Shown: positions 1 to 64,000 of the stretch, one piece after another
How positions within the stretch are numbered: the stretch's first letter is position 1
How the letters are laid out: each line of letters starts with the position of its first letter
From: a virus
Taxonomy: Duplodnaviria; Caudoviricetes
IMG/VR virus record: IMGVR_UViG_3300037467_003067
Coordinates: 192,001-256,000 of that record
Direction: 5' to 3' (one strand)
Length of the DNA: 64,000 nt
Notes under the pieces: generated by a model
What the model was told of the DNA's origin: nothing
Databases searched by the model: none
The model's input: only the letters and a program-made list of their open reading frames with translations
Program-made: the position numbers and the translations under genes

Positions 1-1104
1 CGCCGCAGCTTTGGCGGCAATCCTGAAATCCTCGACCGTGTGAATCGCCCCACCGTTAATTTCACATAGGTTGCATCCTTGGAATCCCGTTAATCCGGTT
101 TCCTCATCGATGCCCCTGAGGTTGACCTCGACGCAGGGATTGAACAGACTCTCGGGGTCGTCGGACCAAACGAATCCCGGTTCGCCGAATTCCTTGACCG
201 ACTCCATGATCTTGTAAAAAGTCTCGCGGCTGGTCTGGTCTCGGATCAGAAGAACGGAGTTGTTGGAACGCGCCCGCTGGGGGTTCTCAGTGAACCAGTT
301 GCCGGTCTTCGCTTTGAGCATCAACTCATCTTCGGGCGAGAACAGGCAGATGGTCGCACTACGTCGCACACCGCCGCTGAGGACGGCATCGCTGGCGTGC
401 ATCAGGATATCGTAGCAATCGATGGGACGAAGTCGTGTGAAACCCTGGACGAAGATCCTCTCAAGAATCAATTTACGGATGATGTCCAAGGATCGTCGCA
501 GCGGCTCCGGTCCAGGTGCCTTGCCGACGCCCGAAGCCAAAACCGACCCTTTTTCGCGGATCTGAGAGTAGTCGAAAACAACCTCGTATCCTTCCCATTC
601 GGGAAACTCGGAATGGGGCATGAAGGACGCCAGGAGAACGCCGAGGGCATCGGACCAGCCTTCGATGGTATCGGGAATGACGTAAGTCTTCTTGCCTTTG
701 GAAGCATAGGACTTCAAGCAGGACTTGTGGAAATCAGGTAACTTGGCAACGTGATGGAGTTGGACGGAGAATCCGACGCCGGAACCGCAAAGAAGGAGCC
801 AGAATGCCTCTTGGAAGAACCGGACGCGGTCGCAATACGACGAGGTGCAGTTGAAGATTCTACTATTTTTCTTTTCAATTGGTTCGCCACCGAACTGGAG
901 GGCGCGCTGTGATCCTAGGACTCGTTTTTGGATGACCTGTTCGAACGCCCATTCGATGTGTTCTCGGACCTGAGGATACCGTCTGATGTGCATGTCGCGA
1001 ACGCGATAAACCGCCTCTTCCCACGTCTCCCTTCTCTTTTTATCTTTTAAATATCTGGCATATTTACTGGTAAATGTATAATCTGACATCGCTTTTAACG
1101 ACAT
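1..1104 (-). CDS. nrdJ: Class II (AdoCbl-dependent) ribonucleotide reductase, runs off left edge
   Basis: Manual translation from ATG 1104: MSLKAMSDYTFTSKYARY..RRETWEE..SQRALQFGG..IFNC..GSGVGFSV..GEPGF..FNPCVE..GCNLCEIN; absent from ORF track (no stop in window). Confidence 0.92.
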   Translation of the reverse strand, partial: MSLKAMSDYTFTSKYARYLKDKKRRETWEEAVYRVRDMHIRRYPQVREHIEWAFEQVIQKRVLGSQRALQFGGEPIEKKNSRIFNCTSSYCDRVRFFQEAFWLLLCGSGVGFSVQLHHVAKLPDFHKSCLKSYASKGKKTYVIPDTIEGWSDALGVLLASFMPHSEFPEWEGYEVVFDYSQIREKGSVLASGVGKAPGPEPLRRSLDIIRKLILERIFVQGFTRLRPIDCYDILMHASDAVLSGGVRRSATICLFSPEDELMLKAKTGNWFTENPQRARSNNSVLLIRDQTSRETFYKIMESVKEFGEPGFVWSDDPESLFNPCVEVNLRGIDEETGLTGFQGCNLCEINGGAIHTVEDFRIAAKAAA

Positions 1105-1216
1105 ATTTTTCCTTCTTTTTTCCATTACATTTTTTAATTGATTGTATCTATTCCTGCCTTTACACAAGCAGGGATGGTACATATTCATTATCAATTTATT
1201 TTTACAAAATTAATAT

Positions 1217-1268
1217 CTATTAACGAAATAGAGAGGTCTACTAATAGACCTCTCTATTTCGTTAATAG
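1217..1268. repeat. Perfect 24-bp inverted repeat with 4-nt loop
   Basis: CTATTAACGAAATAGAGAGGTCTA-CTAA-TAGACCTCTCTATTTCGTTAATAG. Confidence 0.9.
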
Positions 1269-1286
1269 GAATTTTGAGGGACGTTC

Positions 1287-3293
1287 TCAAGCCGCGATCA
1301 TGCGTGTTATGCCATCTCGGCGTTCCAAATTGATGGTCTGGCATCCCTGCAAAAGATCCAGGAGTTCCGGATCATGCGTGGTCACGAACACCTGGCGATT
1401 CGTCGCCAATTCTTGAATCATATCGAATGCTGCGACCTTGCCGTTGGTGTCGATATTGGTGACCACTTCATCCAAGAATAGAACCGAAGGACAAGCCCCG
1501 CAATTGAGCATCTGGATATGGGCTGCCGAATGGATGACTGCCAGGTTCATTCTTCGTCGCTCGCCACCCGACATCATGGAATAGATGAAGGGGTCGTCGT
1601 CGAATGGAACCCGCTCGATCGTCGGCTCCAGCATGTTGTCGAATCGAAGCTTTAGATTACCATAAATCAGGATATCTAGCCAGTATTCAATTTGAGAATT
1701 TAAAGCCGGAATGATTCCATCAATTACGAATTTGCGAATACCATCATCGCCAAAAGCATTGACCCAGAATTTGAAATAGGGGATCATTTTTTCAGCCTTG
1801 GTGATCTCCTGCCGCTTTGCCTCAGCCAAGTCGTTCTTCTGATTTACCTCTTCAGACGCGGAGAGCAGGATCGCATCGAACGGAGAAGGACCATCCAACT
1901 CCTTCTTGCGATTCTCGGCTTCCTGCTTGAGATCAGCGATCCTCTGATTGATCAGCGCGAGATCTTTGTCAATGCTGGGCTTGTCGATCTTCTCCAAACC
2001 CGAGACCTCCATTTGATTCTTGGAGATCCTTGTGGATATCTCTAGGTTCTTTGACCCAGCCATCTGAATCATGCCATCGACTTCTTTGAGCTTGGCGGAT
2101 TTCTGTGTAATTTGCTCCTGTTTCTTCTTAAGATCAAGAGAGTATTGGGCGATGTCTTGTTCTTGCTTGAAAATATCTTGCCTAGTTTGTTCGATCACAT
2201 GGGCAGCATTTTTGGGGTCAATCGTTCCGAAACACTTGCTACAAGCAACCCCGGCTTCCAGATTGCCTAGATCCTGGATTTTATGTTCTAAATTAGAATT
2301 AGAAATTTTTAATTCGTTGATTTGTTGGTTAAGATAGTTGGCTTCCATCGTGAGCGTATTGACTTCCAGCCGGATCGAGTCCTTCTTGGTTTTGATCTCT
2401 TCGGTCATGCGAGAGATCCGCTCTTGATTCTCGCGATCTGCCAGGATTGTCCTGTTCAAGTTAGCGATGTTCTCTTGGGCTTGATTGTAGAAGACCAGGG
2501 CAGATCCGGTATCGGAGGATTCCAGGCGATGTTGTTCTTGCTGGATTCTCGCGAGCAAGGCATCGATCCGTTCTTGCTGGTTTTCTCGCCAGGACCGTTG
2601 CTGACCGCTGACCTGATGGACCCTTCGCTTGGCAATATCGAGTTCCAGGAGTAGGCGTTCGTATTCGGCTGACATTGCCTTGATGGACTTGTCGGCTTCC
2701 AGGCGAACAGCCTTGGCGACCTTGTTGTATTCACGATACTTCTCCAGAGAGAGGAGATTCTCGATGAAGACCCGCTTGGTGGGTCCGTCCATCTCCAACA
2801 CGGCGTGGTCATTGCGGTCGTCGAAAACCGCCACGCTCACGAAGGATTTGTGATTCATGCCGAGGATGGCTTCAATCTTCTTCTGAGTCTCGGGAGCGCC
2901 AGCACCGCACGTGATTTCCGTGGAATCGTCCCAGATCCCTTCCTCGCTCTCCCACAATTGGAGATGGTCGGGCTTGCGACACCTCACGACCCGGTATTTG
3001 TCCCAGATAATCTCCACCTTGAGCTTCTTCTTGATCTCCTTGTGGATCAAGGCACTGACGACCGTCTTGTCCCGAGTGATCTTGCCGAAGAGGGCGTAGC
3101 TGATAATGTCGAAAATCGAGCTCTTCCCAGATCCGTTGCTTCCCGGTTTACCGGTCACGGGATCGACATCGTGCCAGTTCTTGCCGTTGATCAAGACGAT
3201 GTTTCCCATCGTCTCCAGGTTGAGTTCGATACCTTCGGGACCAAAACACAGGAAGTTATAAGCTGCTATATACTTAAAATTTAAATTAAACAT
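1287..3293 (-). CDS. sbcC: SbcC/Rad50 (T4 gp46-like) recombination ATPase
   Basis: Walker A NGSGKS, coiled coil with CSKC zinc hook, MSGGE signature, LFLDE Walker B. Confidence 0.92.
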   Translation of the reverse strand: MFNLNFKYIAAYNFLCFGPEGIELNLETMGNIVLINGKNWHDVDPVTGKPGSNGSGKSSIFDIISYALFGKITRDKTVVSALIHKEIKKKLKVEIIWDKYRVVRCRKPDHLQLWESEEGIWDDSTEITCGAGAPETQKKIEAILGMNHKSFVSVAVFDDRNDHAVLEMDGPTKRVFIENLLSLEKYREYNKVAKAVRLEADKSIKAMSAEYERLLLELDIAKRRVHQVSGQQRSWRENQQERIDALLARIQQEQHRLESSDTGSALVFYNQAQENIANLNRTILADRENQERISRMTEEIKTKKDSIRLEVNTLTMEANYLNQQINELKISNSNLEHKIQDLGNLEAGVACSKCFGTIDPKNAAHVIEQTRQDIFKQEQDIAQYSLDLKKKQEQITQKSAKLKEVDGMIQMAGSKNLEISTRISKNQMEVSGLEKIDKPSIDKDLALINQRIADLKQEAENRKKELDGPSPFDAILLSASEEVNQKNDLAEAKRQEITKAEKMIPYFKFWVNAFGDDGIRKFVIDGIIPALNSQIEYWLDILIYGNLKLRFDNMLEPTIERVPFDDDPFIYSMMSGGERRRMNLAVIHSAAHIQMLNCGACPSVLFLDEVVTNIDTNGKVAAFDMIQELATNRQVFVTTHDPELLDLLQGCQTINLERRDGITRMIAA

Positions 3294-3296
3294 TAA

Positions 3297-4142
3297 TTAG
3301 TCAATCCTAGGTATTCCATGATTCGTCAAGATCTCGCCGCGATATTCGGTGCGGTCCCATTGGTGGAAAAGAGACCAAGGGACATTGTCGCGATTGACAA
3401 GCTTGCCATTCTCCCAGCGATAAGCGGTTGATCCGCGTGCTACATGATTCTTGATCGTATTCCCCGTGACCGCATAAGGGATCTTGTTGGGATCAGCTAG
3501 GAAGTAAGATTTGCCGAGATCCTTGTATCTCGGGTGATGATAGAGAAAATTGATGTAGCACTGGTCGGTAGTTGGTGCATTGCCGACGGCGGTCATCATG
3601 TACATGAGGAACGCGAAATCTCGAACGTGATTTGATTTACCTAGAACGACCCCTCCATTAACTACTGACCAGTGGTCGAAGTCATAATGATCGACGCGGG
3701 CGATTTCCCTGAGTCGGTCTTGCTCGGTGCTGTTCCATTCGCATTCGAAATGACTCAATCCTTCATTGCAAAGAATGACATTATAACGATCTAATCCCCA
3801 AGATTCAATATGGGAAATCGGGTTATATTGCCATAATACATCTTTACTATCAGTGAAGATTACATGATCATGTTTATGTCCATAAAGCGTTAAGTAATCG
3901 TTGAGGCACTTCCATCTGTAGGTGAAGACATTGGCGCGGGTTGGTGTCGGATAAACGAAGATCTCGTAGCCCATTCGGCTGAAGGTGTCGAGTTCGTTTC
4001 GACCCATCTCCGAGGTTATGATGACTCGCTTACCGTCGCCGAAGACATCCCTGAGCGTATTGGCGTAGACCATCACCATGGGATTTCGGCAATAGGTCTC
4101 GCCCGAGAGATAGGTGATGGCTAAATTAGTCAACGGCGTCAT
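3297..4142 (-). CDS. Putative glycosyltransferase-like protein
   Basis: VIFTDSKDV, NGGVVLG, DQ..N and HQWDR motifs resembling GT-A fold; start moved to MTPLTN. Confidence 0.55.
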   Translation of the reverse strand: MTPLTNLAITYLSGETYCRNPMVMVYANTLRDVFGDGKRVIITSEMGRNELDTFSRMGYEIFVYPTPTRANVFTYRWKCLNDYLTLYGHKHDHVIFTDSKDVLWQYNPISHIESWGLDRYNVILCNEGLSHFECEWNSTEQDRLREIARVDHYDFDHWSVVNGGVVLGKSNHVRDFAFLMYMMTAVGNAPTTDQCYINFLYHHPRYKDLGKSYFLADPNKIPYAVTGNTIKNHVARGSTAYRWENGKLVNRDNVPWSLFHQWDRTEYRGEILTNHGIPRID

Positions 4143-5322
4143 GGAATTTTTCCTGGTAGTTTGAGGCGAGCAATGCGGGATGGAGGGCATCCTTGGCGGC
4201 AACCATGGCGTCCTCGTTATTCGGATCGGTCTCGATGATCCTTCTGCCGATTTCTAGGAGTATGTTGAGGTCCAGTCCTTCCAATTCCTCTTGGGTACAT
4301 TCGGCGATGTAGCGTTCCAGCATCTTGTCCTGCGATTCCAGAAGAGACTTGGCATCCTTGATCGCCTTCTGGTCTTCGGTTGTATCCTTCTTGTCTCGAC
4401 CATGCTTGAACTGGAGACTCGCCACTTCGTGGTTATTGAGGATGTCGCGGCGGATCTCGATCATCTCGGTCTGGGATGCGGTGCTCGGCATCACGACGGT
4501 CACGAAGTGGTGGGCGAGGTCATGCTTGTTGAGTTGCTCGGGCTTGAGGATCAGGTGTTTCGGTGAGAAGTCATTGACGATGTACTTCTTCTCGAACGTA
4601 TCAAGGTCATGGAGGATGATATGTTTCTGGCAGAAAGCTTCGGAGTTGGTGAGTTCCAGGGGAGAGCCGATATACTCAATTTCCTTGTTCTTGCCTAGGA
4701 CTTGGCTGTCATGGTAGTGACCGAGATAGACTTGGGTCCAGCCCGCCATGAATTCCTGGTCGATCTTGACCATTTCTCCATCGTTCTCCACGACCACGTC
4801 TGCTTCGGTGAAGGCATTCAATTTTGCACCGTCGACCGCGAGGTGGGAACAAAGAAGTCGCTTATCGCCCTTCTTGCGGGGAGAAAGAGTTTTTAGGACC
4901 GAAATATCGTGGATGGGGTTTTCGGTGAATGGGAGGAAATCGATCATTTCGCCCTGGATGGACATCGAGCAGGGCTTGTCGATGATGTTGACACAGTCGA
5001 ATGCTCGCAGGAATGCCGGGGAATGGACATCCCATTTATCTCTGTGCCACATGTCGTGGTTGCCGAGGAGCAGGTAGAGTTGAAAAGAACAACCGCGACC
5101 GAAGTATTGTTCAAAGACTTCGAAGACACGGAAGAGGGTGAGGACTTCGATTTTGGTACGGTCGTGGAAGAGGTCTCCCAGGAACAGGACGCTCTCGACT
5201 TTATTCTCGATTGCGGTGTCGAAGACCCACTTGAGGACGTTGATGCAGTCTTGGAGTCGGTCGCTCGACCTTTTATGAGAATGAAGATGCAAGTCTGAAA
5301 AAAGTAATATGTTATTGGGCAT
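4126..5322 (-). CDS. sbcD: SbcD/Mre11 (T4 gp47-like) metallophosphoesterase nuclease
   Basis: SDLH, LGDLF, GNHD, GHYH, YIGSP motifs; near sbcC. Confidence 0.92.
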   Translation of the reverse strand: MPNNILLFSDLHLHSHKRSSDRLQDCINVLKWVFDTAIENKVESVLFLGDLFHDRTKIEVLTLFRVFEVFEQYFGRGCSFQLYLLLGNHDMWHRDKWDVHSPAFLRAFDCVNIIDKPCSMSIQGEMIDFLPFTENPIHDISVLKTLSPRKKGDKRLLCSHLAVDGAKLNAFTEADVVVENDGEMVKIDQEFMAGWTQVYLGHYHDSQVLGKNKEIEYIGSPLELTNSEAFCQKHIILHDLDTFEKKYIVNDFSPKHLILKPEQLNKHDLAHHFVTVVMPSTASQTEMIEIRRDILNNHEVASLQFKHGRDKKDTTEDQKAIKDAKSLLESQDKMLERYIAECTQEELEGLDLNILLEIGRRIIETDPNNEDAMVAAKDALHPALLASNYQEKFHDAVD

Positions 5323-5437
5323 GTTTTCTTCTGCGTTAATCTCAAGACTTATGTTAGTTTGCTTAACTGCTCTTAGGTTAGAGCGGGCATTCTAACATAA
5401 TTCAAAGAATAAAGAAAGAGATTAACGCAAGAGAAAA

Positions 5438-5935
5438 TCACATTCCAGGGACAGGAGCGGGAGAACCACTTGGACCGCCTGCGGGCGGCTCGCCCATTCC
5501 AGCGGCAGGATCGGGACCACCGGGGGGCGGTCCACCAGCACCACCCATATCGGGCGGGGGCGTCGGAGGCGTAGCGGGCTTCTCAGGCTTTCGGTCGTCT
5601 TTGATGGGCTTGTGGTGGAGTATCTTCTCCAGGACATCCCAGACGTCGAAGCTTTTGAGTTTCATAGGTCCGGCAGGGGAACCGCCGGGAGGCGCACCAC
5701 CGGGTGGAGGACCGCCCATAGGGGGCATGCCTCCACCACCGCCGCCAATCATCGGAGGAGGGGGAGGGGGACCACCGACACCACCGAGAGGAGGACCGCC
5801 TGGTCCCCCTCCAAGACCACCAGGCAGCCCACCGGGTCCACCGGGAGGAGGACCGCCTGGTCCGCCCCCAGGAGGAGGTGGCGGGGCGTCTTCACTGAAG
5901 AGTTCGGTATATTTAATGTAATCACGGAATCGCAT
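5438..5935 (-). CDS. Pro/Gly-rich low-complexity protein, possible virion-internal protein
   Basis: N-terminus MRFRDYIKYTE; TAAATA 4 nt upstream of ATG. Confidence 0.65.
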   Translation of the reverse strand: MRFRDYIKYTELFSEDAPPPPPGGGPGGPPPGGPGGLPGGLGGGPGGPPLGGVGGPPPPPPMIGGGGGGMPPMGGPPPGGAPPGGSPAGPMKLKSFDVWDVLEKILHHKPIKDDRKPEKPATPPTPPPDMGGAGGPPPGGPDPAAGMGEPPAGGPSGSPAPVPGM

Positions 5936-5997
5936 GTATTATTTAAGCCTCGACGATAGGAAAATTATTACGGAAGTCCATGTTATCAATTTTTTGG

Positions 5998-6026
5998 TTT
6001 ACAGCCGCACAGTTTCACGTTAAGAT
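5998..6026 (+). promoter_or_regulatory. sigma70-like promoter for envelope operon
   Basis: TTTACA-17 nt-TAAGAT. Confidence 0.55.
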
Positions 6027-6083
6027 TAGAGAGCGATGTGGTTTGGAATTTTCGATGCTAAAACCCACGGGAGATTGTAGCAG

Positions 6084-7928
6084 ATGCGGAAATTTTGCTT
6101 GCTGTTAGGTTTGTTGGTTTTGACAGCCGGTGCTACTCACCCGCCTGTCAGTTCGGTTCGGCCCAAGCCGTCCGATTCCATCGATTTTCCCACGCTCATC
6201 TGGGGCGGGGACGTGGCGACACTCGCGGCGAACGGGGGACAGCAGACCACCCCGTCATCCTTCTGGGGTAAGGCGGGCGTCAAGGTCCGGTTAGTCCCCG
6301 GCGACGACTTCGACCAGCAGGTCAAGCGGTATCTCATAGGCGAGACACCGTTCCTGCGGGGTGAACTCGGTATGCTCGGGGCAAGGTCTGAGTTGCTCAA
6401 TGCCTCGCCTGCGACCAAACCAGTGATCCTCTATCTGATGACGTACTCGGCAGGCGGGGACTGCTTGGTCGCAGTCGATCCGATCCGCAACGTCAACGAT
6501 CTCAAGGCGGTCGACGGCAAGAAGAAACGGGTCGCCCTCCAGAAAAACGGTCCGCACATGAACTTATTCAACATCATCCTCACGAACGCTCACATGACGT
6601 GGGATGATGTTGAGGTGGTCTGGTGTAAGGACCTGACGGGTGATCCTGCCAAGGGCGACCATCCTGGTGCCAGGCTCCGACGAGGCGAAGCCGATGCCTG
6701 CTTCGTCATCAGTCCTGACATGATCGGTCTCACGACCGGACCCGGCAAGGTGGGCAACGGCAAGGAAGGGACGGTCAAGGGTGCTCGCGACATCCTCGAT
6801 ACCAAAACGTTGTCCCGTGGCGTCATGGACGTGTTCGCGGTTCGCAAGGACTTCTACGACGAGAACACCGACTACTGCAAGAAGATCACAGCCGGGTTCA
6901 TGCGAGGGACCTATGACCTCATGTCGGGGCAGGTCGACTATGACGCCAAGAAGAAGACCCCGGCAGCCAAGGCATACATCGATAACCTGACCCTTGCCAG
7001 GAAGTATTTCGGCGACGTGGTGATCCCGAACGTCGAGATCGAGGGCGTGGGCATGGTCCACGACGCCGAGTTCCAGGGCATTCCCGGCAACATCGCCTTC
7101 TTCCACGACAAGGGCAACCTGAACAACTTCGAGCGGATGCAGACGGAAGTCCTCAATCTCGCCAACACGCTCAAGTTCGCGACCAAGCGTTCCGGGTTCT
7201 TGCCGTCGCCGTGGGACTGGAAGGAGATCGCGAGCGTAGCAGGCGTCAAATATGACGAACCCAATCTGTCCAAACCGCGAATCGCCGAGAACATCGACCT
7301 GCTTCCCGGCGACGAATCGAAGTATAGTTTCACCGTCAACTTCGGCGTAGACCAGGACACTTTCAACGCCGACACCTACGGCAATGTCCTGGACGACTGT
7401 ATCAAGCTCGCGGCGAGCTATCGCAACGGCGTGGTCTTGGTTCGGGGACACACCGATATCTCGAAGACCTTGTTTGATCTCGTGGTCGTATTGCGAGAGA
7501 ATGGCGTCCTCAAGGAAAGCGGCAACGGCACAAACAAGCAATACTTCCTCAACGGCGAGCCGCTCAACCTCGGCAACACTGCCGCGATCACCAAGTTGAT
7601 CTCGGAAAGTACGTTTGAGGGCTTCCCGAGACAGGTCAACATCCGGGGCAAGCAGGTCCAGGTGGACAATCCCAAGGATGACGTGAGTGCGATGGACACG
7701 CTTTCGCGGCGACGTGCAGAGGCGTTTCGTGCTGCCGTGATCCAGCGTGCCAAGGACACCAAGGTCAATCTCGACGCCAGTCAGATTCAGATCACGGGGG
7801 TCGGGATTCGCGAACCGTTGGTCTCGCGACCGAGGAATCCGCAGCAGGCGATGCAGAACATGCGGGTCGAAATCCAGGTACGTGAGGTCGGGGGCGAAGC
7901 CCTCAGCCCCGAACTGTTCAATCCGTGA
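6084..7928 (+). CDS. Secreted NMT1/SsuA-like substrate-binding domain fused to OmpA-like C-terminal domain
   Basis: Signal peptide; TYSAGGD binding-protein motif; C-terminal VRGHTD..LSRRRA..NMRVEI. Confidence 0.75.
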   Translation: MRKFCLLLGLLVLTAGATHPPVSSVRPKPSDSIDFPTLIWGGDVATLAANGGQQTTPSSFWGKAGVKVRLVPGDDFDQQVKRYLIGETPFLRGELGMLGARSELLNASPATKPVILYLMTYSAGGDCLVAVDPIRNVNDLKAVDGKKKRVALQKNGPHMNLFNIILTNAHMTWDDVEVVWCKDLTGDPAKGDHPGARLRRGEADACFVISPDMIGLTTGPGKVGNGKEGTVKGARDILDTKTLSRGVMDVFAVRKDFYDENTDYCKKITAGFMRGTYDLMSGQVDYDAKKKTPAAKAYIDNLTLARKYFGDVVIPNVEIEGVGMVHDAEFQGIPGNIAFFHDKGNLNNFERMQTEVLNLANTLKFATKRSGFLPSPWDWKEIASVAGVKYDEPNLSKPRIAENIDLLPGDESKYSFTVNFGVDQDTFNADTYGNVLDDCIKLAASYRNGVVLVRGHTDISKTLFDLVVVLRENGVLKESGNGTNKQYFLNGEPLNLGNTAAITKLISESTFEGFPRQVNIRGKQVQVDNPKDDVSAMDTLSRRRAEAFRAAVIQRAKDTKVNLDASQIQITGVGIREPLVSRPRNPQQAMQNMRVEIQVREVGGEALSPELFNP

Positions 7929-7935
7929 GAAAACC

Positions 7936-8187
7936 ATGGCTGAGGTCGCACGTAATCGCCTATCGGCTGCGAGGGCAGCACTCAAAGAACTTGATGTTGC
8001 CCTCAACCATGACCGAAAGGCATACGCCCTGCTAGACAAAGTTGCCGAAGCAGGGCGGCAACTGCTCCAGCCAATCTTGGAAGGCAAGATGCCCTCGAAG
8101 TCGAATATCGACCGATTTCGAGGGGCAGTCCAAGAGGCTGAATTGTTCGAACCGACACAAGAACCATTACCCGATCCTGAGGATTGA
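7936..8187 (+). CDS. Hypothetical protein
   Basis: ATG start fills gap between operon genes. Confidence 0.6.
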   Translation: MAEVARNRLSAARAALKELDVALNHDRKAYALLDKVAEAGRQLLQPILEGKMPSKSNIDRFRGAVQEAELFEPTQEPLPDPED

Positions 8188-8188
8188 C

Positions 8189-9091
8189 ATGAGCCGAGTG
8201 AAATGGATCATCGTTTGCCTGTTGGCTTTATCTACACAGGCAATCGCCAAGGACACTTACGTGGTCGTGGTGGATGCCAGCGGGTCGATGGAAGAGCGGG
8301 ATATCCCGGTCAAGGGCGGCTACATGAGCCGGATGAATGTCGCCAAAGAAGCCCTGAAACGGGTCCTCGTCAACCTCCAAGGAGATGTCGATCTCGGGAT
8401 TGTGGTGTTCTCGGCAGGCAATCTTCAAAACGATTGGGTCTATCCCATCGGGAGAGTTGTTCGCGAGAAGGTCGCAGCAGCGATCGACTTGCCTTCGTCC
8501 TATGGTGGGACTCCGCTCGGCGATTACATCAAGATCGGTGCCGACCAACTCCTGGCGAAGCGGGCGAAGGCGGGCAATTCGGGGCGATATCGCCTGATCC
8601 TGGTGACCGATGGCGAAAGCAATGAAGGTCACGATCCCGCCGAATGGTTGGCTGAGGTCAAACGCAAGGGAATCGAAGTCGATTTGATCGGTTTAGCAAT
8701 GTCGTCGGAGCACGGACTTGCCCGTCAGGTCATATCGCTCCCGACTCCAGGGACCTATCAGAACGCTGCGAGCATGGAGCAGTTGGTGGAAGCGGTCGCA
8801 AATTCCACCAAGGAAGCTCCCGTGACCGCAAGCGGCGGGATCGATCCGGTGATCTTCGAAGAGATTGCCCCATTGCCCGACAAGGTCTCCGAAGCGATGA
8901 TCAAGACCATCTCCTACTACGACAATACACCGATCGGAGAACAACCTTCGACGGTCTCCGTGGATGACCAGGGCAATATCATCACGACCTCTGCTGCCGA
9001 CGAAGGCAGTAATTGGTGGATGATCGCCCTTGGCGTCCTGGTCGTCGTAGTCTTCGGGGTGATCGTCATCATGGTATTGTCGTCGCTCTAA
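8189..9091 (+). CDS. Secreted vWA-domain protein with C-terminal membrane anchor
   Basis: MIDAS DASGS, GGTPL, VTDGE; N-terminal signal, C-terminal TM. Confidence 0.88.
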   Translation: MSRVKWIIVCLLALSTQAIAKDTYVVVVDASGSMEERDIPVKGGYMSRMNVAKEALKRVLVNLQGDVDLGIVVFSAGNLQNDWVYPIGRVVREKVAAAIDLPSSYGGTPLGDYIKIGADQLLAKRAKAGNSGRYRLILVTDGESNEGHDPAEWLAEVKRKGIEVDLIGLAMSSEHGLARQVISLPTPGTYQNAASMEQLVEAVANSTKEAPVTASGGIDPVIFEEIAPLPDKVSEAMIKTISYYDNTPIGEQPSTVSVDDQGNIITTSAADEGSNWWMIALGVLVVVVFGVIVIMVLSSL

Positions 9092-9130
9092 CCTTCCGTC
9101 TCGCACCATGACCGATAAAGGGAGATCCTG

Positions 9131-10687
9131 ATGAAGAATATCAAGATTGCGGCGATTTGGATCTGTTTCGTTGTACTTCCGATTGCGGTCGTGGTGCGAT
9201 ATTACGTGATGCCCAAGCGGGCTGAACGGGTCGCCCAAGAGCAGCAACAACAAGGACGACAGAAGGTAGCGGCGACCGGGGCGAGATCCCACTATGACAA
9301 GAAGATACGCATCGTCCTGGACAGTTTCTCGGGATATTGGGCGTTTCGATCGCCTGAATTTGCCCGACAACTCGGAGGATTCGGGATCATGCCCGAACTC
9401 TACGACGACGGGGCGAACTATCCGGGTAGATACGCATTGCTTCAGTCGGGCGGAATCGATGCCGCCGTCTTCACGGTCGACGCTTACCTCAGCACGGCTG
9501 CGAAATTCGCCGAGAAGAACCCCGACGCCACCCTCGACCAGAAGTTGCCAGGGACAATCGCCTTGGTGATCGATGAGACCAAAGGGGCGGATGCCTTGGC
9601 GGGGTACAAGGCAAAGTATCCCAATATCGACAGCCTCAACAAGCCCGATACCAAGTTCGTCCTCACGCCCAATTCGCCCAGCGAAGCTCTGTCTCGCGTG
9701 GTCTTCGGTTACTTCAACCTGAACCGGGTCGACCGCAATAAGTGCTTCGTCCACACCAAATCATCGACCGAGGTTTACGAGATCGCTCGCAAAGCCAAGC
9801 CCGACGCCTCACAGGTCTACGGCGTCTGGGAACCAGACCTCTCCAAATTACTCCAGAATCCGAATATCCACGTCATTGTGGACAGCAGCCGATTTCGCGG
9901 GTATATTGTGGATGTCCTCCTGTTCAACCGGAACTTCCTGATCGAGAATCACCAGACAGCCAAGGATGTCATCGTTGCCTATCTCCGAACCCAATACGAA
10001 CGAAGAAACATGCTTCCCCAGGCTGTCAAAAGCGATGCCCTGCTCGCCTCCAATCTGTCCCTGAGCGACCAGCAAGCGAATCGCACGGTCCAAGGCATCT
10101 GGTGGAAGAACACGAGCGAAAACTATGGACACCTCGGAGTCACGACCGATTCGTCGCTCCAGAACATCGAGAATATCATCCGTCAGAATGCGGATATTTT
10201 GATCAAATCTGGGGCGATCGATTCCGACCCGTCCGAAGGACAACCGAACTACCTCTACTACCCCAAGATCCTCCAGGAATTGAAGGATGAAGGCTTTCAT
10301 CCCGGAGTGTCCACGGATTCGGCTGAGGAAACGGTCCGTGCAGAGAAGATATTGCCAGAGTTGAACGAAGATCAGTGGAATGCTCTCCACAAGATCGGGA
10401 CGCTGAAGATCGATGAATTGGTCTTCGCGAGGGGCAGCAGCGAGTTGACTGAGAATGCCAAGGGCAATTTAAACAAGTTGGCGGAAAGCCTGAGAGCCTG
10501 GCCGACCTACTACGTGACCATCCAGGGCAACAGTGCCGACGACCGGGAACTGGCACTGGAACGAGCCAGGACGGCTGAGGCTTACTTGGTCGACAAAGGG
10601 ATTGAACGAAGTCGAGTCCGCGCACTTGCTGGGAAACCGACCGGTGCGACCAGGGTGACGTTTACCTTGGGACAGCAGAGTTATTGA
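9131..10687 (+). CDS. Membrane-anchored substrate-binding domain/OmpA-like fusion
   Basis: N-terminal TM; DETKGADA, WEPD; C-terminal FARGSSEL..IQGN..LALERA..RVTF. Confidence 0.78.
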   Translation: MKNIKIAAIWICFVVLPIAVVVRYYVMPKRAERVAQEQQQQGRQKVAATGARSHYDKKIRIVLDSFSGYWAFRSPEFARQLGGFGIMPELYDDGANYPGRYALLQSGGIDAAVFTVDAYLSTAAKFAEKNPDATLDQKLPGTIALVIDETKGADALAGYKAKYPNIDSLNKPDTKFVLTPNSPSEALSRVVFGYFNLNRVDRNKCFVHTKSSTEVYEIARKAKPDASQVYGVWEPDLSKLLQNPNIHVIVDSSRFRGYIVDVLLFNRNFLIENHQTAKDVIVAYLRTQYERRNMLPQAVKSDALLASNLSLSDQQANRTVQGIWWKNTSENYGHLGVTTDSSLQNIENIIRQNADILIKSGAIDSDPSEGQPNYLYYPKILQELKDEGFHPGVSTDSAEETVRAEKILPELNEDQWNALHKIGTLKIDELVFARGSSELTENAKGNLNKLAESLRAWPTYYVTIQGNSADDRELALERARTAEAYLVDKGIERSRVRALAGKPTGATRVTFTLGQQSY

Positions 10688-10704
10688 CACAGGGAGTGGG
10701 TGGT

Positions 10705-11430
10705 ATGGATTTCAAGTGGAACCTTCGGTTTGTCGCGGACCTTTTCAGCACACCTCAGTGCTTGGTGCCTCTGACATTGGGAGCCGTGGTCGTACTCTCG
10801 GGGTGGGCGATCAGTACGACCACGGTGATCGGATTAGGATTCGCCATCATGGGGATTGGGACCGCACTCGGGTTGACCCGCCTCATCAACGACCGGGAAG
10901 CCTTGGTCAAGGGCTTCCTGGCACGGGAGCGACAGGAAAAGATCGCCCTAGACGAGGCTCGACTGGTGGCTCTTGCGGAACAGTTGAAAAACTTTCCCGG
11001 CAAGGAAATCCGCCAGTGTTTGCGTGACCTCCGGGCGCTCAAGCTGTCGTTCGAGGAATCGATCGCCCAGCAAGATATCGCCAACTTCATTGATGAAGAT
11101 TTCCGAAACAAGTTCACTTCGCTGTTCTGGAAATCCATCGATATGATGGACAAGGCGGTTCGCCTGCAGAAGACGGCAGCAAACATGACGAACAAGGACG
11201 GCATTTATGCCGCTCGGGACAAGATTATTGGGGAGGTCGAAGAAAACACGGTCGCCCTGAGACAGAGCTTCGAGGGACTGACGGTTCTCGCTTTGACCCA
11301 CGACGAGGGAGCCTTGGACAATCTGAGGCAGGATTTAGATAGCAAATTGTCGGTGGCGACGGAGGTCGAAAACGAGTTGCGGGGAATCGGCAAGAGCGTG
11401 GTCGACGAGGGAATGAAGGAATACCTCTGA
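10705..11430 (+). CDS. Two-TM protein with helical C-terminal domain (XpaC-like architecture)
   Basis: Two hydrophobic helices then coiled coil. Confidence 0.6.
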   Translation: MDFKWNLRFVADLFSTPQCLVPLTLGAVVVLSGWAISTTTVIGLGFAIMGIGTALGLTRLINDREALVKGFLARERQEKIALDEARLVALAEQLKNFPGKEIRQCLRDLRALKLSFEESIAQQDIANFIDEDFRNKFTSLFWKSIDMMDKAVRLQKTAANMTNKDGIYAARDKIIGEVEENTVALRQSFEGLTVLALTHDEGALDNLRQDLDSKLSVATEVENELRGIGKSVVDEGMKEYL

Positions 11431-11437
11431 ATTCCTG

Positions 11438-11466
11438 TTAACATTCCTGCCGTTATGTGATAGAAT
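11438..11466 (+). promoter_or_regulatory. sigma70-like promoter with extended -10
   Basis: TTAACA-17 nt-TAGAAT with TG. Confidence 0.6.
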
Positions 11467-11508
11467 GTTTTTCCAAGGGCGATTTCAAACAATACTAGGA
11501 GAAGACAG

Positions 11509-12450
11509 ATGTTCCGGTTTTTCGGATCGATTTTTCGGTGGGTGGGGCTGAAGCTGGGTCTCGTGAACAGCAGCATCGACGCGGCGAATGACCGTCTGCT
11601 CAAGAAGAACCCGGAATTGCTCCGTCGCGAGGGGCAATTGGCGCAGGAGGAATTGAAGGCGAATTATCGCGATCTCCACAAGGTGATCGCGGGCAAGGTC
11701 GCCTCCCGGAATCAGAAGGATGAGCGAATCCTAGCCAATACCAAGCGACTTGGCTTGGTCGCGAAAGCCAAGTCGGGTCAAATCACGACCAAGAATGGCA
11801 AGGACCGGATCGAGCAGATCGGGTACGATCTCTCGCAGTTGTCGACCGCTCGTACCAACGCGACCAAGAAACTCAAGGAAGTGGCGAACCGACTTGGCGT
11901 GACCGACACGAACTCCCCGGCTGCCCAGAACGATCCGGAATTCCTCCAGCACAGGACCGCATTGTCGAACTTCCTCCAGAAGGAGAAGGACCTGAAGAAC
12001 GAGCTCGACCAGATCGAGGCGAACTTGAGGTCTGACATCGAAACCGACACGACCGCAGTCAACAAGCTCAAGGGACAGTTGTCTCACGACAAGACCCGCT
12101 TGGAGAAGATGGAGCGGGACATCAACAACATCCCCGGTCAGATCGAAGAAGCCATCAACGAAATCATGGGCGCTGAGGAAGCCAAGCGACAGAACGAGAT
12201 CCTCAGGTCGATCGACACGTCCAACGCCGAGAATCGTCTGGCGAACATCGACCGCCTGAAGAAGACGGCGGTCGCAGAGGGCGAAGTCGCCAACGAGATG
12301 GCATCGCCCGTTCATCTTGACAGCGAGTACCTCAACTACACCAACTCGTCGGACGTGGACGACGAGATCAACGCCCTCCTCTCGGTGGGCAACACGACCA
12401 CCGCCGACAACGAAAAGACCGCCGAGGTCGACCAGTTGCCAGAAGGTTGA
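11509..12450 (+). CDS. PspA/IM30-like coiled-coil protein
   Basis: Amphipathic N-terminal helix MFRFFGSIFRW, long coiled coil, C-terminal 'DVDDEINALL'. Confidence 0.6.
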   Translation: MFRFFGSIFRWVGLKLGLVNSSIDAANDRLLKKNPELLRREGQLAQEELKANYRDLHKVIAGKVASRNQKDERILANTKRLGLVAKAKSGQITTKNGKDRIEQIGYDLSQLSTARTNATKKLKEVANRLGVTDTNSPAAQNDPEFLQHRTALSNFLQKEKDLKNELDQIEANLRSDIETDTTAVNKLKGQLSHDKTRLEKMERDINNIPGQIEEAINEIMGAEEAKRQNEILRSIDTSNAENRLANIDRLKKTAVAEGEVANEMASPVHLDSEYLNYTNSSDVDDEINALLSVGNTTTADNEKTAEVDQLPEG

Positions 12451-12459
12451 TCAGACCAG

Positions 12460-12501
12460 CACTGAGGTATACAGACAGCCGGATGCCTCAGTGTCCTTTT
12501 T
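12460..12501 (+). terminator. Hairpin/terminator-like element
   Basis: CACTGAGGTAT / ATGCCTCAGTG followed by T run. Confidence 0.45.
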
Positions 12502-12542
12502 AGGCTGGAACCGAACTGCTTCAAGACAAGAGGTCGAATCCG

Positions 12543-13664
12543 ATGAAACGTCAGTGGTACGCAATTACGGCAATCTTGATCGTTGGTCTGGTGGGATGCG
12601 GTGGGACCAATCCTGCCGGGCGTCCGGCACCGAAGCCTGAGACCACGGCTCAGAATGATGCCCCCGTGGTTCGGACGCTTGCCAACAGCGACTACCCAAG
12701 TTGGCAGGTCTTCGATGTCGCCCACAAGCTGGGTCTGGTCGACAAAGACCAGGGCAAGCTCACCGACTTGGAACGGAAGTACAACGTGGACTTCGTCCTC
12801 CGTCGCGGCGACTATACCGAGACCATCAGCATGTATGGCTCGGGAGCGGTGGATGCGGTGACCATTACAAACACCGACATCCTGGCACCGGCGTTGACGC
12901 GAGAGGCAGTCGCGATCTTCCCGACCAGTACGTCGCAGGGAGCCGACGCCTGCCTCGTGACCGGCATCGAAAAGATCGAAGACTTGAAGGGCGTGCCGAT
13001 CTATGGTGCCGAGAAATCGGTCTCCGAATACGCCTTCCGACGCCTTGCCAGCAAACACGGGCTTGAGTCCAAGGACATCGTCTGGAGGAATATGGACCCG
13101 TCGGCAGCCGCGACCGCGATGATCCAGAAGCAGAACGGCATCAACGCGATCATGGTCTGGGAGCCGCAGGTGGAAGAGGTCCTTAACCAGCGGAAGGATG
13201 CCAAGGATATCTTCAATTCCAGCGAGATTCCCGGCGAGGTCATCGACATGGTCGTGATGGGTAGGGACTCCTATGAGTCGCCGGGCGGCAAGGAGTTCGC
13301 GACCTTCCTGGCAGACGTCTACTACCAGACTTGCCGGAAGATCAACACCGACGACAAGGCGTTGACTCAATTGGGCGAGGATTTCGCCCACCTGGACGCC
13401 GAACAGATGAAGGTCGTGCGGTCCAAGTGCAAGTTCTTCGACACGCCCGAGCAGGGGATCGCCGTCTTCAAAGCCCCAACTTTTCCCGACGCGATGAAGA
13501 TGATCAGCCAGTTCAGTAAGGACCGCGACATCATCGCCAAGAACCCGATCGTGTCCTATCTTGACCCGTCCGGAATGGGCATCTATCCGGCGAAGGCGGA
13601 TACCAAGCCACCGGTCCCTAACTTGTCCTTCCTGACCAGCGTCATGGGACAGTTGGCTAAGTGA
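12543..13664 (+). CDS. ABC transporter substrate-binding lipoprotein (NMT1/SsuA/TauA family)
   Basis: Lipobox LVGC; DYTETISMYGSGAVDAVTITNTD, SQGAD, WEPQ, IPGEVIDM motifs. Confidence 0.85.
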   Translation: MKRQWYAITAILIVGLVGCGGTNPAGRPAPKPETTAQNDAPVVRTLANSDYPSWQVFDVAHKLGLVDKDQGKLTDLERKYNVDFVLRRGDYTETISMYGSGAVDAVTITNTDILAPALTREAVAIFPTSTSQGADACLVTGIEKIEDLKGVPIYGAEKSVSEYAFRRLASKHGLESKDIVWRNMDPSAAATAMIQKQNGINAIMVWEPQVEEVLNQRKDAKDIFNSSEIPGEVIDMVVMGRDSYESPGGKEFATFLADVYYQTCRKINTDDKALTQLGEDFAHLDAEQMKVVRSKCKFFDTPEQGIAVFKAPTFPDAMKMISQFSKDRDIIAKNPIVSYLDPSGMGIYPAKADTKPPVPNLSFLTSVMGQLAK

Positions 13665-13685
13665 TCGTCGGTTCTCACTAACCTC

Positions 13686-13720
13686 AGCCCCGTTCTAGCC
13701 TGGACTAGAACGGGGCTTTC
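13686..13720 (+). terminator. Intrinsic terminator/stabilising hairpin
   Basis: 13-bp stem AGCCCCGTTCTAG/CTAGAACGGGGCT. Confidence 0.7.
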
Positions 13721-13734
13721 TCAATCAAGGACCA

Positions 13735-14652
13735 TTGACGGCAATGACTGCTTACAAGAAGCGAATCCATCGAGTCGCTAGCCCTTGGAACATCCGCCAG
13801 GCGATTTCCCTGCCAACGAGAGTGTTTCTCCAACTTGCGGGAATTGCGACCGTCATCGGTCTTTACTCCCTGATGAGTCAGCACCAGCATCAAGTCAATC
13901 CCAACGACACAACCGTCCCCAATTTCAGTCAATTTGTAGAAGGCTTCAAGACAATCACGGAAATCCGGTACGACGGCAACTCCTGGATCGTCACCGACAC
14001 CGCTGCGACCTTCGGACGACTAGCCAAGGGCATGATGATCAGTTTCGCCCTCTCCGTAGTCATTGGAACTCTGATGGGTTGTTACGAGGCAGTAGAATGC
14101 TATTTCGGGCTAATCGTCTCGGCGATGGCGAAGGAACCGGCAACTGCCATGCTTGCCGCCTTCTTCGTCCTGCTCGGGACCGGAGAGTCGCTGTATGTTG
14201 GCGTGGTGGTCTTTGGCACGTTGCCATGGATGTCTCAAGCTATATTCGAATCGGTCCGACATGACGTCCACCGCAATTCGATCAATAAGATGATCACGTT
14301 TAATGCCAGTCCATGTGAACAGATATACAACTTGGTTTACAAGAGGATTTTCCCCAAGATCATCGACTCGACCCGGATCGCGACCTCAGCCGCCATGATC
14401 GGTCTGCTCGCTGCCGAGATGCAAGTGGGCGACGTCGGCTTCGGCTACCGCATGAAAATCAACAGCCGTCGCCTGGACATGAGCGTGGTCTACCTCTACC
14501 TGACGATCCTCGTCCTGATCGGGTATTCGATCGACTACGCCTTCACTCAGTTCCGGATGTACTGGTGTCCCTGGTACGGTGAACAAAAAGAAAACAGGAC
14601 ATCTTGGGTTTCCATGCTGTTCTCTAGGTTCAAGAATCGGAGCAGGTCGTGA
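13735..14652 (+). CDS. ABC transporter permease (TauC/SsuC family)
   Basis: Multiple TMs, AAEM..GFGY motif. Confidence 0.85.
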   Translation: MTAMTAYKKRIHRVASPWNIRQAISLPTRVFLQLAGIATVIGLYSLMSQHQHQVNPNDTTVPNFSQFVEGFKTITEIRYDGNSWIVTDTAATFGRLAKGMMISFALSVVIGTLMGCYEAVECYFGLIVSAMAKEPATAMLAAFFVLLGTGESLYVGVVVFGTLPWMSQAIFESVRHDVHRNSINKMITFNASPCEQIYNLVYKRIFPKIIDSTRIATSAAMIGLLAAEMQVGDVGFGYRMKINSRRLDMSVVYLYLTILVLIGYSIDYAFTQFRMYWCPWYGEQKENRTSWVSMLFSRFKNRSRS

Positions 14653-14885
14653 AAAGAATAGCCCCAGCAAGCTTATGCCATCAATTACTTTTGGTAGCAT
14701 GTATGATCGACATTCTCACCTGTTGGTGTCAATTTCGATCGACGACAAGCTGCCAGGTGCTTTCTTACGTCGCATACGCTTTGCTCATCATCGGGATCGC
14801 AATCTTGCCCGATAACAGACCCCTCATTATTCAGCTTGAATACAAAAGGAAAGAGACCGACAATGTCATTGAAGCCGATTCTTGA
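14649..14885 (+). CDS. Small membrane protein
   Basis: Two hydrophobic segments; overlaps both neighbours. Confidence 0.4.
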   Translation: MKRIAPASLCHQLLLVACMIDILTCWCQFRSTTSCQVLSYVAYALLIIGIAILPDNRPLIIQLEYKRKETDNVIEADS

Positions 14886-15846
14886 GATCGAGGGTCTCTC
14901 CCATTCCAGGAACGGAGTGCCGGTCCTCAACGACATCAACCTCAAGATCATCCAAGGCGAGACGGTCGCGATCGTCGGTCCGAGCGGTTCGGGCAAGTCC
15001 ACCTTGCTCGACATCCTCATGGGAACCATCTCCCCCACACAGGGCGAAATCTACGTAGACAACGTCAAGGTAGTCGAGCCATCCCGAGACCGAGGCATCG
15101 TCTACCAGAAGTATACCTTGCTCGACCACGAAACTGTAGAAATGAATGTGGCAATTGGTCCGATCCTGGAAAAGACCAATTTGCCGCAACGCTTCCTCTG
15201 GTCCTTGAAAGACAAGCCGATCAAGTTCCTGAGGAAACTCAGGATCGGATCGGGCTGGAAGACCCTGGAAGATCCCTACCTGATAGAGAGTCACGTCTGG
15301 CTCTCCAAGGTGGGATTGAGCCATGCGGCGACTCGCTATCCGTCCCAACTCTCGGGCGGTATGCAGCAGCGATGCGCCATTGCTCAATGTATGATCATGA
15401 GACCAAAAATCCTTCTCATGGACGAACCCTTCGGCGCGCTCGACCCCAAGACGCGGCACGACTGTCAGCGGATCATGCTCGACATCGCTCAGGAGAATAT
15501 CGACGCGGTGGCAAACGACAAGGAGCCGCCCGTCACGGTTATCTTTGTGACCCATGATCGGGCTGAGGCGATCAAGATCGCCGACCGGGTGATCGCCATC
15601 TCTCAGTTTCACCCCGACGGAGAAAACGGGGCGACGATCGTCTTCGATGCGGCAACCCCGAATTTCGATCCCAAGAATCCCGTGACCTTCGATTTTCCCA
15701 AAGCCATGATGATGGAGGAAGATATCACGGCTGCAGCCATGGACCCGATGAACAATGGGGTCAAGAAACAGTTCCATACCTTTTGGCGGGACGTGGAACT
15801 CGGGAGTGTCAAGGGGATTTTCGCAGGCAAAAAAATGACATTTTGA
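14863..15846 (+). CDS. ABC transporter ATPase (TauB/SsuB family)
   Basis: GPSGSGKS, LSGGMQQR, LLMDEPFGALD, FVTHD. Confidence 0.93.
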   Translation: MSLKPILEIEGLSHSRNGVPVLNDINLKIIQGETVAIVGPSGSGKSTLLDILMGTISPTQGEIYVDNVKVVEPSRDRGIVYQKYTLLDHETVEMNVAIGPILEKTNLPQRFLWSLKDKPIKFLRKLRIGSGWKTLEDPYLIESHVWLSKVGLSHAATRYPSQLSGGMQQRCAIAQCMIMRPKILLMDEPFGALDPKTRHDCQRIMLDIAQENIDAVANDKEPPVTVIFVTHDRAEAIKIADRVIAISQFHPDGENGATIVFDAATPNFDPKNPVTFDFPKAMMMEEDITAAAMDPMNNGVKKQFHTFWRDVELGSVKGIFAGKKMTF

Positions 15847-15922
15847 TGACATTGGTGTTGTGAAATGCCAATGTCGTTGTTATAGTATTCCCTGCTGATG
15901 TTCAAGCCAAAGGATTCTTCCA

Positions 15923-16228
15923 ATGAATGCGGAAATGATTCTCAGCGGCGTCACGGCAAAATTCGCCGGATACACCTTGCTCACAACTCTTGGATTATGC
16001 CTTGCGGCTCTGGTCTTCGCGGGGGTCGCCAGTCTCATTGTCATGATGTGGGACGATGTGGGGCGGTATATCAAAGGCAAAAGGACCGAGTCTCAGCAAG
16101 ATATGGTCAAGAGAGAGATCGTCATTGCCAAGTCCAAGATCGATCTTCTTTATGAAGAGAACCGGTTGAGGGAATTGCTTGAGAAACGTGAAACGCAGTA
16201 TCGTCAGATTGAGGCATCGAAGAAGTAG
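15923..16228 (+). CDS. Membrane protein with coiled coil
   Basis: One TM plus charged helix. Confidence 0.6.
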   Translation: MNAEMILSGVTAKFAGYTLLTTLGLCLAALVFAGVASLIVMMWDDVGRYIKGKRTESQQDMVKREIVIAKSKIDLLYEENRLRELLEKRETQYRQIEASKK

Positions 16229-16254
16229 CTCTGCTCTGGACGAAGGGGGTTTTG

Positions 16255-16839
16255 ATGAACGCAAAGACACGTGCGGAATTGATTCAGTTGGTGCGGCGGG
16301 ACGCGCTCAAGGTTGGCGCATTCAAGCTCGCCAGCGGGAGAGAATCCCACTACTACCTCGATTGCCGGAAGATCACGCTCTCTGCTGAGGGATCGCATAC
16401 GGTGGCAACCGCGATCTGCTCAGCACTTCGCAACCAGCAGGTCGATGCGATCGGCGGATTGACCATGGGCGCAGATCCGATCGTCGGGGCGGTCCTGGCA
16501 CTCTCAGCACCCATCAGGACCAAGCCGCTCCGGGGCTTCCTCGTTCGCAAGGAAGTCAAGGGGCATGGTCTGGGGCGGTTGATCGAGGGGACTTTGCGTG
16601 ACGGCGACCGTGTCGCCATCATAGAGGATGTCACGACCACGGGCGAGTCCGCGTTGCGTGCTGCCAAGGTGGTTCAGGAGGTCGGAGGCATCGTAGATGT
16701 CGTGATCTCCATCGTGGATCGCATGGAAGGTGCCGACGAGACCTTCGCGTCGCATGGCTTGGCATTCCAGCCATTATTGACTATTCGTGAGTTGGGCGTC
16801 GAACCCCAGGTTTTTTCAGCGACTCAGGTTGCCGGTTGA
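16255..16839 (+). CDS. pyrE: Orotate phosphoribosyltransferase
   Basis: FKLASGRESHYYLDCR, VRKEVKGHG, IIEDVTTTG PRPP motif. Confidence 0.95.
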   Translation: MNAKTRAELIQLVRRDALKVGAFKLASGRESHYYLDCRKITLSAEGSHTVATAICSALRNQQVDAIGGLTMGADPIVGAVLALSAPIRTKPLRGFLVRKEVKGHGLGRLIEGTLRDGDRVAIIEDVTTTGESALRAAKVVQEVGGIVDVVISIVDRMEGADETFASHGLAFQPLLTIRELGVEPQVFSATQVAG

Positions 16840-16849
16840 GGGCTTTGTC

Positions 16850-18778
16850 ATGTCAACGAAAACGGAATTTGTCGATATGCCGATGATTCCGGCTCTCCCG
16901 GCTCCCGAGCCGAAGCCGGACGTGCCGACCTATGAGTTCATCAAAGAACTCACGACCGCCATGAAGAGCGGTTCGAGTCGGAGCTTGATCCTCTCGGGCA
17001 GCGTCCAAGACCTCTTCTTCTCCAAGACAAAGTCCAAGGAGAGCTACGTCCCCCTCGTGTCGCTGCTCATCGACAAGTTTTCGTTCGACAACAAGGTCAA
17101 CGTGGGCGGCGAGGAAGTCAAACTCGCTATCCTCCAACTCGACCTCAATGACGGTATCCGGTTCCTGAATGGGTGTGAAACCTCCGTGGTCGATATGTTC
17201 GTCGCCTGGCAGATCGGTCTCAAGAAAGTCGAGCATCTGCCCGCCGCGTCGAAAACCACGATGGCGAAAGTCCCCGGTCCGACCAACCCCAGCACGAAGG
17301 GTGGCAGCCTCGAAGCAAGCCGCAAGTCCATCGTGGACACGCTCTATGCCAACCTCCGAGAAGCCCGCAACAACTACGGGACCGCCCTGCAGATCCTTCG
17401 CCGATTCGTCGAAGCCTCGCAGTTCACCAATGGTCCAAAGCTGTTGATCATCATCGAGGGTGCCGACCTGATCGTGCCAGCCGGGGGCGACCTTGCCACC
17501 TTGCCGACTTCCATGGTCCGTAAACTCGGCATCTTGGAAAGTTGGTTCTCTGACCCCGATTTCATGGACGGCAAGAGTACCGTCGTCATGTTGGCGGATT
17601 CGATGTCGGCGATCCATCCGCGAGTAACTCGGCTGATGCAGATCACGAACATCGAAGTGCCAGCGCCGAGCCTGAATGACCGCTGGCACTTCATCGACCA
17701 CTACTACCAGTCGAAGGGGAAAACCACTCAGAACAACCCCAAGGAATTCGCCGAAGAGACAGCCGGATTGTCCATCCATTCGATCCGGCAACTAATCGTG
17801 TCCCAGATTGCCTTGGATGAGACCAAGCCGATCCCATCCAAGGCAATCTCGAAACAAGTGTCCGAGTTCCTCAAGTCGCAACTCGGGGAATCCATCAAAT
17901 ACTACAAACCCAATCACAAGCTCGACGCGGTCAGGGGCAACCGCAAATTGAAGGTTTACGGTAAGGACGAACTCATTCCGCGACTCCAGTCCAAAAATTC
18001 CAGCGCCTTGCCAGCAATGGTCATCACGGGTCCGATCGGCGTCGGCAAGACCTTCTACATCGATGCGATTGCGGCTGAGATGGATTGCCCAGTCCTAGAA
18101 CTCGGCAATATCCGTAGTCAGTGGTACGGCGGCACCGACATCATCCTCGATAAATTGGAACGCCTACTCTGGGTCATCCCCAAAGTCCTGATCATGGTGC
18201 CGGAAGCCGATACGGCATTCGGCGGGGTCGACAAGGGAATCCATGATACTGAACGGCGGTTAACCGGCAAGATACAGTCCCTCATGTCCAATCCGGGTCT
18301 GAAAGGAAAGGTTTGTTGGGTCTTGGATACCGCCCGCGTCGACCAACTCAGCCCCGACATCCGGCGTCCAGGTCGAGCCGACCTGATCATTCCGATGTTT
18401 GATCCCGACGATGAGGACCGCAAGGATTTCGTCGATATGCTCTTCGACAAAATCCCTCAACTGAAGACCGCCGAAGCGATGACCAGTCTGACCTCGATAA
18501 CCAAGGGATTCTCTGCAGGTCTCTTCGGCGCGATCCGAGGGCGAATCCAGTCGGCGATCGACCAGGGCAAGATGGAATCCCTGGACCAATTGATCTGGAT
18601 CGTGAATGACACCATGGTCCCGGATATCACGACGGATCGAAGGGTGCAAGAATTGAACGCCCTCTTGAACAGCACCAGTCGGTCACTCCTGCCCGACATC
18701 TACCAGAATGGCGACATGAGTCAATACCGAGAGAAGTGGGCGAATGAGATCAAAGCCTTGAAGGGAAAAAGTGTGTGA
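16850..18778 (+). CDS. AAA+ ATPase with degenerate N-terminal AAA module
   Basis: Walker A GPIGVGKT, variant Walker B IMVPEAD, RRPGR arginine finger. Confidence 0.82.
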   Translation: MSTKTEFVDMPMIPALPAPEPKPDVPTYEFIKELTTAMKSGSSRSLILSGSVQDLFFSKTKSKESYVPLVSLLIDKFSFDNKVNVGGEEVKLAILQLDLNDGIRFLNGCETSVVDMFVAWQIGLKKVEHLPAASKTTMAKVPGPTNPSTKGGSLEASRKSIVDTLYANLREARNNYGTALQILRRFVEASQFTNGPKLLIIIEGADLIVPAGGDLATLPTSMVRKLGILESWFSDPDFMDGKSTVVMLADSMSAIHPRVTRLMQITNIEVPAPSLNDRWHFIDHYYQSKGKTTQNNPKEFAEETAGLSIHSIRQLIVSQIALDETKPIPSKAISKQVSEFLKSQLGESIKYYKPNHKLDAVRGNRKLKVYGKDELIPRLQSKNSSALPAMVITGPIGVGKTFYIDAIAAEMDCPVLELGNIRSQWYGGTDIILDKLERLLWVIPKVLIMVPEADTAFGGVDKGIHDTERRLTGKIQSLMSNPGLKGKVCWVLDTARVDQLSPDIRRPGRADLIIPMFDPDDEDRKDFVDMLFDKIPQLKTAEAMTSLTSITKGFSAGLFGAIRGRIQSAIDQGKMESLDQLIWIVNDTMVPDITTDRRVQELNALLNSTSRSLLPDIYQNGDMSQYREKWANEIKALKGKSV

Positions 18779-18814
18779 TTAACTGGAACCGGTCACGAGC
18801 AAAGAGGACTAGGC

Positions 18815-19099
18815 ATGGAAGTCCATGAGAGTGCAAAGCCACCATTCACGCCTCACCCCGAGGAAGCCGCTGAGTTTCATGTTTTCCGTGTAGGCATCGT
18901 TCATGCAGAAATATGTTCGAGCCATACGGAGACCTTGCAGGTCCAATCTCTCCTGGAAGAAGTCCACCCTGCAGGGTCGGGGAATTGCTGGAAGCTTCTC
19001 CAGAGGTCGGTGAACGGCAAGTCCTATCCTAGTTCGTGCTCCAAATTTCCGAAATCCCACTACCATTACCTATTCGCCATCGGCGAGAAAGAGAAATGA
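18815..19099 (+). CDS. Hypothetical protein
   Basis: ORF with SD GAGG. Confidence 0.6.
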   Translation: MEVHESAKPPFTPHPEEAAEFHVFRVGIVHAEICSSHTETLQVQSLLEEVHPAGSGNCWKLLQRSVNGKSYPSSCSKFPKSHYHYLFAIGEKEK

Positions 19100-19269
19100 T
19101 GCCAGATATCATCAAAACAATCGAATACAAGGGATACAACTTGGTCCAGTGCCAGTGTTTCTGTGGTTCCACTTTCCACGCCCTCAAATCGGAGGTGGAG
19201 AGTGGCGAAATCAAGTCATGCGGTCACGTCCGTGCTGGCAACATCCTGGACCGTCTCGTCGCACAGTAA
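19096..19269 (+). CDS. Small Cys-containing protein
   Basis: CQCFCG..IKSCG, like zinc module of HNH endonuclease N-termini. Confidence 0.5.
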   Translation: MMPDIIKTIEYKGYNLVQCQCFCGSTFHALKSEVESGEIKSCGHVRAGNILDRLVAQ

Positions 19270-19290
19270 ACCAATCCAGAGGAATCTTCC

Positions 19291-19698
19291 ATGCGAACCC
19301 CCGAGACACTGAAATTCGCGGTGTCCCATGAATGGGCCGCACACGACGACGCCGATATCCAGAGCGATATCATCGTCTGCGGAATCTCCCAATTCGCCGT
19401 GGACCAATTGACCGACATCATTGTCATCGACCTTCCCAAGGTCGGAACCCAAGTCACGCAAGGGAAAGCGGCGGGAGAGATCGAGTCGGTCAAAGCCGTC
19501 TCAGACATCTACTCGCCCGTGACCGGCGAGATCATCGAGGTCAATGACAAGTTGGTTTCCGATGTTTCTCTGCTCTCCAGCGATCCCTACGGAGAGGGAT
19601 GGCTCTTCAGGATTCGACCAGTCCAGGCAAACTCGGTCGAGAGTCTCATGTCCTATGAGGAATATCAAGCCCAAATTGCAAAGGAAAAGGAACACTAA
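19291..19698 (+). CDS. gcvH: Glycine cleavage system H protein
   Basis: SHEW, EIESVKAVSDIYSPVTG lipoyl-Lys motif, DPYGEGWL. Confidence 0.95.
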   Translation: MRTPETLKFAVSHEWAAHDDADIQSDIIVCGISQFAVDQLTDIIVIDLPKVGTQVTQGKAAGEIESVKAVSDIYSPVTGEIIEVNDKLVSDVSLLSSDPYGEGWLFRIRPVQANSVESLMSYEEYQAQIAKEKEH

Positions 19699-20300
19699 TG
19701 TCTTATCTCCCCACAGTAAAAAACAGAAAAAACAAAGCCGTTGAGCCGGATCGAAACCAGCAAATTGTTGCAAAGTACACCAGGTCCGACTCGACGGCTA
19801 TAAGGTCATATCCTAAAGCACAATTTGTCAGTGTGTACAGGATCACACGCCATGCCCGAGAACGATATCTCCAGAGATTTTCCAACTTATCGAAATACAA
19901 ACACATTGATTCTTGTCCTCAAAGAGATACCTGCAAGCACTGCCATTCCCTTCGCATCGCCCTCAAGCAACTCGCCGATGACCAAAGGTTCGAGGTCGAC
20001 AAGGAAATTGAACGACGGATCAACCAAGCCAAAGAAGAACGCTCTTATATCAATAATACCGAACTGATGCTTCGCCTCTGGGAAGAGTACGGCTACGATT
20101 CAAGATTCCGGTTCCTGAGAGATCAGGATGCCGTGTTCGTCATCGGTCAGAATGGTCCGATCCAGACTGTTATCACGGTATTACCCATGGGGTCTCCGAT
20201 CGGGAAACAAATCTCTGTTCATGTCAAATTCCGCAAGAAAGACAAAGGACGGCTTCCTCAACCAGAACCCGAAGAAGAAACTTACATTGCCGACAGGTGA
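19698..20300 (+). CDS. Hypothetical protein
   Basis: ITRHARERYLQR..VITVL motif reminiscent of RelE-like folds. Confidence 0.6.
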   Translation: MSYLPTVKNRKNKAVEPDRNQQIVAKYTRSDSTAIRSYPKAQFVSVYRITRHARERYLQRFSNLSKYKHIDSCPQRDTCKHCHSLRIALKQLADDQRFEVDKEIERRINQAKEERSYINNTELMLRLWEEYGYDSRFRFLRDQDAVFVIGQNGPIQTVITVLPMGSPIGKQISVHVKFRKKDKGRLPQPEPEEETYIADR

Positions 20301-20307
20301 CCCAAAG

Positions 20308-21513
20308 ATGCCAAATACTTCTCTTGACGGGATGATTGCACACCTGACCAAGGGAGCGAGGATCGAGACCAACTACAACGAGTTTCGTGACAAGCTCGCC
20401 GAAGGTCGACCATTGGTCGTGAAGTACGGCATCGATCCCACAGGGGTCGATGTCCATCTGGGTCATACCGTGCCCTTGCGTATTCTCCGGAGATTCCAGG
20501 AAGCCGGTCATCAGGCAACGATCATCATCGGTGACTTCACCGCACAGATCGGAGACCCAAGTGGTCGTAATGAGACCAGACCTCCATTATCTCGTCAGCA
20601 GATCAACGAGAACATGAAGGGCTACCTTTCGCAAATCGGCAAGTTCATCGACATGTCCAAGGTCAGGACGTTCTACAACTCCACCTGGTGTCACCGTATG
20701 CGGTTGGTGGATGTCCTCGCCGAATTCGCGCCCATAACCGCACAAAGAATGCTCGACCGCGACGACTTCTCCAAGCGGCTCAAGGAACAACAGCCCGTCT
20801 ACCTCCATGAATTCATCTATCCTGTGATCCAGGGCATCGACTCAAGAGAAATACACGCTGACGTAGAACTCGGCGGCACGGAACAACTCTATACTCTCTT
20901 GATCGCCAGAGATATCCAGCAACGCGCCGGACAACCTCAACAAACCTGCATCACGGTGCCGATCCTCCGGGGACTCGACGGCAAAAGAAGGATGGGCAAG
21001 TCCCTCAAGAACTATGTCGGGATCAATGACAGTCCTGCCGACGTGTTCGGCAAGACGATGAGCATTCCCGATGAATTGCTTCAGGAATGGTACGATCTCC
21101 TCACTGACCAAACATATAATCCCGAAAAGCACCCGAAAGGACAGAAACTCGCCCTTGCCTCCATCCTCGTCACGCAAATCTATGACAAGGAGACGGCGGC
21201 AAAAGCACAAGAAGATTGGGAGACGCAATTTTCCAAGAAGCAAGATCCCAGCGAGATTACCGAAGTCGTAATCCCGCCGCAGGAAATGTCCATCTGTCAT
21301 CTTTTGGTGGCGAGTCAACTTGCTGCCAGTCTCAGTGAAGCAAGACGTGCCATCATCCCCAACCCAAAGACAGATGGAGATGGTTCCAAGAGTAGCGTGA
21401 CACTCGGTCCCGATCGCACGAAGATCCTTGATCCCAAGACAGTGGTTGCGATCGAGGACAATATGATCCTGCGATTGGGCAAAAGGAAGATTGTCCGCAT
21501 TCGAACCAAGTAA
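20308..21513 (+). CDS. tyrS: Tyrosyl-tRNA synthetase
   Basis: GIDPT..HLGH, IGDPSGR, RMGKS, C-terminal S4 domain; start moved to MPNTSL. Confidence 0.95.
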   Translation: MPNTSLDGMIAHLTKGARIETNYNEFRDKLAEGRPLVVKYGIDPTGVDVHLGHTVPLRILRRFQEAGHQATIIIGDFTAQIGDPSGRNETRPPLSRQQINENMKGYLSQIGKFIDMSKVRTFYNSTWCHRMRLVDVLAEFAPITAQRMLDRDDFSKRLKEQQPVYLHEFIYPVIQGIDSREIHADVELGGTEQLYTLLIARDIQQRAGQPQQTCITVPILRGLDGKRRMGKSLKNYVGINDSPADVFGKTMSIPDELLQEWYDLLTDQTYNPEKHPKGQKLALASILVTQIYDKETAAKAQEDWETQFSKKQDPSEITEVVIPPQEMSICHLLVASQLAASLSEARRAIIPNPKTDGDGSKSSVTLGPDRTKILDPKTVVAIEDNMILRLGKRKIVRIRTK

Positions 21514-21537
21514 ATTGGGAACTTGGTAGATTTTACG

Positions 21538-21635
21538 TTGCCCCACTCCCTAGATGCCTATATCATTATAGATAGTCCGTCCCAATGGGGCTGGCTATCT
21601 TGTAGGCATCCATGATTCCATGCATCTAGGGAGGG
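21538..21635 (+). promoter_or_regulatory. Structured leader with internal promoter(s) and anti-SD helix
   Basis: CTCCCTAGATGC (21546-57) pairs with GCATCTAGGGAG (21622-33); TTGCCC-17-TATCAT and TATAGATA inside. Confidence 0.55.
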
Positions 21636-21639
21636 TAGA

Positions 21640-22224
21640 GTGATGAGCAGCAGAGAGGAACGTAGATCCACCAGGAGCGATCGTCGCGAGGCAATGAGCG
21701 GGAGGGACCGGAGTTCGCGACGGGATCAACCGGAAGAACGTCAGCCGGTTCGCCGCGAGGGCAGTCGGCATGGCTACCGAGCCAAGGACTACGGCTCTTG
21801 GGACGGCACCAAGGAATCGATCCCCGGCGACATCACCCGCGACAATACGCCCGACATGCGGGATGCCCGCAACCGCGAGGCATTCCTCGGGGAGTCCGAA
21901 GAAGAGCGACGGGAGCGGACCGCCCGCCAGATCCAAGGACAAAGCACGGAAGGTGGACGTCGCGACCGAACACGCAGGCGGGAACCAGAGGATCGGAGTC
22001 GGCGTACCGAATCACGGCGTGACCAAAGTGACCGATCCCAAGGGGGCGGCAGTGATCAGCCCCAACGGGCAACCATGGATGATCTCGATAGTGTCCTGAA
22101 CGATCTCGAAGACATCATCGAGGACGCCGACGACAACGATCTCCTCTCCGTGGCTGAGGACTTGTACAAGATCCAGGGGAATCTCTTGAGCGAGATCGGA
22201 CGTCGTGACCGTCCAAGGAGTTGA
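21640..22224 (+). CDS. Arg-rich disordered protein with acidic C-terminal helix
   Basis: ORF with SD GGGAGG; R/E/D/S-rich. Confidence 0.7.
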   Translation: MMSSREERRSTRSDRREAMSGRDRSSRRDQPEERQPVRREGSRHGYRAKDYGSWDGTKESIPGDITRDNTPDMRDARNREAFLGESEEERRERTARQIQGQSTEGGRRDRTRRREPEDRSRRTESRRDQSDRSQGGGSDQPQRATMDDLDSVLNDLEDIIEDADDNDLLSVAEDLYKIQGNLLSEIGRRDRPRS

Positions 22225-22243
22225 ATCTGATCTGTTCAAAAAC

Positions 22244-22283
22244 CAACGACTCGGGTACTATGTGTTGAGTACCCGAGTCGTTG
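22244..22283. terminator. 16-bp stem hairpin
   Basis: CAACGACTCGGGTACT / AGTACCCGAGTCGTTG. Confidence 0.65.
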
Positions 22284-22299
22284 AATGGAGAATGGAAAT

Positions 22300-22482
22300 A
22301 TGCCTCAAGACCTTGCAAAGATGAAGTCGAAAGTAACAGACTTCGTGACCATCGAAATTCGAGGAAGAAAAATCAAGGTGGCACGTGCCACTGCGTCACC
22401 CAATCCCGAAGGCGTCCGTGTGCTTCGCTCAATTTTTGAGTCAGCAGAGGCGATGCGGATTCGCGACTCCTTGAGAGATTGA
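22300..22482 (+). CDS. Small hypothetical protein
   Basis: Short ORF with SD. Confidence 0.45.
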   Translation: MPQDLAKMKSKVTDFVTIEIRGRKIKVARATASPNPEGVRVLRSIFESAEAMRIRDSLRD

Positions 22483-22526
22483 TTTTCGCTGCTGAAAACA
22501 AAATTGGAATTTTTTCAAAAATTGTC

Positions 22527-22555
22527 TTGTAAAATTGAAGCGACCTTGATATATT
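22527..22555 (+). promoter_or_regulatory. sigma70-like promoter of tRNA region
   Basis: TTGTAA-17 nt-TATATT with TG extended -10 and AT-rich upstream tract. Confidence 0.65.
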
Positions 22556-22609
22556 AGTACAAGACTCACTTGTAGTTCATTAGACCCTTTCAGACAAGGA
22601 ACCCGAAAA

Positions 22610-22687
22610 ATGTTATTGTCGTTGCTTAGTTTGTTTTCCTTTAGCTCGTTGCTTTATAGCAACCTGAGCATCGGAGGCATCTCGTAG
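22610..22687 (+). CDS. Putative attenuator leader peptide MLLSLLSLFSFSSLLYSNLSIGGIS
   Basis: SD AAGGA 22596-600; 8 Leu, 8 Ser, 2 Phe, 1 Tyr in 25 codons; double stop TAG TAA; terminator 27 nt downstream. Confidence 0.65.
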   Translation: MLLSLLSLFSFSSLLYSNLSIGGIS

Positions 22688-22714
22688 TAAGCGAATGGCA
22701 TACAAGGGTTCCTG

Positions 22715-22767
22715 AAAACCCGCCCGCTGAACCGAGAGACACGGTTCAGCGGGCGGGTTTTTTATTT
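22715..22767 (+). terminator. Strong intrinsic terminator
   Basis: AAAACCCGCCCGCTGAACCG-AGAGACA-CGGTTCAGCGGGCGGGTTTT then TTATTT. Confidence 0.9.
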
Positions 22768-22780
22768 GGACTTTTTGACC

Positions 22781-22809
22781 TTCCAACAAATATCCAAAAA
22801 ATGTATAAT
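22781..22809 (+). promoter_or_regulatory. Possible second promoter downstream of terminator
   Basis: TTCCAA-17 nt-TATAAT. Confidence 0.5.
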
Positions 22810-22822
22810 ACACGAGGCAACA

Positions 22823-22996
22823 ATGAAGAAAAAAGTCAACGAAGTCTTGAAACTAAAAAACAAGAAACCCTGGCAGGTGTCCCGAGGGCATCGAGTGGTC
22901 AAACAAACCGGTGGCATCCACGCCGACAAGCGGGTTGACGAGCCAGGCAAAGGCGGAAGAAAACAAGACCAATTCCGCAAGCTCATGGATGACTGA
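22823..22996 (+). CDS. Small basic protein
   Basis: MKKKVNEV.. with SD GAGG. Confidence 0.6.
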   Translation: MKKKVNEVLKLKNKKPWQVSRGHRVVKQTGGIHADKRVDEPGKGGRKQDQFRKLMDD

Positions 22997-23005
22997 AATA
23001 CAAAT

Positions 23006-23077
23006 GGGACTGAGGTGTAATTAGTAGCATGTTAATCTGAAAAGTTAACGGGTCGAGTGCGATTCTCGGCGGTCCCG
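23006..23077 (+). tRNA. tRNA-Phe(GAA)
   Basis: GGGACTG/CGGTCCC acceptor, loop CTGAAAA, T-loop TGCGATT; G73 atypical. Confidence 0.8.
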
Positions 23078-23090
23078 CTTCTTTGACAAT
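23078..23090 (+). promoter_or_regulatory. boxA-like antitermination element
   Basis: CTTCTTTGACAAT resembles rrn boxA. Confidence 0.45.
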
Positions 23091-23111
23091 TTGGCAAATC
23101 TTTAAGCATAA

Positions 23112-23226
23112 TTCATTGACGATGCCCCTCGCAACCGGGGGTGCCTCACGTTGATTAAGCCGGATAAAAGCTAGGTTAGAAGCTCGCCGGTCCTAGGAGC
23201 GAGTGAAGGCTATATTCGTCAGTGAA
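23112..23226 (+). ncRNA. Unidentified ~115-nt structured RNA
   Basis: 11-bp terminal helix TTCATTGACGA/TCGTCAGTGAA enclosing several hairpins. Confidence 0.55.
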
Positions 23227-23263
23227 AAACAATTTAAACAATAACTTAAATTCAAACTAAGCA

Positions 23264-23515
23264 ATGAAAAAAGTAATTCACGTTAATCAACACAAGATTA
23301 AAAGTAACCGTAAAACAGGTCTTAACGAACCGGTCCTTACCGTCAAGACCTACAAGACTAATGACTACGCTCACGAGGTCTACATCGACGGACCCTGTAA
23401 GATCATCTATCGTCCAAATAAGCCGCTCTCGTGCGGTGCCGAAGTCTGGATCGAGGTAGAGAGCGGGGTTGAAGTGGAGATAACTGATTTTCAGGGAGAG
23501 AATAGAGATGGATAA
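23264..23515 (+). CDS. Phage hypothetical protein
   Basis: VIHVNQH..KPLSCGAEVWIE, a pattern I recall from phage proteins. Confidence 0.7.
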   Translation: MKKVIHVNQHKIKSNRKTGLNEPVLTVKTYKTNDYAHEVYIDGPCKIIYRPNKPLSCGAEVWIEVESGVEVEITDFQGENRDG

Positions 23516-23705
23516 CAGCAAAAATGAGGAACCAAAAATAAGGTCGTGGACTAAATTTTTGGATGCCATCTTTCCTTGGAACGGCGGTACTTGTCGGATC
23601 TGCCGCCAAAAATTTAAAACAGACGAACAATGGCATCACGTAGATGGATTGTTTGGCTATCAAATATGGAGATGTAATTGTAAAGGAAGATCGATCAATA
23701 GGTAA
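23508..23705 (+). CDS. Small Cys-rich protein
   Basis: CxxC..CxC; overlaps previous gene. Confidence 0.5.
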   Translation: MDNSKNEEPKIRSWTKFLDAIFPWNGGTCRICRQKFKTDEQWHHVDGLFGYQIWRCNCKGRSINR

Positions 23706-23717
23706 ACATTATCAAAC

Positions 23718-23794
23718 GGCAGTGTAGGAGAATTGGCATATCCGCTCAGTTCAGACCTGAGTGCTTTTGTGGGTTTCGAATCCCACCACTGCCA
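23718..23794 (+). tRNA. tRNA-Leu(CAG)
   Basis: GGCAGTG/CACTGCC, loop TTCAGAC; short variable region, 8-nt T-loop. Confidence 0.8.
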
Positions 23795-23800
23795 TCATAT

Positions 23801-23882
23801 GTCCACCTGGGGGAATTAGCAGACCCGTGGTACTCAAAATGCCATGCCGAGAGGCGTACCGGTGCGAGTCCGGTGGTGGATA
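23801..23882 (+). tRNA. tRNA-Leu(CAA)
   Basis: GTCCACC/GGTGGAT, loop CTCAAAA, variable arm, T-loop TGCGAGT. Confidence 0.88.
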
Positions 23883-23884
23883 CT

Positions 23885-23967
23885 GCCAGGACGTGGCGTA
23901 AAGGCAGCCGCGCTAGTCTTAGGAACTAGTCCCGTAAGGGGTGAGGGTTCAACTCCCTCCGTCCGTA
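23885..23967 (+). tRNA. tRNA-Leu(UAG), irregular acceptor stem
   Basis: Loop CTTAGGA, variable arm; acceptor GC(CA)GGACG/CGTCCGT needs a 2-nt bulge. Confidence 0.72.
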
Positions 23968-23973
23968 CTACAT

Positions 23974-24055
23974 GACCATCTGGGGGAATTAGCAGACCCA
24001 TGGCACTTAAAATGCCATACCGCAAGGTGTCTCAGTGCAAATCTGAGGATGGTTA
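23974..24055 (+). tRNA. tRNA-Leu(UAA)
   Basis: GACCATC/GATGGTT, loop CTTAAAA, T-loop TGCAAAT. Confidence 0.88.
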
Positions 24056-24062
24056 CTCGAAT

Positions 24063-24143
24063 GCGTCGGCTGGGCATTGACGAGCCCAAGTGGCTGTAAC
24101 CCACTCGCCTCTGGCTGTGGCGGTTTAACTCCGTCCCGACGCA
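24063..24143 (+). tRNA. tRNA-Tyr(GUA)
   Basis: GCGTCGG/CCGACGC, loop CTGTAAC, variable arm. Confidence 0.88.
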
Positions 24144-24163
24144 CTTTATTCAGGAGAAGACCA

Positions 24164-24346
24164 ATGGCGAAGAAAAAGATGACGATTCCGGAGCAGATCA
24201 AGCACGAGGAAGCGTACGTGGACTTCCTTCGCAAGCGATTGGATTCCGAGAACTACAAATCCAGTGTAGCTCCGGAAGAGTACCAAAAGACCAAAGAGAA
24301 GTATAACAAGGCGAAGTTTCGACTGAAGACCTTGAAGACTAAGTAA
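24164..24346 (+). CDS. Small basic protein
   Basis: MAKKKMTIPEQ.. with SD AGGAG. Confidence 0.7.
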   Translation: MAKKKMTIPEQIKHEEAYVDFLRKRLDSENYKSSVAPEEYQKTKEKYNKAKFRLKTLKTK

Positions 24347-24359
24347 AACAAATCAATCA

Positions 24360-24444
24360 GACCTTGTGCTGGAACAGGTATACAGCGTCGGCTTAGACCC
24401 GACGGTCCCTAGTAGACATGAGGGTTCGACTCCCTCCAAGGTCA
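24360..24444 (+). tRNA. tRNA-Leu(UAG)
   Basis: GACCTTG/CAAGGTC, loop CTTAGAC. Confidence 0.9.
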
Positions 24445-24450
24445 TTTTAT

Positions 24451-24534
24451 CGTCCCGTGCTGGAATTGGTATACAGCACCGATTGAGGATCGGTGATCCT
24501 TAGTGATATGAGGGTTCGACTCCCTTCGGGACGA
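24451..24534 (+). tRNA. tRNA-Leu(GAG)
   Basis: CGTCCCG/CGGGACG, loop TTGAGGA. Confidence 0.9.
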
Positions 24535-24590
24535 CTAAATAATTATTGGATAAAAACCATATAAAAGTTAGGATTCAACTATGTTATTGA

Positions 24591-25328
24591 ATGGCAAACT
24601 CAAATGTAGAATATACTAAAGAACTTCTAGAACCATTAGTCAAAACTAGCTATTCAGTAGCCCAAGTATTACGAAAACTTGGTAAAAGATTAGACGGAGG
24701 CGTTCATTCTCATTTATCTAAAACAATTAAAAACTTAGAATTGGATACATCTCATTTTACGGGACAAAGAAGCAACTGCGGTCCGAATCACAAAGGAGGA
24801 CTTCGCAGAAGAACATGGCAAGAAGTATTAGTTTTAAGGGCTAACGATAGAAGAAAAGAAGACACATACTTATTAAGACGCGCATTAATTGAATTTGGTC
24901 GTGAATATGTTTGTAGTAATGAAAAGTGTAAAATAGCAGGAGAGTGGCTAGGACAAGAAATAACCTTAGAAATTAATCATAAAGACTGTGATTGGTCGAA
25001 CAATAAACCAGAGAACTTAGAGTTTTTGTGTCCTAATTGCCATTCTCAATACCACAAATTTCTGACACAGTCCAAACGCAAGCATAATAGACAGATTAAA
25101 ACCAAATCTAATAAGTCTAATCATTGCGTTGATTGTAACAAAGCAATATATAATAAATCTACTCGATGTAAATCATGTCAAGGTAAAACATCTCCCAATA
25201 AAATTAATTGGCCGCCAACTAATGTTTTAATTGAAATGGTCCAACAAAGTAATTACTTAGCTGTGTCAAGACAGCTAGGAGTATCTGATAACGCAATTCG
25301 TAAGAGAATTAAAAATCACGCCGCTTAG
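24591..25328 (+). CDS. HNH homing endonuclease inserted in tRNA array
   Basis: LEINHKD..NNKPENLEFLCPNCHS; AT-rich. Confidence 0.85.
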   Translation: MANSNVEYTKELLEPLVKTSYSVAQVLRKLGKRLDGGVHSHLSKTIKNLELDTSHFTGQRSNCGPNHKGGLRRRTWQEVLVLRANDRRKEDTYLLRRALIEFGREYVCSNEKCKIAGEWLGQEITLEINHKDCDWSNNKPENLEFLCPNCHSQYHKFLTQSKRKHNRQIKTKSNKSNHCVDCNKAIYNKSTRCKSCQGKTSPNKINWPPTNVLIEMVQQSNYLAVSRQLGVSDNAIRKRIKNHAA

Positions 25329-25340
25329 TGTAGCATAAGT

Positions 25341-25427
25341 GACCTTGTGGTGAAATTGGCGAGACACGGCGGGCTTAAACCCCGTTGCCTGTTAAAGGGC
25401 ATCCCAGTTCGAATCTGGGCAAGGTTA
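25341..25427 (+). tRNA. tRNA-Leu(UAA)
   Basis: GACCTTG/CAAGGTT, loop CTTAAAC. Confidence 0.9.
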
Positions 25428-25433
25428 TCATTG

Positions 25434-25515
25434 GGAGGGGTGGACACAGGCACGTCAGACCGGTTGCTAACCGGCTCGCCGGAAACGGTTGCAGGTTCAA
25501 ATCCTGTCCCCTCCG
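25434..25515 (+). tRNA. tRNA-Ser(GCU)
   Basis: GGAGGGG/CCCCTCC G73, loop TTGCTAA. Confidence 0.88.
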
Positions 25516-25574
25516 CTCAATCAAAAAATCGAGAAATAAAATGAGTATCTTTTGAGTTGACAAATACATAATGC

Positions 25575-27644
25575 ATGAGCAAAAATTTGATCAACATCAA
25601 TAACGCCTGTATCCCCAATAAGATATTGAGCGACACAATTTACCCCCTACTTAATAACGCTTTGTTGATCGAAGGACCGCAAGGACCATCGGGACCTCAA
25701 GGTGGTGGAGGCTCTTTGGAAATTGGAGGCGATATCATTGGGGGAACGGCATCATCTGTTCTCTTTGTGGGCAATTCTGGAATTCTCAATCAAGACACAT
25801 CAGGACTTGTTTACAACGTTAGCTCCAAGAGATTGGGTGTAGGTGTATCTTCTCCCACGGCAGCTTTACATGCGGCTTGCAGTTCATCATCCAGCAAAGC
25901 CGCTGTTTTTCAAGGTGCATCTGGACAATCTGCCAATATTACTGAAATTCAAAATAGCAATGGAGACATACTTCACAGTTTTGATGGCTCTGGCGTTACG
26001 ACTATCAACCACACTGCCGAGGGCGGCACATCCTACTTCAGTTATATAAATAACGTAAGTGAAAGCGCCGCGACGAGTGTTCCATTTCTTCAATCCTATG
26101 GCGGCACTCCATTTACCAATACTCCGATTGGCGGTGGCGCACCAACCTCTGTCATCGACAATGTTTTTGCACAGGGTTGGGAGCGTGTACCTGGGGAGCT
26201 ACCAGGATATACGGAGAATTGGGAACATTATTGGCACACCCAATACATGACCGAGCGTCATGGCAACTTCACATCTATTGACGGAACTGTCGCTTATCGT
26301 CCATGGTACTGGATTATCAACAATGAAACTTATCGTCTAAACCGAATTGATAGAGGATACATTTATGATTGGTTTGGACGATTAGGTACATTCCCACTTT
26401 TAAGAATCCTCACGAACGACAACGACTCTGGAAGTGTGATCATTCAGAACGACGGGACCGCCCCGCCTCTGCAAGTGACCAGTCCTGGAGGCAATGTTTC
26501 ATTCACTCTCAACCCAGATGGAGCTATCCTTGCCCAATGCGGCATCAATGCAACCTCTGATTCTCCTATCCATAACGGTGTAGGGCTATTCTCAATTGGA
26601 ACCTACTGGACGGGGAGTGCTTCTTCAGGAGCCACGACAGGAATACAAACAATTGTCGCTGGAAATAACGATTTTCATCTGCTGGCTACTTCTGGAAACG
26701 CCAATTACCGCTTCATGAATAATGGCAGAATTGGAGCCAATGTAACAACAGATCGTATAACAGAAAATATTGTTATGTCCCCTGGATATCTAGCCAGCAT
26801 CAATAACGATACTCCCGCTAATGCTACTTATCGTCTAATTGGCTTGAATGCTACAGATCAAGTGGACATTGACACAGATCGACGTGGAGTTGTATTTGGA
26901 ACTGGCATTCAATTTTCTGAGTCTGACTTTGGCAACGGTCGCATTCCCATAGTCACACTCGGCCTAACTGGAACCACAGGATCGCCTAACGGAATTGATG
27001 CAACGATTTCCACTTGGTTCCAAAGAAGGGTGGTTAGTCGAGAAATATGGATTGGAACTGACACCGACACAGGGGCCACACGCATCCAAGGATCGGGAGG
27101 TTTGACAGTAAGCTGTGGGGCTTCGGGTACGAATAATTCGTTATTCCTCTCCACCTCGGCAAATTATACCGTCGCCAATAGTTGCCGCATCCTCTTTGGA
27201 CCCCACTTCGGGTTCTTACCCGCTAACGCGAATTGCCCCTTCATGGAAGGATACAACGACCTTAGCTCAAATGGCGGCGTTGACGGTGGATTGAAGTTTG
27301 GAACCTATTATTCATCAGGCGATGGGCTGGCTGTTCGGCTGAAGATTTCTCCCATTGGATTTATTGGAATTCACGAGACATCTCCCGGTGGTCAACTCCA
27401 TGTTACCACCAGTTCCGCAACCACCATCGGAACGATTACCAGAGCCGCCCCGTCACAGACTGCAAATCTCTCCGAGTGGCAGGACAATAATGGCAATCCT
27501 TTATCTTCCATCAAGTTTAACGGGAGCTATGCGCCACCATCACTAGCCGACTCCGCAGCCGCAAACAATTCAATATATTACAGCACTACTCAATCGAAAC
27601 TATGCTACAAAGATCCAGGAGGAGTATCTAATCCACTTTACTAA
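25575..27644 (+). CDS. Tail-fibre-like structural protein
   Basis: G/S/T/N-rich; GPQGPSGPQG; repeated 'GIG..SP...LH' and 'QTANLSEWQ' modules. Confidence 0.7.
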   Translation: MSKNLININNACIPNKILSDTIYPLLNNALLIEGPQGPSGPQGGGGSLEIGGDIIGGTASSVLFVGNSGILNQDTSGLVYNVSSKRLGVGVSSPTAALHAACSSSSSKAAVFQGASGQSANITEIQNSNGDILHSFDGSGVTTINHTAEGGTSYFSYINNVSESAATSVPFLQSYGGTPFTNTPIGGGAPTSVIDNVFAQGWERVPGELPGYTENWEHYWHTQYMTERHGNFTSIDGTVAYRPWYWIINNETYRLNRIDRGYIYDWFGRLGTFPLLRILTNDNDSGSVIIQNDGTAPPLQVTSPGGNVSFTLNPDGAILAQCGINATSDSPIHNGVGLFSIGTYWTGSASSGATTGIQTIVAGNNDFHLLATSGNANYRFMNNGRIGANVTTDRITENIVMSPGYLASINNDTPANATYRLIGLNATDQVDIDTDRRGVVFGTGIQFSESDFGNGRIPIVTLGLTGTTGSPNGIDATISTWFQRRVVSREIWIGTDTDTGATRIQGSGGLTVSCGASGTNNSLFLSTSANYTVANSCRILFGPHFGFLPANANCPFMEGYNDLSSNGGVDGGLKFGTYYSSGDGLAVRLKISPIGFIGIHETSPGGQLHVTTSSATTIGTITRAAPSQTANLSEWQDNNGNPLSSIKFNGSYAPPSLADSAAANNSIYYSTTQSKLCYKDPGGVSNPLY

Positions 27645-27771
27645 TGTATTCGTGAGTTTTTTCGTCATATCGCAGAGGTTGGATCGTTCTCGTGTGCGGG
27701 GCTGTATGCGTGCGATCCGAAACCGGTGATCGAGGTGGTCATGGAAGTGACCAAGCAGGAGTTTGAAAAGC

Positions 27772-27803
27772 TGCGAAGCCCACGGGACATTCCGTGGGCT
27801 TCG
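27772..27803. terminator. 13-bp hairpin between convergent genes
   Basis: GCGAAGCCCACGG-GACATT-CCGTGGGCTTCGC. Confidence 0.6.
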
Positions 27804-27807
27804 CTAG

Positions 27808-28275
27808 TCACTCGCCACCAGCGACAAATCTACCGCGTCGAACCATTGGACCAACGCTCGACCTGTCAGGTGCGAAGGCTAGTTGATTGTAGTTTGCACC
27901 GGGACCGCTGTGTCGTGAGAAGTGCGGAAATTCGGATGGCAATCCATTGTCGCCGTAATCGGACGGGACATGACCGGCATGAGGACCACGGCCCATTGAC
28001 GCAGCCTTGATTGGATTGGACGGCATCTCGGTTCCGTACTTCTTGTCCATGATCATGTCGATGATACGATATCGCAGTTTCTTTTCCTCTTGATCATCGT
28101 TGACCGTGTGGAGCTTATTCCAGAATTTGGCAGCCAGTGGTTTGGGGAGCATGTCGAGAAGTTGGTCGGTGTCGAGGTAGTGGAGATACGCCCAATGATT
28201 GGCGTAGTCGCTGTTGTTTTCTCGCATCGCCATATCATACTTCATTTGCTCATAGAATTGATAGAAAGATTGCAT
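27808..28275 (-). CDS. Hypothetical protein, possible virion-internal protein
   Basis: N-terminus MQSFYQFYE. Confidence 0.7.
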   Translation of the reverse strand: MQSFYQFYEQMKYDMAMRENNSDYANHWAYLHYLDTDQLLDMLPKPLAAKFWNKLHTVNDDQEEKKLRYRIIDMIMDKKYGTEMPSNPIKAASMGRGPHAGHVPSDYGDNGLPSEFPHFSRHSGPGANYNQLAFAPDRSSVGPMVRRGRFVAGGE

Positions 28276-28339
28276 GAATTGGTTTCCTAAAGAGACTAGG
28301 TGATATTTTATATAGATTGGTATAATTATTTAATATATT

Positions 28340-28421
28340 GGTAGTGATCCGAAGTTGGCGAGGACACCCGCTTGAACCGGGCTGCCCGAAAGGGTTGAGA
28401 GGTCGGCACTCTCCGCTACCG
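28340..28421 (+). tRNA. tRNA-Ser(UGA)
   Basis: GGTAGTG/CGCTACC G73, loop CTTGAAC, atypical T-loop GTCGGCA. Confidence 0.78.
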
Positions 28422-28445
28422 CTCTTATTTAGAAAGGACAAGATT

Positions 28446-28736
28446 ATGGCGGGCTATATTGCGTGCTATGAACACAGCGACAACGCGACTAAGAACAAGG
28501 CGGCGGCGATGGTCAAGGTGACATGCCAGACCGATTTCGCTGCTAAAACTGAGGAGTTCGTCAGTTTTTGTCAGCGGATTGCCAAGCTGGCGTGTGGGTT
28601 CCAGATCGAGGACACCAAGGCGTTCCTCGAAATCATCGAAAACGATTTCGAGGATCTTGCTGCTGATCTTGATGCTTTAAGAACTGACCTCAAAGAAAAC
28701 ATTGAAATTGCCGCAATCCGGGTCATGAAACTTTGA
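28446..28736 (+). CDS. Minimal EF-Ts-like protein (96 aa)
   Basis: GYIACYEH..MVKVTCQTDFAAKTEEF..LKENIEI matches EF-Ts core. Confidence 0.78.
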   Translation: MAGYIACYEHSDNATKNKAAAMVKVTCQTDFAAKTEEFVSFCQRIAKLACGFQIEDTKAFLEIIENDFEDLAADLDALRTDLKENIEIAAIRVMKL

Positions 28737-28744
28737 AATTAATC

Positions 28745-28773
28745 TTGTAGCACATATCGATATGTGCTACAAT
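28745..28773 (+). promoter_or_regulatory. Palindromic promoter/operator
   Basis: 28-bp perfect palindrome that also reads TTGTAG-17 nt-TACAAT. Confidence 0.6.
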
Positions 28774-28789
28774 AATCAAATACAAAATT

Positions 28790-28885
28790 TCAACTCCGGA
28801 AGAAGCTGCTGAGGTATATGATAAAGCAGCACTGGAGAGATGGGGAGATAAAGCAGTGACTAATAAGTCCTTAGGGCTTTTATAA
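28790..28885 (+). pseudogene. AP2 DNA-binding domain remnant
   Basis: STPEEAAEVYDKAALERWGDKAVTN with no in-frame start after TAG at 28748. Confidence 0.55.
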
Positions 28886-28904
28886 TTTGCTGAATTAAAA
28901 TCAT

Positions 28905-28991
28905 AGTAGGAAGGCGAATGTTGGTTTGTCGCGACTAGTTGGAAGCTAGTTCCAGGTAACACTGGCAGCGGTTCAATTCCGCTTCCTACTG
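28905..28991 (+). tRNA. tRNA-Ser(GGA)
   Basis: AGTAGGA/TCCTACT G73, loop TTGGAAG, long variable arm. Confidence 0.88.
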
Positions 28992-28995
28992 CTAA

Positions 28996-29088
28996 ACCCG
29001 ATAGGCGAATCGTTGGATAGTCGCGCCCAATTAACCCTTGGGTCCGTCTGAAATTACGGCGGGGCATGTTCGACTCATGTATCGGGTG
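28996..29088 (+). tRNA. Ser-type tRNA body with AAC anticodon
   Basis: ACCCGAT/ATCGGGT G73, loop TTAACCC, long variable arm, T-loop TTCGACT. Confidence 0.72.
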
Positions 29089-29092
29089 TTAT

Positions 29093-29179
29093 GGGGGATA
29101 GGTGGATGTTGGTTTGCCTCACTTATTTCGAAAATAAGACCGTCTAATCGCGGCGCAAGTTCGATTCTTGTGTCCTCCG
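29093..29179 (+). tRNA. tRNA-Ser(CGA)
   Basis: GGGGGAT/GTCCTCC G73, loop TTCGAAA. Confidence 0.85.
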
Positions 29180-29218
29180 CTTAAAGATTTGCCCTAGGAC
29201 ATGGAGGTCCTTAAATAA

Positions 29219-29722
29219 ATGATTAGAATTGCCGGACATGAATTCGCCCTCGAACTCGTCAAGCACGAGTTTCTGAGTGCGCTCATCCTCAACGACCCTG
29301 GCGACGTCTATAGAACGGTGCGACAGATACGAAGTATCGCCAGAGGCTCTCTCTATCTGGAGTTCTTCGACTTAAGCGAGGAACGCAAGACTCACCGAGG
29401 TCCCATCGCTGAGGATGTGGTCCATGCGATCGAGTGGTACAAGAAGATTCAGCGTGCGACCTGGAATGATGTCGTTGTGACCTGTACAGCAGGAATTTCC
29501 CGTAGTGCTGCGATGGCGTTTGTGTTAGAATGTGTGGACAAGACGCCGCAGGAAGCATCTCAAGTCTGGAATCCCCGTCTTCACTATCCCAACAAATTGA
29601 TTGTCCGTTTAGGTGCTGAAATTCTCAGCAAGCCGGACATGATCAAGGTCTGTGATGAGTTCTGGGATGAGCGGCTTCGGAGGCGGGCATCGAAGGGGAA
29701 ACCTGCCAAGGTCGATGTTTGA
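29219..29722 (+). CDS. Protein tyrosine phosphatase-like (CX5R)
   Basis: CTAGISRS, PN motif. Confidence 0.82.
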   Translation: MIRIAGHEFALELVKHEFLSALILNDPGDVYRTVRQIRSIARGSLYLEFFDLSEERKTHRGPIAEDVVHAIEWYKKIQRATWNDVVVTCTAGISRSAAMAFVLECVDKTPQEASQVWNPRLHYPNKLIVRLGAEILSKPDMIKVCDEFWDERLRRRASKGKPAKVDV

Positions 29723-29804
29723 CATGTCTATCATATTTCAAACCGCCAGCGGGCATACAATAACTTTCAATGACCTAGGTAAATCGATATCAGGAGACGG
29801 TAAG

Positions 29805-30140
29805 ATGTCTGAAGGTTCAGAGAAGGTGATTAAGCAGGGTGATTGGGTCCGAATTCTTCGCAACACTGTGGGGGCGATTAGTCCGCACAATGAGGGACAG
29901 ACTGCGGTCCCTTACGAGGGAATCAGGGTAGCAAAGGTCGAAGCCCGAAGCGGCAGGAACGGAGATCGCGAGACGGTCCTCTATTATATGGTAGGGAGGT
30001 CTTCGAGCTATCTGCCCGAGAAGGACGTGGAGAGGATCGAGGACTGTATCTGTGCTGGACCGGTCAAGAACGTGCTTGGCTGTCGGTGTGGATACGAGAC
30101 CATGAAGAACCATAAGGTAAAGAAAGCTCAAGGAAACTGA
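29805..30140 (+). CDS. Hypothetical protein
   Basis: SD CAGGAG before ATG 29805; start uncertain. Confidence 0.55.
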   Translation: MSEGSEKVIKQGDWVRILRNTVGAISPHNEGQTAVPYEGIRVAKVEARSGRNGDRETVLYYMVGRSSSYLPEKDVERIEDCICAGPVKNVLGCRCGYETMKNHKVKKAQGN

Positions 30141-30141
30141 G

Positions 30142-30573
30142 ATGAAAATCGTCATCAACGAGAAAGACATCAAGCGGCAGACGTTTCGCGCCGGTGGGAA
30201 GGGCGGGCAGCACCAGAACAAGACCGAGTCAGCGGTCAGGTTGACCCATATCCCCACCGGCATCATCGCCGAGTCGCGGGGCGAGCGGTGCCAGCATAAG
30301 AACAAGGAAATTGCCCTGAAGCTTTTGCTGGGCAAGATCCATCGCTACTACGAGGAGCAGGCGAATCGGAGTCAGCAGGACCAGTATAACTCCAAGGCAG
30401 ATGCGGCGTTCGGACAGCAGGTAAGGTCATACGTGTTACACGGCAAGACCCAGCAGGTGACCGATCACCGGACCGGGCACAAGGAGATGAATCCGGACCA
30501 GGTCTTACGCGGTGAGATCGACGGGTTCATCGAGGCATTTTTGAGGAAACAAATAAATGAAGGACGAGGATAA
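30142..30573 (+). CDS. Truncated class I peptide release factor (GGQ domain, RF2-like C-terminus)
   Basis: FRAGGKGGQHQNKTESAVRLTHIPTG, FGQQVRSYVL, VTDHRTG. Confidence 0.9.
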   Translation: MKIVINEKDIKRQTFRAGGKGGQHQNKTESAVRLTHIPTGIIAESRGERCQHKNKEIALKLLLGKIHRYYEEQANRSQQDQYNSKADAAFGQQVRSYVLHGKTQQVTDHRTGHKEMNPDQVLRGEIDGFIEAFLRKQINEGRG

Positions 30574-30952
30574 GGAAACCTGGTCTGAATTTGTCCGTGG
30601 TTGTTTGGCATTTATCTGCTATTTTGGGATCATTGTAGTCGTGGGTACTTTTTACGAATTCTACTCCAGGGTCATGGGATTGATTTTCGGATATGGACCC
30701 GAAGTAATTGGTCGCAGTGCCAGTCGCAGTGTTCGGTACGATGCCGAGAAGGATGAAATGTCTTACGAGTGTGTATGTCATCGATATATACTCTATCGGG
30801 ATCGGCTAGGACGGGGGAGAATAGTCACGCAGATACTTAGTCCCTGGACGGATAAGGTCAAAGGTAAAACCACCCCTTATTTTCACCCGAGATTTGAAGA
30901 TGTTCAGCGATACACAGGCGAGACTCCCAAAGAAGTTGACGGGATGATATAG
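30557..30952 (+). CDS. Membrane hypothetical protein
   Basis: N-terminal TM. Confidence 0.5.
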   Translation: MKDEDKETWSEFVRGCLAFICYFGIIVVVGTFYEFYSRVMGLIFGYGPEVIGRSASRSVRYDAEKDEMSYECVCHRYILYRDRLGRGRIVTQILSPWTDKVKGKTTPYFHPRFEDVQRYTGETPKEVDGMI

Positions 30953-31036
30953 AATTTAGGACGAACTGCTGATGGGTTTGCATAGATAATTATGTAAATA
31001 ATAGCAGAGGCTATAACCATCAGTGGACGGATCTTT

Positions 31037-31327
31037 ATGAACATCAAAGTTAATTTACAGAAGCATGCGAAGTATGTCTACATTGCGGAGTGTGAGGGAT
31101 TGAAGGGTCACGCAATGGGTAGTGACCCTGAAGGCGCATTCTTGGCGATCGGTCATTTATTCCAGTTGATGCATGAGCAGGGCAAGGAATTGCCTTTCAA
31201 GATCGAGGAAGGTGTTGAATTGCGTCGGACTCGGGAAGAAACGAAAAGGCAATTGGTCAAAGAAAAGGAGAGCGAGATCGAGGCTGCCAAGCGGGTTCTG
31301 AGCGAGGCGGGATTCGATGTCGTCTAA
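31037..31327 (+). CDS. HicB-like protein
   Basis: YIAECEGLKGHAMGSDPEGA..GKELP pattern. Confidence 0.55.
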   Translation: MNIKVNLQKHAKYVYIAECEGLKGHAMGSDPEGAFLAIGHLFQLMHEQGKELPFKIEEGVELRRTREETKRQLVKEKESEIEAAKRVLSEAGFDVV

Positions 31328-31342
31328 CGTAGGATAAGTTTT

Positions 31343-31963
31343 GTGATAATCAAGGAAGATTATGTTTATCCACATATTGTGAAACCGGTTCGCGAGCGAT
31401 TTCGCTTATGCGGCGACAAGGACTGTTGGATAATCCGAATTGCCGATGATGAGTACGATATTTGTCGCGATCCGGTCATGTGGTCAAGCAGCAAGCCTGG
31501 GGAATATGGTCGAGGGATCATGAACAGCAGTGTCGATCCCAAGCGAGTCGAGCGGACGAGTCGGCTCGGGGAACTGGCATTTGCCAAGGTATTTCCCGGT
31601 CTTGGAATGAACATCCGCTACAAGAAGGGCGGGGACCGGTCCGATTTCCTGTTGGGGTGTTTCTCGGTTGACGTGAAAACGGCGGTCGAGAACAAGGGCG
31701 TGAACTGCATCCAGGTGGTCAATGATCGTGGGATCAGGACCGATCTGAAGTCGGACATCTATGTCGGTTCGTTCATTGAGAGGGACTTGAGGAATCACGG
31801 GTTCGCGGATGTGGTTTTGGTCGGCTGGACTTGGCGGGGTAGTCTTGAGGGGCTTCCCGACACTCGCGGGCGGCGGGGCAATTGGCTCAACAAGGAGATG
31901 ATGTTCGCTGATTTGAAGCCGATGGAAGGTCTCCATAAGGCACATAGGGCGCACATCGCTTGA
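31343..31963 (+). CDS. Putative PD-(D/E)XK nuclease
   Basis: GELAF..D..DF..VDVKT. Confidence 0.55.
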   Translation: MIIKEDYVYPHIVKPVRERFRLCGDKDCWIIRIADDEYDICRDPVMWSSSKPGEYGRGIMNSSVDPKRVERTSRLGELAFAKVFPGLGMNIRYKKGGDRSDFLLGCFSVDVKTAVENKGVNCIQVVNDRGIRTDLKSDIYVGSFIERDLRNHGFADVVLVGWTWRGSLEGLPDTRGRRGNWLNKEMMFADLKPMEGLHKAHRAHIA

Positions 31964-31976
31964 TTTCAGGTGAAAA

Positions 31977-32972
31977 ATGCGAGCTTTGATCGCGGGCGGT
32001 TCGGGGTTCATTGGATCGGAATTGATTGGTCTCATTTTGAAGGAGACTAATTGGGACGTAATCAACATCGACCTCCGAGAGCCGATTGAGGGGTCTCTGC
32101 TCGGGCAATTGGGCAACAACACTCGGTATTTCTTCGAGCAGACGAACATCTGCAGCAAGAAGCGGGTCGATGCGTTGTTCGAGAGGTATTGTCCGAATTT
32201 CGTCTTCAATCTCGCCACGGAGTCTACCGTCAGTGCCGAATTCAATGCTCGCCATTTTTTGCAGACAAATATCTACGGGACTCACGTGCTTCTGGAGAGT
32301 TCCCGCAACTATCTGATCAACGACCCTCCCGAGAAGTTTCGTTACCTCCAGGTTTCCACGGATGAGGTCTACGGAACTTCTCGGGACGACAGGGTCATCC
32401 GCGACTCCTATTCGTACCTTCCCGATCATCCTCTTTCGGCATCGCGTGCGGCGGCTGAGATGCTTTGCTCATCGTGGCACCGGTCGAGCGGCTTCCCGGC
32501 GATCATCACGCACGGCACGACGAATTACGGGAAGCGGCTGACGAGTGGATTCCTTTCGTTCGTGGTCGAGTCATTGATTGGTAGCGAGCAGGTCAAGATT
32601 TACGATGGCAAACAGGTTCGGGATTGGCTGCACGTCACCGACCATTGCCGGGGGTTGATACTCGCGGCGAAGTACGGAAAGCCGGGGAAGGTTTACAATT
32701 TCGGCAGCAATGAATCGTGGTCGAATTTTCAAATTGTAAATATGATCTGCGATATCTTGGATGAGATATTTCCCCGTAGACACGGGCATAAATCTTTGGT
32801 ACAATACATTGATGATGGGTTCGAGGGACGAGGGGTCAAGTTCGACATCAAGAAGACTTATGACGACCTGATCTGGATTCCTAATTATCGATTCATGCCG
32901 ACCTTGAGGCAGATGGTAGGACTATCTGTTCAGAGGAATTTTGAGGCGGCTGGGATCAAGGTAGCATCTTAA
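31977..32972 (+). CDS. RmlB/RfbB-like extended SDR, catalytic YxxxK altered
   Basis: GGSGFIG, STDEVYG, RDWLHV; LSASR in place of YSASK. Confidence 0.85.
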   Translation: MRALIAGGSGFIGSELIGLILKETNWDVINIDLREPIEGSLLGQLGNNTRYFFEQTNICSKKRVDALFERYCPNFVFNLATESTVSAEFNARHFLQTNIYGTHVLLESSRNYLINDPPEKFRYLQVSTDEVYGTSRDDRVIRDSYSYLPDHPLSASRAAAEMLCSSWHRSSGFPAIITHGTTNYGKRLTSGFLSFVVESLIGSEQVKIYDGKQVRDWLHVTDHCRGLILAAKYGKPGKVYNFGSNESWSNFQIVNMICDILDEIFPRRHGHKSLVQYIDDGFEGRGVKFDIKKTYDDLIWIPNYRFMPTLRQMVGLSVQRNFEAAGIKVAS

Positions 32973-32984
32973 AAGGGCAAGACG

Positions 32985-33200
32985 ATGAGTGTTGTAGTTT
33001 CTCTTCTGTTGGGTCTGGGGATCGTGTTTTTTCTGGTTTGGAACTTTGAGATCTATTGGGGCGATCATTGCGACTGCGAATGCCATTGTGACTGTTACGA
33101 CGTCGAAGAAGGTCACATTGAAGAGCATGTCGAGGAAGTGGTCAATGAGGATGGTTCCGTGACGACCATCGTGACTCGCACTGAGTATGTCGAAGAGTAA
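32985..33200 (+). CDS. Small membrane protein with Cys/His/acidic tail
   Basis: TM then HCDCECHCDC. Confidence 0.65.
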   Translation: MSVVVSLLLGLGIVFFLVWNFEIYWGDHCDCECHCDCYDVEEGHIEEHVEEVVNEDGSVTTIVTRTEYVEE

Positions 33201-33216
33201 GTAAAAAGGAAGTATA

Positions 33217-33543
33217 ATGTCAGTTATTTCGATTAACGAGAATGATTTCGAGCTTGAGGTTCTGAAGTCGGATTTGCCGGTCTTGCTGGACGTTTACACG
33301 CCTTATTGCGGACCGTGCCGGACGTTGGCTCCGGTCCTGGACAAGCTGGCAACGGAACTTTCAGATAAGGTCAAGATAGTGAAAATTGATGCTGCTGAGA
33401 ATCACGGCTTCGCTGCCGGTCATCGCATCAATTCGGTCCCGACTTTGATCGCATTTGTCAAGGGTGCCGAGGTGGCTCGGCGTACCGGGTTCTTGCCGGA
33501 ACCTAAACTCAAGGCATGGCTCAACGAAGTTGGGTTGGCATGA
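33217..33543 (+). CDS. trxA: Thioredoxin
   Basis: YCGPC, SVPTL. Confidence 0.92.
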   Translation: MSVISINENDFELEVLKSDLPVLLDVYTPYCGPCRTLAPVLDKLATELSDKVKIVKIDAAENHGFAAGHRINSVPTLIAFVKGAEVARRTGFLPEPKLKAWLNEVGLA

Positions 33544-33752
33544 AAGGCAAGTCGATGTTTCCTTTCCCGCGTTGGGTCGTTTATTTCGCAACCGGATTCC
33601 TCTTTCCGTTTTCGATCTTGGTCGCCTTGACGATCATCACCTGTAGTGTCCCGATGTTTCCGGATTTCGTGTATATGTGGGGTTGGGGGGCATTTGTTTG
33701 CGTGATCAGCGTCGTTGCTTCCCTGATCGGTCTTTACAACGACACAAATTGA
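33540..33752 (+). CDS. Small membrane protein
   Basis: Two TMs. Confidence 0.55.
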   Translation: MKGKSMFPFPRWVVYFATGFLFPFSILVALTIITCSVPMFPDFVYMWGWGAFVCVISVVASLIGLYNDTN

Positions 33753-33779
33753 GTTTTTAATTTAAAGGACAAGTTTTAA

Positions 33780-34820
33780 ATGAAGTTTTTCGCATCTCTC
33801 ATTATCGCGTTGGCGAGTGTTTCGGTCGCACATGCTCAGCACCATGGGGGCGGGCATCATGGCGGTGTTGGAGGCGGGGGGCATCCCGGTCATGTATCGC
33901 CCAATTTTGGCGGCGGGCATCATGGAGTCCAGCAGCAGTTCCAGCATCACCAGCAGTTCCAGCATCACCAGCAGTTCCAGCATCACCAGCAGTTCCAGCA
34001 TCAGCAAAATTTGAATTTTCAACGACAGCATCAGGCTCAGTTGAATATCCAGCGACAGCAACACATTCAGCGTCAACACAATCTCGGTATCCAGCACCAG
34101 CGGCAATCCCAACTGAATATTCAACGCCAGCACCAGCACAATCTCAACATTCAGCGACAGACTCAACTGAATATCCAGAGGCAAAGGACGGTGACGCGGC
34201 AGCACAATGCGACCGATTCGATCCGAAGCCAGCAGAATCGAATCCACCAGAGTTTGCTTCAACGTCAGCGTGCCATTGTAGGCGGGATTCATCGAGGGCA
34301 GAACGTCGCCGGATACCGCAACGCCTTGGTCAATCGTCACCGAGCATATATCAACAGGTATGCTTCAATCCATGTTCGCCCGCATCCGAGGGGACCGGTC
34401 TGTAACCTTGGTTACGTCTATGGCGGGAGGCACTACCGGAACTGGTGCTACGCTTACAATTGGACCGGATGGACCTCGTACCAATGGTATCCCGCCTACG
34501 GCTGCTACATCTACTGGTCCCCGGCGTCGAATTGCTGGTATCGCTGGTATGAGCAAGATGCGATCTTCGTCCCGTGCGATGAGTGGGTAGCGACGGCGAC
34601 TTCAGTCGAAGACACTTATCCACTGAGTGAGGTTCCTGAGGGCGATATCCAGGAGAATGACATCCAGATGACGGATGACACGATCTCCGAAGACGAAGAA
34701 GTGGAAGAAACCTCGTCGCAGGACACTTCGCCTGGACCTCAGATTCAACCAGCCCCTCCCGTTCCAGCCGTCCCTTCACCTGAATCGATTCCGGCACCCG
34801 CTGCTCCGGCGATTCCCTGA
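33780..34820 (+). CDS. Secreted Gln/His-rich repeat protein
   Basis: Signal peptide, QQFQHH and LNIQRQ repeats, Tyr/Trp-rich domain, acidic/Pro tail. Confidence 0.75.
   Translation: MKFFASLIIALASVSVAHAQHHGGGHHGGVGGGGHPGHVSPNFGGGHHGVQQQFQHHQQFQHHQQFQHHQQFQHQQNLNFQRQHQAQLNIQRQQHIQRQHNLGIQHQRQSQLNIQRQHQHNLNIQRQTQLNIQRQRTVTRQHNATDSIRSQQNRIHQSLLQRQRAIVGGIHRGQNVAGYRNALVNRHRAYINRYASIHVRPHPRGPVCNLGYVYGGRHYRNWCYAYNWTGWTSYQWYPAYGCYIYWSPASNCWYRWYEQDAIFVPCDEWVATATSVEDTYPLSEVPEGDIQENDIQMTDDTISEDEEVEETSSQDTSPGPQIQPAPPVPAVPSPESIPAPAAPAIP
33933..34004 (+). repeat. 18-bp coding tandem repeat x4
   Basis: CAGCAGTTCCAGCATCAC units. Confidence 0.9.
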
Positions 34821-34921
34821 ATTTAAATCCTAAATTTCAGACTAGACAACGCGAGGATTTGGGTGATAGAATGTAATCATCCAAGTCCTCATTTTCGTTT
34901 GATTGATCGGGAGAAACTACG

Positions 34922-35629
34922 ATGCGGAAGGACTTCGACAAGGTTTTGCGAGAGCCGGGACGGGCTGAGAAGGACGTTCGATCAAAATATGGTAGAAAAT
35001 CAAATCACTCGATCGAGGACCGAGAGGCTTTTCGACGTCGTGGTTTTTATGGGCAGAGCGGCGGGATGGTCAGGCTCCAGCCCAACTGCCGGTTCCTCCG
35101 GAAGAAGTGCGGACAGAAATGGGACGAGGTTTATGCCGAGATCTGCGAGGTGAATGACATCCGCTCCCATCCGAGACCGTACATCTTTGAATTCATTGAG
35201 AAGTACGTCGAGTTGAGTCCGCTCATTCTGGACGACGGCGTCTATGACGCCTCGGGGCGACTCAATATCTATGGCGGGAATATCCCTCATTTCTATGTCG
35301 ATGCCGAGGGGATTTTGCGGGTCGGCGAAGAGCCTCCTAGGCAGAAAAAGAAAGGGAAGCCCGAAGATTACGTCGTGCTGGACGAATACCACCAGTATCA
35401 TCAGGTCAAAGGCATTTGGTATTTGGTGACCTTCGCGCCGTGGCAAGGCGGCAAACCAATTGATATTCTCACAGGAAATCAACTCGTCAACGACAGTGGA
35501 TTGATCGGACGCTACGGAGCGAGGATCTACGCGATTGCCAAGCGCCAGGCGAACAAGAAGGAAGTCAAGTGGATCAAGCGAAAGCTCGATGAGAAATTGC
35601 GACGGACCGAGGAAGTGAACGCGGAATAA
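34922..35629 (+). CDS. Hypothetical protein
   Basis: Long ORF with SD, upstream TAGACA-18-TAGAAT. Confidence 0.7.
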   Translation: MRKDFDKVLREPGRAEKDVRSKYGRKSNHSIEDREAFRRRGFYGQSGGMVRLQPNCRFLRKKCGQKWDEVYAEICEVNDIRSHPRPYIFEFIEKYVELSPLILDDGVYDASGRLNIYGGNIPHFYVDAEGILRVGEEPPRQKKKGKPEDYVVLDEYHQYHQVKGIWYLVTFAPWQGGKPIDILTGNQLVNDSGLIGRYGARIYAIAKRQANKKEVKWIKRKLDEKLRRTEEVNAE

Positions 35630-35672
35630 CGAAGAGATGATTTTTACCGCCTAAAACGTTCCGAAATTAAGG

Positions 35673-35701
35673 TTGCCATACAGGTCCTTTTGCGGTATAC
35701 T
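35673..35701 (+). promoter_or_regulatory. sigma70-like promoter
   Basis: TTGCCA-17 nt-TATACT. Confidence 0.6.
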
Positions 35702-35751
35702 GATCCTATCAATACAAGTGTTTGATCGGATCTAAACGTCTTCTCGCAGGG

Positions 35752-36258
35752 ATGGATTTCATGGACGAAAACTTTCGCCGCAAGGCTTCGCGGGTCGTCA
35801 AGCTAGCCGTGATCGGTACTCCTTTGTTCTTCGGGGGTTGCTACGGAGTTTCTGACACGGTGGTTATCGAACGCCGTGCTGCCGACCGAGTCGAAGTGGT
35901 CGAGGTCGCTCGACCTGGCTATCACTACAGCTACTTCTACGGCGGGTATGTTCCCATTTACGTGCCGCTTGGCGGGTACGTGGGACCGGGGTACTACTCC
36001 AGCGGTTATCGCCCGCCTCGCACGGTTGTCAACAATTACATCAGCACACACCGCACGAGCGTGGTCCGTCAACCGACCACGAGGACGACGACCACCACGA
36101 CGACCACTCGTCCTGCTGCGACCACCACTTCTCGCCCAACAACCACGGTCACTTCCTCGCGAACCTCTGTCTCCAGTGGTTCGACCCGAGCGACGACTTC
36201 GGTCCGGACGGGCGGTTTCGGTGCGACTGGTCGCGGTAGTTTCCACGTCGGCGGCTGA
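35752..36258 (+). CDS. YgiB/DUF1190-like lipoprotein
   Basis: Lipobox-like FGGC, C-terminal VRTGGFGATG, upstream of GspS-like gene. Confidence 0.65.
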   Translation: MDFMDENFRRKASRVVKLAVIGTPLFFGGCYGVSDTVVIERRAADRVEVVEVARPGYHYSYFYGGYVPIYVPLGGYVGPGYYSSGYRPPRTVVNNYISTHRTSVVRQPTTRTTTTTTTTRPAATTTSRPTTTVTSSRTSVSSGSTRATTSVRTGGFGATGRGSFHVGG

Positions 36259-36409
36259 CATTAAGGGAAATCATGAGGGTCAACGATGACCCTCGTGATA
36301 ACCACAGCGACGTGGTCCGAGACGAAGTCGTCTCATCATAATCTAAATCAAAACGTGAACTTGAACTTGAACGTCAGCGAAACATTTGCCTCCTGTAGGA
36401 CCAATTTCC

Positions 36410-37681
36410 ATGGAACGTGTTTTGAGTGAGCCTCGCCCCGACTGGCAGTCGATTGTCGAAGGGCAGGGATTGTTCTTCCATACTGCGGAAGGAATCCAGT
36501 ATTGGGATGAACATGTTTTCTACGATTTTTCAGCCGCCCAGATCGACGTGATCGAGCAAGCCACCAACGACCTCAATGAGAAGTGCCTGGAGACGGTCCA
36601 GTACCTCGTGGACAAACGGGACGAGACCTTCCCTAAATTCGGCATCCCGGAAGAATTCTGGGACTTCGTCTGTGAGTCTTGGGACGAAGACGAGCACACG
36701 CTCTATGGTCGCTTCGACTTCGCTTACGACGGAGTCGCCGCGCCCAAGCTCCTGGAATACAATGCGGACACGCCGACCAGCCTCCTGGAAGCAGCCGTGA
36801 TCCAGTATTACTGGCTCCAGGACATGTTCCCCCGTCACGACCAATTCAACAACATCCACGAGCGACTGATCGAGGCGTTCGAGCGGATCAGGAACGACCG
36901 GGAACTCGGACCGAATGAGTCGCAAGGTGCCAGCGGGGCTGTGCTGTCCGACTGGCAAAAATCTTGTACCCCCAAGGCGGGGACACCGTTCTATCTGACC
37001 TCGCTGAGCCAGGATGACTCGGTCGAAGATTACATGACAGCGACCTATCTCCGCGACCTGGCAACTCAGGCGGGATTGGACGCTCGGTATTTGCCGATCG
37101 AGTCGATCGGCTTCGGCGACGACTCGCCCTTCTTTCGCGACGGCGGGGATGAGATCGCCCACATCTTCAAGCTGTACCCGTGGGAGTGGCTGGTCCGAGA
37201 GGAATTTGGTCGCAACCTGCTCAATTCCAAGACCGAATGGTACGAGCCTGCCTGGAAGATGCTCCTGAGCAACAAGGCGATCCTGCCGTACCTGTACGAT
37301 CTCTTTGGGGATTCGCCCTACATCCTCAAGTCGAGCTTCGACCAGAACGATTTCGGCGACACGTGGGTCCGGAAGCCGATCTTCTCCCGCGAGGGTCAGA
37401 ACATCATGATCGTGAAGAACGGTCAGATGATCGCAGACACTCGGGGCGAATACGGCGAGTTCCCGGTGATCTACCAGGACTACACGCCGCTTCCGATCTT
37501 CGCAGGCAATACCCCCGTCGTCGGATCGTGGATGGTCAACGGATATGCCTGCGGCATTGGTATAAGAGAGACAGAAGGTATGGTGACCAACAACACCAGC
37601 CGGTTCGTGCCGCACCGGTTCACCCCGGCTGCCGTGAAGGGGTCATTCGGCAGCATTCGCAAGAAGCTGCTCGGCAAGTAA
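36410..37681 (+). CDS. Glutathionylspermidine synthase-like ATP-grasp (YgiC/YjfC family)
   Basis: YGRFD, LLEYNADTPTSL, FKLYPWE, SNKAIL, KPIFSREG, FVPH. Confidence 0.92.
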   Translation: MERVLSEPRPDWQSIVEGQGLFFHTAEGIQYWDEHVFYDFSAAQIDVIEQATNDLNEKCLETVQYLVDKRDETFPKFGIPEEFWDFVCESWDEDEHTLYGRFDFAYDGVAAPKLLEYNADTPTSLLEAAVIQYYWLQDMFPRHDQFNNIHERLIEAFERIRNDRELGPNESQGASGAVLSDWQKSCTPKAGTPFYLTSLSQDDSVEDYMTATYLRDLATQAGLDARYLPIESIGFGDDSPFFRDGGDEIAHIFKLYPWEWLVREEFGRNLLNSKTEWYEPAWKMLLSNKAILPYLYDLFGDSPYILKSSFDQNDFGDTWVRKPIFSREGQNIMIVKNGQMIADTRGEYGEFPVIYQDYTPLPIFAGNTPVVGSWMVNGYACGIGIRETEGMVTNNTSRFVPHRFTPAAVKGSFGSIRKKLLGK

Positions 37682-37765
37682 CGCGACAAGGGGGCGGGAC
37701 GAACGCCCCTTCCTACCGAGGTAATTCAATCGATTGATAGGCGTCCCACCACAGGAGATCATCTG

Positions 37766-38230
37766 ATGAGCTACACCGTGTATGTCGGACCCTACGTTGC
37801 ATCCCCCAACAGCCACAAGACCGTGGAAGTCAATCGGCAGGGATGCCCCAAGTGCAAGGTCAACGTCGTCGGCAATTATTGCTCTCTGTGCGGTGCAAAA
37901 AAGGGCAAATACCAAACGACCAAACGGGAACCTGTTATCAGTAGAACGGATGCGTGGGAGGCTATGAATAAAACTCCCTCAATCGACATCCACAGCTTCG
38001 ATGAAATGGGCGGCAACCACGACATCTTCCTGATGTCTCAGGGCATGATCCTGAATCGGCGTCCTCTAAGATATCGATCCTACGACGCTAAAAATTGGGT
38101 CCATAATCTTGAACCCGAAAAAGAATTGAACTACTTCAAAGACAACTTCGCCAAAGAGATCGAGGCATTGAAAAATCTCTATGGTGAAGCCACAGTCGAG
38201 TACGGCGTGATCGCCTACTACACCCAATAG
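37766..38230 (+). CDS. Zinc-ribbon protein, paralog A
   Basis: VYVGPY, CPKC..CSLCG. Confidence 0.72.
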   Translation: MSYTVYVGPYVASPNSHKTVEVNRQGCPKCKVNVVGNYCSLCGAKKGKYQTTKREPVISRTDAWEAMNKTPSIDIHSFDEMGGNHDIFLMSQGMILNRRPLRYRSYDAKNWVHNLEPEKELNYFKDNFAKEIEALKNLYGEATVEYGVIAYYTQ

Positions 38231-38241
38231 GAGATTCGACA

Positions 38242-38718
38242 ATGGGCGCAGATCATAATGTCTATGTCGGACCCTATCTTTGGTGTCCGAATCCCGAGAC
38301 GAAGAAACCCGTCACCCATGAAGGTTGCCCTCGGTGCCAAATCCGCACCAATGGAAAATTCTGCTCGCGGTGCGGAACACGCAGGGACAAGTACGAAAAG
38401 GTCGAAACCGCAAATAAAGTCAGCTATCAGGACGTCGATGAGGCGATCCCCGAACTTTATAATAAGCTCCATGGGCTGTCGCCTTACGACCTCAATGAAG
38501 AAGCTAACATCTATTTGCCTAATCTAAGGATGATCAAAGGTCGAGAACCTTCTTTCAGCCGCAACGACGGCAAGGTCGGAAGGCAGGAGATCACGACCGA
38601 GAGGATCGATCAAGAAATCAAGTTCTTCAAAGAGAAGTATGCTAAGGAGATCGAAGTTTTACGAGGTCTCTTCGGCGAAGCCAAGGTCGAACACGGAGTT
38701 GTCGTGTACTTCAACTAG
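38242..38718 (+). CDS. Zinc-ribbon protein, paralog B
   Basis: VYVGPY, CPRC..CSRCG. Confidence 0.72.
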   Translation: MGADHNVYVGPYLWCPNPETKKPVTHEGCPRCQIRTNGKFCSRCGTRRDKYEKVETANKVSYQDVDEAIPELYNKLHGLSPYDLNEEANIYLPNLRMIKGREPSFSRNDGKVGRQEITTERIDQEIKFFKEKYAKEIEVLRGLFGEAKVEHGVVVYFN

Positions 38719-38806
38719 GATGTAAGTTGGAGTGTTGCGGTTTGATATATTAGTCAAGCCGCAGTGGTTCGGTTTTTCATCACACCAGGAAGGTTTGAGG
38801 CAGACA

Positions 38807-39214
38807 ATGGAAATCACAAACGTTCGCGTTCGCGTGGCTGATGATAACTCGGGCAATCTGGTCGGGTTCGCCAGCATCACGATCGACAATGCCCTGATGA
38901 TCCACGATATCCGGATCATCAAGACCAACAGTCGATACTTCGTGGCGATGCCCTCACGGAAGGTTACGGACCACTGTGCGTCCTGCAACGCCAAGAACGC
39001 ACTTCAGAGTAACTATTGCCACATGTGCGGCAACAAGCTCGGGGCAGTTCCGAGGAATGAAGTCTCCAAATTCCACGTGGACGTCGCCCACCCCGTCAAC
39101 CCGGAAGCCCGCGAGATGATCGAGCGGACAATCATCGAGTCGTACCTGGAGGAGTTAGCGGAGCAGAAGACCCGCGCCGCTTCCATCCCGGAGATCGATC
39201 GACTTTCCGCCTAA
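38807..39214 (+). CDS. spoVG: SpoVG family protein with zinc-ribbon insertion
   Basis: MEITNVRV, FVAMPSRK, DVAHPVN; CxxC..CxxC insert. Confidence 0.88.
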   Translation: MEITNVRVRVADDNSGNLVGFASITIDNALMIHDIRIIKTNSRYFVAMPSRKVTDHCASCNAKNALQSNYCHMCGNKLGAVPRNEVSKFHVDVAHPVNPEAREMIERTIIESYLEELAEQKTRAASIPEIDRLSA

Positions 39215-39240
39215 TCCCCGGCGAACTATTACGATGTCAC

Positions 39241-39278
39241 AACGGGGACGCATGACTCATGCGTCCCCGTTTTCTTTT
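39241..39278 (+). terminator. Intrinsic terminator
   Basis: ACGGGGACGCATG/CATGCGTCCCCGT + TTTCTTTT. Confidence 0.8.
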
Positions 39279-39290
39279 CAGGACCAGCCC

Positions 39291-39926
39291 ATGTCAGACA
39301 TCGACAAGACCCGAAAGTGGGTCAAGAAGACCATGTGGGGCGAAGCCTCAGGTCATGACTGGTTCCACGTCGAACGAGTCTACACCGTCGCCACCACGAT
39401 CGCACAGACCGAGAAATCCGATCTATTCATCGTCCAGATGACCGCGTTGCTCCACGATATCGACGATCCCAAGCTCAACGACCCCAAGGACCAGGAAAAA
39501 GCCCTGGAGTGGATGTGTTCTCTCAATCTCGACAACAAAGTCATCGCCACTATCGCCGATAACATCAATCAAATATCGTTCAGTAAAAACAAGGACCGGT
39601 CTCCAGCCACCATCGAAGCCGCGATCGTCCAGGACGCCGACCGACTGGACGCAATCGGTGCCATCGGCATCGCCCGCTGTTTCGCCTACGGCGGCTTCAA
39701 AGGTCGGATACTCTACAATCCTGCCGACCTTATCGAAGTCAGCCTCTCCAGCGGAACTGTGCCTAAGAATGAAAATCCCAGCAGTCTCTTGCACTTCTAC
39801 GAAAAACTATTGCTCATCAAGGACCTGATGAATACCAAGACCGGCAAGGAGCTCGCAAAGGGTCGACACGATTTTCTAGAAGTGTTCCTAGACCAGTTCT
39901 TTCAGGAATGGAATGGCAAGGCTTAG
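39291..39926 (+). CDS. HD-domain phosphohydrolase (YedJ-like)
   Basis: GHDWFHVERV, LLHD, QDADRLDAIGA, HFYEKLL. Confidence 0.92.
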   Translation: MSDIDKTRKWVKKTMWGEASGHDWFHVERVYTVATTIAQTEKSDLFIVQMTALLHDIDDPKLNDPKDQEKALEWMCSLNLDNKVIATIADNINQISFSKNKDRSPATIEAAIVQDADRLDAIGAIGIARCFAYGGFKGRILYNPADLIEVSLSSGTVPKNENPSSLLHFYEKLLLIKDLMNTKTGKELAKGRHDFLEVFLDQFFQEWNGKA

Positions 39927-39958
39927 ATATTATTTCCCCAGCTAAGGAGAGCAAATCA

Positions 39959-40165
39959 ATGAATGCCTACATAGTTAAAATAGTTGATCGTATTTTGGAA
40001 ACGGAAGCTCAGAAGCCAATCCCCAAGTATTCGATATTCTACAGCCGCGAGAAAGCCGACGAGTATCGCGACAAGATCATGAGTCCACCAATCAAGTTTC
40101 ATGCCAAGCAGATCAAGGTATTCAGCGTGGAAGTCCAGATCCTCGATGAGGTCGAATACAGCTAA
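39959..40165 (+). CDS. Hypothetical protein
   Basis: SD AAGGAG. Confidence 0.6.
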   Translation: MNAYIVKIVDRILETEAQKPIPKYSIFYSREKADEYRDKIMSPPIKFHAKQIKVFSVEVQILDEVEYS

Positions 40166-40167
40166 CT

Positions 40168-41007
40168 TCATCCGACCTTCTTGAGGACCACGTGGAGCTT
40201 GCCGGGCATGTACCAGTCCGGCGAGTCCTCACCTTCGTCGTAACTGAGCCTCTGACCTGCCTTGCTATTGGGCGGGACTTTGACCTCAACCTCTATCATT
40301 TCCCAGAGACCCATCCTCGTCCCTTCGCACGTATCACACGTCAGCGAACTCTTGCCCGTACCCTTACAGGTCGGGCATTTATCGGGCGCATTCCAAACCT
40401 TCTGCTTCATCATGCCCCACTTGCCGCGACAGCGATGGCAGTCGTTCTTGCCGATGCCGCCGCACTTGTGGCACCGGTTCCTTCGCTTGATCTTGACGAT
40501 CTTGAAACATCCGCCCTTCATCTCAAGCTCAGTCAAGCCAAGATTGATGATGATGTCCCTGCCCGTATTTTCCTTATCGACAAATTCACACACGATCGAG
40601 TCGAGGTCGTGCGACTCAGGTGGAGTCGGATTGTGCCAGTTCTCGTCCCAAACCGGGTTGCGGTCGATGATCCAGTTCTTGATCGGTCCCGCTTGGGGAC
40701 GCTTCGGTTGCTTGGGTTTCTTCTTTGGCTTGGGCGGGACTGGTGGTCGCGGAGGAGGCGGCGGCTTGGGCGGCGGGGGAGGATTCGCCGGACGCTTGCC
40801 CACGTAGCCACGCACGTCGTAGATGGACCGCTTCTGCACATCGCCCAGCACTTCGTATGCCGAGGCGATCTCCTTGAACTTTTTTTCTGCTTCGCTATTG
40901 CCAGGATTCCTGTCGGGGTGGTACTTTAGAGCAAGCGAGCGATATGCTTTCTTGATCTCGTCAGCCGTCGCAGTCTTGGCAACCCCCAGGATTGCATAGT
41001 AGTCCAT
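40168..41007 (-). CDS. DnaJ-like co-chaperone
   Basis: J domain with HPD, Pro-rich linker, CxxCxGxG repeats. Confidence 0.88.
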
Positions 41008-41036
41008 GTTGGTATTTAGACAGAGTTGTTAAGAAA

Positions 41037-41354
41037 ATGAGCCAGAAGAAGAAGACGATCAGGGCAGAATTTCGCCGTTTGGTCTTGGATCGGGACGGCA
41101 ACCGTTGTCGCGTATGCGGCTGGAACGAAGATGTTGCTCTCCTCGATCCTCATCATATTCAAAATAGAAATTTGCTCCCCAACGGAGGATATGTCAAAGA
41201 AAACGGCATCTCAGTCTGTCCGAGGTGTCACATGAAGGCAGAAGTGTACCATCAGACCGGGACGCCTCTTCCCGGATTCTCGATGGAGGAATTGTATTCT
41301 TTGGTCGGCTCGTCGCTGGAGATGGCTACCAGGGCGAGCAAGAAATTAGGCTGA
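41037..41354 (+). CDS. HNH endonuclease
   Basis: RDGNRCRVCG, PHHI, NGISVCPRCH. Confidence 0.85.
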   Translation: MSQKKKTIRAEFRRLVLDRDGNRCRVCGWNEDVALLDPHHIQNRNLLPNGGYVKENGISVCPRCHMKAEVYHQTGTPLPGFSMEELYSLVGSSLEMATRASKKLG

Positions 41355-41381
41355 TTTCGGAGTCCACCCCGTAAATAAGGG

Positions 41382-41840
41382 ATGGACTTCAAGAATTGGC
41401 TAGAAGCGGTTGGTCAGGTAACTCCCGAGCTTGACCAGGAGACTCTCGGGGTGTTATGGAACATCCCCGAGGTCATGAAGATGATCCGCAGCGGGATGTG
41501 GGACGGACAGAGCGAGCCGTACGACCATCAGAAGCGGATCATCCTCTCTGCCCTTGACCGGAACATCCGCCTCTTCAGTCAGCATATACGATCCCCGAGT
41601 GTCGCATCTTACTATGCTGACCCTTCCAATAATCAGCAAGCGACGGAGACCCTAGCTCGCATGAAGCGAGTCATGGATCGCCTACAGGGCAATCCTCAAG
41701 CCCCTGGTCGTCGCGGCACGATCAACAAGACACTGACCTGTCCTTACTGTCACTTTCCCGTGAAGACGCCTCTGGGAGCGATCAGGACTCGTTGTCCGAA
41801 TTGCCGCCAAGCCTTCTTCGCCAAGGAGGCTGGCATATGA
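41382..41840 (+). CDS. Hypothetical protein with C-terminal zinc finger
   Basis: MDFKNWLE N-terminus; CPYC..CPNC. Confidence 0.72.
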   Translation: MDFKNWLEAVGQVTPELDQETLGVLWNIPEVMKMIRSGMWDGQSEPYDHQKRIILSALDRNIRLFSQHIRSPSVASYYADPSNNQQATETLARMKRVMDRLQGNPQAPGRRGTINKTLTCPYCHFPVKTPLGAIRTRCPNCRQAFFAKEAGI

Positions 41841-42385
41841 TGTTCAGGTTGTGGTTGGAGACGACCGAGAAGCGATCGGTCCTGGCACATATTGCGGGAC
41901 CTTCGGCATCGGGCAAGACGACCTTGGTGGACAAGATCAATCGGAATCATCGCCACGTGGTCGCCAAGGACCTGGACGACTTCGACGAGGCGGCACGCGC
42001 CATTTTAGGGTGGTCTAGGATCGATAAGAAGGACTACACCGCCAAGATGTTTGACGAGCTACACGCCAAGTGCCAGGAGTTGCTGGACGATTTCCTACGA
42101 AAGTCAGAGAAGCCGGTCGTGTTGTGCGGGCATGCGACTGAGGGCGACTGGAAATACGACCTTCCCAAGGATGCTAAGCGGTTCGTCCTGGATGTTGACC
42201 CCGAGGTGGTCGCCCAAAGGATATATGAACGTGGGATGAAAGGGGTTGGAGATCGGTTCAACAAAAAGGATCTCCCGGCGTTGGCAAGGGATGCCGCCAA
42301 GGAGATCCAAGACTTGCAGAAAAATGGGCATGAATTGAGGAAGGATCGAGAAATCCTGGGGTGGATTAAATCCAAAAAGCCTTAA
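41837..42385 (+). CDS. P-loop nucleotide kinase-like protein
   Basis: MMFRLWLE; AGPSASGKTT, DLDDF. Confidence 0.75.
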   Translation: MMFRLWLETTEKRSVLAHIAGPSASGKTTLVDKINRNHRHVVAKDLDDFDEAARAILGWSRIDKKDYTAKMFDELHAKCQELLDDFLRKSEKPVVLCGHATEGDWKYDLPKDAKRFVLDVDPEVVAQRIYERGMKGVGDRFNKKDLPALARDAAKEIQDLQKNGHELRKDREILGWIKSKKP

Positions 42386-42419
42386 TTGTCATTCGGGGCT
42401 TCAATAACATTAATGGGCA

Positions 42420-42572
42420 TCAAAAATCTTCCTTGTCAAATACCTGGGCAAAAATGGACCAGTTACGTTGGACCTCTCTCAAGAACTTGTTGTGTGACTG
42501 TTTCCATTCCTGGTACAGCCGCTCGTCCTCATCGGTCCAGCAATTTAGATTAGAATAGTCGATGGTCTTCAT
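42420..42572 (-). CDS. Small hypothetical protein
   Basis: SD GGAG before MKTIDY. Confidence 0.5.
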   Translation of the reverse strand: MKTIDYSNLNCWTDEDERLYQEWKQSHNKFLREVQRNWSIFAQVFDKEDF

Positions 42573-42573
42573 G

Positions 42574-42993
42574 TTATTCTCCAGAAAAGGCTTCGATGAT
42601 CTTCCTGAGATGGGATAAGGTTTGTACAAGCCTAGACTCTTGGCATATTTGCCTATGTATATCTACCTTGATTTTATTTTCGTGAGAGAACTGGCTGGCC
42701 AGGTCTAAGGAATGAAACGTGACGACTGTACTCCTGGGGGGTGCGTCATCGTAGAATTTCACGTTGACAGGCGAATCTTTGTAGAATAAATTCAGGTAGT
42801 GATACTTTTTATCATGATTCATCGATGTGCCATCGACTAATTTATTCATGAGGGTTGGGTTGATTGTCGTGTCGCTCTTGAAGATGTATTCTTCCGGAGC
42901 ATTCTCGTAGGATCTGTGGTCGAGAGTCCAAAACATAGATTGGAATTCTTTAACCATTTCGTCGAGAAATGATTGTTTCGCGAACGTCAACAT
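42574..42993 (-). CDS. Hypothetical protein
   Basis: Tightly packed ORF. Confidence 0.6.
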   Translation of the reverse strand: MLTFAKQSFLDEMVKEFQSMFWTLDHRSYENAPEEYIFKSDTTINPTLMNKLVDGTSMNHDKKYHYLNLFYKDSPVNVKFYDDAPPRSTVVTFHSLDLASQFSHENKIKVDIHRQICQESRLVQTLSHLRKIIEAFSGE

Positions 42994-43427
42994 GTTAAAT
43001 CCTCTAGAGTATCAAAAACTTGTACCTGAGACACCATGTATGCCAATTTCCATGCCGCAGTGATTTCCTGGTCATCAAAGAAATCACTGGCATGAAAATC
43101 AAGTTTTATTTCGGTGTTTTCAAAAATCCATTCTTCACAGATATTGCCGAAACCATCACGCTGAGACAATGTGGCTGTCTTGGTGCTGAGGACTTTCTTG
43201 GTCGCCTGATCGAATTCCTTGCAAGTCCCGCCAATGCCACCTGGAGTTGGAAAGGTCTGAGTAAATGAGATATTGCCCGGTAATGGGAATAGTCGACCTC
43301 CCACAGCCATGTTAGGCATATCGGGGCGATAATCCAGGATAATGCCCGATAGAGGGAATGTGGTATTTCCATGGGCATCTTTGCCTTCGAAATACCACCG
43401 CAACCTTGACTTAGTCGTGAAATTCAT
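42987..43427 (-). CDS. Hypothetical protein, possibly degenerate gp19/tail-tube-like fold
   Basis: RW.F..RP..ATL..RDGFG..EEW pattern. Confidence 0.4.
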   Translation of the reverse strand: MNFTTKSRLRWYFEGKDAHGNTTFPLSGIILDYRPDMPNMAVGGRLFPLPGNISFTQTFPTPGGIGGTCKEFDQATKKVLSTKTATLSQRDGFGNICEEWIFENTEIKLDFHASDFFDDQEITAAWKLAYMVSQVQVFDTLEDLTC

Positions 43428-43939
43428 GCTTTGTATTCTTCCCATCGCATCAGCATCTTCATGATCCCGTGTTCGGGTACGCCGTGTGTCGTGGTCTCGG
43501 CGAAGACCTTAGCACACTTCTTGAGTTCGCTCTCTTGCCGCTTGCCTCGGAGCAAGGGCTTGACCTTATGCCACCACGGCGTGCCGGGTTCCCTGATCTC
43601 CACCGTGTAGCCGTATTTCTTCGCCAAATCTAAATAAAACTGAAAGTCGCGAATTCGAATATTAGTATTGTCGATGATCACGAGGTCGAGTTCGCATCGC
43701 ATCGCCGATTCTGCCTGCTGCTGACAGGATCGGTGGGCGGCTCCGATCTGATTGGGGTCGTATTTGTAAACGGTCTTAATGACCCCCGTGCCGTCCTCGA
43801 CAGGTCTAATGAAATAATTATCGGCTGAAGCGATCATCGCCTTCAGACCAGCCTGGGTGGCGTCGTAACACAGGGCTTGCGCCATGGTGCTTTTGCCAGC
43901 CCCCGGTACGCCCCTGCATACCAGCATACGCTTGCTCAT
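43424..43939 (-). CDS. AAA_33/polynucleotide kinase-like P-loop protein
   Basis: RGVPGAGKST, SADNYF, IIDNTN, HGVP. Confidence 0.82.
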   Translation of the reverse strand: MSKRMLVCRGVPGAGKSTMAQALCYDATQAGLKAMIASADNYFIRPVEDGTGVIKTVYKYDPNQIGAAHRSCQQQAESAMRCELDLVIIDNTNIRIRDFQFYLDLAKKYGYTVEIREPGTPWWHKVKPLLRGKRQESELKKCAKVFAETTTHGVPEHGIMKMLMRWEEYKA

Positions 43940-43951
43940 TGAAATATTCCT

Positions 43952-44176
43952 TTATCGCAGCTTATCCTTCAGAGCCCGGTCCATGATTTCCATCACTTCC
44001 TGGTACTCCTTGGATTCTCCAAAAGACGCCCGTTCTTCGGGTGTCTTGAACAACTTCCAGGCGATGCCGATACCCGGCGAGAAAATATGATTTCGTATCG
44101 TGTGAAGCCGAAGACAGGACGCATCCATGTTCCTCGCCTTCTCGACCACTGCCTTTAATTTTTGTTCAAAAGTCAT
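43952..44176 (-). CDS. Hypothetical protein
   Basis: Tightly packed ORF. Confidence 0.55.
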   Translation of the reverse strand: MTFEQKLKAVVEKARNMDASCLRLHTIRNHIFSPGIGIAWKLFKTPEERASFGESKEYQEVMEIMDRALKDKLR

Positions 44177-44184
44177 GATCGTAT

Positions 44185-44583
44185 TTACTGTGGTTCGTCT
44201 AAATTCTTAATTGGTCCCGGTTCGTAGGTCTTACCGGTCAATTCGTCAAGCTTTAGCCTGACCTCGGTAAGCTTCGTCAAAAGAGCCGATCTCTCCTTCT
44301 CCAATGCCTTAATTTTCTCTTGCTTGATCGACTCCTTGTCGATTTTCTTGACCTTGGGAATCTTGGCTGGCTCTACCGAGCCGCCACGACCCCACGAGAA
44401 GAAACCCTTCAGGGTAAGGGCATACTCCACTGCTTCCTCGTAGGTCCCTTCCACCAGTCCCAAATTAGGTCTAACATGAGGTCCGCTTAAATCTGCATTG
44501 GGGTCTTCGCCCTTGATCCGCCAGATCCCCTTGGTAGAAGGGGATCTCTGGGACAGCAACCGTCTTCGGATATCGTCAGACAT
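44185..44583 (-). CDS. Hypothetical protein
   Basis: ORF with C-terminal coiled coil. Confidence 0.65.
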   Translation of the reverse strand: MSDDIRRRLLSQRSPSTKGIWRIKGEDPNADLSGPHVRPNLGLVEGTYEEAVEYALTLKGFFSWGRGGSVEPAKIPKVKKIDKESIKQEKIKALEKERSALLTKLTEVRLKLDELTGKTYEPGPIKNLDEPQ

Positions 44584-44597
44584 AGAATCCTGCTTTC

Positions 44598-45275
44598 TCA
44601 CGCAACATCGACAACCGGTATCATTGAATCAATGGATGATTTAATAAATTCTTTGACATTAGAAGTTGTATTCATTTCGGAGGCAATTTTCGCATAATCG
44701 ATCTTCTTGTGGTAATCACAGAGGTCGATCCTGGCATAGGACCCCCACCGGCTCCCGAACTTCTTCTCCAACATCCTGAGTTGCTTGGAATACTGGCGAT
44801 ACATCCCCGTAGAAGCTTCGAGGACCGTACGCTCTTCCTGTGTGATCAGGTGTTCGCCGAGGAAGAACAGGTTGGAATGGGTTCCGGGAGAGATGACGTA
44901 GATCTCGCGATCCTTGGGAAGCGTGCTATTCCACTTGATGTTGTTGGTCTTGGCACTCTTGAAGTTCAGGGAAAACAGGCAATTCGATACCACCCAGAAG
45001 GCGTCGGGATTCGACTGCGTCCCGAACGGCTGGAAGCAGAACCCGTCCTCAAGACCAATCGCCGACCCGATCGCATCCTCGTAGTTGTTCCGGTCAATCC
45101 CGCAGGTCTCAAGGATGTAACGGAAGTTTCTCGGCACATACTCTTCGTATCCCAGGTCGATCAACATCGCGCGAGCGATATATTCCTGCGTCGAGATGTT
45201 CTTGGCGATCTCGGTATTCTTTACGTTGAGCTTAGTTAAGGAATCAACAAATTTAAAGGCTTTTTCAATAGACAT
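44598..45275 (-). CDS. Putative restriction endonuclease-like protein
   Basis: QPFGTQSNPD..LNFKS; downstream of MTase. Confidence 0.5.
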   Translation of the reverse strand: MSIEKAFKFVDSLTKLNVKNTEIAKNISTQEYIARAMLIDLGYEEYVPRNFRYILETCGIDRNNYEDAIGSAIGLEDGFCFQPFGTQSNPDAFWVVSNCLFSLNFKSAKTNNIKWNSTLPKDREIYVISPGTHSNLFFLGEHLITQEERTVLEASTGMYRQYSKQLRMLEKKFGSRWGSYARIDLCDYHKKIDYAKIASEMNTTSNVKEFIKSSIDSMIPVVDVA

Positions 45276-45294
45276 ATTAATAGTTAATTCTAAC

Positions 45295-46497
45295 TTAAAG
45301 GGATTTTAAAGGGATTAGTTTTTCTAGTTCGGTCTTAGAAATCTGCGTATTGCCAGTGAGGCACTTAATGAGATCGGAAGTTTCACGCGAACGAAGTTGG
45401 TCACAAATATCGTTATAATATTTTATATCTTTACACTTATTATGGGTGATGACATTCACGTGGTTCTCGGCGAGGAACTCGAAATCCTCGTCCACCACCG
45501 CTGCCCTGAGTGTCCCGCCATTCACCTTGCCCGTAATCCTGTTGACCAGGATCGCTGGTCCTTTTTGTACGGCAAACTTGTTGCCATGCCGGAAGAACTG
45601 AGGCTTCTTATCCTTGGCAACGATCGCCCCGCTGTCGTCGATGTTGTGCGCCCAGACCAGGAATGAGGTGTCGTCTCCTCGCTCCGACGCCAGTCTTTCC
45701 TTGTGCTGGTTCCAGACGACTTGACCAGTCTTGACCTTGAATCCATAATCACTCAACGTCTCCTTGCCCTTGAAGGCTTGCTGGAGATGATGGGCGTCTT
45801 CCGAGAAGATCAAAAGGTCATCTTTCTGGAAGATATAACTATTCCGTTTGATTCCTTTCTGGAGGATCAAAACCATGACAGATTGTTGGGCGTCCTGGAA
45901 GGCGTCCGACGAGTAGACTTTCAGGAAGTAAATCCCGGCTTGGTCCACGATGTACTGACGGAGTTTGCGGAAGTAGGCTCCGTTATTCATCGAGGGCGGG
46001 ATGACGAATGCCAGGTAGCCCCCTTCCTTCAGGGCATCCAAGCCGACCTTGAGGAAGAGCGAATAGATGTTCGCCCTCCCCGAGATCACGTCGGAAAAAC
46101 GGTCCTGAAGGGTTTCCTCAAGGTCGTACATTTCGAAGTACGGCGGGTTGCCGACCACGAGGTCGTAATGGTCCTTGGGGAATTCGCTCCTCAGGGTGTC
46201 TGTGTTTTGGACCGATACATTGGGGTTGTTTCCGAATCGTTCTTTTAAAATATGACAGAGGTTTGGATCGATTTCGGTTGCATCTACCAAGGCATCGGGA
46301 TAGAGGTCTAAAAGGTCCTTGACGAACTCACCAGTCCCAGCGGATGGCTCCCATATCCTCGGTTGTTCGAGGGCGGGAAGCCGCTCAGTAATCTCTTGTC
46401 TCAATGACTTCTTAGTGAAATACTGACCTAATTCTTTCCGGTGGGAAAGGGTCGTATTCTGATAGTAAGAAAGCGAATAATTACTTAGCTCGGACAT
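45295..46497 (-). CDS. N6-adenine DNA methyltransferase (gamma, TaqI/Eco57I-like)
   Basis: LGQYFT, EPSAGTG, GNPPY. Confidence 0.9.
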   Translation of the reverse strand: MSELSNYSLSYYQNTTLSHRKELGQYFTKKSLRQEITERLPALEQPRIWEPSAGTGEFVKDLLDLYPDALVDATEIDPNLCHILKERFGNNPNVSVQNTDTLRSEFPKDHYDLVVGNPPYFEMYDLEETLQDRFSDVISGRANIYSLFLKVGLDALKEGGYLAFVIPPSMNNGAYFRKLRQYIVDQAGIYFLKVYSSDAFQDAQQSVMVLILQKGIKRNSYIFQKDDLLIFSEDAHHLQQAFKGKETLSDYGFKVKTGQVVWNQHKERLASERGDDTSFLVWAHNIDDSGAIVAKDKKPQFFRHGNKFAVQKGPAILVNRITGKVNGGTLRAAVVDEDFEFLAENHVNVITHNKCKDIKYYNDICDQLRSRETSDLIKCLTGNTQISKTELEKLIPLKSL

Positions 46498-46528
46498 GAT
46501 TTATTTATTATACCATTTATTATGATTG

Positions 46529-47929
46529 TTACAAGGTCAAAAACCCAGAGATCAGATTTTCTACTTGATCGCATTGGTCATATTTTATTTCTAGGAATCG
46601 TATGTTGTTTTCGTGACAAAATTTCTTCTTTATAGCATCTCGAAGTTGAATTTTCCTCAAACCTTCTGACCCTTTCCAGGCATCGATTGGTTCATAGTGT
46701 TGTATACCTTGGTACTCTATCAGTCCAATTAGAAACCCTTCTTCATTGAAAATTGCGAAATCAAAAGGCAATGGCAGTATATTTTTACACTTGGGTATTT
46801 TATATTCTTCGGAATATGGAATTTGTTTACTATCTAAAAAATACTTTATTTTATTTTCACCTTTTGATTTACGGCAACAGGGGCAGCCTCTATTTCTAGA
46901 TGTTCTGCTGCCTATTGAAGCATGCCAATAATGAGTTTTTTCCTTGGAACACTTCCACCAGACCTTTATACCAGATCCAGCACTTACATTGGTAGGTTTA
47001 AAATCTCCATTTCTTTCCCAATCCCATTCTTCGCTTAGTTCTGGGTGGGTGGTTAAAAGGCAATTTGAATTTACCACCTGATGTCCACTACAGCAAGAAC
47101 ATCCATGGTTGAGAATTGCTATATTGTAGATTGCAGCTTTGTATCTGTGATCTGACTCTACATCGCACTTCCACCAAACTTTTCTAGGCGTCCTAGCAGG
47201 CACATCTTTAGGAGTCAATCCTTTATTTCTGTCAAAGTCCCATCTAGAAATCATGTCTGGGTGTGTTGTTTCCAAACAATTAGAATCATCTATCTTTTTA
47301 TTGACACAATATGGACAATTACTTCCGTTTGTTCTGTTTTTTACTTGGACTTCCCATGTATGATCTGAATTAATTCTACATTTCCAAAATACACGCTTAT
47401 CACTATGTGGAGTTACATCAAAAGGAGTAAATTCATTCTTATCGTAGTCCCATTCATCCAAAAGATCCGGACGCATTGTGGCAAAACAATTAGACCTAAC
47501 AACTTTATAACCTTTACAACAAGGGCATCCTATATTGTTGGTTGCAATCCCTCTAAGGACCGATACAGTTCTCGCTTCCCATTTATGATCGTCAGCCTTA
47601 TCGCATTTCCACTTGATCTTTTTATTTGAAGATCTTGTAACATCAAAAGGTGTAATCTCATTTTCTTCATGATCCCAAAACTCCAAAACCTCGGGATTAG
47701 TGGTAGCAACACAATTTGAAAACGAAGCCTTTTGCCCAACACAGAAAGGGCATTTGCTTTTTTGGTGAACTCGGCTATGCATAGAAGATTGCCAGCGATG
47801 GTCAAAAAATACATCACATTTCCACCATATTTTTTGACCATCTTTGACATGGGTTTCGCAAGGATTAATACCAGAGTTGGCTTCGTAGTCAAATTCAGCT
47901 AAGAGAGTTGGATAATTAGAAATTAACAT
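46529..47929 (-). CDS. Zinc-ribbon repeat protein with C-terminal endonuclease domain
   Basis: Five WWKC..H.W..CP.C repeats; LPFDF, IEYQGIQHY; AT-rich. Confidence 0.8.
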   Translation of the reverse strand: MLISNYPTLLAEFDYEANSGINPCETHVKDGQKIWWKCDVFFDHRWQSSMHSRVHQKSKCPFCVGQKASFSNCVATTNPEVLEFWDHEENEITPFDVTRSSNKKIKWKCDKADDHKWEARTVSVLRGIATNNIGCPCCKGYKVVRSNCFATMRPDLLDEWDYDKNEFTPFDVTPHSDKRVFWKCRINSDHTWEVQVKNRTNGSNCPYCVNKKIDDSNCLETTHPDMISRWDFDRNKGLTPKDVPARTPRKVWWKCDVESDHRYKAAIYNIAILNHGCSCCSGHQVVNSNCLLTTHPELSEEWDWERNGDFKPTNVSAGSGIKVWWKCSKEKTHYWHASIGSRTSRNRGCPCCRKSKGENKIKYFLDSKQIPYSEEYKIPKCKNILPLPFDFAIFNEEGFLIGLIEYQGIQHYEPIDAWKGSEGLRKIQLRDAIKKKFCHENNIRFLEIKYDQCDQVENLISGFLTL

Positions 47930-49353
47930 TAAAAATCTATCTCATCTTTAATTGTAACTTCATGTCCTTCTTCTCTGAGTATTTTCACTCTATGGACACT
48001 GTGCTTGGTTAGGTATTCATTTATATGAAAAAAGAAGTCGTAGTAATTTAAAACTTCTTTATCATTAGCTTTACGTAAGCCTCGTCCTAATCGTTGTATC
48101 AGAAGATGGTCAGCCTTACTTGAAGCACAACAAATTAGATTGTGTACAAATACATTGATACCAGCCGAGATAAGTTTCTGTTGAACTATACATACGCAAT
48201 TCTTAGACTTCTGTAAGAGTTCTATGACTTCCTTGCGAGAATCGGCATTATCTTTGCCAAAAACCCAATGAGATCCTGGAATGAGTTGATTGAGCATTTC
48301 ACCTTGAGCAACTCGCTCCACAATAATTAAGGTTCGACCTTTTAACTTCTTGGCTAATCGAGCAACGGTCTTATTGAAGTATATGCTTTCGGCTATTCCT
48401 AATGTCACAGCATCCATGTAGGTTTCATACGGAAGTTGCGGTTCGTCGATTGGATAGAAGACACAATTGGTCGGAGACAATGTTCCTCTTTCCTGAAGTT
48501 CTTTGGTGGTTAAAATTCTTCCCTGATATTTAACTACAGGACCAAAAAACCCTTTAGTCTCAAGTTTTTGACATTTATCGGTTTCTCCAAATTTGAAAGG
48601 AGTTGCCGATATGCCAACTCGAACTGAGGCTCGGGTCATTTGCCTATAGACATCCCTCGGCTTCTTGCTCATCATATCGTGGACTTCATCCACGATCAAG
48701 GCTCGGAAATGAGGCAGTAGGCTCTGGATCTTGTGAGTTGAATCGATGTTCGCGACGGTGATTATATTAGGGCAAAAATCCTTCTTCTTACTTCCTATAC
48801 ACTTGCCCAATCCTTCGAAACCCCAAGCGGCGATATCTTCGTATAATTGGTGGGTCAAATCCGTGGACTTGGTCATTACCAAGGTCGGAGTTTTAGGAGG
48901 TAAATTCTTTAATATCCCAACAAGCACCCAGGACTTACCTGCACCTGTCGGCGCACGAACAATACATCGCTTGGTCTTGGCAACTTGGTTGATATAATCA
49001 ACTTGGTAGTCATGTAAAGTAACAGGATTGCGACCCGGCTGGAGCCATTGGTTCAGGAATTGGTCGTCGATATTATCGGAAATAAACGAAATTATATCTC
49101 GTTCATCTATAATGTGATAAGGGACGGATTTAAATTTGAGTGCGAGTTGAATCTCAGGAAGGAGACCGGTCAAGAAACGACCAGTTTCTCTCTTGTAAAA
49201 ATCTATGTTGCCATCCCATTTCTTTTGTTTGTATAAAGGACTAAAGAAATAACCCTTCTGTTTGGCTCTCAGAGCCTTCCAGAGAAGCGTCTTCAGTTCC
49301 TCGTTATCGCTGTTTAACCAAGAATAATTATTTTGTAATTTTAATGTAGTCAT
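47929..49353 (-). CDS. UvsW-like SF2 DNA helicase
   Basis: LHDYQ, APTGAGKS, VDEVH, SATP, QRLGRGLR. Confidence 0.9.
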   Translation of the reverse strand: MTTLKLQNNYSWLNSDNEELKTLLWKALRAKQKGYFFSPLYKQKKWDGNIDFYKRETGRFLTGLLPEIQLALKFKSVPYHIIDERDIISFISDNIDDQFLNQWLQPGRNPVTLHDYQVDYINQVAKTKRCIVRAPTGAGKSWVLVGILKNLPPKTPTLVMTKSTDLTHQLYEDIAAWGFEGLGKCIGSKKKDFCPNIITVANIDSTHKIQSLLPHFRALIVDEVHDMMSKKPRDVYRQMTRASVRVGISATPFKFGETDKCQKLETKGFFGPVVKYQGRILTTKELQERGTLSPTNCVFYPIDEPQLPYETYMDAVTLGIAESIYFNKTVARLAKKLKGRTLIIVERVAQGEMLNQLIPGSHWVFGKDNADSRKEVIELLQKSKNCVCIVQQKLISAGINVFVHNLICCASSKADHLLIQRLGRGLRKANDKEVLNYYDFFFHINEYLTKHSVHRVKILREEGHEVTIKDEIDF

Positions 49354-49450
49354 AATTAACGCCCATTACTTGCGTCATTATACCATAGAAGGCACAACGA
49401 CACAAGTAATGGGCGGTGATATTTTATATTTTGGTCTAAATCAACAAATA

Positions 49451-49720
49451 TTACTGTCTGTTGAAGACCCTGATCGGATCGATAGAAGACGTGCCCTCGG
49501 AGTCAGTGACCTCACGCATACGGGTCGTAGTGCTGACAGGTTTTGTGTAGTAGATCCACTCGCCAGCGTCGGCGAATCGGTAGACCTTGACGCCATCGTG
49601 CTCGAAGAGCAGTTCAGCCGTATAGTCCTTGTTCGTGGTCTCGCCGACGGACTGCGCCTTTCTCTGGTCGCAACCGGTCAGCAGAAGCAACAGCATCGCA
49701 CCGCAAATCAGCTTCTTCAT
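49451..49720 (-). CDS. Small lipoprotein (DUF4884-like)
   Basis: Lipobox LTGC; LLFEHDGVKVYRF. Confidence 0.7.
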   Translation of the reverse strand: MKKLICGAMLLLLLTGCDQRKAQSVGETTNKDYTAELLFEHDGVKVYRFADAGEWIYYTKPVSTTTRMREVTDSEGTSSIDPIRVFNRQ

Positions 49721-49730
49721 CTCAATTCCC

Positions 49731-50591
49731 TCAGTTGGAGTGATCGGACATCAAAAGAGTCAAACACTTGCAGGCACCACCCGACTTCATGAACTGGTCC
49801 ATAGGCGTACTGTACGTCTTGAACCCGTAGAACGTCGTCAGATGGCTTTCGACGGCTTCACAGCCGCTCGGGAGGATGACGTGGATGGAATCTCCATCCC
49901 GCATCGCTACCGCATTACAGGCGAACCGCTTCGCTTCTTGGTCATCGACCGGGACGAATCGGAATCCCGGAGCGTTCTTCGGAACATCCGTCGTCGGGAG
50001 TTTGATCTTGCTAAACGAGTTCAGGGTCTCGGGCGAGAACGCTCCGGGGTGATACAAGATCGTGTCATCGTCCAGCGGACAGAAACACGTATCGAGATGG
50101 TAGAAGTAAGGATCAATCAGGTCGCACAAAATCAAACTACGAAGTCCCAAGAAATCCATGATATCATGGGCGACTCGCTTATTGGTCCTGAATCCAGTCC
50201 CTAGGAACAAGGTGTCCTTGACCACGAAGGCATCCCCAGCACCTTCGAAGTGGACCTCTGGTACGAAGACATCATATCCCTGGTCCTGGAAGAACTTCTT
50301 GAAGTGCTTTTCCTCCTGCTGGCGTTCGGCGTGCTTGAACCGAGAAAGTACGACTTTGTTGTTGTGGAAGAGACCGGCGTTGGCTGTGAAGCAGAGGTCG
50401 GGGAGGTTGGGAATCGGTTCGACATATTCCACGTAGCTACCCAGCCGTAGGATCAAGTGATGGAGGTCGATCCACTGCTTGATTGCGGCGGCGTTGTTGG
50501 GCTTATTCTTCTCGGGGTCCATCCAGGGGTTGATGGTGTAGGTCACATCGAAGTAACTCGGACGGCACATCAAAAGCTTACGATTAAACAT
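49731..50591 (-). CDS. Amidinotransferase/DDAH family (pentein) enzyme
   Basis: INPWM, FTANAG, FEGAGD, FYHLDT, KSGGACKCL. Confidence 0.9.
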   Translation of the reverse strand: MFNRKLLMCRPSYFDVTYTINPWMDPEKNKPNNAAAIKQWIDLHHLILRLGSYVEYVEPIPNLPDLCFTANAGLFHNNKVVLSRFKHAERQQEEKHFKKFFQDQGYDVFVPEVHFEGAGDAFVVKDTLFLGTGFRTNKRVAHDIMDFLGLRSLILCDLIDPYFYHLDTCFCPLDDDTILYHPGAFSPETLNSFSKIKLPTTDVPKNAPGFRFVPVDDQEAKRFACNAVAMRDGDSIHVILPSGCEAVESHLTTFYGFKTYSTPMDQFMKSGGACKCLTLLMSDHSN

Positions 50592-51564
50592 AAATTGTCT
50601 CTTGAGAAATACGGGCATTCGCTTCTGTCACGTAGTTCTGGCAGAGTTCGAAGCCGATGAACTTTCGGTCGCAGTTCAGGGCAGCCAAGCCTGTGGTTCC
50701 CGATCCCATGAAGGGGTCGAGGACGATCCCGTTCTCCGGGGTCGTGATACGGATGAACCGCTCCACGATCTCCTGGGGATAGATGGCAGGGTGCTTGCCG
50801 CCTGCACACGATCCCACGGCAGTTTCGATGACATCTTTATGCATCTTCCTTCCGTGGATTTTGATAATTGTATAACCTTGATTATTGATCTGATTGAGAC
50901 GCCCTCCCGGTTGCCCGCCGAACGGCAGCGAGTGGATTCCGCGTATCTTCATGCGGAACCCGGCTATGCTCCCGCTGAGGACGTCCTCGATGGTCTGAGA
51001 CAGGGCATTCTTGGCATTTGCCTTCTCTTCATGGGAAAGTCCCGAGGTTTCGATCAGGTCAAAGTATTTCTGCCCTACGTTCTTGCCGACCGGCTTGACT
51101 TCATTCTGATCGTAGTAGGACGGATCGTAGTGATACTTCTTATCCTTGACAAAATGAAAGAACGGTTCGGTTGAGGAGACCATCCGTTTCTGAAATTGCC
51201 GAGGCGTCGGATTAGATTTTACCCAAGTCACGTTATTGATCAAGGTCGATTTCGGCACATTCCGGGCACGGAGGGCGAATTGGAACGGCACGAGTAGCAA
51301 CGAGCCGTCCTGGTATTTATCACCTAAATTGAAGACGACACTCCCGGTGGGCTTGATCACTCGGAGGCATTCCTTGAAGACGGTGATGAGGTTGCCGAGG
51401 TAATCGTCCAGGTTGGTTTCCCTGCCGATCTCGTCGGGATTGTCGTAGAACCGCTGGTTGAAGTAGGGGGGGCTGGTAATGACGAGGTCGATCGAGTCGT
51501 CTTCGAGTTGCGATAAGAGGTCTATGCAATTCCCTTGCGTTACCCTGTTAATCAATGCGTTCAT
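50584..51564 (-). CDS. N4/N6 DNA methyltransferase (beta class)
   Basis: TSPPY, HPA, LDPFMGSGTT. Confidence 0.92.
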   Translation of the reverse strand: MNALINRVTQGNCIDLLSQLEDDSIDLVITSPPYFNQRFYDNPDEIGRETNLDDYLGNLITVFKECLRVIKPTGSVVFNLGDKYQDGSLLLVPFQFALRARNVPKSTLINNVTWVKSNPTPRQFQKRMVSSTEPFFHFVKDKKYHYDPSYYDQNEVKPVGKNVGQKYFDLIETSGLSHEEKANAKNALSQTIEDVLSGSIAGFRMKIRGIHSLPFGGQPGGRLNQINNQGYTIIKIHGRKMHKDVIETAVGSCAGGKHPAIYPQEIVERFIRITTPENGIVLDPFMGSGTTGLAALNCDRKFIGFELCQNYVTEANARISQETIYV

Positions 51565-51566
51565 GC

Positions 51567-51845
51567 TTAATCAAATCCACCCATATTATAGCTTTCGCCG
51601 GTCGCAATGTCGACCAGGTCGCCGACTGTCCCGTTGCCCTGTGCGATCCGGTTCAGGATTTCTTGCTGCTGGGGCGGGCTGAGGTTCTGGAACTCCGAGG
51701 TATGTACCAGGCGGTTGGTGTCGAACCCTTTGAGGTTCTTGCTCAGACCGTCCTGGTTCTTGTCGAGGGACCATATCCCCAAGAAAAACCGTTCCCAATA
51801 GTCATGATTACGTTCGATAGTTTCGAGCCAGAGAGAAAATTTCAT
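51567..51845 (-). CDS. Hypothetical protein, possible virion-internal protein
   Basis: MKFSLWLE N-terminus; TATATA upstream. Confidence 0.7.
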   Translation of the reverse strand: MKFSLWLETIERNHDYWERFFLGIWSLDKNQDGLSKNLKGFDTNRLVHTSEFQNLSPPQQQEILNRIAQGNGTVGDLVDIATGESYNMGGFD

Positions 51846-51857
51846 AATAGGTATATA

Positions 51858-52277
51858 TCAGTCCCATTCGTCGTCTTCGTCGTATTCTTCCTGATCATCG
51901 GTATATGCTAGAAAGATCACGATGCAGATGTAGAACACGAGGCAAGGGATCGCCAGCCAAGAAGGACCGTATCGCAAGATCAGTAATCGCCATAAAGTGA
52001 CCAAGAAGAAGATCCAGTTGAGCGAGTTAAAGACCCATGTTTGGAGGAATGAAACTGCAGGATATTTGTCCTTGATGAAGATCACGAAGGGGTCTTCGGC
52101 GTAATTTTCATCATCGATCTTCTTGAATTCGAGATGATCGGCGATTGTGATAACCAAGGAGAAAATGACCAGTAGATAGAAGAAAACATCTCTGAATTTG
52201 TCTGTGTTGCCGAAGACGACTGCCATATTGGCAAATATCAATGCGCAACGAGACAGCAGGGTAAAAGTATTTTCCAT
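51858..52277 (-). CDS. Four-TM membrane protein
   Basis: Hydrophobic segments, acidic tail. Confidence 0.65.
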   Translation of the reverse strand: MENTFTLLSRCALIFANMAVVFGNTDKFRDVFFYLLVIFSLVITIADHLEFKKIDDENYAEDPFVIFIKDKYPAVSFLQTWVFNSLNWIFFLVTLWRLLILRYGPSWLAIPCLVFYICIVIFLAYTDDQEEYDEDDEWD

Positions 52278-52353
52278 GCGAAAAACTCCATCCTTGGATT
52301 TTGAAAAACTCTTTCCTGAGTATAGCACAGTTCCGGCAAAACTAAAAGAGATT

Positions 52354-53364
52354 TTAGGTCGACGCTATACCACTGAGCTTCAATGGTTCGGGCAATATTC
52401 GATTTAGAAAATCGAATAACAAACTAGGTATATTATCAATTTCTGTATATGGTATTTCAAGTAATTGAATATCATTGAATTGGCAATATTCTCTTTTTAT
52501 TTGATCTTTTATTTGTCTGCTGCGGAACGATTTATAACCTCCGAAAAATTTAATTGATTCAAAGTGTTGCGCCCCATGATATTCAATGGTCGCCATTGGC
52601 GTATTTTCAGCAGATAAAATCATGAAATCAAATGGCAAGGGTCGGCGATAGCGACAATCGCTGATTCGGAATTCCCTTTGGAAGCTTATGTCCCAATCTT
52701 CTAGCAATTTCGTTATAGTGATTTCGCCTTTAGATTTACGGCAAATGGGACACCCATGTAATTTGGAACGAGTGTATAAAACAGATTCCCATTCATGATT
52801 TCGCTCACATATCCACCAAATTTTTTTGGATGACGAGTGAGTAACTTGGTCCGCTGTAAGATTTCCATTTTTGGTAGGGTGCCATGTAGCAGCAATATGA
52901 GGATGGGTGCTTGACAAAGATGTAGATTTTACAACAGTTTTGCTTCTGCATATGCTACAGCCACGTCCGTTAGAACGATTATTCACAGTGGAAAGCCATT
53001 CGTGGTCTGGACCTTTATCGCACTTCCACCAAAATTTCTTGCCAGAGTGCGGAGTGATGTCGTTGGGAGTAATAGGATGGTTCTTGATAGGATGCCAGGT
53101 AGTAGCTATATCAGGTCTTAAAGTAGCTAGAGAAGTAGAAGGAACGACGGTAAAACCCCTACATACGCTACATCCTCCGCCTCTTAACGCAGTTCTTTTT
53201 TCTACTGCGGCGAGCCATTCGTGGTCTGGACCTTTATCACACTTCCACCAAAGTTTTTTGGCACTTTTGTGCGATATTTTTGATGGGTCTATGATGCCAT
53301 TTTTTATTGGATGTAATTGGGATACAAGAGAGGGATAATCAGATAATTTACTTTTTATAATCAT
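52354..53364 (-). CDS. Zinc-ribbon repeat protein with C-terminal endonuclease domain
   Basis: Three WWKC..HEW repeats; LPFDF, IEYHGAQHF. Confidence 0.8.
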   Translation of the reverse strand: MIIKSKLSDYPSLVSQLHPIKNGIIDPSKISHKSAKKLWWKCDKGPDHEWLAAVEKRTALRGGGCSVCRGFTVVPSTSLATLRPDIATTWHPIKNHPITPNDITPHSGKKFWWKCDKGPDHEWLSTVNNRSNGRGCSICRSKTVVKSTSLSSTHPHIAATWHPTKNGNLTADQVTHSSSKKIWWICERNHEWESVLYTRSKLHGCPICRKSKGEITITKLLEDWDISFQREFRISDCRYRRPLPFDFMILSAENTPMATIEYHGAQHFESIKFFGGYKSFRSRQIKDQIKREYCQFNDIQLLEIPYTEIDNIPSLLFDFLNRILPEPLKLSGIAST

Positions 53365-53382
53365 AGTGTATATAATTTTACC

Positions 53383-54168
53383 ATGAAATATCTAGGATTC
53401 AAGACTTATATGGAAACATTGGCAAATTATGGTGTTGATCGCAGGATCAAAGACCGTAATGAAGAGCAAAGACCAGAAAAAGAGAATCCTATTAATTTTT
53501 TTGACCTCGAATACATGCGAGATATGCTCTGCGAGCGGATGCTTGGCGAGATGCATCCATTCAGCCGGTTCGTCAATGAGGTCCAGTGGGGCGATGGTCC
53601 TGGTGCGTTAAGATTCAACATCGATCCCAAGACCGGAGTGTACATCGAACGGTTGGGCGTGGACCTAAGCGGCGAGAAGCGATGGTGTACGAAGAAGTAT
53701 TTCCAGATCAATCGGCACGGTTATGGCGGTTTCGAGGAAGTGGTAACTCAAGAGTTGTTCGACCACCTCCAGGAGATATACAAGGACCCTATGGATTCGC
53801 CATCGGCAGATTATCGCGACTTGAAGATGTTGGTGATCAACATGGCGGAACGGCTCCGCAAGGAGGCGAGACCGCTGTTCCTGTTCGATCGGATTGCCAA
53901 GATGGACGAGAACCGCTACTTGATCTGTTTCAATGTGCGCGGGCAGGGAGTCCAGGCACCGGGGCAGACACGGATCGAAAAGAACGTCACGGACGTGAAC
54001 TACTATCCGAACGAGGGTTATATTCGGGTGATCAATTACAACTACGAATCGCCCTTGGGAGAACACAAGTGGGAGGTCTCGGGACCGGACATGAACCTGT
54101 TCTACTTCCCCACCCAATCGCGGGACGAGATCATCGACCCGGTTGCGACCAATCTAAGGTTCTATTGA
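53383..54168 (+). CDS. Hypothetical protein
   Basis: MKYLGFKTYME N-terminus; long ORF. Confidence 0.75.
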   Translation: MKYLGFKTYMETLANYGVDRRIKDRNEEQRPEKENPINFFDLEYMRDMLCERMLGEMHPFSRFVNEVQWGDGPGALRFNIDPKTGVYIERLGVDLSGEKRWCTKKYFQINRHGYGGFEEVVTQELFDHLQEIYKDPMDSPSADYRDLKMLVINMAERLRKEARPLFLFDRIAKMDENRYLICFNVRGQGVQAPGQTRIEKNVTDVNYYPNEGYIRVINYNYESPLGEHKWEVSGPDMNLFYFPTQSRDEIIDPVATNLRFY

Positions 54169-54177
54169 GAAAGTTGG

Positions 54178-56205
54178 ATGAATATGAATTTCCGAAAATG
54201 GCTTGCTGAAGTTTCTCATGAAGACCTCGCGAAGATCGGGTCTGCCGTCAATATGTCGCTGAAGCAGGCTCGTCGCGAGAACGGCGACAAGGATTCTGCC
54301 GGTCTCCTCTTCGACAACATCTTCGGCAACAAGCTTCGAATCGTAATCCCTTTGGGGGAAGACGAAATCCAGCAGAATCTAAAATATGACCTGGAATCTT
54401 TGGGATACCGGGTCGACTTCAAAACTGGCAATGCCATCTCGACGATCCAGACACAACATGGGACCAAGGAACGGTCGGAGCGATTAGGGTCTCTGATCGG
54501 AAAGTTGGCGAAGAAGAGTCCCGAGGAAGCGGAGAAGTGGAAGAAATACCTCAGTTGGTGGGAGAAGAACAAGGTTGGTCTTTCAAAGCCCCAATCTGGC
54601 GGTGTGTCGATCATCATCTCGCGAAGTCCGATCGACATCGTCCGCATGAGCGACCACTCGGAATGGTCTTCTTGTCACAGTCCAGGGAACTCTTACTACA
54701 AGTGCGCCATTCAGGAAGCCAAGACCGGTGGGGCGATAGCCTATGTAGTAAGGAACTCCGACCTTGCCACGGTCAAGGACCTTCAAGCCAAGGACATCTT
54801 CAAGGACCGTGATCGATACATCAAAGGCATCGAGCCGCTGGAGAGGTTGAGGCTGCGGTATTTCAGTGATGATGATAAAAACATAGATCTATTGATACCG
54901 GATAAGAGGGTTTACGGGACGCAACACGTCGGGTTCGTCGATGCGGTCCTGAAGTGGTCGCGTCATGCCCAGAGGAACTTGGTCGACTTCAAGAACCCCC
55001 CCGATTTCAGTGACTTTGACCTCCATGGCGGCAGCTATCAGGACACGTCGGCATCGACGCTCTGGAACGCTTTCTTCGGCACCGACAAGGCAGTCGGCAA
55101 CAAGAGGTCGGTAGACCAAGACGAAGAATCCGAGAAAGACGAAGACAATGCCGAAGCGATGTACAATCAGGCGCAGCAGCAGCTTGAGGAAAGGCATTTC
55201 AAGCATTGGCATGTTTACATTTACGAACCTGATGGTGAGGAAGGCGAGCAATTAAGCTACTCGGCAGGGGTCCACTTCTCATTTTCCAAGCACGAGTTCC
55301 TCAAACCCCCCGATGAAAAATTGGCGAGTCAGATCGGGAGGGAATACTATCGAATCATCGACGCCCCCGGCAATTTGGAGAATCAAGAATTAGATTACCG
55401 CAATGGAAGTTATAATTTCGTGTTCGATTTCAGTGGGCATGGAGATTTGGAAGATTTCGAACACTTCTTGGACGCGGTTGCAACCCTCGACGACAAGTAC
55501 GATAACGACAGGGGATTGGTCCGCGAATTCTTGATCCAGGCTGAATACCTCCCCGACTGGCGTGACCACTTCGCCGACCAACAATTCGACCACTTCTCGT
55601 TCGAGTGGGAAGACAACGCAGGTGGAGCGGACGTGACCGAAGTCAAGAGCGATCTGATGCTGATAGGTGACCTCCAAGGTCTGGAAAAGGAGCGTGTCAT
55701 ACTCGACAGGAAAATATCAGTCAGCGGATACATGAGTGGAATAAGTTTCTATGATAGAAAACTAGGTCTTATGGATGGTTACTTAAAAAATTCAATGCGT
55801 ATGATATTGCCACCATTTATAAAAGACGAAAATATTCTTATAGTTTCAAATAGAATAGAAATAATGAAGAACATGGAACAAGGCGAGATGTATACGACGC
55901 CGGTCCAAGTTTATTTACAGATAAATATTCCAATTGAGAATGCGGACAACTATCGCAAATTGATAGCTGGTGTCAAGTATCTCGACAAGAATTGGGTGTT
56001 CTTCTACCAGAAACTATATGCCTGGTTCGAAAAATTCAAGGCGAGTATCATGTCCCATCCGGAACCTAGACAACAGGGCTTGGCACTTCCGTCAGTGTTG
56101 CGGCGGGAGTTGCCGCCGAGGCGACCGAAGTCGACCCACACCCAGATGCAACTCCCGTTCCCTCAGGAGGAACACACCCTAGCATTCTCCAAGTGGTTCT
56201 TCTGA
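54178..56205 (+). CDS. Large hypothetical protein, possible virion-internal protein
   Basis: MNMNFRKWLAE; ISRSPIDIVRMSD..WSSCH motif. Confidence 0.75.
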   Translation: MNMNFRKWLAEVSHEDLAKIGSAVNMSLKQARRENGDKDSAGLLFDNIFGNKLRIVIPLGEDEIQQNLKYDLESLGYRVDFKTGNAISTIQTQHGTKERSERLGSLIGKLAKKSPEEAEKWKKYLSWWEKNKVGLSKPQSGGVSIIISRSPIDIVRMSDHSEWSSCHSPGNSYYKCAIQEAKTGGAIAYVVRNSDLATVKDLQAKDIFKDRDRYIKGIEPLERLRLRYFSDDDKNIDLLIPDKRVYGTQHVGFVDAVLKWSRHAQRNLVDFKNPPDFSDFDLHGGSYQDTSASTLWNAFFGTDKAVGNKRSVDQDEESEKDEDNAEAMYNQAQQQLEERHFKHWHVYIYEPDGEEGEQLSYSAGVHFSFSKHEFLKPPDEKLASQIGREYYRIIDAPGNLENQELDYRNGSYNFVFDFSGHGDLEDFEHFLDAVATLDDKYDNDRGLVREFLIQAEYLPDWRDHFADQQFDHFSFEWEDNAGGADVTEVKSDLMLIGDLQGLEKERVILDRKISVSGYMSGISFYDRKLGLMDGYLKNSMRMILPPFIKDENILIVSNRIEIMKNMEQGEMYTTPVQVYLQINIPIENADNYRKLIAGVKYLDKNWVFFYQKLYAWFEKFKASIMSHPEPRQQGLALPSVLRRELPPRRPKSTHTQMQLPFPQEEHTLAFSKWFF

Positions 56206-56206
56206 A

Positions 56207-56941
56207 CTAAACGAATTCCTGAGGGAACTTGGTGCGGAATTCGGCTTGGGTCTCGGGGGTGATGTCCTTCACGTAGATCGCGAGGTCGATAGCCGAGAAG
56301 TATTCGGCTATTTTTAGGTCCTGAAAGGCGGCACGGCAGAACGGCGACATCAGAACGTAATAGGGGCTGACCTTACCCAAGACCACCCATCGCCTGAGGT
56401 TGTTCGTCTTGACCATATCGACGACATCGGACTTCGACGGCGACGGGTTGTAGAACCGGGAGAGGAACGTCTTGGTCCGATCGAGGTCTTGCGCGATCTT
56501 GAACAGGGGAGTTCGTTCCTCTACCTCCCGCTGCTGGTTCTGTTCGCGTTTTGCGACCTCGTATTTCCGACGCCAGATCTTCCACCTGACCCACGCCTTC
56601 TCACCGCACAGGCACACGGGATCGATCAGGACATGCGAACCATTGGGTCGCTTGATCCCTTTGAGTATCTCAAGCTGCGCACGGATATAGTGAACGAGGT
56701 CGGCTTCTTCGAGGACGCCTTTGGTTTCCCTGAGGAGTTTCCAAGCGATCTTGAAGAGGTGGCACTTGCGAGGGTCGCCGTCTTTTGGTAATCTTGAATA
56801 CTTGTAATCAGGCAATATCTTCTGGCACATCTTCATCCAGATCAGGCATACCTTGAACGCCTTTGCCTCTTGCTCAGTCATCTTGTAATCGAAAATCGGC
56901 TCAAGAGAGAACATGTTTTCTTCTGGTTCCTTAGATGCCAT
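56207..56941 (-). CDS. Hypothetical protein
   Basis: Long ORF; TAAATA 8 nt upstream. Confidence 0.72.
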   Translation of the reverse strand: MASKEPEENMFSLEPIFDYKMTEQEAKAFKVCLIWMKMCQKILPDYKYSRLPKDGDPRKCHLFKIAWKLLRETKGVLEEADLVHYIRAQLEILKGIKRPNGSHVLIDPVCLCGEKAWVRWKIWRRKYEVAKREQNQQREVEERTPLFKIAQDLDRTKTFLSRFYNPSPSKSDVVDMVKTNNLRRWVVLGKVSPYYVLMSPFCRAAFQDLKIAEYFSAIDLAIYVKDITPETQAEFRTKFPQEFV

Positions 56942-57005
56942 AATGCTTGTATTTATCTGTCTCAGTATAGCAAAATCATTTAGAAATAAAAGGTCAAAAA
57001 ATGCC

Positions 57006-57034
57006 TTGACATTAGTTACTTAATATGGTAAATT
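57006..57034 (+). promoter_or_regulatory. sigma70-like promoter with extended -10
   Basis: TTGACA-17 nt-TAAATT with TG. Confidence 0.7.
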
Positions 57035-57040
57035 CCTCCT

Positions 57041-57420
57041 CAGACTTCTTTATGGAGTTTGTAGGTCTAACTCAGTAAGCGAAAAACGACCACCATAAAA
57101 ATTCTCGTAATAAGCAATTAAATAAATTATTGCTGACGCTTTGTCGATGTGGTCTTTAAGCGTGCTTCTGAATAATGCAAGCATATTCTTGCAGATAGCT
57201 GTGCCCACTGGTTTACGTCGGACCAGCATTCTAGATGTGTGATAATTTAAATCCAGGCAACGTGTAACCTCACGACCTGGTGGGTAATACGAAACACACT
57301 GCTAGGACAGCTTAAGATTCTACCTGGACTTGGGACCTAGAACTTTACTAGGAATTACCCATAAAGGCGACGGTCTATATAGAGACCAGAATTTACTAAG
57401 TATCAAATGGATTTGAGTAG
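57041..57420 (+). ncRNA. Unidentified large structured RNA (~380 nt)
   Basis: ORF-free interval behind promoter, about 10 nested helices and an 8-bp pseudoknot. Confidence 0.65.
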
Positions 57421-57426
57421 TTAATC

Positions 57427-58293
57427 ATGGCATTATTTCGCTATCCAGGTTGTAAGGGCAAGGTCTCCAAAGTCATCTCAACTTCTCTGGCAAAATACGC
57501 TGAAGATCATCCTGAGGCTGAATACCGTGAGCCGTTCTTCGGAGCCGGTGGCATCGGATTTGAGTTGCTAAAAAATGAATACCCCGAAAAGGTCTGGTTC
57601 AATGATCGTGACCTCACGATCTGTGCCGTATGGAATTCGATCTATCAGAACCCCGAGGAATTGAAGGAACGACTTGAGGCATTCACCCCTTCGGTCGATG
57701 CCTATTTTGAATTCAAGGAATTTTTGCTGAAGATTTCGGAACCTGGTGATCTAGATAACTACCCACTCACAGAAATCGCCTTCAAGAAAATCGCCTGCCA
57801 TCAGATGTCTTATTCGGGTCTTGGAACCAAGGCGGGCGGTCCCATCGGGGGCGTCGGACAAAAAAGTAACTATGGCGTCGGTTGCCGCTATAGCGTCAAA
57901 ACCCTTTTCAAGAACATCGCCAAGATTCGGGAATTAATTCAGCATCGCTTCACACATCAGACTGATTTCTGTACAGCATTGGATTTTGAAGAAGTTATCC
58001 ATGACCAGTCGTGTCCTGCGTTCCTTTACCTCGACCCTCCCTACTACGAGAAAGGTCCGGACCTCTACCAGTTCAGCTTTGACCAAAGCGACCATGAGCG
58101 CCTGGCTGTCGCCCTCAAAGGTTGCCAGCATCCCTGGCTGCTGTCCTACGATGATCATCCCGAGGTGGTCCGGCTCTACGAGGGATGGGCTGTCATAAGT
58201 ACCTTAAATTTCACTTACACTATCAATGCTAAGAATGGCGGAGTTAAGAAGCGTGAGTTACTGATCGGCAGTCCCGGATGGGAAGGAATCTGA
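57427..58293 (+). CDS. Dam-like (D12 class) adenine methyltransferase
   Basis: FRYPGCK, EPFFGAG, YLDPPY, LLSYD. Confidence 0.9.
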   Translation: MALFRYPGCKGKVSKVISTSLAKYAEDHPEAEYREPFFGAGGIGFELLKNEYPEKVWFNDRDLTICAVWNSIYQNPEELKERLEAFTPSVDAYFEFKEFLLKISEPGDLDNYPLTEIAFKKIACHQMSYSGLGTKAGGPIGGVGQKSNYGVGCRYSVKTLFKNIAKIRELIQHRFTHQTDFCTALDFEEVIHDQSCPAFLYLDPPYYEKGPDLYQFSFDQSDHERLAVALKGCQHPWLLSYDDHPEVVRLYEGWAVISTLNFTYTINAKNGGVKKRELLIGSPGWEGI

Positions 58294-58295
58294 CA

Positions 58296-58415
58296 ATGTT
58301 CTTGATCAATGTTTCGATAGGCGTCGGAGCATTCCTCGGTTTCATATTCGCGATCTATCTGGTCGCATGGGTCGTAGAGAAGATTGGGCATCACACATGG
58401 AAAACCAGGCAGTAA
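58296..58415 (+). CDS. Small single-TM protein (not in ORF track)
   Basis: MFLINVSIGVGAFLGFIFAIYLVAWVVEKIGHHTWKTRQ. Confidence 0.5.
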   Translation: MFLINVSIGVGAFLGFIFAIYLVAWVVEKIGHHTWKTRQ

Positions 58416-59704
58416 CGCAGGATCGAGTGGTCATAGCACAGAACTTGCACAAGACCGTCAATGGTGTGCCTGTCGTCTACCTGAAGCTCAACCCGGAATA
58501 TCCCGACTTCACTGCACATGCCCCCGGAACGATCGAGGTCATGTCGCCCCATGGAAAGACCTCGATTCCATTTGACCGGCACACGATCTGGGACGCGATG
58601 AGCCTGCTCGAAGTCGCCGTGTTTGACGAGATCGTGATCGCCTGGAACTTCAAGAACTTGGCGACTTATGCCCGACACCATATGAAGCGGATTGGCAAGT
58701 TCGATTTCAAATTGCTCGACCTGAAGCTGATCGAGGCATTCTGCGGCAAGAGGGGCGAGAAGTCCCCTGAGAGCTTCCAGGACGCCCAGAGGCGGATGGT
58801 CGAGGCGGCAACCAATACAAGCTGGAAGCGCGTCCACGAGGGCATTCACTTGCCCCTGGCGAAGCGCGTGGTTCCAGCCTTGGAATGCGAGGGCATCATC
58901 GACACGATCGGTCGTCGGACGGTCTATGCGAGCTACGAGATCGACTGGACGGTGACCGGGAGGATGGCGTGTCGGCTCATGACCAGGGGGTACAGCCCGC
59001 ACGCCGACTGCAATTCGGCACGTTACAAGCCTCGCGGCGAGGAGGAAGTCGTGGTCTACTTCGATTACCGCGCCATGGAAGTCGGGATGATCCAGTGGCT
59101 TTCCGGCGACGAGGAACTGAAATCTCTGTTGAATTCAGGTCAAGATGTCTACGAGGGGTCCTGGTACAAGTTGACGAACCTGACCAACATGCCCAAGGAC
59201 TGGAAGCTGAGTTTCCTCGCCTACTTCTTCGGCATGGGGGCTGAGGCGATGTCGGCACGGCATGGCTGGTCGCTTGAGGTCAGCAAGGAGATGATGTCGA
59301 GGATGAGCAAGGTGTTCTCATCGGCATCTAGCTACCTCAGGGAGGTCAGGAAGCAGGCTGGCAACGAGGTGGTTAAGGATTTCTTCGGGCGACCACGGGA
59401 CTGTCGCAACGAGCCGCACAAAGCGCAGAATTTCGTGATCCAGTCCCCGGCGAGCATCGTCTGCCTGGAGAAGATGATCCAGCTTCACGACAACTGCCCG
59501 GCGTTCTCCCGCCCGGCATTCCATGTTCACGACGGATGCGCCTTGATCTGCGATGTCAAGGTGGTCCGAGAGGTCTGTAGGCAAGCGTTGGCGATTCTCG
59601 AATCCGAGAGCGCGTTCTGTCCCGGAATCCGACTCAAGGCGTCAGCCAAGGTCGGCAAGCATTTTGGCAATAAGATCCTGATTCCCGAAGAGTGGAGGGT
59701 GTGA
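58397..59704 (+). CDS. Degenerate family A DNA polymerase-like protein
   Basis: TVTGR, motif A FDYRAME, motif B K..F..FFG, FFGRPR, NFVIQS, motif C VHDG. Confidence 0.8.
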   Translation: MENQAVTQDRVVIAQNLHKTVNGVPVVYLKLNPEYPDFTAHAPGTIEVMSPHGKTSIPFDRHTIWDAMSLLEVAVFDEIVIAWNFKNLATYARHHMKRIGKFDFKLLDLKLIEAFCGKRGEKSPESFQDAQRRMVEAATNTSWKRVHEGIHLPLAKRVVPALECEGIIDTIGRRTVYASYEIDWTVTGRMACRLMTRGYSPHADCNSARYKPRGEEEVVVYFDYRAMEVGMIQWLSGDEELKSLLNSGQDVYEGSWYKLTNLTNMPKDWKLSFLAYFFGMGAEAMSARHGWSLEVSKEMMSRMSKVFSSASSYLREVRKQAGNEVVKDFFGRPRDCRNEPHKAQNFVIQSPASIVCLEKMIQLHDNCPAFSRPAFHVHDGCALICDVKVVREVCRQALAILESESAFCPGIRLKASAKVGKHFGNKILIPEEWRV

Positions 59705-59877
59705 TGGAAGTGCTGATATTGCTTTTCATGTTGATGTGTATGTCGAGCGACAAACCTCCACAGTCCAGCAAGTATGACGGGCTCAAGGCATTGGGCTGCC
59801 TCGGAGTCGTCCTTCTGGTCTTGATCAGTCTTGTCTGTGGTATTTTCTATTTCGGCTATTGGTGGGCTTCTCACTGA
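59701..59877 (+). CDS. Small membrane protein
   Basis: Two hydrophobic segments. Confidence 0.55.
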   Translation: MMEVLILLFMLMCMSSDKPPQSSKYDGLKALGCLGVVLLVLISLVCGIFYFGYWWASH

Positions 59878-59932
59878 TACGCCTCTTGCAAATTCTTGCG
59901 TTGTTTTACTATTCGTTTCCCTTAGGAGTATC

Positions 59933-60490
59933 ATGAAATCGATTTGCGAACAATTTCCGTTGACTAATGCGGAATGGATGGAGTTGGAAGATAAGCTCGA
60001 TAATCTTGTGCGATATGCAGCTTGGCAGTTGCTTAAGATGAATGCCAAGAACAGCCACACCGACGAGATCGATGACGTCACGCAGGAATTGCGATGGTCG
60101 ATCTATCTGGCTGGTTGTTATTCCAAGAGGCAGGTTTACATTGAATCATGCTTCAAGGTAGCGAAAAAGTACGTCAAGGATATCGTGGTTTCCGACATCG
60201 TCCAGGAGCTAGAAGATCTGTGGAATAACCGGACTAGACATGGTGCGGGTCGGGTCAAATATGGTGACTTCCAGCAGGAGTTGCTGGAACGGATCATAGA
60301 CCAATATGTACCGGATGAGGAGAAGCCGGACCGCAACAAGGTCCTGAAAGTCGATTCGAAGTTCATGATTTATTGCAAATCGATCCTCTGGAATTCCAAG
60401 AAATCAATGGGTAAGAAGATCAGTCGCGAGAAGTCCTGGCGTACGGGACTCGTGTCATTGTCAGAGTTTGACCACCTCGCGAGTGCTTGA
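59933..60490 (+). CDS. Hypothetical protein, possibly sigma region-2-like
   Basis: LVRYAA..DDVTQE..KFMIYCKSILWN; SD AGGAG. Confidence 0.5.
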   Translation: MKSICEQFPLTNAEWMELEDKLDNLVRYAAWQLLKMNAKNSHTDEIDDVTQELRWSIYLAGCYSKRQVYIESCFKVAKKYVKDIVVSDIVQELEDLWNNRTRHGAGRVKYGDFQQELLERIIDQYVPDEEKPDRNKVLKVDSKFMIYCKSILWNSKKSMGKKISREKSWRTGLVSLSEFDHLASA

Positions 60491-60517
60491 GTGGTCGAAA
60501 AATTTGAGGAGTTTGTG

Positions 60518-61171
60518 ATGAGTTACGATTATTCGGGTTACGGTTGGATCAAGGTTAAGAGATTCACCTTTGATGAAAACAAAGGTCTTAAAGACAACTA
60601 TGATGCTCTCGACAAACATCATATCGAAGAGACCACTTTCTTGATCAACGAAGTGCGAAAGTTAGCAGCAATCCTCAATGAGAAAGATCGCAGTTCCAAG
60701 CAATACTGTGTCGGAGTGGTCAATACTTCGGGAGCGAAAGTGTATTATGCGGGGCGTGATTATTTTGCTGACATTCCATTGTGGACGTCTAACATAAATT
60801 CGGCAATGAAGTACGCCCATAATATCGCTCTTGAAGAATGTGAACAATGGAATGCCAAGTTGAAGTCGAATTTCTTGTCGTATCACGTAGTCGAATTTGA
60901 ACCAAATGGCGTTGATCAATCCGCTGGCTACCACACCAAGCCTATCGCCAAGGGCGTCCTCGGAGAAGTCTCCAAGATCGAAGAGGAGTTGGAGGAATTC
61001 AAGGACGCCCTTGCCCAAGACTGCAAGGTCATGGCTCTGGTCGAATTGTCGGACATGGTCGGGGCGATCAAAGCCTACCTCGACAAGAACCATCCCGAAC
61101 TTTCTCTGGGTGACCTCGAACGGATGGCTCAGATCACTAAGCGTGCCTTTAATTCGGGAGCGAGGAAGTGA
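60518..61171 (+). CDS. Hypothetical protein with C-terminal MazG-like helices
   Basis: KIEEELEEF..ELSD. Confidence 0.55.
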   Translation: MSYDYSGYGWIKVKRFTFDENKGLKDNYDALDKHHIEETTFLINEVRKLAAILNEKDRSSKQYCVGVVNTSGAKVYYAGRDYFADIPLWTSNINSAMKYAHNIALEECEQWNAKLKSNFLSYHVVEFEPNGVDQSAGYHTKPIAKGVLGEVSKIEEELEEFKDALAQDCKVMALVELSDMVGAIKAYLDKNHPELSLGDLERMAQITKRAFNSGARK

Positions 61172-61944
61172 TCATCTCCTATCGAAAATTGGTCAAGGCT
61201 TTGGAATTCTATCGATCCAGAGGCTTCGGGTATATCGATGTTCCCTGGATCGTGGGTGACGAGTCTTATGGTGTGACCAAGCCTGCCAACTCACGAGATT
61301 TCTCGACCTTTGCCGGGAATCTCGTAGCTTCCGGCGAGCAGTCGTTCCTGGATAAGATGCTGGCTGGAAAAATGCCTTACGGCAGGTCCGCCTGTATCAC
61401 GCCTTGCTTCCGCGACGAACTAGTTCAAGACCAATTCCATCTCCAATATTTCATGAAGGTGGAACTGATCTATTTCGGCAAAGAAGAGAGATTGGCTCGC
61501 GAATTGGATACAATGATCGAACACGCCAGGCAGTTCTTCTCGCAATACTTAGGATTAGAGAACATCCAGAGGGTTGAGACGCCCGAAGGCGTCGACCTCA
61601 TGTCCCAAGGTATTGAACTTGGGTCTTACGGGATTAGACGGTATAAGAACTATGCTTGGGTCTACGGCACGGGCTGTGCTGAGCAGAGGCTCTCCCAGGT
61701 GATCAGGGCATCCAAGATCAACAATCTTAGGTGGAATCTTGGCGTTTTGGACGGCAAACCGATCTGGCGGATGAATTTGGAGAATGAGATTGGTGCTTTT
61801 GTCGTACAAGAAGACCAAGGTTGGCGGTACGAGGCGTGGTGCCTGCAGACCAACAACATGATTTTCAGCAAGACAGGCAATAATCTTGAAGAGTGCAAGG
61901 AGATCGTGGAAGGTTGCATACGCGGTGAATTATGTGTAATTTGA
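61168..61944 (+). CDS. Stand-alone class II aaRS-like catalytic domain
   Basis: ASGEQSF, PCFRDE..H..YFMKVEL (motif 2), ELGSYG, GTGCAEQRL (motif 3). Confidence 0.7.
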   Translation: MIISYRKLVKALEFYRSRGFGYIDVPWIVGDESYGVTKPANSRDFSTFAGNLVASGEQSFLDKMLAGKMPYGRSACITPCFRDELVQDQFHLQYFMKVELIYFGKEERLARELDTMIEHARQFFSQYLGLENIQRVETPEGVDLMSQGIELGSYGIRRYKNYAWVYGTGCAEQRLSQVIRASKINNLRWNLGVLDGKPIWRMNLENEIGAFVVQEDQGWRYEAWCLQTNNMIFSKTGNNLEECKEIVEGCIRGELCVI

Positions 61945-62012
61945 ATCAATATGACTAAATACAAAGCCATGAAAATGATTTAGAATTTAACATAAAATAA
62001 GGGAGGTAAGCT

Positions 62013-62402
62013 ATGGTGAAGGTTAATGAATTATTCTCACAGGTTGCCTCCAAAACGACGCATTTTGCTGGTAGTCATTTCGCCTTTCTTGGTGCCTCCA
62101 TATCGATTATAATCTGGCTCGGATTCGGACCAGCTTACCACTGGTCCGACAGCTACCAATTGGTAGCGAATTCTGGGACCACAATCATCACCTATCTCAT
62201 GGTCTTCCTGATTCAGAACACCCAGAATCGGGAGAATCGCATTCAGCAACTAAAACTTGACGCGATCCTGTGCGCCCTCAAGGACGCCGACCATCGCCTG
62301 GTCGGCAGTGAAGACCTTTCGGAGAGCGATCTCGCAGAGATCGACCAATTTTATCGCGATATCGCCGAGAGAATTCGCGATAAAATTGACCTTAACAAAT
62401 AA
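62013..62402 (+). CDS. Low-affinity iron permease family protein
   Basis: WSDSYQLVANSGTTIITYLMVFLIQNTQNR..QLKLD. Confidence 0.85.
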   Translation: MVKVNELFSQVASKTTHFAGSHFAFLGASISIIIWLGFGPAYHWSDSYQLVANSGTTIITYLMVFLIQNTQNRENRIQQLKLDAILCALKDADHRLVGSEDLSESDLAEIDQFYRDIAERIRDKIDLNK

Positions 62403-62442
62403 TCAAATTGTAGTATAATGTTTTTTCATGGAGGGAAATGAC

Positions 62443-62670
62443 ATGGTGACGATACTTGGAGCTTTTCTTCTTTATGTAATTTCATCCTATGTAATCGGTT
62501 ATTTTGTGGCTAAGCGGCTTTACCAGAAACATCTCTTGGTAGATGCTGATGATGTGACGGATTTCTTGACCTGGGCACCTCTCAGCGCATGGATTGGGCT
62601 TGCTGTCCTAATTTCTGATAAGTTTAAGGATTTTATAACTCCCAATGTCGATAATTGGAAGCGAGATTAA
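62443..62670 (+). CDS. Small membrane protein
   Basis: Two TMs. Confidence 0.55.
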   Translation: MVTILGAFLLYVISSYVIGYFVAKRLYQKHLLVDADDVTDFLTWAPLSAWIGLAVLISDKFKDFITPNVDNWKRD

Positions 62671-63170
62671 TGACATATTTTAATTATGTGCTTGCTGGAG
62701 TCTTCGGTAGGTACCGGCATAAGATGCTCTTCATCGAGAAGGACCGTCCCAAGAGCCAAGCCGGGCGGATCAACCTGCCCGGTGGCAAGATCGACCCCAC
62801 CGACGCCTCTCCCGAAGATGCGATTCGCCGCGAGCTCAAGGAAGAATGTGGCATCGACCAGTTGGATTCCCTGAACTATCTGGGACGGATTACGGGGCGT
62901 TGGACCGAAGATACGGCTTATAACATCCACTGCTTTAATGCTAGTATTGCATCCTACAGCAACGACTTCGAGATCAAGCCTCGGGAGGGCGAGACCGAAC
63001 GGGTTTTCTGGGAATGTACCCGACTCCCTCAGGTTGACCCCCGATGCCTCCCCAACCTCAGGCTGATCGTGCCGCTGATGAAGGCGGGTGCGTCGAATTG
63101 GGTCATCACGGACGAGAACGACGGGTTCAATGTCCGACCTTATTCTGTGGAATTTAGATTAGAAAGCTAA
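62670..63170 (+). CDS. NUDIX hydrolase
   Basis: PGGKID..DAIRRELKEECG. Confidence 0.9.
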   Translation: MTYFNYVLAGVFGRYRHKMLFIEKDRPKSQAGRINLPGGKIDPTDASPEDAIRRELKEECGIDQLDSLNYLGRITGRWTEDTAYNIHCFNASIASYSNDFEIKPREGETERVFWECTRLPQVDPRCLPNLRLIVPLMKAGASNWVITDENDGFNVRPYSVEFRLES

Positions 63171-63171
63171 A

Positions 63172-63450
63172 ATGAGTAAAGCTGAGTGTCGGTTAGATGA
63201 AGAGCTTTTTTATGATGTAGAAATTCCTCTTGTAGAAGCATTCAGAGAGATATTTTGTGGGAAATATGTAGATTGCGATAGCGAAGGATGGGATAACAAC
63301 GAATTTAACGCTGTTTTATCTCTTCCCTTGGAAGGTGTTCGCCCTGAAGAATATTTAGAAGCCATGGACCTCATCAGGGAAATGGGTCCTGTGTCTTTTA
63401 ATTGGGAAGTGGGTGATGACGACCAGGTTTTGGTGGCAATTGGATTCTAA
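63172..63450 (+). CDS. Acidic hypothetical protein
   Basis: Tightly packed ORF. Confidence 0.6.
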   Translation: MSKAECRLDEELFYDVEIPLVEAFREIFCGKYVDCDSEGWDNNEFNAVLSLPLEGVRPEEYLEAMDLIREMGPVSFNWEVGDDDQVLVAIGF

Positions 63451-63452
63451 TT

Positions 63453-63998
63453 ATGTCTGAAATAAATACATTGGATGAGTATCAGCAGGAAGCATTGAAG
63501 ACCGCGATGTTCGGTCCCGTCGACCATCCTTCCGTCCCTTACCTCATGCTTTGCTTTGATTCGATGGGCAAGATCGCAGAGAAAGCCAAGAAGGCTTTTC
63601 GCGACAAGGGAGGTGTCTTCGATGATTTCGACAAGGAAACCATCAGAGATGATTTCGTGTCGATCGATTTTCAAGGTAGTATTGCTCGACATGAAATCAG
63701 CTATGGGAAGCCAGGCTCCTTTGAACCGAATTCGATCCTCTATCCCTTGTTCGGCTTGATCGGTGAGTCGGGAGAGGTTGCCGGAAAGCTCCTGAAACTG
63801 GTCACGGGTAAGGACCGAAAATTGACGGATGAGGACAGGCTTGAGGTAGCTAAAGAATGCTCGGATGTGTTATGGTATATTTCTGCCCTTGCCAATGAAC
63901 TTGGTTACAGCCTCAGTGATATTGCTGAGATCAATTTGACCAAACTTCGCTCACGACGTGAGCGGGGGACTATCCAAGGAAACGGGGATAATAGATGA
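63453..63998 (+). CDS. MazG-like nucleotide pyrophosphohydrolase
   Basis: GLIGESGEV, KECSDVLWY, NLTKL..R..RGTIQGNGDNR. Confidence 0.9.
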   Translation: MSEINTLDEYQQEALKTAMFGPVDHPSVPYLMLCFDSMGKIAEKAKKAFRDKGGVFDDFDKETIRDDFVSIDFQGSIARHEISYGKPGSFEPNSILYPLFGLIGESGEVAGKLLKLVTGKDRKLTDEDRLEVAKECSDVLWYISALANELGYSLSDIAEINLTKLRSRRERGTIQGNGDNR

Positions 63999-64000
63999 CG

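Follow-up and report, generated by a model that had tools for sequence, protein, structure and literature searches.

PspA and Vipp1 proteins are now accepted as bacterial relatives of ESCRT-III, and how their polymers are disassembled is an open question. According to a 2025 review, a Vps4-like ATPase seems to be absent from bacteria (PMC7619361). The closest described operon class was catalogued by Ravi et al. in 2024 (mSystems, PMC11237479), with OGG56892.1 from Candidatus Handelsmanbacteria as an example. These operons combine PspA, a TM-anchored "Snf7" protein, an inactive plus a classical AAA+ domain, an ABC ATPase, a permease and a PBPb-OmpA protein, and ATP-dependent membrane remodelling tied to solute transport was suggested as their function. 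For phages, a preprint by Yuan and Chen (2026, 10.64898/2026.10.24.761521) reports that 184 huge phages carry pspA, including 34 from soil; 15 of the huge-phage pspA genes have complete ABC transporters as neighbors, and 10 have a "2-TM transporter substrate-binding protein". The accessible part of that preprint does not mention an AAA+ ATPase, OmpA fusions, a PVC operon or a link to the class of Ravi et al. A simpler relative is the one-strand cassette gp243-gp250 of Bacillus phage G, with an ABC permease (gp243), an ABC ATPase (gp245), a TM-anchored coiled-coil protein (gp247) and two NMT1 plus OmpA/MotB fusions (gp249 and gp250).

Here we describe a locus from an uncultured giant soil phage, located in an analyzed stretch of 64,000 nucleotides (the window). 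Positions 6084-18778 of the window contain an envelope operon that is conserved in bacteria, here in a copy carried by the phage. As in the operons of Ravi et al., a PspA-like protein (assigned to the PspA family at the family level), a TM-anchored helical partner, a tandem AAA+ ATPase whose dead N-terminal domain precedes a classical one, an ABC ATPase with its permease and a binding-protein/OmpA fusion with signal or TM segment are encoded on one strand. Beyond the components of that class, the present copy and those of its PVC relatives encode an exported vWA protein, a further binding-protein/OmpA fusion, which is secreted, and a lipoprotein binding protein as a separate polypeptide; moreover, the gene order is different, the present copy is located on a phage, and its Walker B Asp is replaced by Pro. 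The phage G cassette shares the ABC genes, the coiled-coil protein and the two fusions with the present block at an identity of just 21-32%, but it lacks a vWA protein and a free binding protein, an AAA+ homologue was not found in it at E 1e-10, its host is Gram-positive, and no PspA match was obtained for gp247 in the searches. A preceding sequence-only reading of this DNA, made without database searches, had not known the block as a described phage system. This no longer holds, given the operons catalogued in PMC11237479 and the phage pspA genes beside complete ABC transporters in the preprint. The architecture, the functional guess, which is the same as ours, and phage-borne pspA are already published, and the locus is not a new kind of system. 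New here are the extra vWA protein, second PBP-OmpA protein and free lipoprotein binding protein of the PVC form, the Walker B substitution in the AAA+ ATPase of the present phage, and the loss of the AAA+ gene alongside two C-terminal tails in the related phage LR756511.

Results

The whole system comprises nine proteins, W1-W8 and W10 (Table 1). W1-W8 had been read as a single co-oriented block, and all eight genes were confirmed to be intact on the plus strand. The content of the block as first delimited (5998-15846) also held, but the tandem AAA+ ATPase at its downstream side had been overlooked, so that the system spans approximately 6084-18778. In related phages, a Pnkp-like gene occupies the position between W8 and W10. 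The host-type promoters proposed earlier are present as sites, including one more at 15858-15886, and 11 promoter-type sites were counted in the region versus 5.6 ± 2.1 in shuffled sequences, but all of them are merely consensus matches. The predicted periplasmic parts are the secreted and the membrane-anchored binding-protein/OmpA fusions, both expected to grip peptidoglycan, the anchored vWA protein and the lipoprotein binding protein; the importer permease and the 2-TM protein are predicted to reside in the membrane, and the ABC ATPase, the divergent PspA/ESCRT-III-like protein, whose N-terminal helix is predicted to bind membranes, and the tandem AAA+ ATPase in the cytoplasm.

Table 1. Genes and signals of the phage-borne operon (positions in the window)
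Feature	Position	Strand	Remarks
Sigma-70-like promoter match upstream of W1	5998..6026	+	TTTACA-17-TAAGAT; consensus match only
W1, secreted binding-protein-like domain fused to OmpA-like peptidoglycan-binding domain	6084..7928	+	
W2, exported vWA protein with C-terminal TM anchor	8189..9091	+	ORF opens at 8042; likely start is the ATG at 8189
W3, N-terminal TM anchor, SsuA/NMT1-like binding domain and OmpA-like domain	9131..10687	+	
W4, 2-TM hairpin and cytoplasmic helical bundle with acidic/aromatic C-terminal tail	10684..11430	+	Likely start 10705
Promoter-like site upstream of W5	11438..11466	+	TTAACA-17-TAGAAT with TG; consensus match only
W5, divergent PspA/IM30-like protein	11509..12450	+	N-terminal amphipathic helix, long helical hairpin, conserved C-terminal ...LPEG tail
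Terminator-like hairpin followed by T run, between W5 and W6	12481..12496	+	
W6, lipoprotein substrate-binding protein, NitT/TauT type	12543..13664	+	LVGC lipobox
W7, ABC importer permease	13735..14652	+	BPD_transp_1; TauC/SaoP-like
W8, ABC ATPase	14836..15846	+	Walker A, LSGGM, Walker B
Phosphoribosyltransferase-like phage gene between W8 and W10	16252..16839	+	Foreign to the bacterial operon
W10, tandem AAA+ ATPase	16850..18778	+	Degenerate N-terminal AAA, classical C-terminal AAA

In W1, a signal peptide is followed by a divergent SsuA/NMT1-like domain, which aligned with the W3 family (E 1.4e-6, hhalign) and also matched phrog_25518, and by an OmpA-like domain, for which 3td3 was matched by the family profile (E 1.8e-5). 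The long insert noticed earlier in this first fusion was verified as approximately 70 extra residues in the OmpA-like domain, between the GHSDP and LS..RA motifs; since all bacterial orthologues share it, it is a trait of the family. W3 has a TM segment at 4-22, a binding domain matching the W6 family (3.6e-10, hhalign) and an OmpA domain (PF00691, 37.6 bits). With the profile matches of W1, W3 and W6, the claim of three binding domains, two of them fused to OmpA, was borne out. W2 contains a signal peptide, a vWA domain (PF00092, 2.2e-12, 48 bits) and a C-terminal TM segment at 328-346. Its MIDAS elements DASGS (78-82), GGT and TDG are conserved across 41 orthologues, in agreement with the anchored vWA with intact MIDAS described before.

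W6-W8 have the sequence features of a NitT/TauT-type importer, with an SsuA/NMT1-fold binding protein, a permease and an ATPase, which substantiates the full ABC transporter of the sequence-only reading. W6 matched TIGR03427 (4.7e-42), although its 144 bits are well short of the 334 set as the equivalog cut-off, and SsuA_fam at 1e-12. For W7, BPD_transp_1 was found with 25.8 bits and a TauC/SaoP-like profile at 2e-17. The NtrCD/TauB-like ATPase W8 (PF00005, 111.8 bits) has intact motifs, and its helical subdomain bears an insert of approximately 35 amino acids.

The PspA/IM30-like, ESCRT-III-like character claimed for W5 was upheld at the level of the family profile but not for the single protein. 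Searched against the PDB, the family profile ranked Vipp1/PspA chains first (E 4e-5), and PF04012 was the top Pfam family among the family members (7 of 27, best E 3.5e-5). W5 itself did not match PspA_IM30 (PF04012) even at E 10, and it is therefore termed PspA-like rather than a member of PF04012. Its N terminus (MF.AIGRYFRA) is amphipathic, and AF2 modeled the protein as a long helical hairpin (pLDDT 77). In the fold search, Vipp1 (Z 9.4) and PspA (Z 9.3) were tied with many unrelated coiled coils, so this result is unspecific. In agreement with the first description, W4 combines two TM helices with a helical bundle; it corresponds to the partner protein that Ravi et al. (PMC11237479) describe as "TM + divergent Snf7", its Snf7 homology being putative. 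Neither the PDB profile search nor the fold search with W4 gave a Snf7 or PspA signal, the best fold match being to designed helical repeats (Z 11.8); the same was true for the hhalign comparison with the W5 family (probability 1%), and an Atlas lead to PspM/Rv2743c scored only 0.88.

The N-terminal domain of W10 has no Walker A motif (GK[ST] is absent; NSGQSRS..GN..D), and its C-terminal domain contains GPIGVGKT and the SRH motif RRPGR. The Asp-to-Pro change in Walker B of the present phage (MVPEAD) may cripple the ATPase. The best PDB matches were to VAT/Cdc48 D2 (1e-18), ahead of Vps4 (7e-8), and the Vps4 match is restricted to the AAA core. A MIT domain was sought in W10 but not found. In the bacterial loci, the AAA+ gene belongs to the same operon, and a protein identical to W10 is also encoded on a 585-kb contig.

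The 298.6-kb contig contains a terminase at 56.5 kb, SbcCD, RNR, helicase and polymerase genes and a tRNA array. SbcCD and RNR genes flank the block on the left, and the TyrRS gene, the tRNA array and the helicase and polymerase genes are located on its right; the block begins approximately 198 kb into the contig, distant from both ends. No other 12.7-kb stretch of the contig is as rich in GC (GC 0.557 versus 0.493; GC3 0.73 versus 0.58), and this outlier status may point to a rather recent capture. The same genes in the same order were found in the 595-kb phage LR756511 at 23-42% identity, where the AAA+ gene and the C-terminal tail motifs of both the PspA-like protein and its 2-TM partner are missing. 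Seven IMG/VR contigs have the same gene order, five of which share further phage genes with the present genome. Host contamination or misassembly, either of which would have overturned the first interpretation, does not account for the block, which is flanked by phage genes and carried by related phages.

The same order also recurs in dozens of Planctomycetota, Verrucomicrobiota and Kiritimatiellae genomes, none of the nearest bacterial copies exceeding 45% identity. In PVC bacteria it is an ordinary, vertically inherited cellular operon. This synteny agrees with the captured bacterial-type module proposed before, and the doubt whether its parts are co-conserved was dispelled by the shared order in LR756511, the IMG/VR contigs and the PVC genomes. 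Across the present phage lineage, all nine genes are intact at approximately 40% divergence. The AAA+ gene was found solely in loci with the PspA-like gene (22 of 22); both are absent from 13 bacterial loci, which keep a core of ABC, binding-protein and W4 genes. Corrected for phylogeny, this co-occurrence of W5 and W10 comes down to just three independent contrasts and lacks significance.

Discussion

The best explanation of the locus, to which we assign a probability of about 0.6, is that the operon keeps the cytoplasmic membrane and envelope of the host working through a long infection. Repair, superinfection exclusion and import of a nitrogenous solute, the roles suggested in the sequence-only reading, are all conjectural. 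The phage would express the set during this time, so that the host membrane stays sealed and energized and the envelope stays coupled. W5 would polymerize on the stressed membrane, perhaps docked on W4. Acting on the conserved C-terminal tails, W10 would recycle these polymers in the way that Vps4 recycles ESCRT-III. The vWA protein and the binding proteins tethered to the wall may hold the ABC importer in place there, or act as wall sensors, and the importer would take up some small solute.

A bolder form of this proposal regards the tandem AAA+ protein as a functional bacterial Vps4 counterpart that recycles polymers of the PspA-like protein and its 2-TM partner by gripping their conserved C-terminal tails; the phage would then bring a whole ESCRT-like machine with a wall-tethered periplasmic scaffold that reseals or reshapes the host cytoplasmic membrane. 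We regard this as tentative and, on balance, doubtful. It is the presence of the AAA+ ATPase that makes the analogy to ESCRT-III/Vps4 meaningful: as in archaea and eukaryotes, the gene for an SRH-bearing classical AAA adjoins that for a helical-hairpin polymer protein whose N-terminal helix is amphipathic and whose C-terminal tail is conserved. Unlike Vps4, W10 has a dead AAA domain at its N terminus in place of a MIT domain.

Among the alternatives to envelope maintenance, a role chiefly in nutrient uptake fares best but is unlikely. The NitT/TauT-type importer would bring in a small nitrogen- or sulfur-containing solute for phage replication, and the PspA-like, AAA+, vWA and OmpA-fused proteins would be inherited accessories. 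The importer is complete, its ATPase motifs are intact and it includes a lipoprotein binding protein; its core persists without the PspA-like and AAA+ genes in the 13 bacterial loci; LR756511 dropped the AAA+ gene, and phage G retains the ABC genes and two binding-protein/OmpA genes. However, mere accessories are at odds with nine intact genes at the divergence of the phage lineage, wall attachment keeps two of the three binding domains from freely handing a solute to the permease, and the matches obtained assign no ligand.

Less probable still is a conflict module, which would guard the infected cell from abortive-infection effectors that depolarize or perforate the membrane, or alter the envelope against the entry of other phages. 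PspA systems respond to membrane damage, that during phage infection included (PMC7619361), and this giant phage is rich in other host-takeover genes, but no defense or anti-defense family was matched in searches run without PADLOC, and the operon's ordinary inheritance across PVC bacteria argues against such a specialization. A last alternative, in which a chimeric or proviral contig contains the block as host DNA, or the phage carries it as a recent passenger that plays no part in infection, is very improbable despite the "provirus" label of the record in IMG/VR and the deviating GC and GC3, in view of its phage flanks and internal position, the interleaved phosphoribosyltransferase and Pnkp phage genes, the distance of all bacterial copies (≤45% identity), and the presence of the block also in LR756511 and in related phage contigs with flank genes in common.

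For the PspA field, this operon class sets a classical AAA ATPase beside a PspA-like protein and is small enough to clone. If the reading of W10 as a Vps4 counterpart were true, a compact nine-gene system for reconstituting ATP-driven PspA dynamics would be at hand. The retention of the full set by giant phages makes a benefit in the infected cell probable, and the module is an example of very large phages carrying multi-protein envelope machinery, beyond single auxiliary genes.

Composition of the block

On the plus strand, positions 6084-15846 hold eight intact ORFs in the same orientation. The sequence-only reading had placed an envelope system of binding-protein/OmpA fusions, a vWA protein, a PspA-like protein and an ABC transporter here, and its observation proved real and accurately described. 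Pfam, NCBIfam and PHROGs named five of the eight directly (W2, W3, W6, W7 and W8; see the table), and family profiles were used in addition. The ABC ATPase W8 carries Walker A, LSGGM and Walker B motifs. In its binding domain, the W3 family shares homology with the W6 family (hhalign E 3.6e-10), and the W1 family is homologous to that of W3 (hhalign E 1.4e-6). A profile of W1 orthologues matched the OmpA-like domain of Acinetobacter baumannii Omp38 (E 1.8e-5). The long insert noted earlier in this first fusion corresponds to about 70 extra residues between the GHSDP and LS..RA motifs of its OmpA-like domain, present in all orthologues.

Topology was predicted by simple hydropathy and inspection. 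A signal peptide is predicted for W1, a signal peptide and a C-terminal transmembrane (TM) anchor for W2, an N-terminal TM anchor for W3 and a lipobox (LVGC) for W6. The MIDAS of the vWA protein W2, read as intact before, is indeed conserved in its elements DASGS, GGT and TDG. No solved relative of W6 was found by phmmer, and there is therefore no ligand clue for this protein. Two known vWA systems were considered and rejected: the Bat (BatA/BatB) operon, since the vWA matches were weak and MoxR and DUF58 are absent, and the FtsZl1/vWA/OmpA system (Makarova & Koonin 2010, PMC2875224), since the block lacks an FtsZ-like or GTPase gene.

Features of the window and of related viral loci, with positions in the sequence named
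Feature	Sequence	Position	Evidence
W1, binding-protein/OmpA fusion	window	6084-7928	
W2, vWA protein	window	8189 (probable start)-9091	PF00092, 2.2e-12
W3, binding-protein/OmpA fusion, OmpA-like domain C-terminal	window	9131-10687	PF00691, 37.6 bits
W4, 2-TM protein	window	10684-11430	
W5, PspA-like protein	window	11509-12450	
W6, NitT/TauT-type lipoprotein binding protein	window	12543-13664	TIGR03427, 4.7e-42, far below the model's cut-off
W7, importer permease	window	13735-14652	Pfam/NCBIfam/PHROGs
W8, ABC ATPase	window	14836-15846	PF00005, 111.8 bits
PRTase-like phage gene	window	16252-16839	
W10, tandem AAA+ protein	window	16850-18778	
TyrRS	window	20128-21513	PF00579, 4e-65
Glutathionylspermidine synthase-like gene	window	36386-37681	phrog_6215, 2e-117
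DNA methyltransferases	window	45295-46497; 50584-51564	
HNH homing-endonuclease-like paralogues	window	46529-47929 and 52354-53364 (- strand)	
Helicase	window	47929-49353	
Stretch noted, with the whole record, for loss of AAA+ and tails	phage LR756511.1 (L001)	11505-13020	
Pnkp-like gene	L084	16862-17833	AAA_33 kinase + PNK3P/HAD phosphatase
Pnkp-like gene	L085	16983-17912	AAA_33 kinase + PNK3P/HAD phosphatase
Pnkp-like gene	L088	19499-20431	AAA_33 kinase + PNK3P/HAD phosphatase
Pnkp-like gene	L089	17785-18756	AAA_33 kinase + PNK3P/HAD phosphatase

The PspA-like and 2-TM proteins

W5 alone matched no Pfam PspA model, whereas an alignment of its family (27 orthologues) gave Vipp1/PspA chains as the first PDB matches (E 4e-5, register 68-249 against 31-213). 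Of the Pfam families matched by single members, PF04012 came up most often (7 of 27, best E 3.5e-5). The PspA/IM30-like coiled coil proposed for W5 was thus recovered at the family level. Because the signal is found there and not in W5 by itself, the protein is classed from its sequence as PspA-like and not as a member of PF04012. An amphipathic MF.AIGRYFRA opens the family's sequences, which close with a conserved tail, DDEFDALIGL...LPE(A/G). An AF2 model of W5 (pLDDT 77) is a long helical hairpin; fold searches (Foldseek pdb, VIA wide) returned generic helical matches only and did not separate it from other coiled coils.

W4 is predicted to have a helical bundle after a 2-TM hairpin, and its fold search (VIA wide) also gave generic helical matches only. 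For both W5 and W4, these fold results count neither for nor against an ESCRT-III fold. Ravi et al. (PMC11237479) label this type of protein 'TM + divergent Snf7'; the Snf7 identity of W4 is putative. The W4 and W5 families showed no relation by hhalign.

A tandem AAA+ protein in the operon

The earlier block of eight genes stood, but it missed a further member. ORF clustering of 90 related loci showed W10, a 663-codon ORF (16787-18778, likely start 16850), to be part of the bacterial operon, in which it precedes W1 or follows W8. W10 is a tandem AAA+ protein that has lost Walker A in its N-terminal domain; the C-terminal domain is a classical AAA domain that carries GPIGVGKT and RRPGR, the latter its SRH motif. 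In the PDB, the best matches were VAT/Cdc48 D2 (1e-18), with Vps4 at 7e-8. At codon 451 (CCG, 18200-18202), Pro replaces the Walker B Asp of the active domain (MVPEADT). The Asp (VDEADT) was found in 100 of the 101 homologues with a readable motif. The Pro is shared only with the closest relative, P0125 (56% identity), and is therefore not a sequencing error.

The phosphoribosyltransferase (PRTase)-like phage gene separates W8 from W10 in the window. In five related viral contigs this gap is occupied instead by a Pnkp-like gene. The insertion is present in contigs of both viral groups of the operon tree, which hints at shared viral ancestry or phage-phage exchange.

Location in a phage genome

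Host contamination had been named as the finding that would undo the earlier reading. In the source record, an IMG/VR contig of 298.6 kb with the label 'provirus' and a completeness of 59%, the block begins at about 198 kb. Genes for SbcCD and RNR lie to its left, and TyrRS, a tRNA array, helicase, methyltransferases, homing endonucleases and a polymerase to its right; the terminase large subunit is encoded at 56.5 kb. The TyrRS gene closely follows the block and precedes the tRNA array, and the two HNH paralogues lie among the replication genes. A glutathionylspermidine synthase-like gene was also found in the window.

The 595-kb phage LR756511 carries all eight genes with unchanged order (23-42% identity), and so, by profile scan, do seven IMG/VR contigs. 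Five of the seven (L085, L087-L090) have the helicase, the polymerase and further non-operon genes in common with the window's genome. A single-protein scan of IMG/VR gave no match, against the seven loci of the profile scan, and phage records searched with the block's nucleotide sequence also gave none. Given the phage genes on both sides, the terminase and the same-order viral copies, the block is phage-borne. Its base composition counts against long residence in the phage: no other 12.7 kb of the contig has as high a GC content as 6084-18778 (0.557; contig mean 0.493, sd 0.020), and GC3 here is 0.73 (genes 0.69-0.81) compared with 0.58 for the rest. A W10 protein identical to that of the window (P0124) was recorded from four contigs, the longest of 585,064 bp; the full phage genome therefore probably measures some 585 kb, roughly twice the record.

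Relatives and phylogeny

Homologues of W3 number in the hundreds, at about 40-45% identity. When each species was represented by a single genome, the scan yielded 263 relatives. Of the 80 bacterial loci kept, nearly all belong to Planctomycetota and a few to Verrucomicrobiota, Kiritimatiellae and Victivallales. By tblastn and clustering, most loci with enough flank held the whole operon in the same order. The gene tree broadly matches taxonomy, as expected for a cellular operon. The concatenated tree contained two viral groups: a branch (SH-aLRT 94) set off the window together with L085, L088 and L089, and LR756511 stood with the 436-kb contig L084, adjoining Pirellulales (99). A single viral clade was not rejected by the AU test (p 0.33). 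In the Pirellula clade (L022-L029, L032-L035, L047, L050-L055), W1/W2 give way upstream to an acyltransferase gene (PF01553), W7/W8 could not be recognised, and W6 is followed by an unnamed protein of about 312 aa.

Separable parts of the operon

Among the loci examined, all 22 with the AAA+ gene also have the PspA-like gene. Thirteen loci with ample flanks lack both genes and keep W1-W4 and W6-W8. Several planctomycete clades (L006, L009, L012, L014, L016, L020, L025, L060, L067, L071, L073 and others) show this pattern, with neither gene of the pair present in the 5-8 kb to each side. The operon thus seems to consist of two separable sub-modules, one the wall-tethered ABC part and the other PspA-AAA. 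A test of W5/W10 co-occurrence, underpowered with three independent contrasts only, was not significant.

LR756511 retains the eight-gene block and has no AAA+ homologue anywhere in its record, and its copies of W5 and W4 end without the C-terminal tails conserved elsewhere. L084, its nearest relative, has both tails and the AAA+ gene. This single case fits a role of the tails as handles for the AAA+ ATPase. Cpn10 and DnaJ genes directly follow the ABC ATPase gene in LR756511.

Relation to described systems

The sequence-only reading knew of no described phage system of this kind. The operon class was, however, described by Ravi et al. (2024, PMC11237479), with PspA, a membrane-anchored divergent Snf7 and a protein in which an inactive AAA+ domain precedes a second AAA+ domain; solute transport linked with ATP-dependent membrane remodelling was predicted. 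In an October 2026 preprint (10.64898/2026.10.24.761521), pspA is reported from 184 huge phages, 15 of these genes adjoining complete ABC transporters. The block is a further example of this published class and phage association. Compared with the architecture of Ravi et al., the PVC form (Planctomycetota, Verrucomicrobiota and kin) adds the vWA protein, a second, secreted, binding-protein/OmpA fusion and a free lipoprotein binding protein. These three components, the Walker B Pro, the loss of AAA+ and tails in LR756511 and the two sub-modules may be new. According to a 2025 review (PMC7619361), bacteria appear to have no Vps4-like ATPase. The literature yielded no experimental work on the operon class.

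Bacillus phage G has a simpler cassette of a permease, an ATPase, a TM coiled-coil protein and two NMT1-OmpA fusions. Its gp246, gp247 and gp248 gave no match to the W4, W5 and W10 profiles, Pfam or PDB; on visual inspection, gp247 resembles a TM-anchored PspA. Immediately ahead of the permease gene lies gp242, an AAA_33 kinase-like gene.

Proposed function

From the domain content, predicted topology, conservation and phage location we infer a mechanism. In it, peptidoglycan would serve as the anchor to which the periplasmic proteins tie the importer and the inner membrane, and the MIDAS site of the vWA protein would provide the bridge. A small solute would enter through the importer; the PspA-like protein would coat the membrane under stress and be recycled by the AAA+ protein. 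Nutrient import could instead be the main selected function, or the block could protect against a membrane-targeting defence or superinfection; we regard both as less likely. A functionless passenger is unlikely because the block is conserved across phage lineages. The likeliest benefit to the phage is a host membrane kept sealed and energised for the length of a long infection.

Follow-up and report, generated by a model that had tools for sequence, protein, structure and literature searches.

A tRNA array in this phage DNA is headed by a promoter-like site, a 25-codon ORF and a strong terminator, and the question is why a short ORF and a terminator should stand in front of tRNA genes. The window, by which we mean the whole stretch of 64,000 nucleotides analysed, corresponds to bases 192001-256000 of a 298.6-kb IMG/VR record with an estimated completeness of 59%. 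Leader-peptide attenuation is a textbook mechanism for the control of amino-acid biosynthesis, of some synthetase genes and of some resistance genes. To our knowledge, tRNA genes are not among its known targets, and a literature search found no account of leader-peptide control over tRNA genes. Judged from the sequence, it is probable that the cassette is a multivalent leader-peptide transcription attenuator, responsive to Leu, Ser, Phe and Tyr and placed in front of the phage tRNA array. Control of tRNA genes by leader-peptide attenuation would be a known mechanism with an unreported target.

The window carries replication genes of phage type (an SbcC-like nuclease, a helicase, a DNA polymerase and homing endonucleases). 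The sequencing runs that contain this DNA are soil and rhizosphere metagenomes; contigs from four DNA runs were identical to the window, with zero micro-diversity among them, and contig L003 comes from this very phage, differing by a single mismatch over 7.3 kb. The TyrRS protein of the window is also borne by a 585-kb contig. The closest cellular homologues of the TyrRS and of the AAA-ATPase were planctomycete, with approximately 40-50% identity. A phage RNA polymerase beta subunit was not found in the 298.6-kb record, which has a single sigma-70-family gene; this is consistent with the use of the host polymerase and of intrinsic terminators.

All the elements that the initial annotation had proposed for the cassette (promoter, Shine-Dalgarno sequence (SD), 25-codon ORF, terminator and a complement of the SD) were found where it had placed them (Table 1). 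Transcription from the first promoter-like site is predicted to start at approximately 22562. The terminator stem is a perfect 20-bp helix (22715-22761) that begins 27 nt past the leader stop and is followed by a T-run. The possibility that the 57-codon ORF between the terminator and tRNA-Phe belongs to the cassette as a conserved element was dismissed, since this ORF is unrelated to the 58-codon ORF found at the same place in the relative L018.

Table 1. Coordinates of the leader cassette, the array behind it and the related leaders (positions in the window unless another sequence is named)
Feature	Location	Strand	Description
Sigma-70-type promoter-like site	22527..22555	+	TTGTAA, 17-nt spacer, TATATT; TG before the -10
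Shine-Dalgarno AAGGA	22596..22600	+	ATG 9 nt downstream
Leader ORF, 25 codons	22610..22687	+	TAG stop; next in-frame codon TAA
Region 1 (SD, AUG, codons 1-6)	22597..22626	+	5' strand of the default anti-antiterminator helix
In-ORF hairpin, codons 12-20	22644..22669	+	kept in the window, L018 and L011
Region 2 (last two codons, stop, 26 nt beyond)	22680..22713	+	partner of region 1 or region 3
Region 3 (terminator 5' arm and loop)	22715..22741	+	antiterminator partner of region 2
Region 4 (terminator 3' arm and T-tract)	22742..22770	+	3:4 hairpin of 20 bp, -41.5 kcal/mol
Second promoter-like site	22781..22809	+	TTCCAA-17-TATAAT; in the window only, not in L018 or L011
57-codon ORF	22823..22996	+	between terminator and tRNA-Phe; without family match
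Co-oriented tRNA array	23006..29180	+	putative controlled unit; 13 tRNAs (ARAGORN)
L011 cassette	L011:7030-7277		TTGAAA-17-TATACT site, AGGAG, 26-codon ORF, terminator
30-codon SD-led ORF (578-kb megaphage)	L103:8559-8651		148 nt upstream of a Ser x3, Cys, Tyr x2, His block
Arg/Leu-rich leader with terminator (578-kb megaphage)			upstream of Arg x3 plus Leu
13-codon Thr-rich ORF (578-kb megaphage)			upstream of Thr x3
ORF with four terminal Arg codons (578-kb megaphage)			upstream of Arg(UCU)
46-codon ORF, 80% in-set, with terminator (578-kb megaphage)			upstream of a 24-tRNA array for nine amino acids

The claim that codons 2-17 of the leader specify exclusively Leu, Ser, Phe and Tyr was confirmed; the remaining tail of the ORF reads Asn, Leu, Ser, Ile, Gly, Gly, Ile, Ser. 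This 16-codon run is the longest of its kind across the six frames of the 298.6-kb record, the runner-up being a poly-Ser run of 12. The array had been described as containing seven Leu, four Ser, one Phe and one Tyr tRNAs. ARAGORN returned the seven Leu tRNAs (CAG, CAA, UAG x2, UAA x2, GAG), Phe (GAA) and Tyr (GUA) as described, but only three Ser tRNAs (GCU, GGA, CGA), the 13th member being a 93-nt long-arm tRNA with anticodon AAC. The span of the array also codes for an HNH endonuclease, a 689-aa ORF and a mini EF-Ts. In the leader, Leu occurs eight times, Ser eight times, Phe twice and Tyr once, and each of the 10 distinct canonical anticodons of the array is sampled at least once. Of the 24 codons that follow the leader ATG, 19 can be read by the array tRNAs, a number that is the sole maximum among 282,754 stop-free 24-codon windows; in long ORFs, the mean number of decodable codons per 24-codon window was 5.4 and the maximum 16. 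Against a background of 0.23, the binomial probability of the leader/array match is approximately 1e-8. The match is imperfect, as the leader has two Ile codons and the array has no tRNA-Ile. A leader cassette was also sought at the three other tRNAs of the record (Val, Leu and Cys; minus strand, distant), and none was found.

Homologous cassettes are known from three lineages, all metagenomic: the window, L018 and L011. The relatives were found by protein look-ups among Logan and JGI contigs. The TyrRS near the array is 60% (L004/L018 samples) and 51% (L011) identical to that of the window. L018 itself was reached with the mini EF-Ts, which is embedded in the arrays of the window and L011, as the search anchor, and it derives from the same samples as the lineage with the 60%-identical TyrRS. 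The arrays of the window and L011 are taken to be homologous because both span tRNA-Phe, the mini EF-Ts and tRNA-Ser(GGA), and because the two mini EF-Ts proteins are 47% identical (E 2e-25). In both L018 and L011, the homologous array is headed by a cassette of promoter, SD, 25-26-codon ORF and terminator. The -35 region of L018 is TTGCAA, with the same flanks as in the window; its SD (AAGGG) is followed 8 nt on by the ATG of a 25-codon ORF (450-527), in which codons 2-19 are restricted to Leu, Ser, Phe and Tyr. The L018 terminator has 19 bp (552-596), 17 nt separate its T-tract from the SD/ATG of the ORF that follows, and the order downstream is the 58-codon ORF, two tRNA-Phe, Leu, Tyr and further tRNAs. 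In L011, the promoter-like site has the same placement as in the window, the SD lies 6 nt before the ATG, the terminator is GC-rich with approximately 19 bp, and tRNA-Phe follows approximately 15 nt downstream. The three leaders align in frame, with an ancestral TAA stop in a common column; the window leader has acquired its TAG one codon before this TAA.

The spacing in the relatives bears on a caveat of the initial annotation, namely that a second promoter-like site lies after the terminator. Such a site is present in the window (Table 1), and a further one, with an 11/12 match, occurs at 23083-23112, after tRNA-Phe. Judging from their sequences, either of the two could drive the array independently of the leader. 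The caveat, however, holds for the window only. In L018 and L011, the gaps between the terminator and the next gene are too short for any promoter, so that the downstream genes would depend on read-through.

The initial annotation had suggested examining whether the amino-acid composition of leaders in related arrays tracks the content of the array, and the outcome was positive in L018, L011 and a 578-kb megaphage (see below). The L018 leader has eight Leu, eight Ser, three Phe and one Tyr codons, and its array has six Leu, two Ser, two Phe and one Tyr tRNAs plus one Ile call; the decodable share of the leader, 19 of 24 codons, equals that of the window. The tRNA-Ile call is a mismatch, since the L018 leader has zero Ile codons. 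The L011 leader has six Ser, three Phe, three Leu and no Tyr codons, and its array consists of Phe, an unusual tRNA whose loop has 8 nt (GAGA), Ser(GCU), which was detected at the 90% threshold of ARAGORN, and Ser(GGA). L011 thus lacks tRNA-Tyr and has few Leu tRNAs, and its leader lacks Tyr and has fewer Leu codons. At the level of codons, the match in L011 is weak (7/25).

Further cassettes were looked for in several collections. Megablast found no close relatives in the phage collection, and the viral-contig collection gave zero matches to the TyrRS, to the AAA protein alignment and to two leader DNA patterns. The AAA alignment likewise had zero matches among metagenome contigs. A degenerate leader pattern gave 52 matches in metagenome contigs, approximately the number expected by chance, and none was leader-like. 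Zero tRNAs were found on the contigs of the L004 family, which end 2.5 kb past the TyrRS, and on the short contig L017. The short mini-EF-Ts contigs L079-L081 end before the position of the leader. In L022-L026, L104-L106 and the Caulobacter phages CcrColossus and CcrPW, the mini EF-Ts is present and a comparable cassette is absent around it. The matches among genome contigs were bacterial EF-Ts-like, and zero tRNAs were found in the two that were scanned (L088 and L089).

If the cassette is an attenuator, its RNA should be able to adopt alternative folds. The minimum free-energy (MFE) fold of the cassette has -87 kcal/mol (z = -6.8 against 200 shuffles). AGGAACCC (22597-604) is, as had been claimed, the exact complement of GGGTTCCT (22706-13), and both are paired in this fold. 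Pairing of region 1 with region 2 in the window joins AGGAACCC, AUGUUAU and UCGUU/GCU to 22686-22713. The start codon is buried by this pairing, through AUGUUAU:AUGGCAU in the window and through an 11-bp helix in each of L018 and L011; by default, it is base-paired in all three lineages, with the terminator formed. When region 1 was masked in folding, region 2 paired with the 5' arm and loop of the terminator in all three. Three mutually exclusive structures (1:2, 2:3 and 3:4) were found in each of the three lineages.

The initial annotation had put the visible antiterminator at about 5 bp, which proved to be an underestimate, and its caveat of a weak antiterminator is largely answered. In the window it comprises approximately 17 bp in four short helices (UCUCG:CGAGA, AGCG:CGCU, GGC:GCC and GGGUU:AACCC) spanning the entire 5' arm and loop of the terminator, with -18.4 kcal/mol. 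Its counterparts are built of 8 + 3 + 3 + 4 bp in L018 (-19.8 kcal/mol) and of 8 + 4 + 6 bp in L011 (-25.8 kcal/mol). In the outermost helix, the ORF end is paired with the loop and the upper part of the arm, as UCUCG:CGAGA in the window and as CUUGGGUU:AACCCAAG and GUCUUGGU:ACCAAGAC in the other two lineages, and two or three additional short 2:3 helices follow in each. Terminator loops are otherwise unconstrained. Here the loop sequences vary between lineages yet remain complementary to the end of the ORF, and this preservation of complementarity despite sequence change is as an antiterminator predicts. A single aligned compensatory change, C-G to U-A, was seen in the MAFFT columns. Dinucleotide shuffles of region 2 equalled both pairing energies in 0 of 1500 cases for the window, 0 of 1500 for L018 and 3 of 1500 for L011; for the window antiterminator alone, the difference from the shuffles is modest (p ~0.05).

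The leader stop codon is located on the 5' strand of the antiterminator. The effect of ribosome position was modelled by folding with a ribosome mask. In L018, the antiterminator formed with the P site at codons 1-19 and was lost at codons 20-26, a permissive range that coincides with the regulatory run of codons 2-19. In L011, it formed with the P site at codons 1-11, and at 1-17 with a queued ribosome. In the window, a single ribosome permitted it at codons 1-3 and a queued second ribosome at codons 1-3, 11-15 and 19; at the other P-site positions, the 8-bp SD/anti-SD helix re-forms behind the ribosome. As far as the model goes, this poor result is where the case for the window is weakest. 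The in-ORF hairpin, which shows two compensatory and two one-sided changes across the three lineages, could be an RNA polymerase pause site. Since the terminators (-38 to -44 kcal/mol) are far more stable than the antiterminators (-18 to -26 kcal/mol) in the three lineages, the switch must be kinetic.

A separate comparison was provided by a complete megaphage of 578,292 bp with terminal repeats and 71 tRNA matches, which was reached by a mini-EF-Ts profile. A homologue of the AAA protein was not found in it, and it was treated as unrelated because only the mini EF-Ts is in common and the AAA homologue is missing. The tRNA blocks of this phage are sorted by amino acid. Five candidate leaders upstream of such blocks are listed in Table 1; each had been chosen as the upstream ORF richest in the amino acids of its block, which introduces a selection bias. 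In the ORF at L103:8559-8651, codons 6-18 are exclusively Ser, His, Tyr and Cys, and repeated CCCCG/CGGGG segments and T-tracts come after it. For these pre-chosen ORFs, the binomial probabilities of the leader/block matches range from 6e-4 to 3e-7, and the real pairing of leaders to blocks, likewise of pre-chosen ORFs, ranked first of 120 permutations. A clear terminator is missing behind two of the candidate leaders, and for several blocks no ORF makes a convincing leader. The differing alphabets of these leaders weaken the readings of the window leader as a hydrophobic peptide or as a U-rich artefact.

The cassette was compared with known regulatory systems. The enterobacterial attenuators include the multivalent leaders of ilvGMEDA (Ile/Leu/Val) and thr (Thr/Ile), as well as leuL, pheL, hisL and trpL. 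The cassette resembles them in its promoter-proximal short ORF rich in regulatory codons and in its exclusive 1:2, 2:3 and 3:4 helices, of which 3:4 is an intrinsic terminator; as in those systems, the stop is so placed that a ribosome terminating there would block region 2, and the antiterminator is weaker than the terminator. It differs from them in that its putative targets are tRNAs and small ORFs rather than enzymes, so that the output would replenish the sensed molecule; in that region 1 is the SD/AUG and not a segment within the ORF; and in having four regulatory amino acids, a phage-borne location and an unrelated sequence. The pheM leader of E. coli pheST likewise brings attenuation to bear on a translation gene and senses through Phe codons, but there a synthetase is controlled, one amino acid is sensed and the gene is cellular. 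In T-box riboswitches, too, a choice between terminator and antiterminator lets a specific tRNA, by its state, set the expression of translation-supply genes; however, a T-box binds the uncharged tRNA directly and is ORF-free, whereas the cassette has an SD-led ORF and lacks the T-box motif and specifier-loop architecture. A cmscan of 20000-31000 at E<=1 gave only tRNAs and chance miRNA matches, with the Rfam Leu, Phe, Thr, His and Trp leaders and the T-box unmatched, and identity with a T-box or a known Rfam leader was rejected.

The interpretation of the cassette as an attenuator, which the initial annotation had advanced, is supported by comparison with L018 and L011 and by the 17-bp antiterminator, and a course of events can be proposed from these sequences. 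Transcription by the host RNA polymerase would begin near 22562. If the leader is untranslated, or is translated fast up to its stop, region 2 would be paired with region 1 or covered by the ribosome. With region 2 unavailable, the 20-bp terminator would form and the transcript would end at approximately 22762-22770. When charged Leu, Ser, Phe or Tyr tRNAs are scarce, the lead ribosome would slow at codons 2-17 and ribosomes would occupy region 1, leaving region 2 to pair with the 5' arm and loop of the terminator (region 3). The resulting antitermination would allow transcription of the small ORF, of tRNA-Phe and of the array. With a growing pool of phage tRNAs, the leader would be decoded faster and termination would return, which would make the cassette a negative-feedback homeostat for the tRNA species that the array supplies. 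On this scheme, the tRNAs are probably made only when ribosomes read Leu, Ser, Phe and Tyr codons slowly.

Three other explanations have to be weighed against the attenuator. The first is a translation-independent RNA element, such as a structured 5' leader, an sRNA or a 3'-protective hairpin freed by RNase P at tRNA-Phe, with the composition of the ORF as a by-product of U/G-rich helix strands. The very stable fold would suit such an element, the nucleotide conservation within the ORF overlaps the conserved hairpin, and terminated attenuator RNAs may act in trans elsewhere, as rnTrpL is able to do (PMC6614838). A by-product of helix strands, however, would not account for the conservation of the frame, the ORF length (25/25/26), the SD spacing and the stop column, nor for a composition that is a genome-wide extreme in a single frame. 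The differences between the runs of the window and L018 remain within, or enter, the Leu/Ser/Phe/Tyr set: Leu is preserved despite a two-base change of TTG to CTC, and each leader keeps one Tyr codon at a different position. The leaders of the unrelated 578-kb phage, written in other alphabets, still match their blocks, and the Rfam comparison above gave this element no match in 20000-31000 at E<=1. We regard this explanation as unlikely.

The second is that the ORF is an independent gene for a hydrophobic micro-protein, membrane- or type-I-toxin-like, with a promoter of its own, a constitutive terminator, SD sequestration by the 3' end that tunes translation as in mRNAs of the hok or tisB type, and tRNAs made from other promoters. 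A 5'-3' fold-back that buries the SD/AUG is typical of type I toxin mRNAs, and the cassette shares with hok, ldr, tisB and ibs a small ORF, a start buried by long-range pairing and a strong terminator. The peptides of the window and L018 are hydrophobic (mean Kyte-Doolittle hydropathy, 1.40 and 1.22) and identical at approximately two-thirds of their positions, and the promoter-like sites after the terminator in the window could be those that this explanation needs. Against this, the homologous L011 peptide, which includes Arg, Asp, Lys, Gln and Pro, is not hydrophobic (-0.01), so that hydrophobicity is confined to two of three lineages, and the 578-kb leaders are polar (Ser/His/Tyr/Cys, Thr, Arg) and each fits its own tRNA block; the hydropathy values do not show the conserved hydrophobic or transmembrane toxin peptide of a type I toxin-antitoxin system. 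Unlike in type I toxin mRNAs, the genes downstream of the cassette would depend on read-through, as L018 and L011 have too little space for a promoter behind the terminator. The complementarity of region 2 to the terminator arm and loop is not predicted by a micro-protein gene, and the promoter scan showed no minus-strand promoter-like site within 22527-22770; neither an antisense promoter nor a partner RNA was seen. This explanation appears quite improbable.

The third, a translation-coupled attenuator that reports general capacity (ribosome availability, antibiotics, shut-off) and not the supply of specific tRNAs, is the least probable of all, since it has no need of a restricted codon alphabet, and the alphabet shifts with the array between lineages and between the cassettes of one phage, even though, with the start region buried by default, any shift in how often translation starts would affect the fold, and a bacterial tRNA array is inducible by translational stress in a report that does not mention attenuation (PMC8421152).

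Of these readings, the attenuator specific for Leu, Ser, Phe and Tyr is thus the one followed here. In it, the sensed quantity is decoding speed and the product is the tRNAs for those same codons, which makes a direct feedback loop. Candidate drivers of tRNA scarcity are codon-usage mismatch, host defences that cleave tRNAs and phage-induced shut-off. A wider proposal, which we put forward tentatively as a possibility, is that the leader serves as a four-amino-acid "decoding audit" coupled to a countermeasure: depletion of the host tRNAs for Leu, Ser and Tyr (those with long variable arms) and of tRNA-Phe, by anticodon nucleases or by phage shut-off, may induce the replacements, and the class may be widespread in giant phages, with a codon-matched attenuator for each tRNA block. 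The cassettes would offer a sequence rule for predicting the tRNAs that a phage treats as limiting, namely a promoter, a short ORF written in the amino acids of the block, and a terminator with an arm and loop complementary to the ORF end; as putative compact multi-input sensors of tRNA supply, they may be reusable as reporters. If the attenuator reading is true, phage tRNA arrays would be regulated, demand-driven modules and not constitutive cargo, and there would be a handle on why giant phages carry given sets of tRNAs and when these are expressed.

In the window and in the homologous contigs of two diverged relatives, L018 and L011, the tRNAs encoded by the array are limited to Leu, Ser, Tyr and Phe (window 23006-29180; L018 806-6435; L011 7277-8580). 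Leu, Ser and Tyr are the tRNAs that carry a long variable arm in bacteria. Several of the array "Leu" genes measure only 74-77 nt and hence have no such arm. In addition, a tRNA gene with anticodon AAC and a long variable arm, lying between tRNA-Ser(GGA) and tRNA-Ser(CGA) in the window, had no match to the Rfam tRNA model at E<=1. A tRNA-like gene of L011 with an 8-nt anticodon loop could decode four-base codons, or it could be a Leu(GAG) gene that has degenerated.

The arrays also house protein genes. We found a mini EF-Ts of ~96 aa that includes the TDF-motif region, and tRNA-Ser(GGA) lies directly 3' of it in all three lineages. The tRNA array of a complete 578-kb megaphage (pieces L103, L107 and L112) likewise houses a mini EF-Ts, and homologues occur outside tRNA arrays in the Caulobacter phages CcrColossus and CcrPW. 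A homing endonuclease gene sits between array tRNA genes of the window, and in L011 an HNH gene (4045-4800) is close to the tyrosyl-tRNA synthetase (TyrRS) gene. Just 3' of the window array, and kept in L018, is a protein whose only domain is RF-1/GGQ; it could serve as a codon-independent peptidyl-tRNA hydrolase acting on stalled ribosomes.

Features in and around the tRNA arrays (L018 and L011, relatives; L103, L107 and L112, 578-kb phage)
Feature	Location	Strand	Match or call
RF-1/GGQ-only protein, 143 aa	window 30142-30573; L018 7798-8214		phrog_19918, RF-1 domain families
HNH homing endonuclease	window 24591-25328		phrog_10822, E 1.6e-51
Mini EF-Ts	window 28446-28736, inside ORF 28338-28736; L011 7963-8475; L018 5925-6293; L103 10001-10276		
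tRNA-Phe 3' motif CTTCTTTGACAATT	window 23079-23095; L018 about 879-895		
tRNA-Phe 3' motif CTATTTGATAATTCGG	L011 7353-7370		
AAC tRNA, 93 nt	window 28996-29088		ARAGORN: Val
tRNA-like gene, 69 nt, 8-nt loop (GAGA)	L011 7375-7443		ARAGORN: Leu|Ser
Two neighbouring CUA tRNAs	L103 14866-15022	minus	ARAGORN: Pyl
Short "Leu" genes	window 23718-23794; L018 1514-1587, 1695-1769, 1775-1851, 3052-3127		
Sigma-70-family protein	G000:C1:176705-176887, beyond the window	minus	Sigma70_r2, 26.3 bits
Promoter-like motif	L107 about 1190-1215; L103 8300-8440		
Promoter-like motif	L112 5' of 743	minus	

A conserved motif was found immediately 3' of the first tRNA-Phe in the three lineages. The window copy also supplies the -35 element of an 11/12 promoter match (23083-23112); in L018 and L011 the following tRNA begins too near for the motif to act in this way. 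The record itself encodes a sigma-70-family protein, and its 298 kb yielded no RNA polymerase beta subunit.

In the 578-kb phage, several candidate leaders before tRNA blocks begin at a common promoter-like motif (GTTGACGA..., ~17 nt, TAAATA). Since the ATG follows within ~5 nt, these may be leaderless or near-leaderless mini-ORFs. The two neighbouring CUA tRNAs of this phage are amber suppressors, a hint of TAG recoding there.

Synteny is kept 5' of the array, where an AAA ATPase (with a GCV_H-like protein) and TyrRS (window 16787-21513) have equivalents in L011, in the contig family L004 and in the short contig L017. The closest cellular homologues are planctomycete (Gemmatales, Pirellulales), which suggests planctomycetes as the host phylum.

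What the first reader, a model, noticed from the sequence alone, without database searches (positions are those of the whole stretch)
57006..57420. Large promoter-driven pseudoknotted ncRNA of unknown class
Seen helices: ACTCA 57070/TGAGT 57414 (closing), GACCAC 57088/GTGGTC 57149, AGCAAT/ATTGCT, TGCAAG/CTTGCA, AGCTGT 57197/ACAGCT 57307, CTGGT/ACCAG, CCAGG 57253/CCTGG 57276 enclosing CGTG/CACG, CCTAG/CTAGG and GGTCT/AGACC. TGGGTAAT (57281-88) pairs with ATTACCCA (57354-61) as a crossing pseudoknot. There is no sizeable ORF, in a gene-dense genome. I do not recognise tmRNA, RNase P or intron hallmarks. Inference: an undescribed large phage RNA, possibly ribozyme-like, a scaffold or a replication primer.
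Basis: partly seen in the sequence, partly recalled or inferred. Interest (0 to 1): 0.75.

Follow-up and report, generated by a model that had tools for sequence, protein, structure and literature searches.

The report
New structured RNA gene in megaphages
A roughly 340-base RNA gene with its own promoter folds into about a dozen helices plus a pseudoknot that compensating mutations preserve in seven lineages of giant soil phages; it matches no known RNA family and its job is still unknown.

Summary
The finding is real. Window 57006-57380 (+) is a self-contained unit. It has a near-consensus sigma-70 promoter (57006-57034) followed by a ~340-nt non-coding RNA.

I found copies in seven lineages, all from soil or rhizosphere phage contigs. 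A covariance model of the core (57068-57314) scores 77-251 bits on them.

The fold holds up:
- 88.8% of cells are paired, against 34-44% when partners are slid.
- 37 of 56 pairs show changes on both sides.

These are the 57070/57414 "closing" helix and two 3' hairpins.

Rfam 15 (4227 families) and ARAGORN give no match. No reading frame is conserved. No reverse transcriptase is encoded in either large phage record.

The cassette is 99% identical in its core between two phage records that share only 12 weakly similar ORFs, and it sits in unrelated gene contexts. It is absent from 52 other related megaphage records. Two conserved blocks were not found as part of an element in 185,579 bacterial species genomes.

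My best reading is a trans-acting early RNA (ribozyme or RNP), but that part is inference. The main rival is a cis-acting leader of the downstream operon.

The scan's earlier notes cover this same stretch only, not other DNA.

The parts
57006..57034 (+). Sigma-70 promoter with extended -10 (-35 at 57006-11, 17-nt spacer, -10 at 57029-34)
   Evidence: Scores 10 of 12 with TG in the scan. The same hexamers at 16-17 nt spacing, with unrelated spacer sequences, sit at the same place in all 7 lineages.
57042..57380 (+). The RNA gene, about 340 nt. The 5' end is inferred from promoter geometry and a conserved AGA. The 3' end is inferred from where identity to the second copy decays.
   Evidence: Similarity to G001 runs 57004-57385 and stops on both sides. 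AGA lies about 7 nt after the -10 in 6 of 7 lineages. Neither end has been mapped experimentally.
57068..57314 (+). Conserved core modelled by covariance model R1. It holds domain 1 (P2 57072-81/57163-71, P3 57088-93/57149-54, P3a 57113-18/57129-34), hairpin P4 (57176-81/57188-93) and domain 3 (P5 57197-202/57307-12, P6 57208-12/57222-26, P8 57230-34/57302-06, P9 57237-41/57295-99, P7 57253-57/57276-80 with 57261-64/57271-74).
   Evidence: Scores 251.4 bits here and 77-247 bits in six other lineages. 88.8% of cells are paired and 37 of 56 pairs have double changes.
57061..57068 (+). P1 closing helix, 5' strand. It pairs with 57315-57323, with one bulged base at 57319.
   Evidence: The pairs are kept with different sequences in 5 lineages. 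In the MAFFT-only alignment 4 of 8 pairs show double changes (helix 2).
57315..57323 (+). P1 closing helix, 3' strand
   Evidence: See the 5' strand entry.
57282..57288 (+). Pseudoknot, 5' strand, between P7 and P9
   Evidence: Pairs with 57354-60. A-U changes to G-C at two positions in L026 and L027/L028, and the helix extends to 9 bp in L027. 92.9% paired (helix 16).
57354..57360 (+). Pseudoknot, 3' strand. It lies outside P1, so the pairing crosses P1.
57326..57353 (+). Variable patch between P1 and the pseudoknot 3' strand. Its length and sequence differ in every lineage.
   Evidence: It cannot be aligned between the window and G001, although their cores are 99% identical. Its length ranges from about 13 to over 30 nt across lineages.
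57372..57376 (+). Tentative P0, 3' strand. It may pair with the 5' end at 57042-46.
   Evidence: RNAalifold on two sequences pairs 57042-55 with 57361-76. By eye, a similar 4-5 bp pairing is possible in L026 and L027. There is no covariation, so this stays tentative.
56207..56941 (-). Divergent neighbour gene of 244 aa and unknown function. It served as the handle for finding homologs.
   Evidence: 34 homologs. The RNA lies beside those with 56% aa identity or more, not beside more distant ones. Predicted all-alpha fold with no PDB match.
57427..58293 (+). Downstream D12-class N6-adenine DNA methyltransferase. It is context only and not part of the conserved unit.
   Evidence: PF02086 at E 2.4e-16. 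It is the downstream gene in 3 of 5 contexts.

Best explanation
Window 57006-57380 is an autonomous, single-copy gene for a roughly 340-nt structured non-coding RNA. It founds a family absent from Rfam, and I found it only in a narrow group of soil and rhizosphere megaphages with genomes of about 0.5 Mb.

What is shown:
- A near-consensus sigma-70 promoter with an extended -10 is kept in every lineage.
- The transcript folds into a closing helix P1, three domains (P2-P3-P3a, P4, and P5-P6-P8-P9-P7) and a long-range pseudoknot that ties the 3' tail back into domain 3.
- Many unpaired junction bases never vary.
- The promoter-plus-RNA cassette has recently moved between two otherwise unrelated phage genomes.

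What is inferred:
- Host RNA polymerase transcribes it early in infection.
- The RNA acts in trans as a stable ribozyme or ribonucleoprotein RNA.
- Its partner is more likely a host component than a phage protein, because no phage protein is conserved to a comparable degree.

My odds: about 0.95 that it is a real structured RNA family, about 0.9 that it is undescribed, and about 0.5 that it acts in trans.
For: Discrete unit. G000 and G001 share 385 nt at 94% identity and no other DNA stretch longer than 180 nt. Their flanks show no similarity at DNA or protein level. Only 12 ORF pairs match, at a median of about 35% identity.

Family. R1 scores 251, 247, 247, 247, 220, 173 and 77.5 bits in 7 lineages. 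Each genome has one copy.

Structure.
- 88.8% of cells are paired against 34-44% when slid.
- 37 of 56 pairs show double changes against 4-9 when slid.
- No shuffle out of 500 reaches the observed values on four of the five measures (3 of 500 for further pair types).
- The result holds on a MAFFT-only alignment: 82.2% against 38-48%.
- P1 and the pseudoknot covary.

Strand. G-U pairs number 27 against 12 A-C, and the promoter faces the same way.

Non-coding. Stop-free frames shift between lineages. A third variant seen in reads carries indels that are not multiples of three.

Not a known class. No Rfam hit, no tmRNA and no reverse transcriptase in G000 or G001.

Trans-acting leads.
- The conserved unit ends at the RNA's structural 3' end and carries no terminator or ribosome-binding site with it.
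- Downstream genes differ between contexts.
- In L027 the next gene has its own sigma-70 promoter.
- In L023 more than 300 nt downstream hold no ORF.
Against: There is no expression data. No RNA run holding the stretch was listed, so the transcript, its ends and its stability are all inferred.

No intrinsic terminator follows the RNA in any lineage. In all five contexts that have a downstream gene, that gene is co-oriented and lies 35-140 nt away. In the window Dam has no promoter of its own. These points fit a 5' leader as well as a stand-alone gene.

Only 7 lineages are known, and two pairs of them are close (window/G001 and L027/L028). Alignment A9 was fitted to the model, which inflates pair counts somewhat.

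The pseudoknot partner is unclear in L023 and could not be seen in L114. The GGG of the pseudoknot could instead pair with the nearly invariant CCC at 57204-06.

No partner, substrate or activity is known.
Confidence: 0.6

Rival explanations
1. It is a cis-acting 5' leader of the downstream early operon. It could be a very large riboswitch-like sensor. Or it could be a put/EAR-like RNA that modifies the transcribing polymerase for processive antitermination. The second option would work with any downstream genes and so would be portable.
For: The RNA sits directly after a strong promoter. It is co-oriented with the next gene in 5 of 5 contexts. No terminator lies between them. The gap to the Dam start codon in the window is 37 nt, and no second promoter was detected there. 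Three lineages have Dam downstream. By eye, a local copy of the pseudoknot 5' strand lies just upstream of its 3' strand in three lineages, so two alternative folds are possible (not tested).
Against: Downstream genes differ between contexts: Dam, a 70-aa gene, or a DUF6745-like gene. The sequence and distance between the RNA and the next start codon are not conserved, at 67-120 nt from the pseudoknot. No expression platform is conserved. The next gene in L027 has its own promoter. L023 has no ORF within 300 nt. Known antitermination RNAs are 65-120 nt, not 340 (my own knowledge).
Confidence: 0.28
2. It is an origin-associated primer transcript. The folded RNA would form a persistent hybrid with the template and be extended by the family-A polymerase encoded nearby, as in ColE1 RNA II or the T4 origin transcripts.
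For: It lies in the replication module, with Dam and a PolA-like gene downstream. Relatives of the neighbour gene sit next to PolA, Prim-Pol and helicase genes. The cumulative GC skew of G001 peaks at about 60 kb, close to its copy at 62.4 kb. L023 has a 67-nt tandem repeat just downstream.
Against: G000 shows no skew inflection at the element. Repeats are present only in L023. The many invariant unpaired bases and the pseudoknot go beyond what primer transcripts are known to need (my own knowledge). In G001 no polymerase gene lies nearby.
Confidence: 0.08
3. It is a very divergent member of a known class, such as RNase P RNA, tmRNA, a group I intron, 6S RNA or a guide or bridge RNA, that the Rfam models fail to recognise.
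For: Its size and topology recall RNase P RNA: a closing terminal helix (P1; a second, P0, is only tentative) plus a long-range pseudoknot. The phage carries many tRNA genes.
Against: No Rfam family scores at E up to 10 on the window copy, or up to 5 on four divergent members. ARAGORN finds no tmRNA. The order of helices differs from RNase P and from group I introns. No TnpB, IscB, IS110 or RT gene is adjacent. The 5' end is conserved rather than variable like a guide.
Confidence: 0.03
4. It is not an RNA gene at all. It would be a small protein gene, or a DNA-level element such as a mobile repeat or an array of binding sites.
For: The antisense strand has an 83-codon stop-free stretch in the window (59-aa ATG ORF 57050-57229). 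A 95-aa gene was called over the L114 copy.
Against: Frames are not kept across lineages. Indels are not multiples of three. Covariation keeps base pairs rather than codons. G-U pairs outnumber A-C. I saw no terminal inverted repeats by eye at the unit's ends, and there is a single copy per genome.
Confidence: 0.01

Closest known systems
Large orphan structured RNAs linked to phages and prophages (GOLLD, ROOL), recently shown to form RNA-only multimeric cages (bioRxiv 10.1101/2024.12.08.627333, listed; abstract only read)
   Same: It is a large, intricately folded RNA. It has many conserved unpaired bases, is carried by phage genomes that also hold tRNA arrays, and has no known function.
   Different: There is no sequence or structure match to their Rfam models. 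At about 340 nt it is shorter than those RNAs, which I recall as roughly 500-800 nt. Multimer formation was not tested.
Bacterial RNase P RNA
   Same: It has a similar size, a closing terminal helix (P1; a second, P0, is only tentative) and a long-range pseudoknot. It is a stand-alone promoter-driven gene in a genome rich in tRNA genes.
   Different: No Rfam RNase P model matches at E up to 10. The pseudoknot joins the 3' tail to a distal domain, not the P4 geometry. None of the universal RNase P motifs I looked for by eye is present.
Processive antitermination RNAs (HK022 put, Bacillus EAR)
   Same: It is promoter-proximal, co-oriented with downstream genes and has no terminator after it. It is portable with its promoter. 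Like EAR, it has a pseudoknot.
   Different: It is three to five times larger, with three domains. No such activity is shown, and there is no Rfam match.
ColE1 RNA II and T4 origin primer transcripts
   Same: It is a folded, promoter-driven transcript in a replication module next to a family-A polymerase gene.
   Different: GC skew gives no consistent origin signal. Junction bases are conserved far more strongly than I would expect for a primer.
Candidate structured RNAs of phages from IMG/VR intergenic regions (Fremin et al. 2023, PMC10690425)
   Same: That survey reports four candidates typically found upstream of DNA N6-adenine methyltransferase genes. This is the same gene context as the window.
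   Different: I cannot tell whether this family is among them, because no supplementary sequences were held. Only three IMG/VR contigs carry it, which is probably too few for that pipeline.

Membership tests
Any Rfam 15 family (4227 models) | Score at or above the family's gathering threshold, or at least a consistent sub-threshold match across members | tested here: not met
   At gathering thresholds only tRNAs match elsewhere in the window. At E up to 10 on 56800-57600 the only hits are scattered snoRNA or miRNA-type noise at less than half the gathering score. No family recurs on L026, L023, L027 or L114.
tmRNA | A tRNA-like domain (acceptor stem formed by the 5' and 3' ends, plus a T-arm) and a tag reading frame | tested here: not met
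   ARAGORN finds 13 tRNAs and no tmRNA in the window. No Rfam tmRNA hit.
RNase P RNA | Conserved regions CR-I to CR-V and the P4 pseudoknot, as captured by the Rfam RNase P models | tested here: not met
   No RNase P model matches at E up to 10 or up to 5 on divergent members. Catalysis cannot be tested with these tools.
Retron or DRT-type ncRNA | A reverse transcriptase gene encoded beside the RNA | tested here: not met
   PF00078 was not found anywhere in G000 or G001, while the control genomes did give matches.
Guide RNAs of mobile elements (omega RNA, bridge RNA) | An adjacent TnpB, IscB or IS110 gene and a variable guide segment | tested here: not met
   The neighbours have no such Pfam or PHROG domains. 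The 5' end is conserved. The only variable patch (57326-57353) was not searched for targets.
Riboswitch or other cis-regulatory leader | Constant association with one gene class, and a conserved expression platform (a terminator or a ribosome-binding-site-sequestering helix) | tested here: inconclusive
   Dam is downstream in 3 of 5 contexts and other genes in 2. No conserved terminator. The downstream gene is co-oriented in all five contexts. Ligand binding cannot be tested here.
Group I or group II intron | Insertion within a host gene with flanking exons, and a match to the intron core models | tested here: not met
   It is intergenic with its own promoter. No Rfam intron hit.
Host-derived RNA gene captured by phages | A homolog present in bacterial genomes | tested here: not met
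   Two blocks that do not vary across the family were scanned in 185,579 GTDB species genomes. One gave 0 hits. The other gave 6 hits that match only the pattern itself. An exact-pattern scan cannot exclude distant homologs.

The most novel reading that the evidence does not exclude
It is a new class of large catalytic or ribonucleoprotein RNA. Megaphages would express it from a host-type promoter at the very start of infection. It would act in trans on a conserved host machine or on nucleic acids. It would spread between unrelated phages as a self-sufficient promoter-plus-RNA cassette.
Probability: 0.3. Interest if true: 0.9.

Novelty: categorically new. Interest (0 to 1): 0.72.

Why it matters
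Bacterial and phage RNAs longer than 300 nt with this much conserved tertiary-looking architecture are rare. From my own knowledge, most such classes whose function became known are ribozymes, RNP cores or self-assembling cages.

This one comes with features that make it directly testable:
- a clear promoter
- a covariation-backed secondary structure with a pseudoknot
- a size suited to chemical probing and cryo-EM
- evidence that it travels between phages as an independent cassette

It would add an RNA player to the biology of half-megabase phages. If it proves catalytic or host-directed, it would be a new mechanism of phage takeover.

The label 'categorically new' refers to the family, which has no detectable relative. 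Its functional kind is unresolved.

Tried and rejected
**Searches that gave no homolog or no further copy**
- BLAST of the region against 50,697 phage records and 72,556 plasmids found no match.
- The search for related loci with the Dam protein in viral contigs found no relative.
- Two exact-pattern scans of JGI metagenome contigs returned 0 hits. The first pattern was too long, and the second may include a variable base.
- Five further scans of viral contigs found only G001/L002 and its sibling L004, or nothing.
- nhmmer and the covariance model on 80 viral loci carrying distant homologs of the neighbour gene found nothing.
- The model found nothing on 52 whole related records either.
- The six GTDB pattern hits are chance.

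**Expression**
- No RNA holder was listed among 9 soil or rhizosphere DNA runs, so expression could not be examined.

**Technical limits**
- The more divergent third variant seen in Logan contigs could not be fetched as sequence.
P1, the pseudoknot and the tail were therefore checked on a MAFFT alignment and by script.

**Function and context**
- GC skew as an origin test was inconsistent between the two genomes.
- The 244-aa neighbour folds confidently (pLDDT 89) but has no PDB fold match.
- The 305-aa ORF upstream in G001 has no homolog at all.
- The 228-aa downstream ORF belongs to a huge repeat-protein family and gave no useful relatives.
- The L114 and L115 contigs were too short to show full context.

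**Literature**
- Searches found no description of this RNA. The supplement of PMC10690425 was not held.

Full report
**What is there**

The 485-nt gap between a minus-strand 244-aa gene (56207-56941) and a plus-strand D12 adenine methyltransferase gene (57427-58293) holds no ORF of 60 aa or more.

It carries a near-consensus sigma-70 promoter. The -35 is at 57006-11, the spacer is 17 nt with TG, and the -10 is at 57029-34.

A single-sequence fold is only marginally better than shuffles (z = -2.0), so the case rests on comparison with homologs.

The window is bases 192001-256000 of a 298.6-kb IMG/VR record estimated at 59% complete. An identical copy of the neighbour protein lies on a 585-kb contig. 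The record has a large terminase and a 13-gene tRNA array. I therefore read it as a megaphage of about 0.5 Mb.

**A discrete, conserved unit**

An exact-word scan found a second record, G001 (253 kb). In it, 385 nt (window 57004-57385) are 94% identical, while everything around them is unrelated at DNA and protein level.

Across the two whole records this is by far the longest DNA match. Only 12 ORF pairs are similar, at a median of about 35% identity.

Within the 247-nt core the two copies differ at 2 positions. Loops that vary freely in other lineages are identical between them.

The differences are clustered in four places:
- 3 of 17 promoter-spacer bases
- positions 57113-14
- a patch at 57318-57352 that cannot be aligned
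- everything after about 57381

This pattern points to recent transfer of a promoter-plus-RNA cassette, followed by mosaic recombination.

Nine soil or rhizosphere DNA runs hold the stretch. Laid contigs show a further, more divergent variant with indels that are not multiples of three.

**Finding the family**

Homologs of the 244-aa neighbour (34 proteins) led to contigs from other samples.

A covariance model of the core (R1, 244 positions, 56 pairs) gave these scores:

| Copy | Bits |
|---|---|
| window | 251 |
| G001 | 247 |
| L028 | 247 |
| L027 | 247 |
| L026 | 220 |
| L023 | 173 |
| L114 | 77.5 |

Truncated copies are also found at the contig ends of L004 and L019.

Where the RNA is and is not found:
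- Every neighbour-gene relative at 56% aa identity or more whose contig extends far enough upstream has the RNA beside it.
- Relatives at 50% or less do not.
- 52 whole related megaphage records lack it, one of them 100% complete at 533 kb. The same model re-found G000, G001 and G002 as positive controls.
- Each genome has one copy.
- Two family-invariant blocks were scanned in 185,579 bacterial and archaeal species genomes. One gave no hit, and the other gave six hits that match only the pattern itself.

**Promoter**

All seven lineages have the same -35 hexamer (one has a single change) and a TAnnnT -10. The spacing is 16-17 nt, the spacers are unrelated, and the hexamers sit at the same distance from a conserved AGA.

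I infer transcription by host polymerase starting near 57042. This has not been shown experimentally.

**Structure**

On the model-guided alignment A9:
- 88.8% of cells form standard pairs, against 34-44% when the 3' partners are slid by 1-3 columns.
- 37 of 56 pairs carry changes on both sides, against 4-9 when slid.
- The covariation score is 0.50, against 0.10 or less when slid.
- No shuffle out of 500 reaches the observed values on four of the five measures (3 of 500 for further pair types).

A9 was fitted to the structure, so I repeated the count on a plain MAFFT alignment, A6, with P1 and the pseudoknot added. There 82.2% of cells are paired against 38-48%, and 29 pairs have double changes against 6-11.

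The closing helix P1 (57061-68 with 57315-23) is kept with five different sequences.

Its 3' strand lies outside P1, so the pairing does cross P1.

A rival partner for the three G's is the nearly invariant CCC at 57204-06. It cannot be excluded, because it does not vary.

G-U pairs outnumber A-C by 27 to 12. That fits the promoter strand being the RNA strand.

Long stretches of unpaired bases are identical in nearly all members (invariant columns). This pattern is typical of RNAs with tertiary structure or bound partners.

By eye, a local copy of the pseudoknot 5' strand lies just upstream of its 3' strand in three lineages. This may allow two alternative folds. I did not test it.

The 'closing' helix 57070/57414 is wrong. 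Position 57414 is outside the conserved unit, and 57072-75 pairs with 57168-71 (P2) instead. The CCTAG/CTAGG and GGTCT/AGACC hairpins are not conserved.

The bases at 57372-76 may instead pair with the RNA's 5' end. That pairing is tentative.

**Not coding, and not a known class**

Stop-free frames on either strand fall into different frames in different lineages. A 95-aa gene called over the L114 copy is probably a false call.

Tests against known classes:
- Rfam 15 gives nothing at its gathering thresholds.
- On the window copy and on four divergent members it gives only noise at permissive E-values.
- ARAGORN finds no tmRNA.
- No reverse transcriptase is encoded in either record.
- No transposon nuclease or recombinase is adjacent.

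**How it may work**

Shown: an independent promoter, a conserved complex fold, and portability between genomes.

Inferred, favouring a trans-acting stable RNA (about 0.5):
- The transferred unit ends at the RNA's structural 3' end.
- Downstream genes differ between contexts.
- In L027 the next gene has its own promoter.
- In L023 no ORF follows within 300 nt.
- No phage protein is conserved at anything like the RNA's level, so a host partner or self-sufficient catalysis seems more likely.

Favouring a cis leader (about 0.28):
- No terminator follows the RNA in any lineage.
- Every downstream gene is co-oriented.
- Dam in the window has no promoter of its own.

A portable antitermination RNA would fit these facts, although known ones are far smaller.

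An origin primer (about 0.08) gets only weak and inconsistent support.

**Novelty and limits**

As a family it has no detectable relative. Its functional kind is open.

The main limits are:
- only seven lineages
- no expression data
- no nucleotide-level search of the large soil assemblies
- a published catalogue of phage RNA candidates upstream of Dam genes could not be checked by sequence

Noticed in passing
G000:C1:65917-66094 and 139071-139211 (outside the window); G001 copies at L011:3047-3225, L009:6658-6752, L016:16706-16852: The two otherwise unrelated megaphage records share a second short DNA element of about 110-170 nt. There are 2 and 3 copies respectively, 78-92% alike, with a strongly conserved core. 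It has no Rfam match. It could be a phage-specific promoter (it loosely resembles a -24/-12 site) or another small RNA.
   Followed up: partly
window 23006-29180: An array of 13 tRNA genes. By ARAGORN's calls they are Leu x7, Ser x3, Tyr, Phe and one 93-nt call as Val. Most are therefore long-variable-arm types.
   Followed up: no
L114:116-403 (+): A 95-aa gene called in the public record lies antisense over a divergent copy of the RNA (77.5 bits). It is probably a false gene call.
   Followed up: partly
L019, L020, L021, L022 (position 1 of each): Four Logan contigs from different runs all end at the same base, about 94 nt into the element. Laid reads show several variants in one sample. The element seems to behave as an assembly-breaking repeat in soil metagenomes.
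   Followed up: partly
L023:55-201: A tandem repeat of about 67 nt (two copies, 88% alike) with a recurring short motif lies just downstream of the RNA, in this lineage only. It looks like iterons, but it was not seen in the other lineages.
   Followed up: partly
window 56207-56941 (-): The 244-aa neighbour belongs to a family found on at least 135 viral contigs. Many of these are estimated as fragments of genomes of about 0.5 Mb. It usually sits beside replication genes. The predicted fold is confident and all-alpha, with no PDB match.
   Followed up: partly
window 58367-59704 (+): A 445-aa protein matches only the C-terminal part of the family-A DNA polymerase domain (profile positions 105-380). 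It may be a truncated or split polymerase. The L026 relative has a 386-aa version.
   Followed up: no
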